DNA from: Macrostomum lignano | Lineage: Eukaryota | DNA: 64,000 nt | Direction of reading: 5' to 3' | NCBI GenBank assembly: GCA_002269645.1 | Contig: NIVC01003505.1 | Location: 30,483-94,482 of the forward strand | Shown: piece after piece, positions 1 through 64,000 of the stretch | Layout: every line of letters begins with the position of its first letter | How positions within the stretch are numbered: position 1 is the stretch's first letter | Program-made: the position numbers and the translations under genes | The notes under the pieces: generated by a model | Seen by the model: only the letters and a program-made list of their open reading frames with translations | Told to the model about the DNA's origin: nothing | Databases searched by the model: none

Positions 1-170
1 CATGGATTCTTCCGCGGCTCACCCCTCTCCCCTCAGTCTCGCCTGGCTTCCAGGCTGGCTACTTCTCAGCTCTTTCCTCCCCCCCCTGTCTCTTCTAGGC
101 TGGTTACTTCTCAGCTCTTTCCTCCCCCCCCCTGTCTCTTCTAGGCTTCTATTCCTTTCTCCCCACATCT

Positions 171-895
171 CTCACTGTCTCCCTCTCCTCTCCACCTCTG
201 TCACTATCTCCCTCTCTTCTCCACCTCTGTCACTGTCTCCCTCTCTTCTCCACCTCTGTCACTGTCTCCCTCTCTTCTCCACCTCTGTCACTGTCTCCCT
301 CTCTTCTCCACCTCTGTCACTGTCTCCCTCTCTTCTCCACCTCTGTCACTTTCTCCCTCTCTTCTCCACCTCTGTCACTGTCTCCCTCTCTTCTCCACCT
401 CTGTCACTGTCTCCCACTCTTCTCCACCTCTGTCACTGTCTCCCTCTCTTCTCCACCTCTGTCACTGTCTCCCTCTCTTCTCCACCTCTGTCACTGTCTC
501 CCTCTCTTCTCCACCTCTGTCACTGTCTCCCTCTCTTCTCCACCTCTGTCACTGTCTCCCACTCTTCTCCACCTCTCTCACTGTCTCCCTCTCTTCTCCA
601 CCTCTGTCACTGTCTCCCTCTCTTCTCCACCTCTCTCACTGTCTCCCTCTCTTCTCCACCTCTCTCACTGTCTCCCTCTCTTCTCCACCTCTCTCACTGT
701 CTCCCTCTCTTCTCCACCTCTCTCACTGTCTCCCTCTCTTCTCCACCTCTCTCACTGTCTCCCTCTCTTCTCCACCTCTCTCACTGTCTCCCTCTCTTCT
801 CCACCTCTCTCACTGTCTCCCTCTCTTCTCCACCTCTGTCACTGTCTCCCTCTCTTCTACACCTCTGTCACTGTCTCCTTCTCTTCTGGACCTCT
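171..895. repeat. 29-bp pyrimidine-rich minisatellite (CTCCCTCTCTTCTCCACCTCTGTCACTGT)n, about 25 copies
   Basis: Unit read directly from the sequence; it explains the periodic ORF 2..1027. Confidence 0.95.
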
Positions 896-1451
896 CTCCC
901 TCTCTTTTTCTCTCTCCCATCCTCTCCTCTCTTCTTTCTTTATCTCCATGCTTCTCTCCTAATCTCCCTCTTCCCACTGTCTACTAAGCAGTCCAAAACA
1001 AGACAGCATGTACTAGTGACACAATAATATCGTGACTGCCAGAAAAAAACCAAGCTTGGGTATTGGGACTGTGTGTGCAGTTTTCGCAGCAAGTGCAACA
1101 ACGTACATGTAACACTTGGTTCAGTTTGCTCGATTTACGAGCCATATTTAGAATCGGTTATTCATTCAAGGCCTTCACAGAGGAATGCATTTTAAGCAGC
1201 TTATTATAGGTTGTCTTGCAACACTATCTAACAGGAATTGGATAGGAGACAGAGCGCGCGACAAAGGACGGTGGAGACTACACTATAGTTCACCATGCAG
1301 CGCATAAATTTAGCAAACGCGGCGGCAACTTCAAAGAGATTCGGGGCGTTGGGTAAAGGCGGTTAAGGGTGACAAAACTGATAAAGGGAAACGAAACTAT
1401 AGTGGTTGCTTGCTGGGGACGCTACGAGAGGGCGATAAAAGCTACTATAGA

Positions 1452-2345
1452 GGATAGGGGCTACTAGAACAAGATAGGGGCTACTAGAAGAGGATAGGGG
1501 CTACTAGAACAAGATAGGGGCTACTGGAAGAGAATAGTGGGGCTACTAAAAGAGAATAGGGGCTACTAGAACAAGATAGGGGCTACTGGAAGAGAATAGT
1601 GGGGCTACTAAAAGAGAATAGGGGCTACTAGAAGAGGATAGAGGCTACTAGAAGAGAATAGGGGCTACTAGAATAAGATAGGGGCTACTAAAAGAGAATA
1701 GGGGCTACTAGAAGAGGATAGGGGGCTACTAGAACGAGATAGGGGCTACTGGAAGAGAATAGTGGGGCTACTAAAAGAGAATAGGGGCTACTAGAAGAGG
1801 ATAGGGGCTACTAGAAGAGGATAGGGGCTACTAGAAGAGAATAGGGTGCTACTAGAAGAGGATAGGGGCTACTGGAAGAGGATAGGGGCTTCTAGAAGAG
1901 GATAGGAGCTACTAGAAGAAGATAGGGGCTACTAGAAAGATGGTGGCTACTAGAAGAAGATAGGGGGCTACTAGAACAAGATAGGGCTACTAGAAGAGAA
2001 TAGGGGCTACTAGAAGAGGATAGGGGCTACTAGAAGAAGATAGGGGCTACTAGAAGAGAATAGGGGCTACTAGAAGAAGATAGGGGGCTACTAGAACAAG
2101 ATAGGGCTACTAGAAGAGAATAGGGGCTACTAGAAGAAGATAGGGGCTACTAGAAGAGAATAAGGGGGCTACTAGAACAAGATAGGGCTACTAGAAGAAA
2201 ATAGGGGGCTACTAGAAGAGGATAGGAGCTACTAGAAGAAGATAGGGGCTAATAGAAAGATGGAGGCTACTAGAAGAAGATAGGGGCTACTAGAAGAGGA
2301 TAGGGGCTACTAGAAGAGAATAGGGGCTACTGGAAGAGGATATGG
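1452..2345. repeat. ~20-bp purine-rich minisatellite (GGGGCTACTAGAAGAGGATA)n, degenerate
   Basis: Core GGGGCTACTAGAA recurs at 19-22 bp spacing. Confidence 0.95.
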
Positions 2346-3112
2346 GAGCTGGCTTACTTGAACTGAATGCTATATAGTTACTAAAGCATGAAATACATCG
2401 TTTAAAGCTTAAAATCTTAAGTTTGGAAGCATTTAAAACCTTATAAACGAAAAGCTTAAGTTTATTATACTATTTGGCAGTAAAATGGTAGAATTCTTAA
2501 TGTAAAGTCGGGGCCGGCTTACAGCCACCCAACCACTAACCCACTGTCCTCTCGAGACCTGAGTGAAGGCTATACAGAGAAACTCGAAATTGCTGCGAAA
2601 GCAAAAATTGCTAGCCCTAAAATCTTGCAGCAATAGCAATTGCTTTTCAAAACCTTTAGCATCTTGCGACAGCAACAATTGCGCTTGTAAAGGGAAGAAG
2701 AGGCCTTGGCTAAAACAAAAGAAACGGCGCTTTGCTCTTTGGCGTATACTGAGGGCGGACTTTAACTTTTCAATTCTAAACCCCAGAAAGCCAGGCAATT
2801 AATTCTGTTTGGCTATTGCTGGTATAAACTTCAAGATCAAGGCAAGCATAAATGCAGTAAAAACATTTTTGATATTATCACCGTTTAGGTCAGTAAAACA
2901 ACTTCATTGCTTTTTCTATTTGCAGCAGTTTGTGGCAATAACTCCTGATAAACATTTCCGGGCAGTAAATGCCTAATAAATTTATGCCATATATTAGATT
3001 AATTACTTTTTAATTGTTGGCCTTGTGCCAAATTGCATGAAATGTATTGCAATATTATCCGGTATAATCTCTCCAGACACTATAGTCTCAATCAAAGTCA
3101 GGTATAGTTTAT

Positions 3113-4031
3113 ACTGGACTCTCCACAATCAGAGTCTAGTCTCACAGTCACACCTGGACTCTCTGCAATCAGAGTCTAGTCTCACAGTCACACCTGGACT
3201 CTCTGCTATCAGTCTAGTCTCACAGTCACACCTGGACTCTCTGCTATCAGTCTAGTCTCACAGTCACACCTGGACTCTCTGCTATCAGTCTAGTCTCACA
3301 GTCACACCTGAACTCTCTGCTATCAGTCTAGTCTCACAGTCACACCTGGACTCTCTGCAATCAGAGTCTAGTCTCACAGTCACACCTGGACTCTCTGCTA
3401 TCAGTCTAGTCTCACAGTCACACCTGAACTCTCTGCTATCAGTCTAGTCTCACAGTCACACCTGGACTCTCTGCAATCAGAGTCTAGTCTCACAGTCACA
3501 CCTGGACTCTCTGCAATCAGTCTAGTCTCACAGTCACACCTGGACTCTCTGCTATCAGTCTAGTCTCACAGTCACACCTGGACTCTCTGCTATCAGTCTA
3601 GTCTCACAGTCACACCTGGACTCTCTGCAATCAGAGTCTAGTCTCACAGTCACACCTGGACTCTCTGCTATCAGTCTAGTCTCACAGTCACACCTGGACT
3701 CTCTGCTATCAGTCTAGTCTCACAGTCACACCTGGACTCTCTGCTATCAGTCTAGTCTCACAGTCACACCTGGACTCTCCGCTATCAGTCTAGTCTCACA
3801 GTCATACCTGGACTCTCCGCTATCAGTCTAGTCTCACAGTCACACCTGGACTCTCTGCTATCAGTCTAGTCTCACAGTCACACCTGGACTCTCCGCTATC
3901 AGTCTAGTCTCACAGTCACACCTGGACTCTCTGCAATCAGTCTAGTCTCACAGTCACACCTGGACTCTCTGCTATCAGTCTAGTCTCACAGTCACACCTG
4001 GACTCTCCGCTATCAGTCTAGTCTCACAGTC
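3113..4031. repeat. 38/40-bp minisatellite (TCTAGTCTCACAGTCACACCTGGACTCTCTGCTATCAG)n
   Basis: Direct tandem units with GCTATCAG and GCAATCAGAG variants. Confidence 0.95.
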
Positions 4032-4736
4032 AGGACTCTCCGCAGCGGAATGGCATCACAGGAAGCGTGAACACGACAGAGATTGAATATTGATTGCTAG
4101 GATATATTTCATAAAACAGCGATCGAGCAATTCTGTAGACATTCGAACAGTGTGCTGGGAAGAGCAAAGGCGGGCTGATAAAGGGTGTCAGTGCAAGGGG
4201 CATTGGATAATATTTTCAAGAGAGATATGCCACCAATGAGAAAAATAAACAATTAAAAAATAAAAAGGAAAAATACAAGCGGCGGCATTCAATGAGGGCA
4301 TAGCATCGGCGGCAGAGTTCCGATCATATATTGGTCACAAGAGTGAGTCGTATTATTCAAAATGATATTTCAGAACTTTGCAACGCTTTTAAATTTGCGC
4401 CCTCTCTTCTTCTGCTCAGGAAGAAGAGAGGCTTGGAGCAGCAGATTTCAAAGGCATTAACATATACAGGCCGAGCTACAATAGGAAGTTTAAAACTAAG
4501 ATGTAGAACAGAGGCAGAGTAAAAAGTAGAAGTGCGAAATCCAGCTTTGCCCGGGTTCGTATTTCGAAATGAGGTCAAACGGCCCAGCCAAATTTATCGT
4601 CGAAAATAGCGGGTGGGTTGGCGAATATTGCACAGGTGCGGGGGGGCTGAGGCCAGGTGATTGACAGAGATCACAAGAGATCACAAGAATCGAATTTGTA
4701 GGAAAGTTGCCAAGAGGTCACAATCAGACTGGGGAG

Positions 4737-6117
4737 CTACTCAACTCGCTCCACCCTGCCGATGACTTTGCCCTCCCACAGCGGCAGCACCTCAGAGTCG
4801 TCCGTCACCTCCTCGTGCACGGCGCCGCCGACCACAAACTCGTCGCATCGCCGCTTGAAGAAATACCGATAGCTGCCCTTCTTGGCCATGAGCTGCTTGA
4901 ATTGGCCGAGGGTGATGCTCTGGCCCGGCCACGCGTGCCTGTACGGCACAGAGTCTCCGCACAGGAAGTAGCCGATGGTCAGCGGCTGCTGCTGCGGCGG
5001 TGGCTGCTGCTGCAGGCTGACCTCTTCTAAACGACGTCGGGCCTCCACAATGGTGGTGTCGGGGTTGGGCTTGTCCATCACGGGCATGTTGCTGTCGATC
5101 ATGAAGGGCTGGCGGGGCTGGTCACAACGGGCGGCAGCGGCCAGCTGATTGGACACGTGCTGCGTTAACTGCTGACGGTGCACAGAGCCGCCAGTTGAAG
5201 TGGAAGCCACCGAAGCCGCGGCCGCTGTGGCTGACGAGGAGCGAAGAATGCCACCGTATCGACTAGAGGAGGAGATGGTGCCGAAGCCGCTGTCACCCGC
5301 TGTGGAGGCCGCTCCGGCGCCGCCGCAGATCAAGCTGTTGGTTGCGCCGCTGCCGCTGGCGCGGAAGTGGTGATAATAGTGATAATGGTGCACGTGAGTC
5401 TCCTGGTCCAGCTCCGATGCTTCAAGCTTTTGATGCAGCTGTTGCTGAAGCGGAGGAGGCTGGCTGGAAGGAAGCTGCTGGGGCGGAGGGGGCGCCAGCG
5501 GCTGCGGATGAGACGAGTGGCCCCGATCCAGGTGGTCCAGGTGGTCGGTGAGGATGTCCTCCGGGTTGCTGTCGCGGCTGCTCATGCTGGCTCGAAGGAT
5601 TCGCTGAGCCCAGGGCGAATTGAGCAGCTCGGCGCCGCTGCCGCAGGACAGACTGCTCGGCGGCCGGGATGTCAGGGTCTGCTCGCGCTGGTGGCACTGC
5701 AGACGGTCGGCCAGTAGGCGGGCGAACTTGTCCGGATTGGTGACTGGCAGGTCGCGGTCGTACTGGCAGCTGGCGGCGTGCTGCTGCAGCTGGTGCCTGA
5801 GTAGGAGCTGCTGCCGGCAACTGCTGCTGGCGCCGCTGCCGCCGCCATTGCTGGCGAGGTCGTCCCGGTTGGCGGAGGCGGCGCACCGCATCGCCCGGCG
5901 GAGGCCTTTGCGACTGCCCGGAGCCTGGTGATGATGATGATGCTGCCGGTAGCTGGCCGCGTCCAGACTGCTGGCCGTGTCAGTCAGGGACAGATTGTCG
6001 ACGTCAGTCAGGGCGTCGGAGGACTGCAACGACTGAAGCTCGGAGTCGCGACGGCTTCCAGGCGCATAGGAGGTGTAGTAAGGCAGGGCCTGGCTCATGC
6101 TGGTGCAGCAGGATGGC
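4737..6117 (-). CDS. Axin: Axin terminal exon (GSK3- and beta-catenin-binding regions, DIX domain)
   Basis: ORF 4737..6098. Acceptor ctctccaccttgtccaacctcgcag at 6118-6119 is phase-2 compatible with the donor at 13552. Stop TAG at 4739-4737. Confidence 0.93.
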
Positions 6118-9100
6118 CTGCGAGGTTGGACAAGGTGGAGAGCTAAATGATGGATTTAGTGGCTTGTCCTGTCAGTCTGTCAGACTGTCACTAGAGAGAG
6201 TTACCGAAAATGTAAGCCCCACAAGTTCTCTACTGGCCTTACATAGCCATGCTTATCTATCTGGTGTGTGTATATATACACAAAAGCCGGCGGCTCAGCC
6301 AGTGGAAGAGGAGGAGGAGGAGGAGGGTTATAGCAAGGGGAGAATTGAACTGGTCAGCAGCAGTATAGCCCCCACCTCTCCCCGTCTTCCCTTGGTGGTG
6401 GCAGCAGCAGCAGCAGCAGCAGCAGAGCTGCAGTTAGGAGCAGTAAAAGACCAAATGAGCATTGTAAAATTGGCTTACAAGCGCACCGGGGAGAGAGGGG
6501 TAGGGAGAGGTGGATGTGGCTCATAAAAGGAGTGCCCCCAGCCCAATATTGCAAGCCGCAGTAGTCGCGAGAGAGCTCACCGCGCTCTCTGGAGCCCTGC
6601 CCTGCCCCCCCCCCCCTGAGCTATTAACAAGCCTATAAAATGATGCATTATAAAACTGTGCAGCACAACACGCGCGGGCATTAATCCCCTTTGGAGCTGG
6701 GGGTGGATATAATAATAATAATAATAACAATAATAATAGTTTCACCAACAGGCTGAGCTCGGGTGGTGCTAGCAGCCCAATAAACAACTGTAATAGGCGT
6801 CATTAATGAAATAAAAGCAAGCCCTGAGCAGCTTATTGCCCAAATTTTATTTTGCCTATGCTTTTTAAGGTGAACGCGCTCGTAAGCTCAGGGCAGTTCA
6901 CAAATTTATTATCGCCCTGCTCAAACTTTGAGCTGCTGCCGAGGTTCATTCGGTTGTAAAAAGAATTTTAGAGAAGGGTGGTGGGGGGGAATTAAGCCGT
7001 AAGTTCCCAGTATGTGCGGCCCTCCCTGCACTAAAATCTCCCTTCCCACCCTACACAATTTCATCGTAAACCAGCCTCCCTCCCTACTGGGGAGCTCGCA
7101 GCTTCCCAGCCTGACAGCGGCAAACTGTGAAATGTGACCAGCCCTGATGCAGGATTGATCCCCAATGCCCAGACCCGATACGGATGTGATGCCGAGATAA
7201 ACGGGAATTCGGGGGGGGGGGTTTCGTATCGTAAAAAGATTGAGAACCTACAGTCACGGATTTACGGCACGATTTCATTATTGAGAAATAGAAATAATAA
7301 TAGCAATAAAGACACTGAAGACGAAGGAATTTCTAAATCTTACAAAAACCAGTCTCAGTGTTTTTTGGCTAGAGGTAGGCCGGGCTCACAGCTGGAGAGC
7401 TGGCTTCAATTGATTACGTAATCTTGAGCTCTTCCTGCTCCACCCATTTTTGTCCCACTCGAGCACAGCGGGTGCTCAAATTATTATTAATGCTTGCGCT
7501 TTGGGCTGCTTGGAGAATGAGAATTAATAATCTTTTAAATTTATTGCCATAATTATAGAATCCGTTCTTCGAAACTCCTTCGAAGTTCCCGTGCGTGACT
7601 CGAGTTTTGAGGGATTTTGCAAAAAATGGGAAGAGGAAGCTCTGGCTTAATTTTTCCCCACTTTTTTATTTACAACTCTTGGCTGGAAAGCAGAGTTCTG
7701 TCTCGGGATGGAGAACTGCTTTTGAGACTAAAAAGTTAGAATAAGTCTGTTCTGTATGAATGCTTTGGTAGCAGTGAAATGGGTCAATTGAGAAGATAGG
7801 TCAGGGAGTGAGCAGTGTATGGGTCAGGGAGTGAGCAGTGTATGGGTCAGGGAGTGAGCAGTGTATGGATCAGGGAGTGAGCAGTCTATAGATCAGGGAG
7901 TGAGCAGTCTATAGATCAGGGAGTGAGCAGTCTATGGATCAGGGAGTGAGCAGTCTATGGATCAGGGAGTGAGCAGTCTATGGATCAGGGAGTGAGCAGT
8001 CTATAGATCAGGGAGTGAGCAGTCTATGGATCAGGGAGTGAGCAGTCTATGGGTCAGGGAGTGAGCAGTGTATGGGTCAGGGAGTGAGCAGTGTATGGGT
8101 CAGGGAGTGAGCAGTGTATGGATCAGGGAGTGAGCAGTCTATAGATCAGGGAGTGAGCAGTCTATAGATCAGGGAGTGAGCAGTCTATGGATCAGGGAGT
8201 GAGCAGTCTATGGATCAGGGAGTGAGCAGTCTATAGATCAGGGAGTGAGCAGTCTATGGGTCAGGGAGTGAGCAGTCTATGGGTCAGGGAGTGAGCAGTG
8301 TATGGGTCAGGGAGTGAGCAGTCTATGGGTCAGGGAGTGAGCAGTCTATGGGTCAGGGAGTGAGCAGTCTATGGGTCAGGGAGTGAGCAGTGTATGGGTC
8401 AGGAAGTGAGCAGACTATGGGTCAGGGAGAGAGCAGTCTATAGATCAGGGAGTGAGCAGTCTATGGATCAGGGAGTGAGCAGTCTATGGGTCAGGGAGTG
8501 AGCAGTGTATGGGTCAGGGAGTGAGCAGTCTATGGGTCAGGGAGTGAGCAGTGTATGGGTCAGGGAGTGAGCAGTGTATGGGTCAGGGAGTGAGCAGTGT
8601 ATGGGTCAGGGAGTGAGCAGTCTATGGGTCAGGGAGTGAGCAGTGTATGGGTCAGGGAGTGAGCAGTCTATGGATCAGGGAGTGAGCAGTCTATGGGTCA
8701 GGGAGTGAGCAGTGTATGGGTCAGGGAGTGAGCAGTGTATGGGTCAGGGAGTGAGCAGTCTATGGGTCAGGGAGTGAGCAGTGTATGGGTCAGGGAGTGA
8801 GCAGTCTATGGATCAGGGAGTGAGCAGTGTATGGGTCAGGGAGTGAGCAGTCTATGGGTCAGGGAGTGAGCAGTCTATGGGTCAGGGAGTGAGCAGTCTA
8901 TGGGTCAGGGAGTGAGCAGTCTATGGGTCAGGGAGTGAGCAGTCTATGGGTCAGGGAGTGAGCAGTCTATGGGTCAGGGAGTGAGCAGTCTATGGGTCAG
9001 GGAGTGAGCAGTATATGTTTAAGAAGCAATAGTAAAGACATGTTACATATAATATCTCCGCAAACAGGAGATTAAGAGCCAACTGTACGCTATGCATACA

Positions 9101-12100
9101 CAGCAGCAGTACGCATGGAGGCAGTATGCATCCTAAGGAAGATTTTACTGGCCAACAGGCACACAGGGAACCCCAGCCTTTCATACCCTATGCAGCTATG
9201 CAATCTCGAACTGAAACGACACACACACACACACACGCACAGTGCTGGACTGCACTGCCAACACACTGAGAGGGATTTTATGACCCAGTGATGGAGAGGA
9301 GAAAGGATAAAGAAGAGAGGGGAGAGGGAGGGGGAAGTGGCTGGATTAGAAGCGGTAGTGCAGAGATTTATAACCAACAAACTGATAGCGACAAGTCCAA
9401 GTCTTGGAAGCTCTCCTCAAAGCAAGCACAGCACGACTTTGAATGCTTCCGGTTTTTTACTAGCACACAAGATCTTTTGAAATTTTAATCAGAAAAAAGT
9501 TTTTTAATTAAACTATTAAAGTACTAAGCTTTGAATATCGGTTGTCTTCAGGCTTACGGATAGTAAATCCCAGATCCTAGATCCCAGCTCCTAGATCCCA
9601 GATCCCAGATCCCAAATCCTAGATCCCAAATCCTAGATCCCAGATCCCAGATTCTAGATCCCAGATCCCAGATCCTAGATCCCAAATCCTAGATCCCAGA
9701 TCCCAGATTCTAGATCCCAGATCCCAGATCCCAGATTCTAGATCCCAGATCCCAGATCCTAGATCCCAGATCCTAGATCCCAGATCCTAGATCCCAGATC
9801 CTATATCCTAGATCTCAGATCCTAGATCCCAGATCCTAGATCCCAGATCCTAGATCCCAGATCCTATATCCTAGATCTCAGATCCTAGATCCCAGATCCT
9901 AGATCTCAGATCCTAGATCCCAGATCCTAGATCTCAGATCCTAGATCCCAGATCCTAGATCCAGATCCTAGATCCCAGATCCTAGATCCCAGATCCTAGA
10001 TCCCAGATCCTAGATCCCAGATCCTAGATCCCAGATCCTAGATCCCAGATCCTAGATCCCAGATCCTAGATCCCAGATCCTAGATCCCAGATCCTAGATC
10101 CCAGATCCTAGATCCCAGATCCTAGATCCCAGATCCTAGATCCCAGATCCTAGATCCCAGATCCTAGATCCCAGATCCTATATCCTAGATCTCAGATCCT
10201 AGATCTCAGATCCTAGATCTCAGATCCTAGATCTCAGATCCTAGATCCCAGATCCTAGATCCCAGATCCTAGATCCCAGATCCTAGATCCCAGATCCTAG
10301 ATCCCAGATCCTAGATCCCAGATCCTAGATCCCAGATCCTAGATCCCAGATCCTAGATCCCAGATCCTAGATCCCAGATCCTAGATCCCAGATCCTAGAT
10401 CCCAGATCCTAGATCCCAGATCCTAGATCCCAGATCCTAGATCCCAGATCCTAGATCCCAGATCCTAGATCCCAGATCCTAGATCCCAGATCCTAGATCC
10501 CAGATCCTAGATCCCAGATCCTAGATCCCAGATCCTAGATCCCAGATCCCAGATCCCAGATCCTAGATCCCAGATCCTAGATCCCAGATCCTAGATCCCA
10601 GATCCTAGATCCCAGATCCTAGATCCCAGATCCTAGATCCCAGATCCTAGATCCCAGATCCTAGATCCCAGATCCTAGATCCCAGATCCTAGATCCCAGA
10701 TCCTAGATCCCAGATCCTAGATCCCAGATCCTAGATCCCAGATCCTAGATCCCAGATCCTAGATCCCAGATCCTAGATCCCAGATCCTAGATCCCAGATC
10801 CTAGATCCCAGATCCTAGATCCCAGATCCTAGATCCCAGATCCTAGATCCCAGATCCTAGATCCCATCATCATGAGCATCAGATGATGATCCACATCTGG
10901 CGTCACAAATTCACAAGTTTGCCACAGCCGTCAGCAGACTTACATACGAGACACAAAAAGCAGACCGACATGCACGCAAAAACTATAGAAAATTCAGGGC
11001 CAAATCTATCTCAGATTACGTAATCAACCGCAAACGCAACCCGCCAGGCGGCAGATGTCGGGAATTGCTGTTGAACAGGAAGCAGCTGCTGGGACAGGCA
11101 TATGCATGATAACACATCGAACACAGGACAGGCAGATGGGAGGTGGAGCAACAGGATATTTAGCGAATTTTCTCCGGAGCTGTCAGCAAACAAGGTGAAT
11201 AGGAGAGAAATTCCGAACGCCGGGGATTAGAGTCAACAAACGCAGCTAGGGATGGGGAATGTGTATAATCGCAACCAATATCTATCAATCTTCTATTCAT
11301 TTATTTGTAGAGGCGAAGGCCCGAGAGCAAACAGCTGGCTGGGGGGTTGGAGAAAGGTGCGGAGGGAGAACGGGTCGCCCTGAAGAAGAGTTGAGAGCTC
11401 AGTTAGTTCAAGCCCAGACTGAGAAAGGTTTGGAAGACACGGGTGGGACAAGAGGGCAAGAGAGAAACTTGAGACTCGCCCTAGGGTTACTTTCTCCCCG
11501 CTTTGCATGCTCAACACAGCTCAAGTGGAGATTTTTGAGAGCGACTAACACTCCAGACTAGAGAGAGAGCAAGGCGGAATATCGAGGCCAGAGTGGGCGG
11601 GGCAAGTCACTCACCTGGAGATCCCGGCGGGGGATGGCTGCTCAACAAGCAAAGGCAAAAGCAAACAGATCCCGGAAGGGAGAGGAGAGAGAGAGGGCCC
11701 GAGTCCACAGTCGTATGCGCAAAGCAAAATGAAAAAAAGGAAATGAAATAATGATTTTGATATTGTGTCTATATCCCGGATGGAGAGGCAGCGAAGGCAG
11801 GCAGCACACGGCAGCGCAGCGGGGAGAGAAAATATAAATTCTGTGTTTCACTTGTAACAGCCCAATCCACAGTTTGTAGCGAAACGGATGCAGCGGGTCA
11901 TGCAGCAGCCTGCAGCCGGAGGCACCGGCCTGGCATCAAAGGAATTCAGCATCCCCAACCCGCGCATCATCTACGTAACTTTCTCCCATGCTTCTTTCAT
12001 GTTCCGCTGCTTTTACGCTGGTATTGTTGGCCTGCAACCCCGGTTTCGATTGGGAACTGGTAGCTTGGCCAGGTCTAAATTTATTTTACCTGCCTGCCGG

Positions 12101-15100
12101 TTAGATTATGTAGCCTGATATCCCTACATCCTGGATCCTGATATCACAGTGTCTGGAGCTCCACGGCTCGGCCTCGGCCTGAACAGTTTCCCTACATCCT
12201 GGATCCTGGATCCTGATATCACCGTGTCTGGAGCTCCAAGAATCGGCCTGAACAGTTTCCCTACATCCTGGACCCTGATATCACCGTCTCTGGAGCTCCA
12301 CGGCTCGGCCTGAACAGTTTCCCTACATCCTGGATCCTGATATCACCGTCTCTGGAGCTCCACGGCTCGGCCTGAACAGTTTCCCTACATCCTGGATCCT
12401 GATATCACCGTCTCTGGAGCTCCACGGCTCGGCTTGAACAGTTTCCCTACATCCTGGATCCTGATATCACAGTGTCTGGAGCTCCATGGCTCGGCCTGAA
12501 CAGTTTCCCTACATCCTGGATCCTGATATCACCGTCTCTGGAGCTCCACGGCTCGGCCCGAACAGTTTCCCTACATCCTGGATCCTGATATCACAGTGTT
12601 TGGAGCTCCAAGAATCGGCCCGAACAGTTTCCCTGCCCAGATGTTCAAGTATTGTGCTGTAAAAGCCAATACAGGCCATTTTAGACTTGGAAACCGAAAG
12701 CAGCAAGGTGATCAGTTATGCTTACAGTTTACACTTAAACACGTTCAACCTTTCCTCTTTTTTCTGCTTCGTTTTCGGTGCATTTGTTCCCCCTTTTATG
12801 GAAGCTAGGACTCTCGGGTGATACTAAAAACTATAGAAGAGAGGTCATGCATATTTGGAATGGCTGTGTTCGAATGTTGCAAACAACAACAATAATAATA
12901 ATAAAAAGTTGGATCGCAAACTCTACCGAGCTGTCTTCCTAACAGTACACCCCCTCCTACCCAGCGCGAAATCCCGAATCCCAATTCAAATTACGGAGTC
13001 CAAGCGGCCTAAGCGTTGGGGGAAGAGGGAGATAAAGCAGCAGTAGATCAGAGAGCGGATTTTGGGTGCGAGGCCCGGCCGGGGTCACCGAGTGTGCGCA
13101 CTTTGCAGCAGGGCTTTGGGTATAGGGATAGGATAGAGAAACAGGGGAAGACATAGGAGAAAAAAGTGACTGGTAGAAGGGAAGAGAAGAGGCAGCAGAG
13201 AGGAATGCCAAATTCGGCAGGCCTAGAAGGGGTGGGAGAGAGAATCCGCAGCAGCCGTATGCGCAGTTGAGAAAGCACAGCTGGGTGCGCAGGGGGGTTC
13301 CGCCCTCCCAGCAGCGGCCCCAGAAGGCTGGACCATGCGTGGCCACGAGGTTGGTTTTGGATCAAAGAGGCAAGCAGCCACAGCCAAGCAAAGGACAACA
13401 GAATAGATGCTTCCATTCCATTGCTAAACTCGGAACTGCTTCAGAAGCCAAAGATAGAAATTCTCGCTGTTGTGGAAGTCGCAAGAAGGGTAAAAAGCTA
13501 GTTAGACATATTAAAGACCCCTAAACGTAACAGGAGAGACAAAAATACTCACCCAGCGGGCATCAGTCGGTCAGAGCCTCCACCTCGACCCCGGTGATGC
13601 CTCGTAGCCAGCAGGTTGTCTCTGGTCAGTCCCACCAGCACAGGACCTCCTTGCTGCTGCTGCTGCTGTTGCAGCAAGCCGTGAGCTTTGAGCAGCAGCT
13701 CGCGATCCTCGTGCAAAGTCGGCAGGCGATCAGCGCAGCCGAGCCACCTGTCCGAGCGCAGGAAAGCCGGATAGGCGGTGTCGGCCAGGTAGCTGGCAGC
13801 TTCGGCCAGCGCCGAGTCGAATATGGTGGCGTCGGCGGGCGAGCCGGAGCGCAAGCTGGACTGCACAGCTTGCCGAGTGGCGCTGCTAATGACAGGGACT
13901 GCGGAGTCCTCGGACAGGATGTACCGCTTGGCGATGAGGCGAATCAGCTTTGGACAGCGTCTGGCAGGGAGTTTTTGGTGGAAATAGATTCTTTACGTCT
14001 AGATTCAAATAGATTCTGTAGAATCTTCCATCGATTCTGTAGGATCTCCTATCGATTCTGTAGAATCTCCCATCGATTCTGTAGGATCTCCCATCGATTC
14101 TGTAGAATCTCCCATCGATTCTGTAGAATCTCCCATCGATTCTGTAGAATCTTCCATCGATTCTGTAGAATCTCCTATCGATTCTGTAGAATCTCCCATC
14201 GATTCTGTAGAATCTCCCATCGATTCTGTAGAATCTTCCATCGATTCTGTAGAATCTCCTATCGATTCTGTAGAATCTCTCATCGATTCTGTAGAATCTC
14301 TCATCGATTCTGTAGAATCTCCCATCGATTCTGTAGAATCTCCCATCGATTCTGTAAAATCTCCCATCGATTCTGTAGAATCTCCCATCGATTCAGTAGA
14401 ATCTCCTATCGATTCAGTAGAATCTCTCATCGATTCTGTAGAATCTCCCATCGATTCTGTAGAATCTCTCATCGATTCTGTAGAATCTCCTATCGATTCT
14501 GTAAAATCTCCCATCGATTCTGTAGAATCTCCCATCGATTCAGTAGAATCTCCTATCGATTCAGTAGAATCTCCCATCGATTTTGTAGAATCTCCCATCG
14601 ATTCTGTAGAATCTGCCATCGATTCTGTAGAATCTGCCATCGATTCTGTAGAATCTCCTATCGATTCTGTAGAATCTCCCATCGATTCTGTAGAATCTCC
14701 CATCGATTCTGTAGAATCTCCTATCGATTCTGTAAAATCTCCCATCGATTCTGTAGAATCTCCCATCGATTCAGTAGAATCTCCTATCGATTCAGTAGAA
14801 TCTCCCATCGATTTTGTAGAATCTCCCATCGATTCTGTAGAATCTGCCATCGATTCTGTAGAATCTGCCATCGATTCTGTAGAATCTCCCATCGATTCTG
14901 TAGAATCTCCCATCGATTCTGTAGAATCTCCCATCGATTCTGTAGAATCTCCCATCGATTCTGTAGAATCTCCTATCGATTCTGTAGAATCTCCTTTCGA
15001 TTCTGTAGAATCTCCCATCGATTCTGTAGAATCTCCTTTCGATTCTGTAGAATCTCCCATCGATTCTGTAGAATCTCCCATCAATTCTGTAGAATCTCCT

Positions 15101-18100
15101 ATCGATTTTGTAGAATCTCCTATCGATTCTGTAGAATCTCCTTTCGATTCTGTAGAATCTCCCATCGATTCTGTAGAATCTCCCATCGATTCTGTAGAAT
15201 CTCCCATCAATTCTGTAGAATCTCCTATCGATTTTGTAGAATCTTCTATCGATTCTATAGAGTTTCCCGGTGTTACAGTCACCCTATCCATCCAAAAACA
15301 CCCCGAATGCTCACCTGGAAGTGCCAGCGTCCCCAGTTGACTGCTCCATCTGCAGCTGGCCAGACTTCAGTCCCTTGACAGCAAAGTAGAAATCGAAAGC
15401 CCTAGCTGCCGCAGGGTCGCAAGCCTCCTCTAGGTAGTTGCGAAAGGTGAGCACAGCTTCAGCGTCCTCCAGCAGGTTGCGAAGGCCTTCCGGCCAGACG
15501 TCAACGCCGACTGGAGCCAAGGACACGCCATCAATGTTGGAGGCGAAGTCGGGCTCGTCGGCGCCTGCAGTTGCCGCGGCGGCCGTTGCTGTCAATGACG
15601 CGCTGTCGTCCTCTTCTGGGATGTCAGAAGTTGAAGCAGCTGCTGCGGCTGCTGCTGCTGCGGCTAGCATGTACAGCTGCTGATGTTTCTGCTGGGACTT
15701 CAAGGACTGTTGCTGACTGGCATCTTGAAGCTGCTGCTGCTGTTGTTGCTGCTGCTGCTGCTGCTGGCCGATGGCTGGCGAAGCTGTCGAGTCACCTGTA
15801 GTCGTGAGACTCACCGGAGACTGCTGTTGACAGCAGAGCTCTGTGGCGGTCTGGGATGGGATTGAGAGAATAAGGAAATTAATTAGAGTGCTGGATTATT
15901 GAATACCATCCCACCCATAGATTTCTAATTTCTAGAATCTCCCATCCCTTTTATAGATTCCCAACCTCAAGAATATCCTATCCCACCCAGAGATTCCCAA
16001 CCTCAAGAATATCCTATCCCACCCAGAGATTCCCAGCGTCGAGAATCTCCCATCCCACCCATAGATTCCTAACCTCAAGGAACTCCCATCCCACCCATAG
16101 ATTCCCAACCTCAAGAATCTCCCATCCCATCCCACCCATTGATTCCCAACCGCAAGAATCTCCCACTAATAGATTCCCAACCTCTAAAGTCCCAATGCAC
16201 CCATAGCTTAAAGTACATTTGTTATGTACTTTAAGCTAAAGCTAACACCATTCAACAGGAAACTACAATGCTCAGCTTTTGTCGGCATCTGTCTGTCTGC
16301 GATTCTGTGACCAACTTTATGGTTTAGTATAGAATTAGGTAGCCTAAATAAATAATTGATGGGACAGAGGATGCTGAACTACTCAGAAACTTATTAAGCC
16401 ATAGCTGGAATTGAGCAAACCTATAAAGTATAAGTTATATATTACCTCTCTATTAAGGCAACCCCCATTCTATACACGCTGAATGCTTAATCTTCTCTGA
16501 GAACAAAGGCGTAGGCAGCGGCAGCGGCGGCAAAATCGCAAAGAAGGAGGTTAAGGTAAGCGAGTGTGAGTGCGTATTTGAGGCCTGTCTAGGAGAATAG
16601 AGTAGAGAAGCTGGCAGTGATGGAGATGAAGTTGAGTTGGGGCTCAGCAGGAGGGAGGGAGGGGGGTACGTATTATATATGGCCTAACGCTAAACAAGTA
16701 AGTAGGTAGGTAGTAGTAAGCTAGATCGCACAGCTAGAGCACAGACAGACACACACACACACACAACAGCTCTAAGCTGGCATATATACGAGAGCGGGTC
16801 AAATAAATAGACAGGCGGAAATGATCCACCCCAAAACCGCCGCCAGCCGGCGGTGGCTTTGAAGATGAGAGAGAGGAGAGAGAGGGGAGGGGAGAGAGCG
16901 AGGTGGGGTACTACTTAGGGCTCTATAGAGTGAGAGGTGAGGGTGGCGGCGGCTTCACTCGCAATCAAGAGAGAGAGAGAGACAGAGTGGGTGCCTGTGC
17001 GGCTGATATTGATAATTCCCTCTGTGCTGCCCCGACTACACGGTATATATATATATAGCATAAGTAAGTAATATAGAGCTCCACTCTTCAAAAAAACAAC
17101 AGAGACTAATACAGCCAGAGCTAACCAAGCCAGCTAGCAAAAAGGCATAGCTTGCGCCTTCTGCCCTGATAATATGGCGGCTAACTAAGCGAATGAGACG
17201 GATATATAAATTAGAGTAAAAAGAATTAGAGACGGGTAGAAAACGGGGGTTCCTGTGAGAGATTTGACCAATGCTGCTGCGGCATGCGCACTGAGAGAGA
17301 GAGAGAGAAAGGAAAAAAGTTATCGGCCATAGGGGGGCAATAAACTATATAAATCTTGTAAAATATAATAACGCGAGATTTCCCTTGCCTCTCCGTATGC
17401 ATGCACGGCCTTTTAATTCCAAGTATGTCTATTATTTGGCTTATATGGCTATAATGCGGTCATAAAATACGATGAGTGCTGCGGGGAGCAATAAGTTTTA
17501 TAGGTTTTTCTTATAACTGAGGCCGCTTCGCTTGGGCTTCATTAGGCATTATTATATTGGATTGTTATGGCCCCTTTATTGATTCCATTCGGGATGCGCA
17601 AAATAAGGGCCAGGCAGCCTGCTGGGCTTGCTATGCTATGTCCACTTTCTGGAAAAACAATTAGCCAGAAAATCAAAGAAATCAACATTCAAGATCATAG
17701 AGAATTAGTTGTTCGAAACTCGACAGGCAACTTCCCGCAAGAATTTCAGCCAAGTTTAGATAAAGTTTTACAATATCTCTCTTCTTAACAACAGCAGTTT
17801 CCAAATTCAGGCCAAAATTAGCAGCAGAATTTTCAATAATAAAACCAATACTTAAAAATTTAAACGCTGCGACTTGGACTAATGTTAGGTAGGTATAGTA
17901 CTGTAGGAGGCAATAATAGCGAAAACAATAACAATAAAGTGGAGGAAGGGGGGTTGGTTCAGTTTGGTTGGACAACTTAGCCGGCATAAAATTGAGCGAG
18001 ACCCGGGTGGGGTCGTATAAAAGTTTACTGACTGCTGTTATAAGCCATCGCGCGCGCAGGAGGCTATAAAGTCATTAAGTGGCTGTACTGTTTTGCGCCC

Positions 18101-20118
18101 CCCGGCCTAGGGGAACTGTTTTGGTTGGGTTTAAGTATCAGGCTGGCACAAGCAATCTTGCGTAAGTTTGTCAAGCAGCGCCGCGAGAGAAGCTTTAAAA
18201 CAAGTCGGAGGGTCGGGGGGGGCCATCAACACGATTTTAACAACAGCCTTGGACCCTTCGCTCGTCTTAACAGCTTTTCGCCAGGGCGCCAAAAGTTGTA
18301 GTGGGTGGGTTGGCGAGAGAGTTGGGGGTGAGCGGGCGGATTGGGTCCTAAAACTCAGTGAGGAAGACATTTCAACTTTACCAACAATTTTAAGCGCTTT
18401 TATAAGCTTATCGCACGCGTACAGTAAGGCATAATATTTTAACACCGAGTGGAATGGCTTTGGCTTCGATTTCGGTTGGCTGGAGGGAGGGGCAATAAAA
18501 CAGGGGAAAAGCTCTCCAACCATTTTAGTCTTAAACCACTGGGCGCGGGTCAGGTTAGTGTCAGTGCAAAACACTATTAAAGACAATTTATAAAGAAGGG
18601 ACAATTTGGTTTCGGTTTTACGACTTTTACTTCCAGCGGCAGGCTTTAAATGGCGCTGGTAACTGTAACGTTTTCACAACTATACGCTTGTGGCTGCCCC
18701 AACAGCATGCGGCTTTTAAAAACTTTTAGGCCTTCGAATTTAGAAGCACGTTTAATGACTTTTAGACTTTATTTCGCAATTCTGCTGAATAATAATGCGA
18801 AGTAAAAGCAGCCGGCGCACGGACAGGCAGACAGACGGGCGCCAAGGCGGCAGCATCTATAACCAGTGCCATCTCTTCAACTCCTATAATATACGTCTTT
18901 GTCTACTACTAAGCTCGGTGCACGAAGTTTTATAATTCAACCGGCTGAATGAAGTTTCGAAAATTTCAATTGCGCACATCGCGGGCAACTTCCCTGTTCG
19001 TGCTGCAGAAATGGAGGCCGGAATCTAGACTATTATAGACAATTTATTATTATTTTTGGGGAAATTCGCAGGGATTCGGGATTCAGAGAAAGCAACGCCA
19101 TTGATTCTTAGATTGGTACATTAACAGGTAGGCCAGACCAGATAGATACACGCGCTAACATCTCCTGGGAATTGCTTACCTTACCATACAATTTCTACGC
19201 AGCATGCATAGCCTACAGCTGAACGTCTAGAAAGCTATTTGAATATCCCAGGAACAGAGCTTGAAGCTTAGCTTTAATTTGCACTATAGGCACATGCTAC
19301 TATATCAAAGCAATCAAACCACTCAAACTGGCACTTATTAAGCCTCTGAAAAAAGATAACAGATAAAAGGGGAGGTGGGACAGCCAGACCTAGCAGACAG
19401 ACCAGTCTTCTGTTCTGTCGGCCCTTTATATTCTCCCCCAACCCGCTTCAAACAGAGTGTTTCCTTATCAGCTGTCAATCAAGCCAGGCTTATAGTGCTG
19501 TGCATTCGTGCGCGCTCACAGACCCCACAGCTGCCTGCACAACCAATGCCTAGGCCTATACTATAGAAGAATAATAAGAGCTAGTATTGTAGATTTGTAG
19601 TAGTAATGGCATACACAGGAGGCCTGAGAGGGTCGGACAGGGCACAATAAGAGCCGCTTCTTATTAATTTTCCCACCCACTGACTAAGGGATTAATGACA
19701 AGTCCATATCCATATTAGGCCTAGAGAGAATGATGGCGCTGAGTTGTGTGCCTCGGCTCAGGGGTCAAACTCGTGCATTGTAAGAGCTTTGAAGTTTATG
19801 GGGCTGCAGCCTAACTCAACTTTGAGATATGCAGATGTGAGACGGTCATCATTCCAAGCATGTACATCTGGGCTGGGCTACCTTAGTAAGGATCAGTGTA
19901 CAATGTACATTTGCATACAATATGAAAGCTTCAGTCCTACCAGCGATATCAATTATTACTTTACCAACACCTAACGGTCAAGGGTCAACCTATGTGATTA
20001 GCTAATAAAATGAGTCCAGTTAGAATAATGTTGTGTTATCGTAAATTAATAAAAATGAATTGAAGACTGTGCTATAGACATTTATAAACTAAAAATAATA
20101 AAAGTACAAACTTACCAT
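4737..20118 (-). CDS. Axin: Axin, spliced model join(20118-20116, 15850-15315, 13960-13553, 6117-4737), ~775 aa (~791 aa with the micro-exon isoform)
   Basis: RGS domain (WPEGLRNLLEDAEAVLTFRNYL...KLIRLIAKRYI...IFDSALAEAASYLADTAYPAFLRSD), conserved YAPGSRRDSELQSLQSSDALTD segment, GSK3-binding helix NPDKFARLLADRL, beta-catenin region NPEDILTDHL, EARRRLEE motif, C-terminal DIX (LTIGYFLCG...ITLGQFKQLMAKKGSYRYFFK...LPLWEGKVIGRVE). GT-AG junctions are phase-compatible (0, 2, 2). The first exon is inferred. Confidence 0.93.
7798..9012. repeat. 23-bp minisatellite (GGGTCAGGGAGTGAGCAGTCTAT)n, about 53 copies, in an Axin intron
   Basis: Direct tandem units. Confidence 0.97.
9568..10867. repeat. 7-bp satellite GATCCCA/GATCCTA with a 14-bp higher-order unit (GATCCTAGATCCCA)n
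   Basis: Direct tandem units, near perfect from about 9960 onward. Confidence 0.97.
11615..11637 (-). CDS. Axin: Candidate Axin micro-exon (23 nt, or 26 nt via a NAGNAG acceptor), encoding HPPPGSP
   Basis: Long polypyrimidine tract ending ttgag/cag upstream and a CAG|GTGAGT donor at 11614. It restores frame with the alternative acceptor at 6143-6144. Confidence 0.55.
12120..12632. repeat. 62-bp minisatellite, about 8 copies (CCTACATCCTGGATCCTGATATCACCGTCTCTGGAGCTCCACGGCTCGGCCTGAACAGTTTC)
   Basis: Period of 62 seen between 12361 and 12423. Confidence 0.95.
13553..13960 (-). CDS. Axin: Axin exon: C-terminal half of the RGS domain
   Basis: Acceptor ctccctgccag at 13961-13962, donor GTGAGT at 13552. 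Translation RCPKLIRLIAKRYILSEDS...YPAFLRSD...LTRDNLLATR. Confidence 0.92.
14010..15262. repeat. 21-bp minisatellite (GAATCTCCCATCGATTCTGTA)n, about 59 copies, filling the Axin RGS intron
   Basis: Direct tandem units; source of the ORFs 13594..15378 and 14005..15291. Confidence 0.97.
15315..15850 (-). CDS. Axin: Axin exon: polyQ/polyA N-terminus and first half of the RGS domain
   Basis: Acceptor ttctctcaatcccatcccag at 15851-15852, donor AG|GTGAGC at 15314. Contains LRNLLEDAEAVLTFRNYLEE...FDFYFAVKGLK. Confidence 0.9.
15905..16190. repeat. ~36-bp degenerate minisatellite (ATCCCACCCATAGATTCCCAACCTCAAGAATCTCCC)n
   Basis: About 7 imperfect direct units. Confidence 0.85.
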
Positions 20119-20300
20119 TTTCTACTCGAATTCAAGTAAATGCAGATGCAGACGCCAATCTAGAAATGGTTTGAAAGTCTGATCCTCTGGGATTCAAGCA
20201 ACAACAGTATCTCTGGTGTTGGTCTGGACTCAGGACAGGAGTACAGGACTGCACTAAGCAGTCAATGCCGAAATTAGTGTCAGAATTTTTTTATCGAACT
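20116..20300 (-). other. Axin: Candidate Axin first exon (5' UTR ending in the start ATG); 5' limit uncertain
   Basis: Minus strand reads GAAAATG|GTAAGT, a perfect donor at 20115 directly after ATG, phase 0 matching the 15850 acceptor. Confidence 0.55.
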
Positions 20301-20519
20301 GCGTACGGTCGAAGAGAAGAATTGCTTTACAATTAATTGCTGGCGAGTTTTCTTCTCCTACAATAATACGACCATTCTCCAAACAAAACGGAAGCGCACC
20401 ACTTGCCGGCAAAAAAACAGAAAGTCGCGCTCGAATCGGTTTGGTTTTGGAGCGTTGAAAGTGGTGAAACAAAAAGGCAAATATATTTGGAGAAACAGAA
20501 AAAAGTCGCAGAAATAGTC

Positions 20520-20840
20520 TGCTTTTATAAAAATCGCAGGCCTATAGCAACTCTGATTTGCGGTTCGTATCGTTGTGGTAGCGACGCGAAGTTAAAAAAT
20601 TTATATATACGGCTTTTTAGCTCTTTAAGGTCGGGCCAACCCCCTTGGGCGGCCACCATTCCCCACTCTCTCTCCCCACCACCCTCCGCTTTGCGTGCAA
20701 GTGTGCCCGAGTATTGCGTGCGCCTGGAGGGAAATGGGGTGGTGGGTTTTGACGTGAGTGTGCGCTTGTCCCCCATGTTTGGGAGGGGTAGAGGGGTGGC
20801 TCATCACCGATTGGCTGGATTGGCCAGTCCCATTGGCTAG
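20520..20840 (-). promoter_or_regulatory. Candidate Axin promoter: three clustered CCAAT boxes (20808-20838) and TATA-like elements (~20600, ~20525)
   Basis: Minus strand GCCAATGGGACTGGCCAATCCAGCCAATCGG; TATATATAAA near 20600; GC-rich context just upstream of the candidate first exon. Confidence 0.45.
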
Positions 20841-22053
20841 GCCGAGATGTGTAATAAGCATTCACTTTAGCGAGTTATATACCCCGGTTTGAACGGGGGG
20901 CAGGCAGGCTTGAAAGAGAATAATTCTGACACAGCGAGTTGCTTGTGGCTGGCGCAGGGGGCGGTCCCGATCCAAGATCACAAGTCACCCCCCCGGAACG
21001 GCCGGGCCTTTTCTGGAGTTGAGGTTGCGTGCTGGGAGGGGTGAAGCAAAAGCTCTTTGATCTTAGCCGCCGCCGCCGCCACCGCCGCCGCTGGCCTTCC
21101 TTGCCTTTACCCACTCACTGCGGGCTGTGGCTGGCTGCCCCCCCCCCACTCCATATAGTAAAGCCGCGCCGCCTGTTTCTTACACAGGGCAGCGCGCCCA
21201 CTCACATATAAGGCTCTCTGTCTCTCTCTCTATTTCCAAAGTGTAAAGCGAGAAGCCAGTTTAACTTAGGGTCGCGGCCGCAAGAAGAAGGGAGAAATAA
21301 TAAATGAGCGATAGTTTAAGGACGAAATTAGACTGAACACACACAGCGGCGGCGTCAGTAACGATAACGAAGAACGCACAATACAGTCACTGCACACAAA
21401 CTCGATTTATGTTGCTTGGATAGCATGCGAAGCCTATACAGCACTATTTCTTTGGCATGTAAATACAAAGTTCCCAGATGAATGCTTACTTTTTGGACTC
21501 TTAATCGATAAAAAGTGACAAGACTCGCAGCGCGAATAAGTGCTCCACAAGAAAGCTTTAAGCACCTGGCCCTCGATTTGAGACTAATATTTACTAACTT
21601 CAGCAATAGGATCTAGAAATGTAGCAAATCTATCAGATGAGAATACCTATGTATATTTGTAAGTGTGAGGCATGAGCGGCATCAAAAGGTGTCTGCGCCA
21701 TTTGAGTCACATTTAGTCAAGCAAAATCGCGCGTGTCTGCCCGATTTCCTGCTGCTGCTGCTAGCTTGAGGTTTCTTTCGCGAGCTAGCTTAAAAGTAGT
21801 AAAAGGTCATGCAGTTCTGCAGTTCATGCACATCAGCAAGGCAATGAGTTTGCTTTGCTTTTAGCCGCGTATTGACGGTATGAGCTGAGCCGAGAACTGA
21901 TTCAATAATTCGAAACAGTGATTTAATGGAGATTTACAGAGAAATGTTTTCGGATTGCGTCACGTACATTTACGTGCAAATAGGGCATATATTGAATATA
22001 CGAGCGTATTTTTGTATTTATCAATATTGCTTGCTATATATTTTTACCTTATA

Positions 22054-22076
22054 TCTCTACCTATAAAAATCAAAAC

Positions 22077-22109
<33 letters not shown>

Positions 22110-24106
22110 GGACAAATTACTTCGCTATGGACTCCCAAACCGCTCAACCAAATGACACCAAACTTTACACCCACCCTAAACTTACTACGGAGAATGTCTT
22201 AGGCTACCTTTAAATTTCCTAGACTCAAGTCTTCCTACCTAAAAGTACAAAAAACTGCTCAAAATGCGCGATTTTTTCACTTAATCCTCCATAGCGCCGC
22301 TCCACTTCTACCGATTCTCTTCAAATTTGACACAGATAATCTTTAACTATTTTGGCACAATCATGTAAAATTTTGAGTCTCAAAGTTAATCCTGAGCGGT
22401 GCTGTGCACTTTTAAAGTTAGGCTGTTTTTTTCAGCGTAGCAACCACCCCAACCTCCGCCCGCCTGCCTCTCTTTCCCGATCCCGATCTGGGCCCAGATG
22501 TGTAAAATGGGTTTCAAAATTGACTAACTTTCAGCTGCCATAAGTTTGCTCCACGTGAAGCGATTGACTTTAAGCTTCACACAATTCTTCATTGACTCAT
22601 TCTCTGTCTAAATGTAGAGTTACAACTCTCTAACTCTTTCAGAAAAGAAACTGTAAGCGTGTGAAGTTTGTCTGCTTTTTCTGTTGTTTGTGCCACTCAC
22701 TCACTCATTCCCCCAGAGCCAGACGAAGGATCAGGCGATAGGACTGAATGTACATAGCAAATGTACAGTGTTTTGGAATAACTTTTTTATAGCCTTCTCG
22801 CACCCCGAGAGTGGAGAGGCTAGGTTTAGCCATAACAGTTTAATTAGTGAGAAATTCTAATCACTGCCCTCCCTCCTCTGTATTGGCAAACTCTGCAGCA
22901 GTTTAACAGTGGATGGCAATTGGCAGATCGAGGGAATCCAGCAAAAAAGCGAAAGCGAAAAGCGGTTTGTAAAAGCGAAAGATTTATGAAAAGGCGATGC
23001 GATGCAATGCAATACAACCCTACTAAATTAGGCACACCCATGGAAATTTTAGGTTTCTTTTAAAGGTAGTGTGTAAATTTTAAATGGCCTCCTAAGAAAT
23101 GCGTATTTCCTTGGTTGTTAGACTGATGCAGACTGCAGTGGAGCTGAAAATACAAAAATTCCTTTCAGGGCTGCAAATTGGCAAGAAAGATGACGTGATC
23201 AAAGCATGAGAACAACGATGAGAGTAGTACGTCCCACAAACTGGCTTTCGAAGCAGGGATCGGCAGACTTTTACTTCAAAAGCCAGAAAAAGAATCCAGC
23301 TTATGTGCGGGCCAGATGAGAGTGGAAAGGAGAAGGAATAGACTATTTAGAAGAGAGGAGAGGCGAGAGGGGATAAAGAAAACATGGAAGATAAGAGGGG
23401 AGACAAGTGGTGAGGAGAGAGCAGAGAAGAAGGGAGGAAGAAGCGAGAGGAGGGGAGAAAGGAGGGAGAGGAAAGAGTAAATGTGAGAAGAGAGGAGAGA
23501 TGAGACAGAGGATCGATGAGAGGAGAATAGAGAAGAGTGAGAAGAGAGTAGAGATGAGTAAATGTGAGAAGAGGGTAGAGATGAGACAGAGGATCGATGA
23601 GAGGAGAATAGAGAAGAGTGAGAAGAGAGAAGATATGAGAGAGCAGAAAGAAGATGACAGAGGGTCAAGAGGAGAGGAGAGATTAGAGAGGAGAGAGTAG
23701 AAAGGATAGAGAAGAAATGAGATAAGAGGGGGAGAGAGGAGTGAGAAGAGAAGAGATAGAGATAAGAGAGGGGTGTAAGAAGAGGGGAGAAAGGAGAGAT
23801 GAGATTGTAGAGATGAGACAGATTAAAGGAGAGATGAGAGAGTAAAGATGAGAGATGAAAAAGGTGAGAGGAGAGTGCAGAGAGACGAGAGCAGACAAGA
23901 GAGGGAGACAGTATAGAAGAGGGAAGAGAAGAGAAGAGGAGAGGAGAAAGGAGAAAGGAAAGAGAGGAGTCAGAAGAGGTGAAAGAGAAGAGTACAGAGG
24001 AGATAAGTGAGAGAACGTATAAGAGAGTAAAGATGACAGATGAGAGAGAAGAGATGAGGGTGAACAGACGAGAGACGGGAGAGGAGAGATAAGAGAGAGA
24101 GAGAGG

Positions 24107-24149
<43 letters not shown>

Positions 24150-25069
24150 GAGCAGAGAGAAACGAGAAGAGATAAGAGAGAAAAGATAAAAGAAGAGAAA
24201 GGAGAGATGAAAGAGCAGACGAGAGAGAAGAGAGGTGAGGGAAAAGACGAGCGACGAGGGAGAGAGAAGAGATAAAACAAGAAAAGAGATAAAAGGAAAG
24301 AGAGAGAGGAAAGAGGTGAGGGAAGAGACGAGAGAAGAGGGGAGAGATGAGAGAGAGAGGAAAGAGGAGAGAGGAGAGATGAGAGAGTAAAGGAGAGAGT
24401 TAAGAGATGAGAAAAAAGAATAGAGAGGAGAAGGAAGAGACGAGAGAAGAGGGGAGAGAGGAGAGAGGAGAGGAGAGAGAAAAGAAGAGGGAAGAGATAA
24501 GATAAGAGATATGAAAGAGAAGAAAGATGAGGGAGGATACGAAAGAAGATGGGAGAGAGGAGAGAGGAGAGGAGAGGAGAGAGAAAACGAAAGAGTTGAG
24601 AGGAGAGAGGAGAGCAGAGAGAAAACGAAAAGTAGAAAGGAGAGAGGAGAGGAGAGAGAAAAGAATAGGGAAGAGATGAGGGAAGATACGAGAGAAGAGA
24701 GGAGAGAAGAGAGAGGAAAGAGTAGAGACGAGGGATGAGAGAGAAGAAAGGAAACAGAAGAGACGATAGAAATTTTAAAGGATCCAAGGGACATAGGGAG
24801 AGTCAGGGAGAGGCCAGAGTTTGCCAATACATGTTTTAGAGTCAGACAGACATTGCCTGACATTCTGCGGAGTACCCCCAGCCAACAATATCAATGTTTG
24901 CCTCAAACCCTAATTTTACACGAATGTGCTCCATTTTATGTCCACCTCTATCTTACTAACTATTAACAAGTTTTTGTTTGTGTATTGCCTTAGATTTCAG
25001 AATACATGCAAAAGTAGTTCCAGGGATTGGAATTCCCCGGGTTCAAAATCCGCGGGTTTCAACAGCTTG
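22054..25069 (+). mobile_element. Non-autonomous Helitron-like element, copy 1 (~3.0 kb)
   Basis: A|TC 5' end (TCTCTACCTATAAAAATC) followed by (GTCT)n. The 3' end has a GC hairpin (CCCGGGTTCAAAATCCGCGGG) then CAGCTTG|T. No TSD. Homology to the second copy stops at these termini. Internal ~1.4-kb GA-rich tract; no RepHel ORF. Confidence 0.75.
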
Positions 25070-25651
25070 TAAAGCATAAAATTACATTGAAAGCTGTATA
25101 CACCGAAAATTAAGAGCGATAAATGTTTAATTGTTGTGTGTGTTAACGTGCCTACAAAAATATTTTGCTTAACTAAGATGCCGTGTATGCACTACTTGTA
25201 GCAAGGTTAGTAGTAAAACTAGGGTATAGGATCTAGCTCTCTAGCTACGATCTTCAAAAGTGAAAAAGGATAAAATCCATCGTTAATTTTTTTACGCGAA
25301 CTATCGTAGCTTTATAACTCGTAACTCCTAGAATGAAGACACGTCCCGAGTAGAAATATATCCATCCTAAAAATTAAAAAAAAAGCTCAAGTGCTTGTAA
25401 AAGAACTTCTTATAGCTTGCACTAGCATGCTGTTAAATTTATTTGACTTTTGTTTTTTGAAATTCAAGCACGAAACGAGAAAATACTAAAAAACAACAAT
25501 TAAATTACACGAAACTTTCTTTTGGGCAACATAAAATGACCACAGTTATGCATCGAGTATCAGATTCGGAAGCGGAATAAAAACTACCAAGAGTATCGGG
25601 GCACGCGGCCGGAATTATATTTTTCGAGTACAAATGTGTAGCTCAAGGAAT

Positions 25652-25838
25652 CAGTAGCGCAACCAGAAATTTTTTGAGGGGGGGGGGCGGATTCTGGAGG
25701 GTAAAGTCCCGGGAGGGGGGCGGAGGGGTGGTTCTGTTTTTGGCGAAAATTTCGCTTGGTCCCCCCTTTGATTTTTTTTGGGTCTCCGCCTAAGGGGGGG
25801 GGGCGACCGCCTCCCCGCCCCCCCTGGTTGCGCCACTG
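25652..25838. mobile_element. 187-bp hAT-type MITE
   Basis: 15-bp TIRs CAGTAGCGCAACCAG / CTGGTTGCGCCACTG (1 mismatch) and an exact 8-bp TSD CAAGGAAT (25644-25651, 25839-25846). Confidence 0.9.
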
Positions 25839-27685
25839 CAAGGAATGTTTCTAAAATGCAAATGAACACCGAAAAGCGGGTAAAATGTCGATGTTATAGC
25901 TTACCAATAACTCACATATAGACCAATAGATCTAATCATTCACCACTCATAACTGTCGGATTTGTCACGATTTGAGAAACTTTTTGCGAATACCTTTTTA
26001 TTAAAGTTTAAACAAAAGTTTGAAAGTTGCTTATAGAGAAAAGCCCAGACAAGCACTAATTTTATATTTAATAATCAGACTATTTTCCTTGTTTGGACTT
26101 CATACTTGTCTGTGGTTTTTTCGGTTTAAAAAAGGTTGCTTTCGAACTGAGAATTCCAGGAAATGGGGATAAATACAAGTCAACTACACTACAGCTTAAT
26201 TGTGATTGGCATTGAAATTTAAGTGTGTAGGTACTTGGTTGTAGGTGAAATTATATAGGATTTCCTAATTTTTTATACCAATATAATATTAAAAAGGAAA
26301 ATGTCAAAAATGAATTTACTTTTATAATTATAAATAGGTCTTATCCCTTATGTCTACTTTTTATTCTTCTAAGAACAAAAGAGTTTTATTGTTTTTGAAT
26401 TTTAAACTATTTAATTTTTCTCAAAATTTTAGCTATTTTTTTATTTCTATAGGCCTAGCCTAAGTTGCATAGGCCTATTATTTTTTTTCAAAGTACTATT
26501 TTTAATAACAGTTTAAGTTTACTTTGACAAAAATAAAATTTAGCTGGGTACTAACTACTAATCATTTCCATGACAAGTCATTTTGGTAACAGACATTTTG
26601 ATGACAAATATTTGTTTTGTTAACAAGTAGCTTTTGTTATAGAAACACTATTTTTTTATAAAAAAATTTAATATTTTATGGGTATAGTCATTTTAATAAA
26701 AGATATTTCATAATAATAATATGAGCTTGTAGTTACTTTATTAAGATTTTTGTTTTGGTCATATTGAAAATTTCCATTGAAAGATTAATAACTAGGCCTA
26801 TAAGAAAAAAATCAATCTAATTATAAAGTTTTCTTTTTGTGCAGATCATTTTGAATTATCCTAGAATATTCAGATATTCTATAGAGAATCTTCAACCTAA
26901 TAATAATAAACCAAAAACCTATAGAGAATCTTCATGAAATGTCAATTACAAAAAAAGCATAGAATTCACTAGGCCTAGACAATTAGAATTGGATTAGAAA
27001 ACATAAATTTAAAATATTGCTATTCTGGGATTACAAAAAAACAAAGACTGCTAATAAAAGCAATACTTAACTGTTGCAAAACATTATAAAAAAGTTAAGA
27101 TCAATATTCCTTAAGATTTGCAAGAAAATTTTCTGTTTAAAAATAAAATGCCTATTATCAAAGGCCAAGGGTATTTTTCTTGTCATCAAAATGACTTTTG
27201 CTTATCACTAAAACAATTATTACTGAAATATCATGTATCATTAAAATGACTATAATCCAATTTAGCTTACCATCTTACAAATTACACTATATCTTTACCC
27301 TCTGGAAAAAATGTCACTAGTGCGCCAGTAAATTGCCAGCAACTTTTGATTGCATTTTTTGCCAGTGATTTGCCAGCAACATGCCATAAGTAGAATTTTG
27401 CCAGCCATTTGCCACATTTTGCTATATGTCTTGAAATGAATTTTACTATTTTATAATTAATGCAGATTAAAAAAACCATGTTACAGGTCTTAAAGCTATA
27501 AAGCATCCTATTATGATCACTTAAAGGCATATTTCATTTTATAAATCCCCGATAATGCAAAACTTACAAATACAAAGTATAAGCCAAAAAATCTTGCAAA
27601 ACATATCATTTATTGCTAGCAACATTAACCATCCATTTAAAACTTATTTTGCATGACAAATCTATAGTTTTCGATTTATCAGATA

Positions 27686-28562
27686 CAAGCTGTTGAAACC
27701 CGCGGATTTTGAACCCGGGGAATTCCAATACCCGGAACTACTTTTACACGTATTCTGAAATCTAAGGCCATACACAAACAAAAACTTGTTAATAGTTAGT
27801 AGGATAGAGGTAGACATAAAATGGAGCACATTCGTGTAAAATTAGGGTTTGAGACATTGTTGGCTGGGGTACTGCGCAGAATGTCAGGCAATGTCTGTCT
27901 GACTCTAAAACATATATAGCTAAACTCTGGTCTCTCCCTGACTCTCCCTACGTCCCTTGGATCCTTTAAAATTTCTATCGTCTCTTTGTTTCCTCTCATC
28001 TCTCTCGTCCCTCGTCTCTCCTCTCTCCTCTCTCCCCTCTTCTCTCGTATCTTTCCTCATCTCTCTTCTCTTTCATCTCTCTTATCTCATCTCTTGTCTC
28101 TTCTTTTCTCTCTCCTCTCCTCTCTCCTCTCACCCCCTCTTCTCTCTTATCTTCCTTCTCCTTTCTATTCTTTTCTCTCTTCTCTTAACTCTCTCCTCTA
28201 CTCTCTCATCTCTCCCCTCTTCTCTCGTCTCTTCCCTCACCTCTTTTCTCTCGTCTTTGCTCTCTCATCTTTCCTTTCTCTTCTTTTATCTTTTCTCTCT
28301 TCTCTTAACTCTCTCCTCTACTCTCTCATCTCTCCTCTCTACTCTTTCCTCTCTCTCTCCTCTCTCCCCTCTTCTCTCGTCTCTTCCCTCACCTCTTTCC
28401 TCTCTCTCTTTCCTCTCATCTCTTTTCTTGTTTTATCTCTTCTCTCTTCCCTCGTCGCTCGTCTCTTCCCTCACCTCTCTTCTCTCTCGTCCGCTCTTTC
28501 ATCTCTCCTTTCTCTTTTTTTCATCTTTTCTCTCTTATCTCTTCTCGTTTCTCTCTGCTCTG

Positions 28563-28609
<47 letters not shown>

Positions 28610-30709
28610 CCTCTCCCATCTCTCTTCTCCTCTCTACTCTCTCCCCTCGTCATTCTCCTACTTCCTCTTCTCTCTCCCTGTCTCTCCTCTCTCCTCTAGT
28701 CTCTGTAATCTCTTCTCTCTTATCTCTCCTCTGTTCTCTCTACTCTCCCATCTCTCGTCTGTTCATCTGCTCTCTCCTCTGTCATCTTTACTCTCTTATA
28801 CGTTCTCTCACTTATCTCCTCTGTACTCTTCTCTTTCACCTCTTCTGACTCCTCTCTTTCCTTACTCCTTTCTTCTTTTCTCTTCCCTCTTCTATACTCT
28901 CTCTCCTCTATTATCTTCTCTCGTCTCTCTGCACTCTCCTCTCACCTTTTTCATCTCTCATCTCTTCTCTTATCTGTCTCATCTCTACAATCTCATATCT
29001 TTTCTCTCTCCTCCTCTTCCCTTTACTCTCTCATCTCTCCTTTCTCATCTCTCCTTTCTTCCCTCTTCTTTCACCACTCTCTTATCTCTATCTCTTCTCT
29101 TCTCACTCCTCTCTCCCCCTCTTATCTCCTCTCTTCTCTATCCTTTCTACTCTCTCCTCTCTAATCTCTCCTCTCCTCTTGACCCTCTGTCATCTTCTTT
29201 CTGCTCTCTCATCTCTACTCTCTTCTCAATCTTCTCTACTCTCCTCTCTCATCGATTCTCTGTCTCATCTCTCCCCTCTTCTCACCTTTACTCTTTCCTC
29301 TCCTTCCTTTCTCCCCTCCTCTCGCTTCTTCCTCCTTTCTTCTCTGCTCTCTCCTCACCACTTGTCTCTCCTCTTATATTCCATGTTTTCTCATATCCCC
29401 GTCTCGTCTCTCGATCCTCTCTTCTAATAGTCTATTCCTTCTCCTTTCCACTCTCATCTGGCCCGCACATAATCTGGATTCTTTATCTGGCTTTTGAAGT
29501 AAAAGTCTGCCGATCCCTGCTTCGAAAGCCAGTTTGTGGGACGTACTACTCTCATCGTTGTTCTCATGCTTTGATCACGTCATCTTTCTTGCCAATTTGC
29601 AGCCCTGAAAGGAATTTTTATATTTTCAGCTCCACTGCAGTCTGCATCAGTCTAACAACCAAGGAAATACGCATTTCTTAGGAGGCCATTTAAAATTTAC
29701 ACACTACCTTTAAAAGAAACCTAAAATTTCCATGGGTGTGCCTAATTTAGTAGGGTTGTATTGCATTGTGCATTGCATCGCATCGCCTTTTCATAAATCT
29801 TTCGCTTTTACAAACCGCTTTTCGCTTTCGCTTTTTTGCTGGATTCCCTCGATTTGCCAATTGCCATCCACTGTTAAACTGCTGCAGAGTTTGCCAATAC
29901 AGAGGAGGGGAGGGCAGTGGTTAGAATTTCTCACTAAACTGTTATGGCTAAACGTAGCCTCTCCACTCTCGGGTGCAGAGAAGGCTATAAAAAGGTTATT
30001 CCAAAACACTGTACATTTGCTATGTACATTCAGTCCTATCGCCTGATCCTTCGTCTGGCTCTGGGGGAATGAGTGAGTGAGTGGCACAAACAACAGAAAA
30101 AGCAGACAAACTTCACATGTTTACAGTTTCTGTTCTGATTGAGTTAGAGAGTTGAAACTTTACATTTAGACAGAGAATAAGTCAATAAAGAATTGTATCA
30201 AGTTTGAAGTCAATCGCTTTACTTGGAGCAAACTTATGGCAGCTGAAAGTTAGTCAATTTTGAAACCCTTTTACCCATTTGGGCCCAGATCGGTATCGGA
30301 AAGAGAGGCAGGCGGACGGAGGTTGGGGTGGCTGCCTCGCTGAAAAAAACAGCCTAACTTTAAAAGTGCACAGCGGCTTTCAGGATTAACTTTGAGATTT
30401 GAAATTTTACACGATTGTGTCAAAATAGTTGAAAATTGCCTTTGTCAAATTTGAAGAGAATCGGTAGAAGTGGAGCGGCGCTATGGAGGATTAAGTGAAA
30501 AAATCGCGCATTTTGAGCAGTTTTTTGTACTTTTAGGTAGGAAGACTTGAGTCTAGGAAATTAAAAGGTAGCCTAAGACATTCTCCGTAGTAAGTTTAGG
30601 GTGGGTGTAAAGTTTGGTGTAATTTGGTTGAGCGGTTTGGGAGTCCATAGCGATCAAAATTGTCCACACACACACACACACACAGAGTTTTGATTTTTAT
30701 ATGTAGAGA
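27686..30709 (-). mobile_element. Non-autonomous Helitron-like element, copy 2 (inverted relative to copy 1)
   Basis: The reverse complement matches 22054-25069 end to end, including the A|TC start, hairpin and CTTG|T end. It has (GT)n in place of (GTCT)n. Confidence 0.75.
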
Positions 30710-31180
30710 TGAAAAGCAAATATGATTAGATAAGATACTCAAAACTAGATATAGCAACTTCTTGTAATTTTTATAATTAGCTAGTATACAATTTTTTAGC
30801 ATAAAAATTTTTTTACAAAGGATTATAATAAGGTTAATACACGCCATATAAAATTAAGCAATTGGCTAGTTGCTAATAACAGGAATGCCAAGATATTCTC
30901 CTTTTCAAGGAATGCATATGCAAGGCTGTAGTGGCCTTCTAGAAACAATGGTTTTCAACATCTGGTAAAATCCTATTGCTAGGGATTTCAACTCAAATGG
31001 AAGAGTATACAGATTTCAAGTGAAAGAAAGAACATGCCCTTTAACAATGCTATTGTTGTAGTGAATCAGTTTAACAACAAAGCCATTAGTCAATAAAATA
31101 TAGTTGTTGGGTGACTGGCAGGAAATAGTAACATTTGATGCAGTGAAGTTGCTACTTAAAGTACTTCACTTATTTTGCAA

Positions 31181-32060
31181 CTAGTTTATTGCTCGCTTAA
31201 ACGCATGATGCCTGCCAGCTATTTGTCTTTGAAGAACCCCTAGAAAATTCTCAAATAGAAACAATGAAAACATATCCAAGCACCCAAGCTGTTTAACATA
31301 CTCTGACAAATGCAAAAGACAGTGAACATTATAAGAAACTGTATGTATACCATAGAGCAAAGGAATGTCATGCAAAAAAATTCTAAGACATGCTTTAGCA
31401 GCTTCACAATGCATCAACAGATTCTTAGAGCACATACAATAAATTGCAAAATGAAAGTGCAAAAATGGATAAAATATTTATTGGGAAGGACGCAATTAAA
31501 AATCCAAGGCCCAGCACACAAAAGCAAGGTGCAAAATTCAAGAGCCTTAAAGTTTTGCATTTCAGAAAATGAGCACAATTTTCTGAAAAATATTGAAGGC
31601 AAACAGTTAGAAAACTCAACCACCAATGGTCTGCACCCTGCGGTCCAACAAAGGAGATCCAGTTTAGAATATATTCACCTTTCTGCTTGCAATAGCCACA
31701 TCCATAGTAACCAATATAAGATTTGATGCACTGTAAAAAGGCCTGAGCAGAAGCATCACAAAAAACAGTTTTGTCTAAATGAAACCTGCAGTTCTGCAGA
31801 ATGAAGAACTCTTCTTTGAAGGTCCAAAATCATATCCAATACAGGTGACGTCAGTTTTTTAAGATCTGGTTTCCAACTCCTATGTATAAGAAAAATCCTA
31901 AGGGGTAAGGTCCCTTACAATTGACAAGCACAAGAATAGGCCATAGACCAAAACTTGAGCCAGAGAAAAGTGGCAGGCCCATCCACATTGATCAAAAGAG
32001 ACAGCAAAATCTCTTTAGTGGTGTAGCACAAATTAAAAGCCCCATTTTCAGAAGTATGCC
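31181..32060 (-). pseudogene. EnSpm-like transposase remnant with frameshifts
   Basis: Minus-strand motifs LINVDG/LPLFSGSSFGLWPILV (~31990-31920, frameshifted), CDASAQAFLQCIKSYIGYYGCGYCKQKGEY (~31760-31670) and YGIHTVSYNVHCLLHL...FSLFLFENFLG (ORF 31181..31462) match the NIDGLPLF / CDAPARAF / YNVHxLLHL...FPFENYLG pattern I recognise from animal EnSpm-type transposases. Confidence 0.85.
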
Positions 32061-34913
32061 AATCAACTCCAGTAAAGAAAAGTGGGTATATTGAGAATGA
32101 CTAAATTTAGCCCCTTTAGATGCTCCAACTATGTATAGAGAGCCCGCATTTGTAGTGGCTTGCTATGAGCCAGTGTGAGGTAATGTAAAGTCAGCCATTT
32201 TTATTTTTTGCAACTATAACAAAGTGCACATAAAGGAATATTTTTAAGCCCTTGCTGTTAATTGCAAAAAAGTTTTACTCATGTTTTTTTAAACTGCATA
32301 GCAATATTATGTACATATAGATTTTACATTTTAATAAAATTTAAAAAATGATACAGGTAGGTAGTGAATTTTTGCCACTCATTTGCGACTAAATCTAAAT
32401 GCTACTAACAAGCATTTTTTCATTGTTTTAGTCTGTTTTCTCAATTGTAATTTCATTTTTTAATCATTTAATATGGAAAAAAAATATTTTCTTATAAAAA
32501 AATGACTAGCAATTTGATTGGTATTCGCTAGCAATTATTTGCTGGCAATTATTTGTCACCAAATCGCCACTGAATCGCCAACAGTTTTAAAACAAAGAAA
32601 AATGAAATGACCAATTTTTTTCATGAAACACATCATTTGAAATCCCCAGAGGCAATATTTTGCCAAGAAAAAAATTCCAGAGGGATATGCCAAAAATTCT
32701 GATGTACAAATGTGTGATGAATTATTTTCTTGTGGTTGCCATTTAAATTTGTTTAATCATACATAAAATTGAAAATATTGTAAATATTATGAATACTTTA
32801 TAATCTCCTTTGCTTTAATTTGCAGTTAAAAAAACCAATACTAGATACAAGAACCATTAGCAAGAAAAATCAACTCTGTGTGCACTTATTTACTTCTTTT
32901 AAGTTTATATATATATATTTAGCAACATTGAAAAATTGCCACTCTATGCCCTAAGGAGCAATTTCCCTTGGACTATTCTTAAATAAAAGATTAAAAAACT
33001 GAGAGATGGCTTTGATTTATCTAACTAGGCAACCACAGATAGAATATTTTGTGATGGCAACATTTTAATGTTGCTAAGTATAAAAAGTATTGCACAAATA
33101 CTACTTTCTATCTTTGTTATTTAGGAGCATTTTAAGTCCCAAGATTAGAACTCACTCCATTCTTAGAGAATGAGACCTCTAGATTTAGATGTAATGTAAG
33201 CCATGACCCTTTGATCTTGGGAATGCCCAGGACTAAGAGAAAAACCCTAATAAGAGAGAGCCATAGGATAGGATAAATCGGAATTTGTGGACAAAGGGTG
33301 TCTGACCATCTGTTACAATTTTGAAATTGTCCAGTGTTGTTGTGGCTGAAGTCAAAGCAGATAATATTGTGGCTTGGTGCAGTTTTGGGTAAACAGCAAG
33401 AGTAACTATAACTGTCTTATTAAGGCTAAATGCCTCATCATCTAATTAGAACTATGCCTGTATTAAATGCAAAAGTTAACATGTTCTATGTCATATTGCA
33501 TTTTTGAGCTACAATTTTAGGCCCTATGCTTAACATCTACAGGTTTTATATCTTTATTTCAATAGGGGGATACAATACAAGTGGCATAGGACTGTTTAGG
33601 CCAGTAATATATAATATACTACCAAATTTATATGATACGCTACCAATATAAAGTATAGTATCAAAAGCACATCAAAATATTATTTAGAAATGAACCCTGT
33701 AACAATTTTGGTATTAGCAATAAAATCATTTTAGAAGGTAAAATGTTTCCCCTAGAACAACTAGGTGACTGCCTTTAGGATTTTTTTGATAAGATAGAAG
33801 AAAGCCCTTGGACAACATTGATAGCTTAATAGTGGTATTTAATCAGTCAAGCATAGGCCCTTTCACAACATTGGTATTGGTAGAAATTCTATCATAGAAT
33901 AGTCTGTAAAAGATAGTATAGAAGCTTCCCTTACCGCACAGTATACAGTTGAATGCAGAATCTATAAGCCATAGCATACATAGTAAAATATGGAATCTGC
34001 AGTATAGTGGAATGATAAATTGTAGATTGACCTACATATTCTAGTTACTTGAAATAAAAAGCAAAATATAAGAATAAAAGTTATAATTTTTGGAATTGAT
34101 TAATATAAATATTGTGTCAATTCAATATAAATTCTTCTTTCTGTCTTAGTTGGCTGGTATTGTATTGAGTATTGGCTGGCTCTATTGGAGTTCTCCACTT
34201 GTTTGGGAGATCCTTACTTAGTTTCTTTAGTAAATCAAAATAGGCCTAGTAGTAGTCAAAATTGACAATTAGCATTTGGCTCTAAAAAGTCAATTTTCAG
34301 TGGCCTATGAAAAAAGCAACATTACTTTCAATACTTTCCATTTTGATTGTTGATCAACTAGCATTAAATTGCTTTGACAAGTCTTTTCTTTCTATATCAT
34401 AATATTAAAGATAAGAATCATCAGAACCTTTTAAGAACTTAGTTTGAAAAGATCTACGAGCTATTTTTTTGCAAACAAAATGGATATTTGACTTTATTAC
34501 GTCCAACTAGTGAGCAATCATATAAATTGTCAATGGAGCATCAGTTTTAGCTGATAATGAGGTCTAGGATTCAATCTCCCAGAGTTTTAGATATTACTTG
34601 TAGCATTTATAATGTTTTTTACTTTTAAAAGTCAATATAAGTATTACAAGCATATTATATACAACAATGCAATTGAATTCTTCTACAAAATCTAGAAAAT
34701 ATTTTGCATGCTAAAAGTTGAAACTCTAAATGAAATTTAAAATGAAAATTTTGCTGACACTTTAGGTATGATTTCTAATGATATAAAATCATTAGCACAT
34801 TTAGTAAGTAAATATTTTTCTTAATAGTTCATTACAAGCAACATAGATGTGCTTTATTAACTTCCTTTGTATACATTGCTGCTGAATCCTTATTCCCTTG
34901 CAATTGCTGCAAA

Positions 34914-35636
34914 ATGGAGGAAGAAATTATTATTCTTAAAGAAATTTATTGCAAAGAATTAAAAGACATTTCCAGGTAAGTGGTTCCTGTTTCTCAGTTT
35001 AAGATCCCTTTATTTATAAACAAGCATTGCTATTTTTTAAAGCTAAAATATACTCTACTCGTATTAACCAACTAAATATGAGCATGTAATATATATTTAT
35101 TTATCTAAAAATTAATCAAGCTTTTCTACCTAAAACCTACCTACCTACTTACTACCTACCTACCTACCTACCTACCTACCTACCTACCTACCTACCTACC
35201 TACCTACCTACCTACCTACCTACCTACCTACCTACCTACCTACTTACCTACTTATCTGCCTACCCATCTACTCACCCATTGATATTGATAATAACAAAAG
35301 GTATGCATTGATCACAGCTTACTATCGTGCATTATTCCTATTGTCCAACCCTCGTCTCTAGCAACCCCAATGGTACCACCATCATCACGGTGGACATTCG
35401 CCCAGCAACAGCCGACGTACAGAGCAAGCAGTTCATCAGCGTCAGCCTGGTGGCCACCTGCCCACCTGGCTATCCTGACGAACCGCCGCAGGTTGATCTG
35501 CGGTGCCCTCGAGGCCTGGTAGAAGAGCGGCTGGAGCATCTGCTGGCCACCGTGAGGGCCGAGGCAGAGCAGCTGAGGGGCGACTTCATGCTTATGCATC
35601 TGGTTGAGGTGAGCGGGTCTGTCTGTCTGTCTGTCC

Positions 35637-35724
<88 letters not shown>

Positions 35725-37628
35725 TTCTGTCTGTCTGTGTTTCTGTCTGGTCTGTCTTAGTGTTTGTCTGTCTTTCTGTCTGTCTGTCTGTCTGTCCACC
35801 TGTCTGTTTGTCTGCCTGTCCTTAGTGTGTCTATTAGTGTCTGTCTTATAGTGTCTCAGTGTCTATCTGTCACCCTGTCTGTCTATCCACTACCTCTTCC
35901 CATGACCAACCGCTTCAGCTGGTGAAGGATTCGCTGACTCAGCAGCATCTGCCAGATGAGCAGTGCTCAATCTGTCTTGAGTCATTCGACACCGAGGCTG
36001 GCCTGCTGGTAACGGACTGCTACCACTACTTCCACGCGGACTGTCTGCGCCATTTTGTCCGGCATCGCCAGTCGGAGCACCAGCGCCAAGTTCGAGAGAT
36101 TCTGGCCAGCGACCCGCACTGTCGCAGCCTACCGCAGCTTGTCGTTGCCTGCCCGGTCTGCCGCCAGTGCCGGGTGGGATTCGACTCTGATAGCGGAGAC
36201 TTCGTCTGCGAACCCATTGTGGCTGATGAAGATAAGAAGGGCTGCTCAGCGAATGCTACTCCAGCTGCTGTTGAGCCTGTCGGCCTTGCGCAAGGTGTTC
36301 GCCCTGAACCAGCAGAGTTACCAGTTGCTGACGAGCGGCAAGATCAAAGCTCTAACCAGGAGCGGCAAGATCAAAGCTCTAACCAGGAGCGGCAAGGTCA
36401 AAGTGCCAACCAGGGGCGGAAAGATCAAAGCGCTAACCAGGGGCGACATAATCAAAGTGCCAAACAGGTGCGTCAAGATCAAAGCTCTAGCAACGGGCAA
36501 CAGCATCAAAGTGGTAACCATAGGCGGTGGCAAGATCAAGGCAATCGTCAATACAGACAGTATCAAGGTACTTATCGAAATTGGCAAGATCAACGACCTT
36601 ATCAATGGTGGCAAAACCAATGGTCGAATCAACAATGGCGGCAACATCAAAGCGACAGTCAGTGGCGGCAAGAGCAAAGCACTTATCACAGGCAAGATCA
36701 AAGCGATTCTCTGCGGCGCCAAGATCAAAGTGATTCTCGTCGGCGGCAAGATCAAAGCGATTTTCTGCGGCGGCAAGATCAAACTGATTCTCGTCGGCGG
36801 AAAGACCAAAGCGCTAATCAAAAGTATCAGCAACATCAAGGTGATTCTATACAGCGGCAAGATCAAAGCGTTAATCAGATGCATAAGCAAGATCAGCAAA
36901 GTGATTCTCGTCGGCGGCGAGATCAAAAGGATCATTTACCGCCGCGGCAGGATCAAAGCGACTCTTTACAGACGTGGCAGGATCAAAGTGACTCTTTACA
37001 GCCGCGGCAGGATCAAAGCGATTCTCGTCGGCGGCAAGATCAAAGCGATTATCTGCGGCGGCAAGATCAAACTGATTCTCGTCGGCGGAAAGACCAAAGC
37101 GCTAATCAAAAGTATCAGCAACATCAAAGTGATTCTTTACAGCGGCAAGATCAAAGCGTTAATCAGATGCATCAGCAAGATCAGCAAAGTGATTCTCGTC
37201 GGCGGCGAGATCAAAAGGATCATTTACCGCCGCGGCAGGATCAAAGCGACTCTTTACAGCCGCGGCAGGATCAAAGCGGCAATCAACAGCAGCGACGCCA
37301 GAACAATCGCAATGCCAATCGGCAGCGCAACCAACCAAACCGAGAACACGCCGAGAGTGCAGCTGGGCCGCAACAGAGCAGCAACGGGCATGAGAGTTTG
37401 CAGCCTGAAGCCAGTCAGAACGGCAGTCCCAGGCCGGAGAGCAAAGACTTGCCTCAGAGGCGTCACGAGAAGTCTCAGCATCATCAATCGTCTGGCCGCT
37501 ACCCCAAGGACGGTCGTCACTTCTACCCCAATGGGAACTGGAAGTCTCGCAGTTACCACAGGCGTGACCAGAATGGCCCTGCAATAAAGGCCCAAGCTGC
37601 TGCTGTATCTGTGGCTGGATTTAATTAA
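34914..37628 (+). CDS. RNF25: RWD-domain + RING-H2 E3 ubiquitin ligase (RNF25/AO7-like), join(34914-34975, 35362-35608, 35919-37628), ~672 aa
   Basis: RWD start [18 protein letters not shown] motif, CPRGL; RING-H2 CSIC...[11 protein letters not shown]...CPVC. GT-AG junctions in phases 2 and 0. Long Q/R/D/S-rich repetitive C-terminus. Confidence 0.85.
35138..35265. repeat. (CTAC)n microsatellite in RNF25 intron 1
   Basis: Direct reading. Confidence 0.95.
35617..35850. repeat. (GTCT)n microsatellite in RNF25 intron 2
   Basis: Direct reading. Confidence 0.95.
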
Positions 37629-37787
37629 CTAATTTTGTTTATAATGAAGCTAATCATCTTATCTGTTTTCATTTGACTGAAGCTCATCGGTAATTCAGAT
37701 TCTCATTATCTGAAGCTTATTCTACGAGCGTATGACTGAGGTTTAGATGCCTGATGTCCGTCTCTTAATTTAGGAGACAATCACCCT

Positions 37788-38485
37788 GTGGACACACCGT
37801 ATGGATACTCATCCTATGGAGACTCACCCTACGGACACTCACCCTATGGACACGCCCTATGGAGACTCACCCTACGGACTCACCCTACGGACACTCACCC
37901 TACGGACACTCACCCTATGGACACTCACCCTATGGACACTCACCCTATGGACACTCACCCTATGGACACTCACCCTATGGACACTCACCCTATGGACACT
38001 CACCCTACGGACTCACCCTACGGACACTCACCCTATGGACACTCACCCTATGGACACTCACCCTACGGACTCACCCTACGGACACTCACCCTATGGACAC
38101 TCACCCTATGGACACTCACCCTATGGACACTCACCCTATGGACACTCAACCCTATGGACACCCGCCCTATGGACACTCATCCTACGGACACTCACCCTAT
38201 GGACACTCACCCTATTGACACTCACCCTATTGACACTCACCCTACGGACACGCCCTAGGGACACTCGTCCTAAGGACACTCACCTTATGGACACTCACCC
38301 TATGGACACTCGTCCTAAGGACACTCACCTTATGGACACTCACCCTATGGACTCTACGGACACTCACCCTATTGACACTCACCCTACGGACACTCACCCT
38401 ATGGACACTCATCCTATGGACACTCAACCTACGGTTACTCACCCTACGGACACTCACCCTATGGACACTCACTCTACGGACACAT
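37788..38485. repeat. 15-bp minisatellite (GGACACTCACCCTAT)n
   Basis: Direct tandem units; source of the HSPYG / MDTHP repeat ORFs. Confidence 0.95.
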
Positions 38486-39154
38486 TGTCGGACACAGATT
38501 TTGTTCTGGTATCAAAAGTGTCGAAACTAATTCTGGATACCCCTGGTAAAAAGAGTTAATTTATAATTTACGTTGCGCTTGTCCTCATTTTATCTGGTAT
38601 GTCTGTTATTCAGTCTGAGTGTAAACTCATGCTTACTCATATGCTCGTATGGGGCATTAGAGCATACTATTTTATTTACTGTGGTCAATTAGTATTTTGG
38701 GTTTTTTAATTTATCGTCATATTACCATATATTTCCGTGAGTTGACTAAGTTCCAAAAAAAGTGTTTACCCCTTATGTTAAAGCATTCGACTCCGAAGTT
38801 TCTGTTTGCATGCTTTTTTGTTTCATTTTTCTGCTCCTCTGCTGGATAATGGTGTTGGGCATTGTGCGCTTTTTTGAAAGAAGACAATGTACATATGGGC
38901 TCAAATACGCTAATAGCTCCACTGGCGTACAATTATCTTCTGTCACTGCGTCTATATTTCTCAGTGTTACATTTCTCTTTTATAATAGCGAAGATGAAAC
39001 ACTAGAACTGTTTTGAAAATTGAGGACAGCAGCAGCAGCAAAGCACACCGTGGCATTTGGTTACAAAACAGTGGCTTTTTAAAACTGCTGCGAGGCATTT
39101 AGATCTGAGAATTATTTGAAAGGAGTGAAGGTAGGTAATGAGGTAGAGAAGAGG

Positions 39155-39925
39155 AGAGATAAGGATCAGATTAGAGAGGAGATAAGGATCAGAGTAGAGA
39201 GGAGATAAGGATCAGAGTAGAGGGAAGATAAGGATCAGAGTAGAGGGGAGATAAGAATCAGGGTAGAGGGAAGATAATGATCAGAGTAGAGGGAAGATAA
39301 GGATCAGAGTATAGGGAAGATAAGGATCAGAGTAGAGGGAAGATAATGATCAGAGTATAGGGAAGATAAGGATCAGAGTAGAGGGGAGATAAGAATCAGA
39401 GTAAAGGGAAGATAAGGATCAGATTAGAGGGGAGATAAGGATCAGATAAGAGGGGAGATAAGGATCAGATTAGAGGGGAGATAAGAATCAGAGTGAAGGG
39501 AAGATAAGGATCAGATTAGAGGGGAGATAAGGATCAGATAAGAGGGGAGATAAGGATCAGAGTGAAGGGAAGATAAGGATCAGATTAGAGGGGAGATAAG
39601 AATCAGAGTAAAGGGAAGATAAGGATCAGATTAGAGGGGAGATAAGGATCAGATAAGAGGGGAGATAAGGATCAGATTAGAGGGGAGATAAGAATCAGAG
39701 TAAAGGGAAGATAAGGATCAGATTAGAGGGGAGATAAGGATCAGATAAGAGGGGAGATAAGGATCAGATTAGAGGGGAGATAAGGATCAGAGTAGAGGGG
39801 AGATAAGGATCAGATTAGGGGGAGATAAGGATCAGATTTGAGGGGAGATAAGGATCAGATTAGGGGGAGATAAGGATCAGATTTGAGGGGAGATAAGGAT
39901 CAGAGTAGAGGGGAGATAAGGATGG
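39155..39925. repeat. 23-bp purine-rich minisatellite (AGAGGGGAGATAAGGATCAGATT)n, probably in a PLPP 5' UTR intron
   Basis: Direct tandem units, bracketed by a candidate donor GTAGGT (39131) and acceptor ttctcttcag (40074). Confidence 0.92.
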
Positions 39926-40210
39926 ACTAAGATGATAGAGAAGGATAGGAGGAAAGGAGTGGAGAGGAGTAAGATTTTAGGGATAAAAATGAAAACAAGT
40001 TTAGCACAGGATAACACAAACAGATGTAGATTATGAGTAGGTTTTGATTAGCTGTTACCTGTTATTCTCTTCAGATTAACACAATAAAAATATTTGGTAT
40101 TTATACAAATTTCAGCAAAGACTCAGCCATAAAGAGCTTCGCAGTCGTGACCGTTAATATAAGTTTGTTAATTTATTAAATTGCTTAAGAGTAACAGTCG
40201 CAGCATCGTA

Positions 40211-41800
40211 ATGGGCTGCCTGCCTGGCAGTGAGATTGCCAACCTGCTCACCGCAGTCTCCGTCATCATCATCCTTGGCGCCTATGTCTGCATTTTCCAT
40301 TTCGGCGTGCAGCCGTTTCAGCGTCATTTCTTTTGCAACGACGAGAGCATCAGCTATCCGTACAAGCCCGACACTGTCACCATGATTGTAGCGGCAGTGG
40401 TTGGCGCTGCTATCATCCTACTGACAGTAGTAATCATAGAGATTGTCCGGCACGCTATGCGCAGCAACTGTAGGGCTAGCGAGTCGGATCGGACCTATGC
40501 TAACTGTCTGGGCAGCTGCGGGCTCAAGCCGGAGTCCCGTTGTACTCGAGCCACTGTGGCCATCTTCAGAGGCCTGCTGTTGGCCGCCTTGGGCACCCTC
40601 ATCACGGAGGTTCGTTGGTTGTTTATAGCCTGTCTGAACAAGTCACAGTCAAAGTCAAGTCACAGTCAAAGACACAATTCACAGTCAAAGACACACATAA
40701 TTCACAGTCAAAGACACACATAATTCACAGTCAAAGGCACACACAATTCATAGTCAAAGACACACATAATTCACAGTCAAAGACACACACAATTCACAGT
40801 CAAAGACACACACAATTCACTTTGACTGTGTGTCTAATTCACAATTCACATAGTCACAATTCACAGTCAAAGACACACAAAATTCACAGTCAAAGACACA
40901 CACAATTCACAGTCAAAGACACACACAATTCACAGTCAAAGACACACACAATTCACAGTCAAAGACACACACAATTCACAGTCAAAGACACACACAATTC
41001 ACAGTCAAAGACACACACAATTCACAGTCAAAGACACACAATTCACGGTCAAAGACACACAATTTACAGTTAAAGACACACACAATTCACAGTCAAAGAC
41101 ACAACTCACAGTCAAAGACACACACAATTCACAGTCAAACACACAATTCACAGCAAAAACACTCGCACTCGCCCTTACCCAGGTGGTCACGGTGACTGTC
41201 AAGACCATCATCGGGCGTCACCGGCCGCACTTCCTGGCTGTGTGCCGCGCCAACACGAGCTCGCCTGAGTACCTCACAGCCTGCGCCTCTCACCAGCCTC
41301 TGACGCCGTCGGTGTGCCATCCAGTCGACTCAAAACAGTTCAGAGAGGCCATGCTGTCCTTCCCATCCGGTCACTCGTCGCACAGCATCTACATGACGCT
41401 GTTCGCCGCGCTGTACATGCAGTCCAAATTCACGTTTGCCAAGGGTCACGCAGTGAAATGGCTGCTGCAGTCATTTGTGCTGGTGTGGGGCCTGGCCGTG
41501 TGCGCCAGCCGGGTTAGCGACTACAAGCATCACTGGAGCGACGTGCTTGGCGGTGGCCTCATCGGAGCTGCCGTGGCTCTCCTTGTGTGCCTGTACCTGC
41601 GGCCCAGCTACACTGAGGCCTGCTCAGCCTGCGGCTTCGTCACCGGGGATGTTGACGGAGGCTGCGCTAGCGATGTGGAAGCTGGCGGAGCCGCCGGAGC
41701 AGCCAACAATAACAATGGAGATGCAGGTGATGCAGGGGTATGGGGCAGTTATTGTCATGTCTCCGTGAATATTGTCTTCAGGGCTTGTGTATTCGACTAG
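40211..41800 (+). CDS. PLPP: Type 2 phosphatidic acid phosphatase / phospholipid phosphatase (PAP2, wunen-like), join(40211-40609, 41183-41800), ~338 aa
   Basis: FQRHFFCNDESISYPY N-terminal motif; catalytic motifs KTIIGRHRP (KxxxxxxRP), FPSGH and SRVSDYKHHWSD (SRxxxxxHxxxD); several hydrophobic helices; phase-0 GT-AG intron. The C-terminus might instead splice to a small exon at 43908-43972. Confidence 0.92.
40640..41160. repeat. 23-bp minisatellite (AATTCACAGTCAAAGACACACAC)n filling the PLPP intron
   Basis: Direct tandem units. Confidence 0.95.
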
Positions 41801-41802
41801 GA

Positions 41803-42548
41803 ATAGTGTGTGTCTGATGGTGATTAGTGTGTGTCTGATGGTGATTAGTGTGTGTCTGATGGTGATTAGTGTGTGTCTGATGGTGATTAGTGTGTGTCTG
41901 ATGGTGATTAGTGTGTGTCTGATGGTGATTAGTGTGTGTCTGATGGTGATTAGTGTGTGTCTGATGGTGATTAGTGTGTGTCTGATGGTGATTAGTGTGT
42001 GTCTGATGGTGATTAGTGTGTGTCTGATGGTGATTAGTGTGTCTGATGGTGATTAGTGTGTGTATGATGGTGATTAGTGTGTGTCTGATGGTGATTAGTG
42101 TGTGTATGATGGTGATTAGTGTGTGTCTGATGGTGATTAGTGTGTGTCTGATGGTGATTAGTGTGTGTCTGATGGTGATTAGTGTGTCTGATGGTGATTA
42201 GTGTGTGTCTGATGGTGATTAGTGTGTGTCTGATGGTGATTAGTGTGTGTCTGATGGTGATTAGTGTGTGTCTGATGGTGATTAGTGTGTGTCTGATGGT
42301 GATTAGTGTGTGTCTGATGGTGATTAGTGTGTGTCTGATGGTGATTAGTGTGTGTCTGATGGTGATTAGTGTGTGTCTGATGGTGATTAGTGTGTGTCTG
42401 ATGGTGATTAGTGTGTGTCTGATGGTGATTAGTGTGTGTTTGATGCTGATTAGTGTGTGTCTGATGGTGATTAGTGTGTGTCTGATGGTGATTAGTGTGT
42501 GTCTGATGGTGATTAGTGTGTGTCTGATGGTGATTAGTGTGTTTGACT
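41803..42548. repeat. 21-bp minisatellite (GATTAGTGTGTGTCTGATGGT)n
   Basis: Direct tandem units; source of the CLMVISV / HHQTHTN ORFs. Confidence 0.97.
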
Positions 42549-42727
42549 GTGAACATCTTCTAAGTGGTGTTAAGGACCTAAAAATTAATTTTTTATTCTG
42601 TTTTTAAATGTTGCTCGGTTCATTGTTTTTTTATATAACTAAAAGTGAAGTACGTAATTCAGTCTTCCGATTTCAAGGATTTTCAACCATTAAATCTAAC
42701 TTGAAATTTTTCGCAAGCTTCGATTCC

Positions 42728-43470
42728 CATTGAGAATCGCCCTCCCCAACCCACATTGAGAGTCGCCCTCCCCAACCCACATTGAGAGTCGCCCTCCCCA
42801 ACCCACATTGAGAGTCGCCCTCCCCAACCCACATTGAGAATCGCCCTCCCCAACCCACATTGAGAATCGCCCTCCCCAACCCACATTGAGAATCGCCCCC
42901 CCAACCCACATTGAGAATCGCCCCCCCCCCCAACCCACATTGAGAATTGCCTCCCCCAACCCACATTGAGAGTCGCCCTCCCCAACCCACATTGAGAGTT
43001 GCCCTCCCCAACCCACATTGAGAGTCGCCCTCCCCAACCCACATTGAGAATCGCCCCCAACCCACATTGAGAATCGCCCCCCCCAACCCACATTGAGAAT
43101 CGCCTCCCCCCAACCCACATTGAGAATCGCCTCCCCCCAACCCACATTGAGAATCGCCCTCCCCAACCCACATTGAGCATTGCTAATCGCCTTCCAAGCC
43201 ACATTGAGAATCGCCCTTTGGCTTCAACATCATTGAGAATCGCCCTTTGGCTTCAACATCATTGAGAATCGCCCTTCAACATCATTGAGAATCGCACTTC
43301 AACATCATTGAGAATCGCCCTTCAACATCATTGAGAATCGCCCTTCAACATCATTGAGAATCGCCCTTCAACATCATTGAGAATCGCCCTTCAACATCAT
43401 TGAGAATCGCCCTTCAACGTCATTGAGAATCGCCCTTCAACATCATTGAGAATCGCCCTTCAACCCCACT
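42728..43470. repeat. Compound minisatellite with core CATTGAGAATCGCCC: 26-bp C-rich units followed by 23-bp AACAT units
   Basis: Direct tandem units; the unit changes near 43200. Confidence 0.93.
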
Positions 43471-45489
43471 GAGATTTAGCGCATTTGTTTTTTCAATTGT
43501 TTTTCCCACCTACGCCAGCCTCCCACTAATCCAATGCCGCATCGTACCAGACAGATACGAGGTCGAGGCACTTTCCCGTATGAACGTGAGTCACGGCGTA
43601 AGAGCACTTTTACGGCTGATGTTATAACAAATATTAAATCTGTATGATTAGCACTTACTCCGAGACAACTGCAGCCTTACCACTTGGCATGTTGTGCTTT
43701 AAGCAGCCTTCTGTGTAACTATAATCAATGGCCTAGTAGTTTGTCTTAAATTTTTTTAAACTTATTTGTGTTGTTCAACACGAAAAACGAAAAGCTTTAT
43801 TTTTTTACAATTTAATGCATGCAATCATACCATTCTACAATATAGAAGTAGAGTGTTTTGAATATGCTGATCCAAATTTGTTTAATTCCATAAATTATTT
43901 ATTGCAGAAGCGGATTCACCCAGAAATAACATGAACGAGATGGCCCTGCTAAACAGACCGATGGAGAAATAGACTGTCTGATTGGGGAATTGATGGCCTC
44001 AAGGACAGTAGTGAAAATGGTGTTTGAATAGTATTCATACTCACGAGTGTGGAGCGACTTTTTTAAAGTGTTTTCAATTAATTTTCTGCACAGGTAACTA
44101 ACTTACTACTTCTTGGGCAATAGTTGATTATTTGTTTTTCTCTGAGTGCGCCTACAGTTGGTTACCAGGTGAGGTCTTTTATATACCCAAGATTCCTATT
44201 TCCAAAGAATTCCAACACTATTTTGTTGAGTTCCTAGCTTAACGCGTTTTCAATATTTGATCGATCACCTTTAACAGAATTCTCTCTCTCTCTACTTTCT
44301 CTCCGCTTTGTTTTCTCAGCTTCTCTTCTTTTTTGTAAAATCGAAAAGTGCCAAGTGACAAGCGAAATTTGACAAATTACAAGCGCTTCTTCGGGGTTTC
44401 GTCCATAGACATGCATCTGTGTGATGTCTTGGATGCTTCTGTGTGAAAATACTTCCTCTTGTCTTGTGCTTTTAACAAGTCGCTATGACACTTGTAGCTT
44501 TATTAAAGCTGTGTATTAAAGTCCAAGAAGAACGCAGAGGCCGTCTTTAAAGCAAATCTGTCTAAAACACAGTTCCTAAAGTTGTGGTCTGTGGTCTTAA
44601 GGCTGGATGGATTTCAAATGGTGTCTCGACCATAGACATAAAATGGAGTTGTTTTCAACACGAGTAAGAACCTATGTTTATGAAACCAAAATCGTTGACG
44701 CTTGTCACTTCTCACTTTTAGATTTTTTATGAAATCGGCCCCAGGTCGAAAATATTCTTTTGGTATGTTATAAGTCTTCATACATTAAAGACGATATATC
44801 TGTACTGCACTAGTTTTAATACCAAGCACCGTCTGCTTTACTGTACGAGTAATGCTAAGAGAAAACTTTAAAAAATCCATTTTTATAACCTTTTGATGCT
44901 CAGAAAAGCTTAGGAATTTTTCCAAATCCTACGCGTATTCCTGTGTGGCTATTGCGGAGCTGTGACACTGGAAAGATGTTTTTGTCAGTACTTCGATGAA
45001 ATCAAATATATAATATTTATATTTATACACAGCATATTATACACTATGCTATAGCTTGTACTCTCATTATTTTGTTCGTATAAAAAAACTTTTTGGTTTA
45101 ATTTTAGATATACACTATATAAACTGCTTTTTGTTGCTGCTTAAATTATTTATGAATAGGTTAATGCAGAAAAGTGCAGAGGCCACATTCATTTGGGGTT
45201 GGTGCACCGAAAATTGACTGATGCACATGCCATTATTTTACATTATTTTCGTGTATTCTATTTATTTATACAAACAAGCAAAAAATCTATGAAACAGCGG
45301 TAACGAACTTTTGCACTCAATCAGTAGGCTTTGAGCTATATGAGTTCTGCACAATATGGCTTTAAAATGCATTATATTAGCTCAGATCAGTTGACTACTA
45401 CTTCATACTTGCACTATCCAAGAACATATAAAGCTAAAATATTTCAAGATTCTGGCGCATAATTGAGCACACCTTCACTTAAGAAGGCC

Positions 45490-45715
45490 GGGCTGCAGCC
45501 TAGTGGTTAGAGTGTCGGACTCACGACTAAAAGGTCGGGGGTTCGATTCTCTACCCAATTCGAACAATTTGTGTCCTTGAGCAAGACGCTTAACTCTGCA
45601 TTGCTTCAGTTCACCCGGCTGTAAAATGGGTGCCAGCATTAGCTGGGGTCCTATAGCTGGGCTATCGGTTGCACATATGCCCATTAGGGCGGGTGTAATC
45701 AGTTAATTTAATTCA
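45490..45715 (+). mobile_element. tRNA-derived SINE, copy 1
   Basis: A box TAGTGGTTAGAG, B box GGTTCGATTC, central GTGTCCTTGAGCAAGAC...CACCCGGCTGTAAAATGGGTGCC resembling V/Meta-type SINE core domains; three copies in the window. Confidence 0.85.
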
Positions 45716-46810
45716 ATTCCTAATATCATATTCTTTAATTTTTGAACCAGAACTTTTGACAGCAGAGTCCACTTCTGACAGATGACAAGCATAAATTGTG
45801 TAAGGCATTTATTTATAATTGCCTAGTGCTTCATTTGTTTATGAAGGCCTATGCACTCAGCAACATGTTAAAGTTCCACCCCCGAAACCTCTGGTCAACA
45901 AGTGGCAGCTTTAATGCGAAATTGCCCACACCTCTCTACTCTGTCCTCACCAAACCTTGTGATGCATCTTGCATCGCCCACAGTTGAGGATAAGAAATGC
46001 AGGCGTCATATGAATTAATTGCGTCACTTAATGCTGAGATCTGAGGAAGTTTGACCACTGGTTTCGGAGTGGAAACTTGTGTAGCTCTAATAAATGCCTT
46101 TGCGCTTGAATATAAAATAGACAGCGATCCGTGTTTGAATAAAGACGGATTAAGTAGTCGATTTTGAGTGCTTAAACGACTTTGTTCATGAGTACAGTAT
46201 ACCATGGACAATAAGCAGCAAAATCCAAGTAGAATTAAATGACTAATTCAAGTCAATTAACAGATCGCAAGTCATTAAAGCGATTTGCTTCACGTTAAAT
46301 AGTGCTACCAGTGAGCTCTATCAGTACAAACTAACAAAAATTAACATAAAAAGTCAGTTTATTCACTTGGTTGTAAAACTTCCTCTAAAAGAAGACCAAC
46401 TCTCGGAACTAGTTTTTGCCAAAAATCAAAGTTGAAATGGTACATAATAACTAAAACTTGAAAAATCGATTTCGAGTAAAAACTATGTAATTTTGCTTGT
46501 CTCTGTTTTGTTATTAATAGGTTTGCATAGCAGAATAAAGCATAAATATATCAGCCTGCTGTAATGTAATGAATAGCGAGCTGATCAAGCAAAGAATACG
46601 CAGAGTGCATTATCGCTATTGATAAGCTTCTGGATAGTCATGCAGTGTGGTACAAGATATTACTGCGCGATCTGCGTGTAGTGACACTTAGTTACAAGGT
46701 TTCATAGTCTGAATAAGCATTCTCATATCTAAAAAGCTACTGAAGCAAAGAAATCTCTACTTGAGTCAATCAATGTCAGATTTAAGAGTTAGGAATTCTC
46801 CAGAAAATTG

Positions 46811-47710
46811 TCAACCAAAAGCAGAATCAACAAGCTTAGCGACGCCGACCACAGGACTCGCAAGGATTGCTCCAGCCCCCTGTCCGATGCTGCTCATAAT
46901 GTCCACAAAACCTGGCTGGGGCTGTTGGCACTGCGCATTTAGTAATTGCTGCTGCTCTTCTAGAAGTTTGACCTTGGCTTTCATCTTATCCATCTTCTTT
47001 GCTTCATCCCGCTGTTTCTGGGCCTCCGCCTCCTCTCGGCGTTTCCGCTCCTCAGTCTGTTTTTCCAGGTCCTTCTTCAAGTACTTGCTCGGGTTCAGCT
47101 TCGATACCTCATCGATAAGGCCCATCAGCGTTGCCACCTGCCGTTCCTGCATACCCGGGTCGCACCTCTTGCCGTTGTCCATCAGCACGTAGCGGTCTCC
47201 GAAGTCCTTCATCATCTTGTCGAGCTCAGGAATTTCTTCTCGCGCGACTTTCAGCTCTTTATTTTTAAATTCGTTGATGTCGTTGTCAAAATGGTCACCT
47301 CTGCTGAACACCACGATGACGCGCTTGCACGACTCCGGACCGAACACTTCCACAGTCTGGCGGATAGCCAGGCACTCTTCGTTTGTGAAGCGGACGTCCG
47401 CTCTGGCGACCACGAGAAAGGCGTCAACGCCGCACGGACACTTGTTCAGCGTGCGCAGCAGCTCACCCTGCGGCATGTTAACGTCCTTGGAGTCCATGGT
47501 TCCGGGAGTGTCCACCACCAGCAGGCTGCGACCGCGGACCGTTCGCATCTGCGCCTCGCACTGCTTCGTCTGCGACCTCATGCCATTTCCGACTTTGAAG
47601 CTTTCCTCCTCCATTAGGGTGTTGGCTAGAGAGCTCTTTCCGCTGCCTGTCTTGCTCATCAGCACCACCGTTGTCATCTGGCTGGAGTCTTGCGGCTGAT
47701 CGGCTGACAT
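46811..47710 (-). CDS. GIMAP: AIG1/GIMAP-family GTPase, copy 1 (299 aa, intronless; coiled coil and hydrophobic C-terminal tail)
   Basis: G1 SKTGSGKSS, G2 SQTKQC, G3 VVDTPG, conserved box CPCGVDAFLVV...RFTNEE, G4 FSRGD, G5 MDN. Confidence 0.92.
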   Translation of the reverse strand: MSADQPQDSSQMTTVVLMSKTGSGKSSLANTLMEEESFKVGNGMRSQTKQCEAQMRTVRGRSLLVVDTPGTMDSKDVNMPQGELLRTLNKCPCGVDAFLVVARADVRFTNEECLAIRQTVEVFGPESCKRVIVVFSRGDHFDNDINEFKNKELKVAREEIPELDKMMKDFGDRYVLMDNGKRCDPGMQERQVATLMGLIDEVSKLNPSKYLKKDLEKQTEERKRREEAEAQKQRDEAKKMDKMKAKVKLLEEQQQLLNAQCQQPQPGFVDIMSSIGQGAGAILASPVVGVAKLVDSAFG

Positions 47711-47786
47711 TGCTGTAGTGCAGTCTTCTCTGTAGGTTAGAGATGGCTTAGTAGTTTTCTGTTCTTGGAGCTTTGAACACCCGCTG

Positions 47787-47794
47787 TATATATA
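47787..47794 (-). promoter_or_regulatory. TATA box of GIMAP copy 1 (equivalents at 50386-50393 and 54432-54439)
   Basis: TATATATA lies 77 nt upstream of the ATG in all three copies. Confidence 0.6.
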
Positions 47795-48424
47795 GAGTTT
47801 TTTGAACAGGGTAGTGCCTAGAGCTTTAGGTAAAGCTCATCATTAAGTTCTATTTGCTATTGTCTAGAGCAGGTACTACCTGTACTCCCTGTGGTCCTCT
47901 TCGTACCGCTTTTCGATTTTCGCATTTCGCATTTCGCATTGAAGCTGCGCATTGATGAGCCTGCATGTACTCTTCAAATTTGGTCCAGAATATGCGCCTA
48001 AACTATTTATAGCACACCCAAAGTGGCCCAGCAGGTTCTCTAATAGTTTCTCTGTTTTGCTTTATCTGTCTAGTCTGCGGCAGTCATTCCAGCTGAAAGT
48101 ACACAAAATAATTTTCCATGATGGAATAACCAAGAAATCTTTGAAAACGACAATAATCAAATTGAAATATCTTTTGTGACAGCTGAGATTGGAATAAAGA
48201 CAAACACGCCTAAAAGTGAATATTTTTAAGTTGTTCCTGATTCTGGATAGGCTACCTATGTTGAAGTACTGGGGTTATTGTACTTGATAGTGAAGAATTA
48301 CCATGCCCCCATATCCCACACTCCTTGTTTGGTCGGCTTAACACAAAAAGAAACTGGAGACGTAGGTAGCATCTAGGAATTAAGGTGAGTCTTGTCTGGA
48401 TTAAAGCTTAACTCAGGACTAGTA

Positions 48425-48846
48425 TAGTATTTGTCATGCTATCTCAGCCCAGAGACATCCAAACTCAGCCAGTCCCATTCCGCAATGCGTTTTTTTGGCT
48501 CGAGCTAGTCGACTTTTACCATAGACATGCTTCCCAAGGCCATGCCATCTCAGCCCGGGACATGCAATCTCAGCCAATATAGATTTCAATTGCAAACACT
48601 TCTCGCTTCGTCTTCGTCGCTTGTTGCTCTCATTCTGTTTCATTTGCTTCGATCACAGACTAAGCCACGGACAGCTTGACATAGCATCTGAAAAGTGGCT
48701 GAGATTGCATGTCCCAGGCTGAGATAGCATGGCCCCAAGAAGCATGTCTATGGTAAAACTTGACTGGCTTACGTAAAAAATCGCACTGTCGAGATGGGCT
48801 GGCTGAGTTTGGATGTCTCTAGGCTGAGATAGCATGACAAATACTA
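48425..48846. mobile_element. 422-bp foldback MITE with TA target duplication (Tc1/mariner-like)
   Basis: ~170-bp imperfect inverted arms (TAGTATTTGTCATGCTATCTCAGCC... / ...GGCTGAGATAGCATGACAAATACTA), flanked by TA. The paralogous site near 52935 is empty. Confidence 0.88.
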
Positions 48847-49319
48847 TAGTTTTTCAACACTGAGCGCAAACTTTCTACTTCACCGATATTAATTGGTTTG
48901 CATAGCAGAATGAGGCATAAATTCTTGAGCCTGCTGTAATGGATAGCAAGCTGATCAAGCAAAGAATCACTATTGATAAGCTTCTGGATAGGCAGTGAGG
49001 CACAATAGTACAGCATAATTTGAGTCAATTTCAGCAACAACAACAAAATACTTCTCCCGCCAGCCACGCAGTGGCCAGAAAGGGTAGAAGTCAGAGAGCG
49101 TGTCTCTGGGCCATAGACCTCAAAAAGTCCATTTCGCAAAATTTGTTGTGTCACTAATTTACAAGGTTTCAAAACTGAATAACCATGGAGTATTCAACAA
49201 AACTACCGAAGCAAAGAACTCAGAAATTAACTCAATCTCATAGGACAGCGGTTGTCTATAGATAGGAGAGTGTAAGGAGTTCTTAATAAAACTGTCAGCC
49301 AAAAACTTTATCAAATAGC

Positions 49320-50309
49320 TTAGCAGCGTCGACCACAGGACTTGCAAAGATTGCTCCAGCCCCCTGTCCAAGACTGCTCACAATGCCCACAAAGCCTAAA
49401 CTGAGCTGTGGCTGTTAGCGCTGCGCATATATTGATTGCTGCTGCCGCTGATGCTGCTGATGCTGCTGCTGATGCTGCTGCTGATGCTGCTGATGCTGCT
49501 GCTGCTGCTGCTGATGCTGCTGCTGCTGCCGCTGATGCTGCTGCTGCTGTCGCTGATGCTGCTGCTGCTTTAAAAGCTTGATCTCGGCTTCCATCTTTTC
49601 CATCTTCTACGTCATTCTGCTTCTGCGCCTCAGTCTCCTCTCGGCGTTTCCGCTCCTCAGTCTGCTTATCCAGGTACTTGTACTTGCTCGGGTTCAGCTT
49701 CGATACCTCATCGATAAGGCCCATCAGCGTTGCCACCTGCCGTTCCTGCATACCCGGGTCGCACCTCTTGCCGTTGTCCATCAGCACGTAGCGGTCTCCG
49801 AAGTCCTTCATCATCTTGTCGAGCTCAGGAATTTCTTCTCGCGCGACTTTCAGCTCTTTATTTTTAAATTCGTTGATGTCGTTGTCAAAATGGTCACCTC
49901 TGCTGAACACCACGATGACGCGCTTGCACGACTCCGGACCGAACACTTCCACAGTCTGGCGGATAGCCAGGCACTCTTCGTTTGTGAAGCGGACGTCCGC
50001 TCTGGCGACCACGAGAAAGGCGTCAACGCCGCACGGACACTTGTTCAGCGTGCGCAGCAGCTCACCCTGCGGCATGTTAACGTCCTTGGAGTCCATGGTT
50101 CCGGGAGTGTCCACCACCAGCAGGCTGCGACCGCGGACCGTTCGCATCTGCGCCTCGCACTGCTTCGTCTGCGACCTCATGCCATTTCCGACTTTGAAGC
50201 TTTCCTCCTCCATTAGGGTGTTGGCTAGAGAGCTCTTTCCGCTGCCTGTCTTGCTCATCAGCACCACCGTTGTCATCTGGCTGGAGTCTTGCGGCTGATC
50301 GGCTGACAT
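49320..50309 (-). CDS. GIMAP: AIG1/GIMAP-family GTPase, copy 2 (329 aa; frameshift-derived polyAla + CxxC tail)
   Basis: GTPase domain is the same as copy 1 in the ORF translation; the 3' end matches copy 3. Confidence 0.85.
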   Translation of the reverse strand: MSADQPQDSSQMTTVVLMSKTGSGKSSLANTLMEEESFKVGNGMRSQTKQCEAQMRTVRGRSLLVVDTPGTMDSKDVNMPQGELLRTLNKCPCGVDAFLVVARADVRFTNEECLAIRQTVEVFGPESCKRVIVVFSRGDHFDNDINEFKNKELKVAREEIPELDKMMKDFGDRYVLMDNGKRCDPGMQERQVATLMGLIDEVSKLNPSKYKYLDKQTEERKRREETEAQKQNDVEDGKDGSRDQAFKAAAASATAAAASAAAAAASAAAAAASAASAAASAAASAASAAAAINICAALTATAQFRLCGHCEQSWTGGWSNLCKSCGRRC

Positions 50310-50980
50310 TGCTGTAGTGCAGTCTTCTCTGTAGGTTAGAGATGGCTTAGTAGTTTTCTGTTCTTGGAGCTTTGAACACCCGCTGTATATATAGAGTTTT
50401 TTGAACAGAGTAGTTCCTCGAGTTTTAGGTAAAGCTCATCAATAAACTCTATTTGCCATTGTCAAGAGCAGGTAGTACCTGCACAACATTCTTTAATGTG
50501 GTCCTCGTACCGCTTTTCGATTTTCACTTTTCGTATTTCGCATTGAAGCTGTGCATTGATGAGCATGCATGTACTCTTCAAATTTGGTCCAGAATGTACG
50601 CCTAAACTATTTATAGCACACCCAAGTGCTCCAGTAGTTTCTCTGTTTGCTTTAGCTGTCTAGTCTGCTGCAGTCATTCCAGCTGAATGTACACAAAATA
50701 ATTTTCCATGATGAAATAACCAGGAAAATCCTTGAAACCGACAATAATCAAATTGTAATATTTTCGTGACAGCTGAGATTGAAAGAAAGACAAAACACGC
50801 CTACTGGCCTTGTAAAAAGTGCATCTTTTTAAAGTTGTTCCTGATTGTAGATAGGCTACCTATGTTGAAGTACTGGGGTTATGCACTTGACGTACCATGA
50901 TAGTGAAGAATTACCATGCCCCTTTATCCCACTCCTTGTTTGCTCGGCTTAACACAAAACGAAACTGGAGCCGCAGATTC

Positions 50981-51300
50981 AGTCCTAGAGACGCAGGTTC
51001 AGTCCTGGAGACGCAGGTTCAGTCCTGGAGACGCAGGTTCAGTCCTGGAGACGCAGGTTCAGTCCTGGAGACGCAGGTTCAGTCCTGGAGACGCAGGTTC
51101 AGTCCTGGAGACGCAGGTTCAGTCCTGGAGACGCAGGTTCAGTCCTGGAGACGCAGGTTCAGTCCTGGAGACGCAGGTTCAGTCCTGGAGACGCAGGTTC
51201 AGTCCTGGAGACGCAGGTTCAGTCCTGGAGACGCAGGTTCAGTCCTGGAGACGCAGGTTCAGTCCTGGAGACGCAGGTTCAGTCCTGGAGACGCAGATTC
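50981..51300. repeat. 20-bp minisatellite (AGTCCTGGAGACGCAGGTTC)n, 16 copies
   Basis: Near-perfect tandem units. Confidence 0.97.
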
Positions 51301-51435
51301 GTGACGGTGAGCGCTTCCTGCAGCCGCCATGACTTGCTGTTGGAAAATAATTGGAAGCGAAATGTTCTTTATACTATATTGTGTCAAATATTGTATTGTT
51401 ATTTGCTATTGAATATTAAATGAGCCCGACAAGGA

Positions 51436-52430
51436 GGCCGCTCCTGGGGAGGAGCAGCGGGCGCACCCAAGACCGGCGGCCAACCCTGAGGGGCATAGCA
51501 ACCGAGGGGTGGACGCGCGGACCGGCCCGCACGAAAAGACAGGAAAAGAACTCAGAACTGGCTTCCCCCAAACACTCTAACTCAAACAGAGTAAAACTGA
51601 TGAGTCTAACCGCCTAACCCTCGCCCCCGTAGCAACCCGCGTGTCAACCCCCGCGTTTTAAATCTTATTGCTTGAGCTGTGTTATGTAAACCTTGTCGTC
51701 GTTAGCTCACGATATCTCACCCCATCGACGCCAGGGGATGAAATTGTAGGAAGTCTGCTCAGTTATGTAACTTGAGTATTCATCTAAGAATCGTCAAGAG
51801 GCTTCGTCAAGCCTCAGTGGTATCTCTCTGCCTCTTTCTACAGAAGTGCTGAAATTTTGTCATCGGAAGTTTTCGTCCGCCTGAGGTTATAACGGAATAC
51901 GAGAGTTTACAATGGCATTGCTGCAGATTCATAATTTTTTCCTTCCTTGCCTATCCAATCCAGCCCTACAAACTCGCGCACTTGTCTTTAAACAAAGAAA
52001 CTATCCTTCATCAAAAAAGCCTTACAATAGTTGCTGAATAACCCCATCGATTCCTCAGTGTCAGAATCAGGAAAAGTTTCCAGTGTGTCAGAAGCAGAAC
52101 AGCAGTCACCCGAGACGGCTCGCAGAATTTGAAAGCTCACGATGGAGTCAAAAACAGTTTTTGCGCCTCTGCTCTCAATTCCTTCCATCGCCTACTTGTG
52201 TTCTGCTTGCCTGCCTTGGGAACTACTTTCAGAAAAGCAGCTTCAGCCCAGAGCTGCGGGGGCCATTGTCTCTGACTACAAGCTCACGTGAGGCGGCTGT
52301 GGTGAAATTCTGATTAATCTACATTTGTGTCTTTTCTGTTATTTGTATTTTATTTTCTAGTTATGCAGTATTAGTTCAAAATCCTACCAGAAGATTAGCA
52401 GCCTTTGACTGCGCAAATCGCAGATATACA
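51436..52430. repeat. ~1-kb duplicated non-coding block (second copy ~55075-56030), part of the GIMAP tandem unit
   Basis: High-identity direct match from GCAACCGAGGGGTGGACGCGCGG to CCTTTGACTGCGCAAATC. Confidence 0.9.
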
Positions 52431-52553
52431 AAAAATAATTTACGTAGTAAAAAATTTACAGAGATTCTGTAGTCTCGACAATAATTCATTAGTTTGTATG
52501 AACACAGGCTGTTTCTTTTATTTTCTATTGAACAACAATGACCTTGTCATTGA

Positions 52554-52625
52554 TGCGGCCCGAACGGAATCGAACTCGGGACTTTGACACAAGAGTCCAA
52601 CGCAATTCTATTTAACTACTTGCCC
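52554..52625 (-). other. Degenerate tRNA-like head (tRNA pseudogene or SINE fragment)
   Basis: The minus strand has a B box GAGTTCGATTCC and a weak A box over about 72 nt, but poor cloverleaf pairing. Confidence 0.35.
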
Positions 52626-53410
52626 CCAATTTAGTGAAATCAGATTGAAGAACATAGGAACTTCCTAGCAGAACTATCTTCAATGATTTTTTCTGCTAGG
52701 CCCTTGATTAAGTTACCACAGGCACATAATATCGCGTAGAACACGGATAACTTTATATTTATTCTTGGCTATTAAAAGTTTATGCAATCGGAAGGAGCCA
52801 TGCTCGAAGTGTGGCTTGTTGGTACAAATACCTGTATTAAATATTTTATATTTATTCTCACTGTTTTTACACCAATAGCATCTAGGACTTTAATTAAGGT
52901 GAGTCTTGTCTGGATTAAAGCTTAACTCAGGACTACTAATTTTTTAACACTGAGCGCAAACTTTCTACTTCACCGATATTAATTGGTTTGCATAGCAGAA
53001 TGAGGCATAAATTCTTGAGCCTGCTGTAATGGATAGCAAGCTGATCAAGCAAAGAATCACTATTGATAAGCTTCTGGATAGGCAGTGAGGCACAATAGTA
53101 CAGCATAATTTGAGTCAATTTCAGCAACAACAACAAAATACTTCTCCCGCCAGCCACACAGTGGCCAGAAAGGGTAGAAGTCAGAGAGCGTGTCTCTGGG
53201 CCATAGACCTCAAAAAGTCCATTTCGCAAAATTTGTTGTGTCACTAATTTACAAGGTTTCATAAACTGAATAACCATGGAGTATTCAACAAAACTACCAA
53301 AGCAAAGAACTCAGAAATTAACTCAATCTCATAGGACAGCGGTTTTCTATAGATAGGAGAGTGTAAGGAGTTCTTAAGAAAACTGTCAGCCAAAAACTTT
53401 ATCAAATAGC

Positions 53411-54355
53411 TTAGCAGCGTCGACCACAGGACTTGCAATGATTGCTCAAGCCTCCTGTCCGAGACTGCTCACAATGCCCACAAAGCCTAAACTGAGCTGT
53501 GGCTGTTGGCGCTGCGCATATATTGATTGCTGCTGCCGCTGATGCTGCTGATGCTGCTGCTGATGCTGCTGCTGATGCTGCTGATGCTGCTGCTGCTGCT
53601 GCTGATGCTGTTTCTTTAAAAGCTTGATCTCGGCTTCCATCTTTTCCATCTTCTACGTCATTCTGCTTCTGGGCCTCAGCCTCCTCTCGGCGTTTCCGCT
53701 CCTCAGTCTGCTTATCCAGGTACTTGTACTTGCTCGGGTTCAGCTTCGATACCTCATCGATAAGGCCCATCAGCGATGCCACCTGCCGTTCCTGCACTTC
53801 CGTGTCGCACCTCTTGCCGTTGTCCATCAGCACATAGCGGTCTCCGAAGTCCTTCATCATCTTGTCGAATCCAGGAATTTCTTCTCGCGCGACCTTCAGC
53901 TCTTTATTTTTAAATTCGTTGATGTCGTTGTCAAAATGGTCACCTCTGCTGAACACCACGATGACGCGCTTGCACGACTCCGGGCCGAACACGTCCACAG
54001 TCTGGCGGATGGCCTGGCACTCTTCGTTGGTGAAGCGCACGTCCGCTCTGGCGACCACGAGAAAGGCGTCAACGCCGCACGGACACTTGTTCAGGGTGCG
54101 CAGCAGCTCACCCTGCGGCATGTTAACGTCCTTGGAGTCCATGGTTCCGGGAGTGTCCACCACCAGCAGGCTGCGACCGCGGACCGTTCGCATCTGCGCC
54201 TCGCACTGCTTCGTCTGCCACCTCATGCCGTTTCCGACTATGAAGCTTTTCTCGTTCATTAGGGTGTTGGCTAGAGAGCTCTTTCCGCTGCCCGTCTTGC
54301 TCATCAGCACCACCGTTGTCATCTGGCTGGAGTCTTGTGGCTGTTCGGCTGACAT
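53411..54355 (-). CDS. GIMAP: AIG1/GIMAP-family GTPase, copy 3 (314 aa; frameshift-derived polyAla + CxxC tail)
   Basis: Same G motifs as the other copies; it differs from copies 1 and 2 by about 16 amino-acid substitutions in the N-terminal 210 aa. Confidence 0.85.
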   Translation of the reverse strand: MSAEQPQDSSQMTTVVLMSKTGSGKSSLANTLMNEKSFIVGNGMRWQTKQCEAQMRTVRGRSLLVVDTPGTMDSKDVNMPQGELLRTLNKCPCGVDAFLVVARADVRFTNEECQAIRQTVDVFGPESCKRVIVVFSRGDHFDNDINEFKNKELKVAREEIPGFDKMMKDFGDRYVLMDNGKRCDTEVQERQVASLMGLIDEVSKLNPSKYKYLDKQTEERKRREEAEAQKQNDVEDGKDGSRDQAFKETASAAAAAASAASAAASAAASAASAAAAINICAAPTATAQFRLCGHCEQSRTGGLSNHCKSCGRRC

Positions 54356-56121
54356 TGCTGTAGTGCAGTCTTCTCTGTAGGTTAGAGATGGCTTAGTAGT
54401 TTTCTGTTCTTGAAACTTTGAACACCCGCTGTATATATAGAGTTTTGTGAACAGAGTAGTGCCTAGAGCTTTAGGTAAAGCTCATCATTAAGTTATATTT
54501 GCTATTGTCTAGAGCAGGTAGTACCTGTACTGCCTCCCTGTGGTCCTCTTCGTACCGCTTTTCGATTTTCGCATTTCGCATTTCGCACTGAAGTTGTGCA
54601 TTGATGAGCCTGCATGTACTCTTCAAATTTGGTCCAGAATGTACGCCTGAACTATTTATAGCACATCCAAGTGGCCCAGCAGGTTCTCTAATAGCTTCTC
54701 TGTTTGCTTTAGCTGTTTGATCTGCTGCAGCCATTTCAGCTGAAAGTACGCAAAATTATTTTCCATAATGGAATAACCAGGAAATCTTTGAAACCGACAA
54801 TAATCAAACTGTAATACTTTCCTGACAGCTGAGATTGAAAGAAAGGCAAAACACGGCTACTTGCCTCGTAAAAATTGCATCTTTTGTTTCTGATTGTAGA
54901 TAGGCTACCTATGTTGAAGTACTGGGGTTATGCACTTGACGTACCATGATAGTAAAGAATTACCATGCCCCTTTATCCCACTCCTTGTTTGCTCGGCTTA
55001 ACACAAAACAAAACTGAAGACGCAGATTTAGTCCTGGAGACGAATATTAAATTCAATAACAAATTACAATACAACCCCCGAGGGGCGTAGCAACCGAAGG
55101 GTGGACGCGCGGACCGGCCCGCACGAAAAGACAGCAAAAGAACTCAGAACTGACTTCCCCCAAACACTCTAACTCAAACAGAGTAAAACTGATGAGTCTA
55201 ACCGCCTAACCCTCGCCCCGTAGCAACCCGCGTGTCAACCCCGCGTTTTAAATCTTATTGCTTGAGCTGTGTTACCTGTGTAAACCTTGTCGTCGTTAGC
55301 TCACGATATCTCACCCCATCGACGCCAGGGGATGAAATTGTAGGAAGTCTGCTCAGTTATGTAACTTGAGTATCCATCTAAGAAGCGCCAAGAGGCTTCG
55401 TCAAGCCTCAGTGGTATCTCTGGCTCTGTATACAGAAGTGCTGAAATTTTGTCATCTAAGCAGGTTTTCTTCCGCCTGAGGTTATAACGGAATACGAGAG
55501 TTTACAATGGCATTGCTGCAGATTCATAATTTTTTCCTTCCTTGCCTATCCAATCCAAACCCTACAAACTCGCGTACTTGTCTTTAAACAAAGAAACTCT
55601 CCTTCATCAAAAAAGCCTTCAAAAGACTTCGTAGTTGCTGAATAACCCCATCGATTCCTCAGTGTCAGAATCAGGAAAAGTTTCCAGTGTGTCACAAACA
55701 GAACAGCAGTCACCCGAGACTGCTCGCAGAATTTGAAAGCTCACGATGAAGTCAAAAACAGTTTTTGCGCCTCTGCTCTCAATTCCTTCCATCGCCTACT
55801 TGTTTTCTGCTTGCCTGCCTTGGGAACTACTTTCAGAAAAGCAGCTTCAGCCCAGAGCTGCGGGGGCCATTGTCTCTGACTACAAGCTCACGTGAGGCGG
55901 CTGTGGTGAAATTCTGATTAATCTACATTTGTGTCTTTTCTGTTATTTGTATTTTATTTTCTAGTTATGCAGTATTAGTTCAAAATCCTACCAGAAGATT
56001 AGCAGCCTTTGACTGCGCAAATCACAGGCATACGAATGCAATATTTTACATCAGTATAAATTCTACTCAAGGTGATTCAGACTACTGTAAATTACTGTTT
56101 TTAACACATGCACAGGCTGTT

Positions 56122-56460
56122 TATGTTCTGCCTCTCCGGCGTCGAGAATGCGGAGCACTTTATCTGTAAATGCCCCACCTTTACTCAGGACAGGCTCACC
56201 TACCTCGGCCCAAACCCGGACCTCTCCGACGTTTTCAGTCTCGAGAATCTCTGCCAGCTCGTCCGCTACCTAAGAGCTACCGGGCGGACGACAAACCACC
56301 TCCTGGACTCTCCGGAGGGGGACCGCGCTGCGGACACCGGCACCACTGGAACTCCCTGCGCGACACCGCGCAGCACCAGCTGCCCGTGGTCACCAGGGTT
56401 TAGCGAAATGGGCGGCAACGCCTCCTCGCTGTTTCCGGACTCCGGACTCCGGCCCCAGAG
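56122..56460 (+). mobile_element. 5'-truncated non-LTR retrotransposon 3' end (C-terminal zinc knuckle and 3' UTR)
   Basis: [26 protein letters not shown]...[10 protein letters not shown] matches the CxxC-x7-H-x4-C...LG...FL..TG tail I recognise from I/R1/Loa-group LINE ORF2. It is GC-rich relative to its flanks and begins where homology to the paralogous site near 52510 stops. Confidence 0.7.
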
Positions 56461-57027
56461 AAAAACGCGTATACTGATCGATTCCTCAGTGCCAGAAGCA
56501 GACAAGTCTTCAGTTCGTTGGTCGCAGGAAAAATTTTCAATGCTGCAAAACTGCTTCAAAAATGCTTCGAAACTGTTTGATGCTTTAGCATCTGAGTTCG
56601 AGCATCAGTGCGCAATTGCACAGGTTGCTAAACTGGTTGTGATGTGACTGTTTAGAAAAAGTAAAAAAGTATTTCTAATCAATCACCGATGCTCCACGGT
56701 GCGTAATAACAATTAAAAAGGCACACGTTGTGTCAGCAGCAGTATAACAGTCTCATGTGGCTCCAAAAGTATTCGTCCTACGACGTTTACCACAATTTCT
56801 TGCCAGTATTTCCCTCATCGTAGGACAAAGAGTCAGATAGTGTGGTGAAGATTTTTGCTGATGAGTGTCAATCTTAAAGTTTTTTCCGTGTTGGAAAATT
56901 TTATATGGGAAGTGAGCCTTCGGACTCAGCCAATTTCACAGGTATAGGTGTGCAAGAACTAGAGGACATCAAACGGCTTGAAAAGTCGGCATCTACCTTA
57001 GCAGCTACTGAGAATTCTTAAAACCTA

Positions 57028-57292
57028 GAGCCTAGTGGTTAGAGCGTCGGACTCACGACTGGAAGGTTGGAGGTTCGATTCTCGACCCAATTAGAACAAT
57101 TTGTGTCCTTGAGCGAGACAACTTAACTCTGCATTGCTTCAGTTCACCCAGCTGTAAAATGGGTGCCAGCATTAGCTGGAGTAATTCAGGGTGTGTGTGT
57201 CGACCAACCAGTCCTTGGACTGAATAGCCGTACGCTGCTTTCAGATGTCGTTTGTTTATCTGCCCATTAAGTCAGTAGTAATCAGTTATTTA
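57028..57292 (+). mobile_element. tRNA-derived SINE, copy 2
   Basis: Matches 45490-45715 (A and B boxes, core domain, TAATCAGTTA tail). Confidence 0.85.
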
Positions 57293-57608
57293 ATTATTAT
57301 TTATTGTACTCGAAATCTGGTCGGCATCTGAACTGCAGCAAATTTAGACCTATTTCTAACTTATCACTTTATCTGCGATCATAGGTAATCAGCATTCAGT
57401 AGTGCGTAGCCAATCGCAATAGGCTTTCTAGCATTTTCCAGAATGTCGTAGACAATAATGGAAACCACCTGATTGGATAGTAATCTACATCTAGTTACTG
57501 CCTGCACTCGCAACAGGATAAAAGACTGATTCGACTAAGAACTAAGATAGCACTAGCACTATCATTAAGACTCCAAAGACTTAAACTGTCGCCTTGTAGT
57601 TCTTCTCA

Positions 57609-58326
57609 ATGAGCATTTCCCAGCTGCAGTCGGCGTTGCTGTGCGCCCTCTTGACCTGTGCGGCTGGCAGGGTGGCTCATTTCTCTTATGTCGGTTGCTA
57701 CCAAGACGCCGCTAACCCAAACAGAGACTTGACAGGCCTGAAAACACTGAAAGGACTTAACAATCTGGGATCGTACATCACCGACGGTGCATTAATGTAC
57801 AGCCCTGACATGACGCTCGGGGTCTGCAGCAACTTCTGCTCTCTGTTCGGCTTCCCTACTTCGGCGTGCAGGTCGGCAAGCAGTGCTTCTGCGGCAGCTC
57901 CTACGGACTCCACGGACAGCTCAGCGATAGCAAATGTAACAGCCAGTGCAAGGGAAACCCAGAGCAGATTTGCGGTGGCTTCACCATCAACTCCGTGTTC
58001 GCTCTGCACTACCCAAGTAAGTTAACATTGCTCCGTTCTCTTGGAGTTGCGAATTTATCTAATTGAGTAGGTTTTTGTTGGAACCACAACTTCCAGAAAG
58101 CAATGCCTACACTGTGCTGAAGGACATCACGGTGACCTCTGCCGTGGACTCGTCCTGGCCGGCCGCTGCCCAGTCTGACGCGGACTGCCTGCTCCAGTGC
58201 AGCGCCAGAGCCAACTGCAGCGCCGCCGTCTTCTCGAAGCAGCTGCTCGCCTGCCGCCTGCTGCCGTTCGCCTTCCCGCCAGCCAGCCTGACCGGACCGG
58301 AGTGGGCTGTGTTCATCAAAACTTAG
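57609..58326 (+). pseudogene. Secreted WSC + PAN/apple-like protein, copy A, join(57609-58016, 58097-58326), with a 1-nt frameshift near 57855 (pseudogene or assembly error)
   Basis: Signal peptide, YVGCYQD...CSNFC...YFGVQVGKQCFCG...C...C.GNPEQICGG (WSC); exon 2 CLLQCSARANCSAAVF...ACRL (PAN/apple-like). TTCCCTAC here versus TTTCCATAC in copy B. 80-nt phase-1 intron. Confidence 0.8.
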
Positions 58327-59967
58327 GTGATTTCAGAGAAAAGGACAAGCGGCTTCGAAGCCAAACAGCATGACAACGATTCGACTCTGAACAAAACTGA
58401 AAAAGATTTATCTCAGAAAAAAATCGGTTTTTGATCTAATAAGATTTTTGATGTGCTGGAATTCGCTTTGTTACTGTGAGATAGTGTGAGTTAAATAAAA
58501 AATGTTTTAAATCGATTGTCAATCAGCTTTTTGGCAATTAACAAATGGCATTAAACCATGCATCTTCCTGGGATTAAGATTTATTTCAATAGTTTTCCTG
58601 AGTGTGCTATTCGAGTTTTCACTTCCCCCGTAATCCCATTAATTCTACGAAGTATATTGATTATTCTAAAAGAAAAAAACAAAATCATCTTAGTTCGAAA
58701 ACCTTCCTAATATACTACTTTTACTCACTACTTGTATTAGTCCTCTAATTATCCACTTTCCATACGTATTCTTTAAACCTCATTCAATTTGCTGCCCAAA
58801 ACCAGAGTCCCAACAACTTTCAACCATCAGTGCAGGGCCACCTGCACCTTCCTAAAAATTAATTTACAATTGAAGTTTTCTCATTTGTGCCACTAGGTTC
58901 CTATTATAAGCAGCATGATCCTAAGTTCGAATCCAAATACCAGTGCAAAAAGGAATGCACCCAGTACACGCAATGGATCTAGACAGGATGGATCTAGAAA
59001 TTAGGGATTTTGACAAGAATGCGTATTTATGCACATTAGCGCACAATTTAGGTAACGACGCAAACCTGACTACTTTAATCAGCTCATGCGCTGCTTTTGA
59101 GACACTCGAAGGGCAGAAATCCACCTTCCAGCAGGAAGCTGCTAGCGACGCTGCATGGTTCCTCCGTGATCGTCGCAAAAGCTCGATCTCTTCTTTTTCG
59201 GGCGGTCGCGCTTTCCGCAGTATCTCGACAATAAAAGATGGACGAAAAAATTTGACGAATTGATTTTTTTTAGTTTTCATTTTGGTTCGGTCCTTCCAAG
59301 GATTTCTATTGTTTTGGGAAATACCTGATAAGAAAAGAAAAAAAGCTGCTCAAAAAATAGGAAAACCTTCGTTTTGAGGCTTGCTTCCTATGTTTAAAAA
59401 CAGTATTGTATATAGAAGAAATTTTTTCAATAACGGAAACTCACAGGCTAGGGAGCCAGTAACTGGGGGAGGCGGCCACCTTCCGAACAAAGGGCGAGAC
59501 AAAGCTGTTGTAGTCAGTGGATTGGGTCATTGCGAGCATGGTTGCTCTGTGTCCACATGGTTGCCTTTAAAGACACAACAGGGATGTGGAGGGATCGACG
59601 GAGTATCAGGTGGCGTTGCAATCTGTGCTGCAGCCTGCTTGAAGCTGTCAAACCGCCACTGAGTGTCGGCTCTCGACAGCTTCCATCATCTTCTCCTGTG
59701 CTGCGAGTATCTCCCGTAGCTCTGCTTAGAGCCTGCAAAGTTTAGGGTCAACGTCCCTACAGTTTTATGCGTGTACTGAAAAGTTTAAACTTTTGTAGCT
59801 CGCCAAAAATATTGCCTGTGCTGCGGGAAAATTTTATAACTTTCGTTCGCTCGCTTTCACGATTTCGTGAAAGGACCCATTTTGGGGGGAGTTTGTGCAC
59901 GGAACTTGCCCGAGGGTTGTTGTGCAATTGACAACCAATGAGGGACAGAGATTGTACATGCCTGACG

Positions 59968-60070
59968 ATTAACACACCCTCAATTACCCCAGCTATTGCT
60001 GGCACCCATTTTACCGCTGGGTGAACCGAAGCAATGCAGAGTAAATAAGTGTCTTGCTCAAGAACACGAA
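59968..60070 (-). mobile_element. tRNA-derived SINE, copy 3 (core domain only)
   Basis: The reverse complement reads GTGTTCTTGAGCAAGACAC...CACCCAGCGGTAAAATGGGTGCCAGC. Confidence 0.8.
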
Positions 60071-60537
60071 CTATATACTCAGCAACATCGAAAAGTCGTC
60101 ATCACAGAAGATCCAGTCTGTGGTCGCCACTTTTGAGAGCGCAGGTAAAGTCTCTCAATCCTTTGCGAGTGACGCAACTTAGCTACGCCACGCGGCAGAC
60201 TTGAGTCGAGGAATGAAGTGGGGGGGGGCGGTGTGCGAGGGTTGGACGGATTAAAGCTTGTTTTGATTCATTGTTGTTTACGGGAATGAAGTTGTAGTAC
60301 GCCACTGTCGGAGTTTTAGATACGCTCGCAACTGTTTTAATCATCCTATGATCCGTCGCTAGTATCTGTGAATAATCGAGCATGGCTAATTCAAAGCTTA
60401 CAGAACCGTCTGATTAGATAAAATCTGAATGCCTGTACTCAGAAAAGGATAAAAGGATGACGCTCGTGAGAGAATTGCTTCCAAGCTCCGGATGTTGAGA
60501 TTCGATAGCTTTAACCCGTAACTATTCTTGAATTAGA

Positions 60538-61245
60538 ATGAGAATCTCACTGTTAGAGTCGGCGTTGCTGTGCGGCCTCCTGACCTGTGCAGCCGGCAGG
60601 GTGGCTCATTTCTCCTACGTTGGTTGTTATCGAGACGGTGATAACTCGAACAGAGATATGACAGGTCTGAAAGGGTTAAAAAATCTGGGGCCGTACAGTA
60701 TTGGTGTTGGCGACCTAGTGCACAGCCTCAACAACATGTCGCACGAGTTCTGCAGCAACGTCTGCTCTCTGGGCCGCTTTCCATACTTCGGCGTGCAGGT
60801 CGGCAAGCAGTGCTTCTGCGGCAGCTCCTACGGACTCCACGGACAGCTCAGTGATAGCATGTGCAACAGGCAGTGCACGGGAAACCCAGAGCAGATTTGT
60901 GGCGGCTTCTCAATCAACTCCGTGTTTGCTATGACCTTCCCGAGTGAGTTAGCTCGACGCTGCCTCTTAGAATTTCAACTGAGAGAAAATCTTAATAAAA
61001 TTACACAACTTTCAGGCAACAATGCATACACTGTGCTGAAGGACATCACGGTGACCTCTGCCGTGGACTCATCCTGGCCGGCCGCTGCCCAGTCCGACGC
61101 GGACTGCCTGCTCCAGTGCAGCGCCAGAGCCAACTGCAGCGGCGCCGTCTTCTCCAAGCAGCTGCTCGCCTGCCGCCTGCTGCCGTTCGCCTTCCCGCCA
61201 GCCAGCCTGACCGGACCCGGATGGGCTGTGTTCATCAAAACCTAG
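60538..61245 (+). CDS. Secreted WSC + PAN/apple-like protein, copy B, join(60538-60943, 61016-61245), 211 aa (235 aa if the intron is retained)
   Basis: Signal peptide, complete WSC cysteine pattern and a PAN/apple-like module. Donor GTGAGT at 60944 and acceptor tttcag at 61015 are at the same position as the copy A intron. Confidence 0.9.
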   Translation: MRISLLESALLCGLLTCAAGRVAHFSYVGCYRDGDNSNRDMTGLKGLKNLGPYSIGVGDLVHSLNNMSHEFCSNVCSLGRFPYFGVQVGKQCFCGSSYGLHGQLSDSMCNRQCTGNPEQICGGFSINSVFAMTFPSELARRCLLEFQLRENLNKITQLSGNNAYTVLKDITVTSAVDSSWPAAAQSDADCLLQCSARANCSGAVFSKQLLACRLLPFAFPPASLTGPGWAVFIKT

Positions 61246-62119
61246 TTGAGTCTTGTAAGGACGGACAAGCAGCTTCGAGGCCAAACAGCGTGACAACGAT
61301 CTGAAAATAATAAGTTCTAGAGCTAGAGGCAAAAGAAACATTCTGTTGGACAATATTTTGAGTTTCGGTCTAATTAACTTTTGGATACCTGCACTGCAGA
61401 AGAAGATTGACAATTTTATGAGCATAGAATCTACGTAAAAGAAGTTTTTTGGAGAAGAAAGTTCCCTTCAATCGTGTCAAGACGATTTTTGCTCGCCAAA
61501 TAAATAAAGTCGAGTTGAGAGGAAAGGAGAGGTTGGCTCTCACCTAATAAGCTATAGTGCTCAATGTGCATGTACATTTTCTTACTGATAGATGTAGTAA
61601 ATCAGTGCATTTTATACGTTAAATAATCGCATAGAGCATGCAAATTCACCGCAGATTTATCGTCAACAATCCAGTACCTAGTCTCCACATCCCTGGGAGC
61701 TGCTGACGCTACTGATGCACCTCCGGAGACATCGGGGCTCACGTTTTCCAGCCTGCAATCTTCCGGAACTCTACCTGTAAAAAGGTACTTGCTGAGGAAG
61801 ATAACAAAATGCATTGTGAGGGCATGCAGCAAGCTCATTTCCTGGTAACGGACACAAATACTTCCGGAGCAAAAAGCAGTGTGGATGGCAGAATTAAAAA
61901 AATTGAATTCAATCTCAGAAAACAATAGTTCGAAGAAAAACTTGGTCCTTGGATCGTTCTCAAGTTTTTTCAATCCAGTATAGCCGCGGTGCGGGAGCTA
62001 CTGACGCTGCAGACATCCTATTGATGAGGACAGACGTCGGATTTCTGTGGGCTTATGGCGTGTCACTTCGGACTCTGTTGTGATGCTGCTCTATTCGGTA
62101 TGAGTATTGGCACGGCCAG

Positions 62120-62715
62120 TCAAGGTTGCATGAAGGTGATGGGGCAAGGATCATGATTTCGAATGATTGAAAGGTTTAAATTTTCTCTCAGTCTCTCATC
62201 TCTGGATAGGCCAAACTGACACTTGTCTGCCTGCATGCAGAGTTGCTGTGCATACTCACGAATGCTCATTGATGCCGTGCGAGTGATATGCTGGAAATTG
62301 AATCTCTCAGCCATGACGAACGTCTTTGGTTCCAGGATGCTGGCCAGTAGTTTGGTCAGTTCATCGAAGCTCTTTTCTCCCGGCTTCTTGGAGCGGCTCG
62401 ATCTGCCAATGCGTCGTACAGCTTGGTGCTGAGCTTCATCAGCAGCAGCTTATTTTTCGTGTCGTCCTGCCAGCCGTTGAGTTCGCTGCACAGTGTGAAT
62501 CGGTCCAACCACCTCTGGAAGTTCGAACTTTCATCGAGTTTTTCGATGTCAACTTGCTGTCCTCTTGATACTTGTGCGCTTGGGTTCTGCGCTGTCGCTG
62601 TTGCCGACTTTGTCGCTTGGACTGATTTCGACGAGATCGCAAGCGGTGGTGCTTTGTCGCTCGAAACCGTTTTACCAACTCCTTTAGTTGGCGATGCTGG
62701 CGTACTTCCAGGCAT
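62120..62715 (-). pseudogene. Ty3/gypsy gag remnant (frameshifted, truncated)
   Basis: FQRWLDRFTLCSELNGW...KLLLMKLSTKLYDAL / KKPGEKSFDELTKLL...EPKTFVMAERFNF...SIREYAQQL...ADKCQFG...DERLRE matches a typical gypsy gag. PBS-like TGGCGTCGC at 62741-62733. Confidence 0.8.
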
Positions 62716-62743
62716 TTTCGTAGCCTATGCTTGCGACGCCACT

Positions 62744-62904
62744 GTTGTGCTTTTGGCTTTTAGCCTTTAGCAATTGTCAGTCTAGCGGTCTGTTGACCTC
62801 TGACGCGTCTATTATTTATTCCATAACTCAATAGCATGGTTCAATTCATCAACGCAGTCGCGTAACAAAAATGTCTATGGCAAAGCCATCAACCCACAAC
62901 AACA
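62744..62904 (-). mobile_element. Candidate 5' LTR of the gypsy remnant
   Basis: TGT...ACA ends, internal AATAAA, immediately followed by the PBS-like sequence; no second LTR was found. Confidence 0.35.
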
Positions 62905-63289
62905 TCTAAAAACCTTCAACTGTCACTTGTTATCTGATTTAAGACACGAATGTGTTTACTTATTAAAAACTGATGCTTGCTTGAATGGGATTTTGAGCGT
63001 GTTGTGACACTTTTACCGGCAAAACTGAACTTAAAATATTTGTATTTAATCTTTGACTGTTTATGGCAAGTCTAACTGAACGTCTTAACTCAGCACCTGG
63101 ACCGCCTGTAACAAGCCAGTTCTGGAAATCATTAATAAATTTGTAGTTTTAAGACTACGTATCGTGCAGATTGTTGTCGATTTTTAGACAGATTTGACGC
63201 AAAAAAACGCAAATTATACTACTATTTGAAAATGAAGTAAGTAGTATATGAAAACGCTATCCTAAGCGTGAAATATGTATACATAGCAT

Positions 63290-63990
63290 ATTTCTATATG
63301 TACTTGCATATGTACATTAATCCATGTACTGCATTAATCCCTATCTATCTCAAATGGATATGTACATTAATCCCATGTACATTAATCCCTATCTATCCCA
63401 AATTGTACATGTTCTATCCCCAATTCTATATGTACGCAGTACATACTTCTACATTAATCTACATGTACAGTGTCTTCCCAGACGGCCGGCGCGCTCTGTA
63501 TGAATCACCAAGATTACATGTACAACTCGAAACCCTACTACATGTACAGTTGTGCGCAGAGGTGAGAATTGGTGTACAATCTCATCTAAATGAGTCAACT
63601 AATTGTACAGCTCACATCGTATATAAACTATTTACAAAGAAGATATATTTACAATAAATCAGTAGCATATTACAGGAAAAATTTTATGTACATTACCAGC
63701 AAATAGAATAAACGGAAAATTTTACATTGTTTTTCAATATTTTTCTCTTCATAAATGATTTTAAGCAGGTCTGACACGCAAAATATGAACAATAGATTTT
63801 TACATTGGCAATTTCACCGCATACAATACAAAAATACTTTATGCACATGAATTATGTACAACAAATAGATTCACGCTGATAAATTTGGCAATAGTACGAG
63901 CTACAATGCAAAAATGCTTTATGTACATTGATATGCAAATTATGTACAACAAATAGATTTTACTAATTTATAATGCAAAATGTACATTGA
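63290..63990. repeat. Degenerate AT-rich repeats built on ATGTACAT / TTATGTACAACAAATAGATT motifs
   Basis: Many dispersed copies of the palindromic ATGTACAT core and longer imperfect direct repeats. Confidence 0.55.
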
Positions 63991-64000
63991 ATTGTCAGTC

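Follow-up and report, generated by a model that had tools for sequence, protein, structure and literature searches.

Two unrelated tandem gene families, AIG1/GIMAP-like GTPases and WSC-PAN genes, abut at a locus of Macrostomum lignano that is probably a lineage-specific neighbourhood, in which their adjacency is most likely incidental and the mosaic similarity within each family reflects conversion tracts under purifying selection. Since, among the loci sampled, the families neighbour each other only here and the mosaic comes from duplication, conversion and frameshift, the locus would be a gene-family cluster of the ordinary kind rather than a module of paired immune genes. The window, that is, the whole stretch of DNA analysed, comprises 64,000 nucleotides of contig NIVC01003505.1 (positions 30,483–94,482). 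It matches NIVC01000462.1 and NIVC01001968.1 of the same assembly (GCA_002269645.1) at 95–99% DNA identity, with a PAP2 neighbour in common; its best matches alternate between the locus versions L001 and L002, and its proteins are 92–95% identical to BOX15_Mlig012322 g1 and g3. A literature search found no paper joining Macrostomum with GIMAP, AIG1 or WSC.

Gene models and domains

The sequence-only reading had proposed three intronless AIG1/GIMAP genes and, near them, two genes encoding a signal peptide, a WSC domain and a PAN domain. The former were confirmed as single-exon genes on the minus strand, whose Pfam AIG1 matches (E 1.3e-37 to 6.4e-35) clear the gathering score by a wide margin; the latter were found on the plus strand at the proposed positions and with the proposed content, but they consist of two exons and are not intronless, and copy 1 is out of frame in the window (Table 1). 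The repeat classes named for the region (SINE, MITE, LINE, gypsy) held in part: a dispersed repeat is present, and its type recurs at the unrelated loci L004, L007 and L008, but the gag-like fragments stay below threshold and the putative LINE tail at 56,105–56,644 gave no Pfam match.

Table 1. Features of the AIG1/WSC-PAN locus, in positions of the window.
Feature	Position	Strand	Remarks
AIG1-A	46811–47710	−	299 aa, intronless; Pfam AIG1 1.3e-37
Conversion tract, copy A	47081–47809	−	729 bp, 100% identical to 49680–50408
Tandem duplication unit with AIG1-B	48843–52453	−	Self-BLAST, 92–94% identity to 52932–56060
AIG1-B	49320–50309	−	329 aa; G domain equal to A for 210 codons; tail frameshifted to polyAla/Ser and CxxC..CxxC
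(GCA/CAG)n-type microsatellite in AIG1-B tail	49437–49569	−	polyAla/Ser in shifted frame; copy C equivalent 53528–53610
Conversion tract partner, copy B	49680–50408	−	729 bp, zero differences to A
20-bp minisatellite upstream of AIG1-B	50965–51300		16.8 copies; copy number differs in L001 and L002
Tandem duplication unit with AIG1-C	52932–56060	−	Self-BLAST; missing from L001 and L002
AIG1-C	53411–54355	−	314 aa; frameshifted tail of B type
Dispersed short repeat (SINE/MITE-like)	57029–57247		~150–220 bp; also 45497–45649, 59972–60067 (inverted); self-BLAST
WSC-PAN gene 1 exon 1 (signal peptide, WSC)	57609–58016	+	Splice model; out of frame at 57853–57855
WSC-PAN gene 1 exon 2 (PAN/apple)	58097–58326	+	PAN_1 7e-5, 23.0 bits vs cutoff 21.4; splice sites
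WSC-PAN gene 2 exon 1 (signal peptide, WSC, 8 Cys)	60538–60943	+	WSC 7.5e-16; splice model
WSC-PAN gene 2 exon 2 (PAN/apple)	61016–61245	+	PAN_1 2e-5, 24.8 bits vs cutoff 21.4
Decayed LTR-retroelement gag-like fragments	62123–62724	−	Retrotrans_gag E 0.003, DUF7083 E 2.5e-4; below gathering score

AIG1-A is the canonical form of the array and is composed of a G domain, a charged helical stretch and a short polyQ, followed by a C-terminal segment of moderate hydrophobicity (tail hydropathy KD19 = 1.45). Across the 235-aa G-domain region it is 95% identical to the annotated gene P0001; since this orthologue and P0002 are both single-exon genes (897 nt, exact translation), the AIG1 genes of the window are modelled with one exon as well. 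The best PDB matches are GIMAP7/4/5/2/1, in alignments spanning the P-loop, DTPG and the R[FY]TxEE box, and the solved structure closest to AIG1-A is human GIMAP7 (3zjc, 1.7e-27). In the annotation of L001 and L002, AIG1-A is called as a gene; AIG1-B and the WSC-PAN copies are not called.

The second family is represented by two tandem genes of a large WSC-PAN family with products of about 210 aa, in which a signal peptide, one eight-cysteine WSC and one PAN/apple domain are encoded by two exons. In copy 2, the ORF at 60,538–61,245 exceeds the gathering scores of both WSC and PAN_1, its N-terminus is hydrophobic and signal-like, its WSC matches the Kremen1 WSC structure at 2.4e-6, and the spliced product of 211 aa is 89% identical to UniProt A0A1I8FZH1; the PAN_1 match spans only 37 of 76 profile positions, and the AlphaFold model has a pLDDT of 32. 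The two exons are split by a phase-1 GT..AG intron of 72–80 nt; of six annotated members of the family that were compared, five have it in phase 1 as well, and P0013 was spliced in phase 0. The longer 235-aa ORF of copy 2 arises because the intron of this copy is by chance in frame and is read through. Copy 1 (57,609–58,326) represents this gene a second time, with 82.7% nucleotide identity, and it falls out of frame by a run of three C at 57,853–57,855 where L001 and L002, whose orthologues are intact at 212 aa, have four; the shorter run reflects a null allele or else an assembly error in the homopolymer. A UniProt search gave 13 relatives in M. lignano, and in an exhaustive search all named family matches of about 130–240 aa came from this species, on at least ten contigs. 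By analogy, the WSC-PAN products are probably extracellular carbohydrate- or protein-binding proteins. Knowledge of the families likewise suggests GTP binding, dimerisation, membrane association, secretion and ligand binding, and a defence role of the locus would be drawn from the same analogy.

Copy number, conversion and selection

Mosaic divergence is real in both families, as had been claimed, and so is a birth-and-death style of evolution: there are three AIG1 copies in the window, two in L001 and one in L002, B and C share a frameshift, and one WSC-PAN copy is frame-broken. Variants among the AIG1 copies are shared in a reticulate pattern. The 729-bp tract over which A and B show zero differences begins 99 bp upstream of the ATG and extends to codon 210, and it is flanked by divergence of 12.8% upstream and 27% downstream (sliding-window identities were also computed); judged from the sequence, such a tract is a signature of gene conversion. 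It is proposed that unequal crossing-over expands and contracts the array to three, two or one copies, and that gene conversion patches it repeatedly.

The further step of reading "rapid diversification" as selection was not borne out. Pairwise dN/dS of the AIG1 G domain is 0.19–0.48, and along the WSC-PAN gene the omega values are 0.25, 0.34 and 0.09, at dS values of 0.87, 0.27 and 0.135, so that omega, a pairwise average that can mask a few selected sites, is below 1 in both families. Because synonymous and non-synonymous sites are equally patchy in their divergence, the mosaic is attributed to conversion tracts and not to diversifying selection; these tracts would differ in age, with ordinary purifying selection acting on both families. 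An arms race, in which the mosaic would arise from positive diversifying selection on parts of AIG1 and on those parts of WSC-PAN that contact ligands, is therefore quite improbable. Amino-acid differences and in-frame indels of 3–9 nt do cluster in the N-terminal half of WSC, variable AIG1 columns cluster at residues 33–50, 150–163 and 182–187, and the PAN exons of this locus, compared with those of the L003 genes, give an omega near 1; however, dS climbs together with dN, the N-terminal WSC region being the one with a dS of 0.87 and an omega of 0.25, no AIG1 pair exceeds 0.48, and identical or near-identical tracts reach the non-coding flanks, which selection on protein cannot explain. It is also unlikely that collapsed or mis-joined long-read contigs in a duplicated, repeat-rich genome largely account for the presence of a third AIG1 copy, for the perfect A–B tract and for the frameshift of WSC-PAN gene 1. 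The frameshift is a one-base homopolymer difference (CCC vs CCCC), a classic long-read error, M. lignano holds several near-identical copies of each region, and the alternation of best matches between L001 and L002 would fit mis-joining; on the other side, the independent contig L001 holds A-type and B-type copies with the same 5-bp deletion, units B and C are not a trivial read duplication because they differ by 6–8% plus indels, and the genes and families exist regardless. Assembly artefacts could nevertheless underlie part of what is seen in the perfect tract, in the differing copy numbers and in the frameshift at the C-run.

Frameshifted tails of AIG1-B and AIG1-C

A 5-bp deletion is common to copies B and C of the window and copy B of L001, lying just 3' (gene sense) of window position 49,612 in B and adjoining 53,658 in C, and it converts the polyQ and hydrophobic tail into a polyAla and Cys-rich tail. 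Residues 257–299 of the A-type tail are still readable in another frame of AIG1-B at 64% identity; in the window this old frame is interrupted independently, by TAA in B and TGA in C, and in each of the three copies the new frame stays open as far as a common stop. It is proposed that copy A keeps the ancestral layout of G domain, charged helix, polyQ and a weakly hydrophobic C-terminal segment, for which membrane association is probable by analogy, and that B and C derive from one copy that lost 5 bp; because of this loss the CAG tract would be read as GCA (polyAla/Ser), it would then have expanded, and the hydrophobic end would have been replaced by an accidental Cys-rich tail. If expressed, AIG1-B and AIG1-C would be soluble GTPase variants, and otherwise they would be heading to pseudogenes; the open new frame in all three copies leaves room for function. 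It is doubtful, however, that the polyAla and CxxC-x13-CxxC tail is a new module in use, for example in zinc binding by a soluble protein. The shared stop of the new frame, the independent decay of the old one in two of the three copies and the purifying selection still seen on the G domain of B and C speak for such neofunctionalisation; yet GC-rich GCN repeats rarely hold stops, so that an open tail frame is expected by chance, the protein-visible differences between the new tails of B and C (at least five) are all amino-acid changes, the selection on the G domain may merely mirror conversion from copy A, and the B copy of L001 is not called as a gene.

Adjacency of the families and comparison with known systems

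The sequence-only reading had further paired a variable extracellular sensor with an intracellular GTPase effector, and the sampled loci argue against this pairing. In tblastn searches of ±10 kb around each paralogue, no AIG1 was found near five other WSC(-PAN) loci (L003, L004, L005/6, L009/10 and L011/12) and no WSC-PAN at the second AIG1 cluster (L007/L008, with 3–4 AIG1 genes adjoining histone genes); in these loci the two families are thus independently scattered, and no upstream 7-mer common to both was found. The nearest pair, AIG1-C and WSC-PAN gene 1, is divergently oriented across a 3.25 kb gap with repeats between. The region is WSC-PAN-rich, since L001 and the L003 array share a contig and are separated by only about 60 kb, and AIG1 may simply have landed there. 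With about two AIG1 loci and at least six WSC loci spread over several hundred Mb of genome, members of the two families would a priori seldom fall within 10 kb of each other by chance. Every gene has some neighbour, and this pairing was picked after looking.

It is thus very unlikely that selection holds the families together as a co-adapted defence module, in which a secreted variable WSC-PAN protein would sense microbial glycans and a GIMAP-like GTPase would be the intracellular effector. AIG1 and WSC-PAN do lie within 15 kb in three of three locus versions, but these are alleles or homeologues of one locus and therefore count as one observation, and neither the second AIG1 cluster nor any of the five further WSC(-PAN) loci shows the pairing. 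Both WSC and PAN serve as binding modules, divergence within WSC-PAN is greatest in the N-terminal half of WSC, and GIMAP/AIG genes are reported to respond to immune challenge in corals and snails (PMC3723955, PMC7053062); against this, an unanchored secreted protein has no evident route to a cytosolic GTPase, no promoter or motif is in common, dN/dS is below 1 throughout, and the L001/L002 annotation has no gene at the WSC-PAN copies or AIG1-B. Head-to-head paired immune genes, such as plant NLR sensor/helper pairs, are likewise divergent, whereas AIG1-C and WSC-PAN gene 1 stand 3.25 kb apart with inserted repeats and without a common motif, the pairing does not recur at other loci, and one partner is extracellular and unanchored.

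The AIG1 genes of the locus share the G domain, P-loop, DTPG and R[FY]TxEE with GIMAP/IAN GTPases (human GIMAP7, 4, 5, 2 and 1; AIG arrays of Biomphalaria glabrata), and vertebrate and mollusc members likewise have a charged helical extension, a hydrophobic C-terminal end and the AIG1 domain on a single exon. The Biomphalaria arrays are also tandem with partial copies, which are attributed to segmental duplication, unequal crossing-over and gene conversion (PMC7053062). In contrast, identity to fish and mollusc GIMAPs is only 30–36%, the P-loop begins with Ser (SKTGSGKS) in both Macrostomum clades, and the array is very small (1–3 copies), with a frameshifted tail in two copies; a term search of two papers on AIG/GIMAP distribution found no mention of flatworm GIMAP. 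The WSC-PAN genes share the eight-cysteine WSC, above the Pfam threshold, with Kremen1/2, polycystin-1, fungal Wsc sensors and WSC-repeat proteins, the best solved relatives being the Kremen1 WSC and a 118-residue WSC-domain chain (PDB 7pz2). Unlike these, they encode a tiny secreted protein with a single WSC fused to one PAN/apple and without a transmembrane segment, kringle or CUB; they occur in many tandem arrays, and the named small members are all from M. lignano. With PAN/apple secreted proteins (the plasminogen/HGF N domain, nematode and apicomplexan PAN) they share the PAN_1 match and a Cx3C...C...C core, and the paralogue P0016 is labelled in UniProt, like such proteins, as 'Apple domain-containing'.

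Gene content and versions of the locus

As shown in the table below, the window carries three AIG1/GIMAP-like ORFs (AIG1-A, AIG1-B and AIG1-C) and two genes in which a signal-like N-terminus is followed by WSC and PAN/apple modules, which is the gene content that the sequence-only reading had described; tblastn detected no extra AIG1 or WSC-PAN copies elsewhere in the 64-kb window. The AIG1 proteins are 92–95% identical to BOX15_Mlig012322 g1 and g3, and the DNA is 95–99% identical to two other contigs of GCA_002269645.1, NIVC01000462.1 and NIVC01001968.1 (L001 and L002), with a PAP2 gene beside AIG1-A in common. Together with L001 and L002, the window makes three versions of one locus, and it may be either an allele or homeologue or else come from another assembly. 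That the AIG1 genes derive from contamination or horizontal transfer was rejected because they have the same flatworm neighbours on three contigs. In the annotation of GCA_002269645.1, AIG1-A and PAP2 are called at the locus, and no gene is called at the B-type AIG1 or at either WSC-PAN copy (L001 7117–8106, 2037–2752; L002 2094–2804, 5224–5939); other family members do carry annotation elsewhere, and the missing calls may mean that these copies have little or no support from transcripts.

Features of the window, with positions, strands and the basis of each assignment
Feature	Position	Strand	Basis or remark
DIX-domain exon, Axin/Dishevelled-like	4737–6098	-	E 4.8e-27
RWD + RING gene, RNF25-like, with long Q/R/D-rich repeat region	35327–37628	+	
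PAP2 lipid-phosphatase gene	40181–41800	+	Also beside AIG1-A in L001 and L002
AIG1-A	46811–47710	-	ORF listing and Pfam
Tandem unit	48843–52453		Self-comparison, 92–94% identical to the next unit
AIG1-B	49320–50309	-	ORF listing and Pfam
Tandem unit	52932–56060		Self-comparison, 92–94% identical to the preceding unit
AIG1-C	53411–54355	-	ORF listing and Pfam
WSC-PAN copy 1	57609–58326	+	ORF listing and Pfam
WSC-PAN copy 2	60538–61245	+	ORF listing and Pfam

The intergenic DNA had been labelled as LINE, gypsy, SINE and MITE debris, and this description stood only in part. A dispersed element of ~150–220 bp occurs in three copies in the window and again at unrelated loci, and a 20-bp minisatellite lies upstream of AIG1-B. 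The class labels are largely unconfirmed because the Pfam search of intergenic ORFs returned only gag-like fragments at 62.1–62.7 kb, which score under the threshold and are the sole matches, and no match for the putative LINE tail at 56105–56644. Simple repeats are unusually abundant in the window, and long micro-/minisatellite arrays (1–1027, 13594–15378, 37788–38559, 40540–41073 and 42179–43204) yield spurious long repetitive-peptide ORFs. Away from the two families, two CT/AG-rich low-complexity arms of ~3 kb each (22089–25080 and 27675–30686), 90–99% complementary in most segments and strongly opposite in GC skew, enclose a 2.6-kb AT-rich spacer (GC 0.29); this inverted repeat (22089–30686) could be a large palindrome, a foldback element or an assembly artefact.

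The AIG1 proteins and their tandem array

All three ORFs match the Pfam AIG1 family (PF04548) with 120.8–129.6 bits against a cutoff of 27 (E 1e-35 to 1e-37). In a phmmer search of solved structures, the best match of AIG1-A is human GIMAP7 (3zjc, E 1.7e-27), and GIMAP4, 5, 2 and 1 align too; the GIMAP7 alignment takes in the P-loop KTGSGKS, the VVDTPG motif and, between G3 and G4, the GIMAP conserved box RFTNEE/RYTEEE. The AIG1 proteins are nearer to the GIMAPs than to the Toc34/159 branch, with E-values of 1.7e-27 to 8.6e-11 for GIMAP chains and 3e-8 to 4e-6 for Toc33/34 chains. In PMC7053062, a coiled coil after the G domain is used to tell GIMAPs from other AIGs. In AIG1-A, residues 213–255 are rich in K/E/R/Q by composition, and residues 214–254 align to the portion of the GIMAP7 chain beyond its G domain. 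Past the G domain of AIG1-A, a charged helical stretch leads into a short polyQ, and the C-terminal end is moderately hydrophobic (KD19 1.45), a layout that resembles those of the distant paralogues P0021 and P0022; the annotated AIG1 orthologues on L001 and L002 have a single exon. The first P-loop Gly is replaced by Ser (SKTGSGKS) both in the AIG1 clade of the window and in a second Macrostomum AIG1 clade. In the second M. lignano AIG1 cluster, on L007 and L008, three to four genes or fragments are distributed over the two strands, and in each of them an intron interrupts the G domain.

Self-comparison of the window resolves two tandem units of about 3–3.6 kb, with a third, shorter unit enclosing AIG1-A, and the number of AIG1 copies differs between the versions of the locus: three in the window, two in L001 (A-type and B-type) and one in L002 (A-type only). 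AIG1-A and AIG1-B show no differences over 729 bp (47081–47809 = 49680–50408); this tract starts 99 bp upstream of the ATG, ends at codon 210 and is set in flanks that are 12.8% and 27% divergent, and the remaining AIG1 pairs have variants in common in patchwork fashion. An identical tract within divergent flanks, together with such patchwork variants, is the sequence signature of repeated gene conversion, which the array appears to have undergone.

A 5-bp deletion is common to AIG1-B, AIG1-C and the B-type copy of L001, adjoining position 49612 in B and 53658 in C, and it shifts the frame so that the CAG tract is now read as GCA (polyAla/Ser); the expanded CAG/GCA tract occupies 49437–49569 in B and 53528–53610 in C, and the shifted ORF terminates in a CxxC..CxxC tail. 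In AIG1-B the old frame still yields a recognisable A-type tail, with 64% identity (tblastn). Restoration of this tail in B and C by an intron or a compensating indel was rejected because the net indel of 121 nt is not divisible by 3 and because the tail, read in the old frame, contains a stop in both window copies, TAA in B and TGA in C.

The WSC-PAN genes and the claim of diversification

When spliced, WSC-PAN copy 2 encodes 211 aa with a signal-like N-terminus, an 8-Cys WSC module and a PAN module. The WSC profile (PF01822) scores 58.6 bits against a cutoff of 27.8, and the eight Cys lie between residues 30 and 121; the PAN profile (PF00024) scores 24.8 bits for copy 2 and 23.0 bits for copy 1 against 21.4, yet only positions 16–53 of its 76 are covered. 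The N-terminus contains the hydrophobic core ALLCGLLTCAAG (residues 9–20, KD 2.0, by hydropathy), and beyond it all 19-residue hydropathy windows are at or below 1.1. Alignment of the copies places a phase-1 GT..AG intron of 80 nt in copy 1 and 72 nt in copy 2 between the WSC and PAN exons; of six annotated paralogues that were inspected, five also have the phase-1 intron and one, P0013, was spliced in phase 0. An AlphaFold2 model of the WSC-PAN paralogue P0006, built on an 11-sequence alignment, reached a pLDDT of 31.9 and is too poor for use.

Copy 1 of the window reaches only 17.6 bits for WSC because of a frameshift: the C-run at 57853–57855 has three C, where L001 and L002 have four and encode intact orthologues of 212 aa. 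The sole lesion is this single-base shortening of a C-run, a typical long-read homopolymer error, so copy 1 may not be a real pseudogene. Between copies 1 and 2, dS declines from 0.87 in the N-terminal WSC to 0.27 in the C-terminal WSC and 0.135 in PAN, with dN/dS of 0.25, 0.34 and 0.09, respectively; the mosaic divergence therefore reflects the age of conversion, not selection. In comparison with the WSC-PAN arrays of L003 and L004, the PAN exon (58146–58305, 61065–61219) has 83–91% nucleotide identity and the WSC exon only about 72–77%, and the PAN dS of ~0.28 is far below the WSC dS, which is at least 0.8; the contrast suggests homogenisation or constraint that is exon-specific.

The sequence-only reading had seen rapid diversification in both families. 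A dN/dS above 1, sought as a sign of diversifying selection on recognition surfaces, is absent among the copies at the locus, where pairwise, region-wise NG86 estimates all fall at 0.09–0.48, including 0.19–0.48 for the G domain across all AIG1 pairs (codon alignments). Diversification by selection is thus not borne out, and the locus is better described as conversion and frameshift under purifying selection. Its description as a birth-and-death cluster is fair, given the AIG1 copy number of 3/2/1, the B/C frameshift, the broken frame that WSC-PAN copy 1 has in the window and, in L004, a PAN exon with a frameshift.

The relatives retrieved by a word-indexed protein search with WSC-PAN were 13 proteins of M. 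lignano, besides a single weak match in a protist; an exhaustive HMMER search returned 4427 WSC proteins in all, in which the named matches of ~130–240 aa are all from M. lignano, on at least 10 contigs. Long ParaSite models with 5–12 matched stretches are probably tandem arrays fused into a single gene model. The family represents a large expansion of small, putatively secreted proteins and is a reasonable target for follow-up, M. lignano being amenable to RNAi.

Linkage of the two families and comparison with other arrays

It had also been proposed that the locus pairs an extracellular WSC-PAN sensor with a GIMAP GTPase effector. Gene calls and tblastn were used to inspect the ±10 kb flanking further AIG1 and WSC(-PAN) genes in M. 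lignano.

Partner families around other WSC(-PAN) and AIG1 loci
Locus	Family members	Neighbours	Partner family within ±10 kb
L003	Four WSC-PAN genes	Thioredoxin-glutathione-reductase-like gene	No AIG1
L004	Two WSC-PAN genes	None called	No AIG1
L005/6	Two WSC-PAN genes	Unannotated 395-aa gene	No AIG1
L009/10	One WSC-PAN gene	UBR1-like gene	No AIG1
L011/12	Two WSC genes	Carboxylesterase	No AIG1
L007/8 (L007 2987–11070, L008 7–11179)	Three to four AIG1 genes, ~50% identical to window copies, intron-containing	Histone H2A/H2B pair, dynein light chain gene	No WSC-PAN

The pairing is present at one of six sampled WSC(-PAN) loci and at one of two AIG1 loci; the partner family is missing at the others, and the adjacency is therefore known from one independent locus only, so that the proposed sensor–effector pairing finds no recurrence in the sample. 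L003 and L001 belong to one contig, where ~60 kb separate them, and the AIG1 array thus sits within a WSC-PAN-rich region. The 3.25 kb from AIG1-C to WSC-PAN copy 1 contain repeats. The 400 bp upstream of the AIG1 and WSC-PAN genes have no k-mer of 7 or more in common, and each family has a separate TATA-like element. A putative defence role for the locus comes from family analogy. It is very improbable that the AIG1 array and the WSC-PAN pair are co-regulated in a defence or gut cell type of the flatworm and form a lineage-specific response unit of extracellular binder and GTPase, alongside a frameshift-born polyAla/Cys-rich B/C tail serving as a newly coded functional C-terminus. The main practical point is that adjacency on DNA here does not amount to evidence for functional pairing.

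A search of the available literature for Macrostomum jointly with GIMAP, AIG1 or WSC found nothing, and a term search of the GIMAP distribution papers PMC7053062 and PMC8857920 found no mention of flatworms; beside these, the present analysis records at least two clusters of GIMAP-like GTPases from a free-living flatworm. In PMC7053062, the tandem AIG/GIMAP arrays of snails, corals, plants and mammals are said to have been moulded by segmental duplication as well as unequal crossing-over and conversion. The array of M. lignano is a worked example of such turnover, in which a very young array in a recently duplicated genome is reshaped by conversion and unequal crossing-over as well as by a frameshift linked to a microsatellite.
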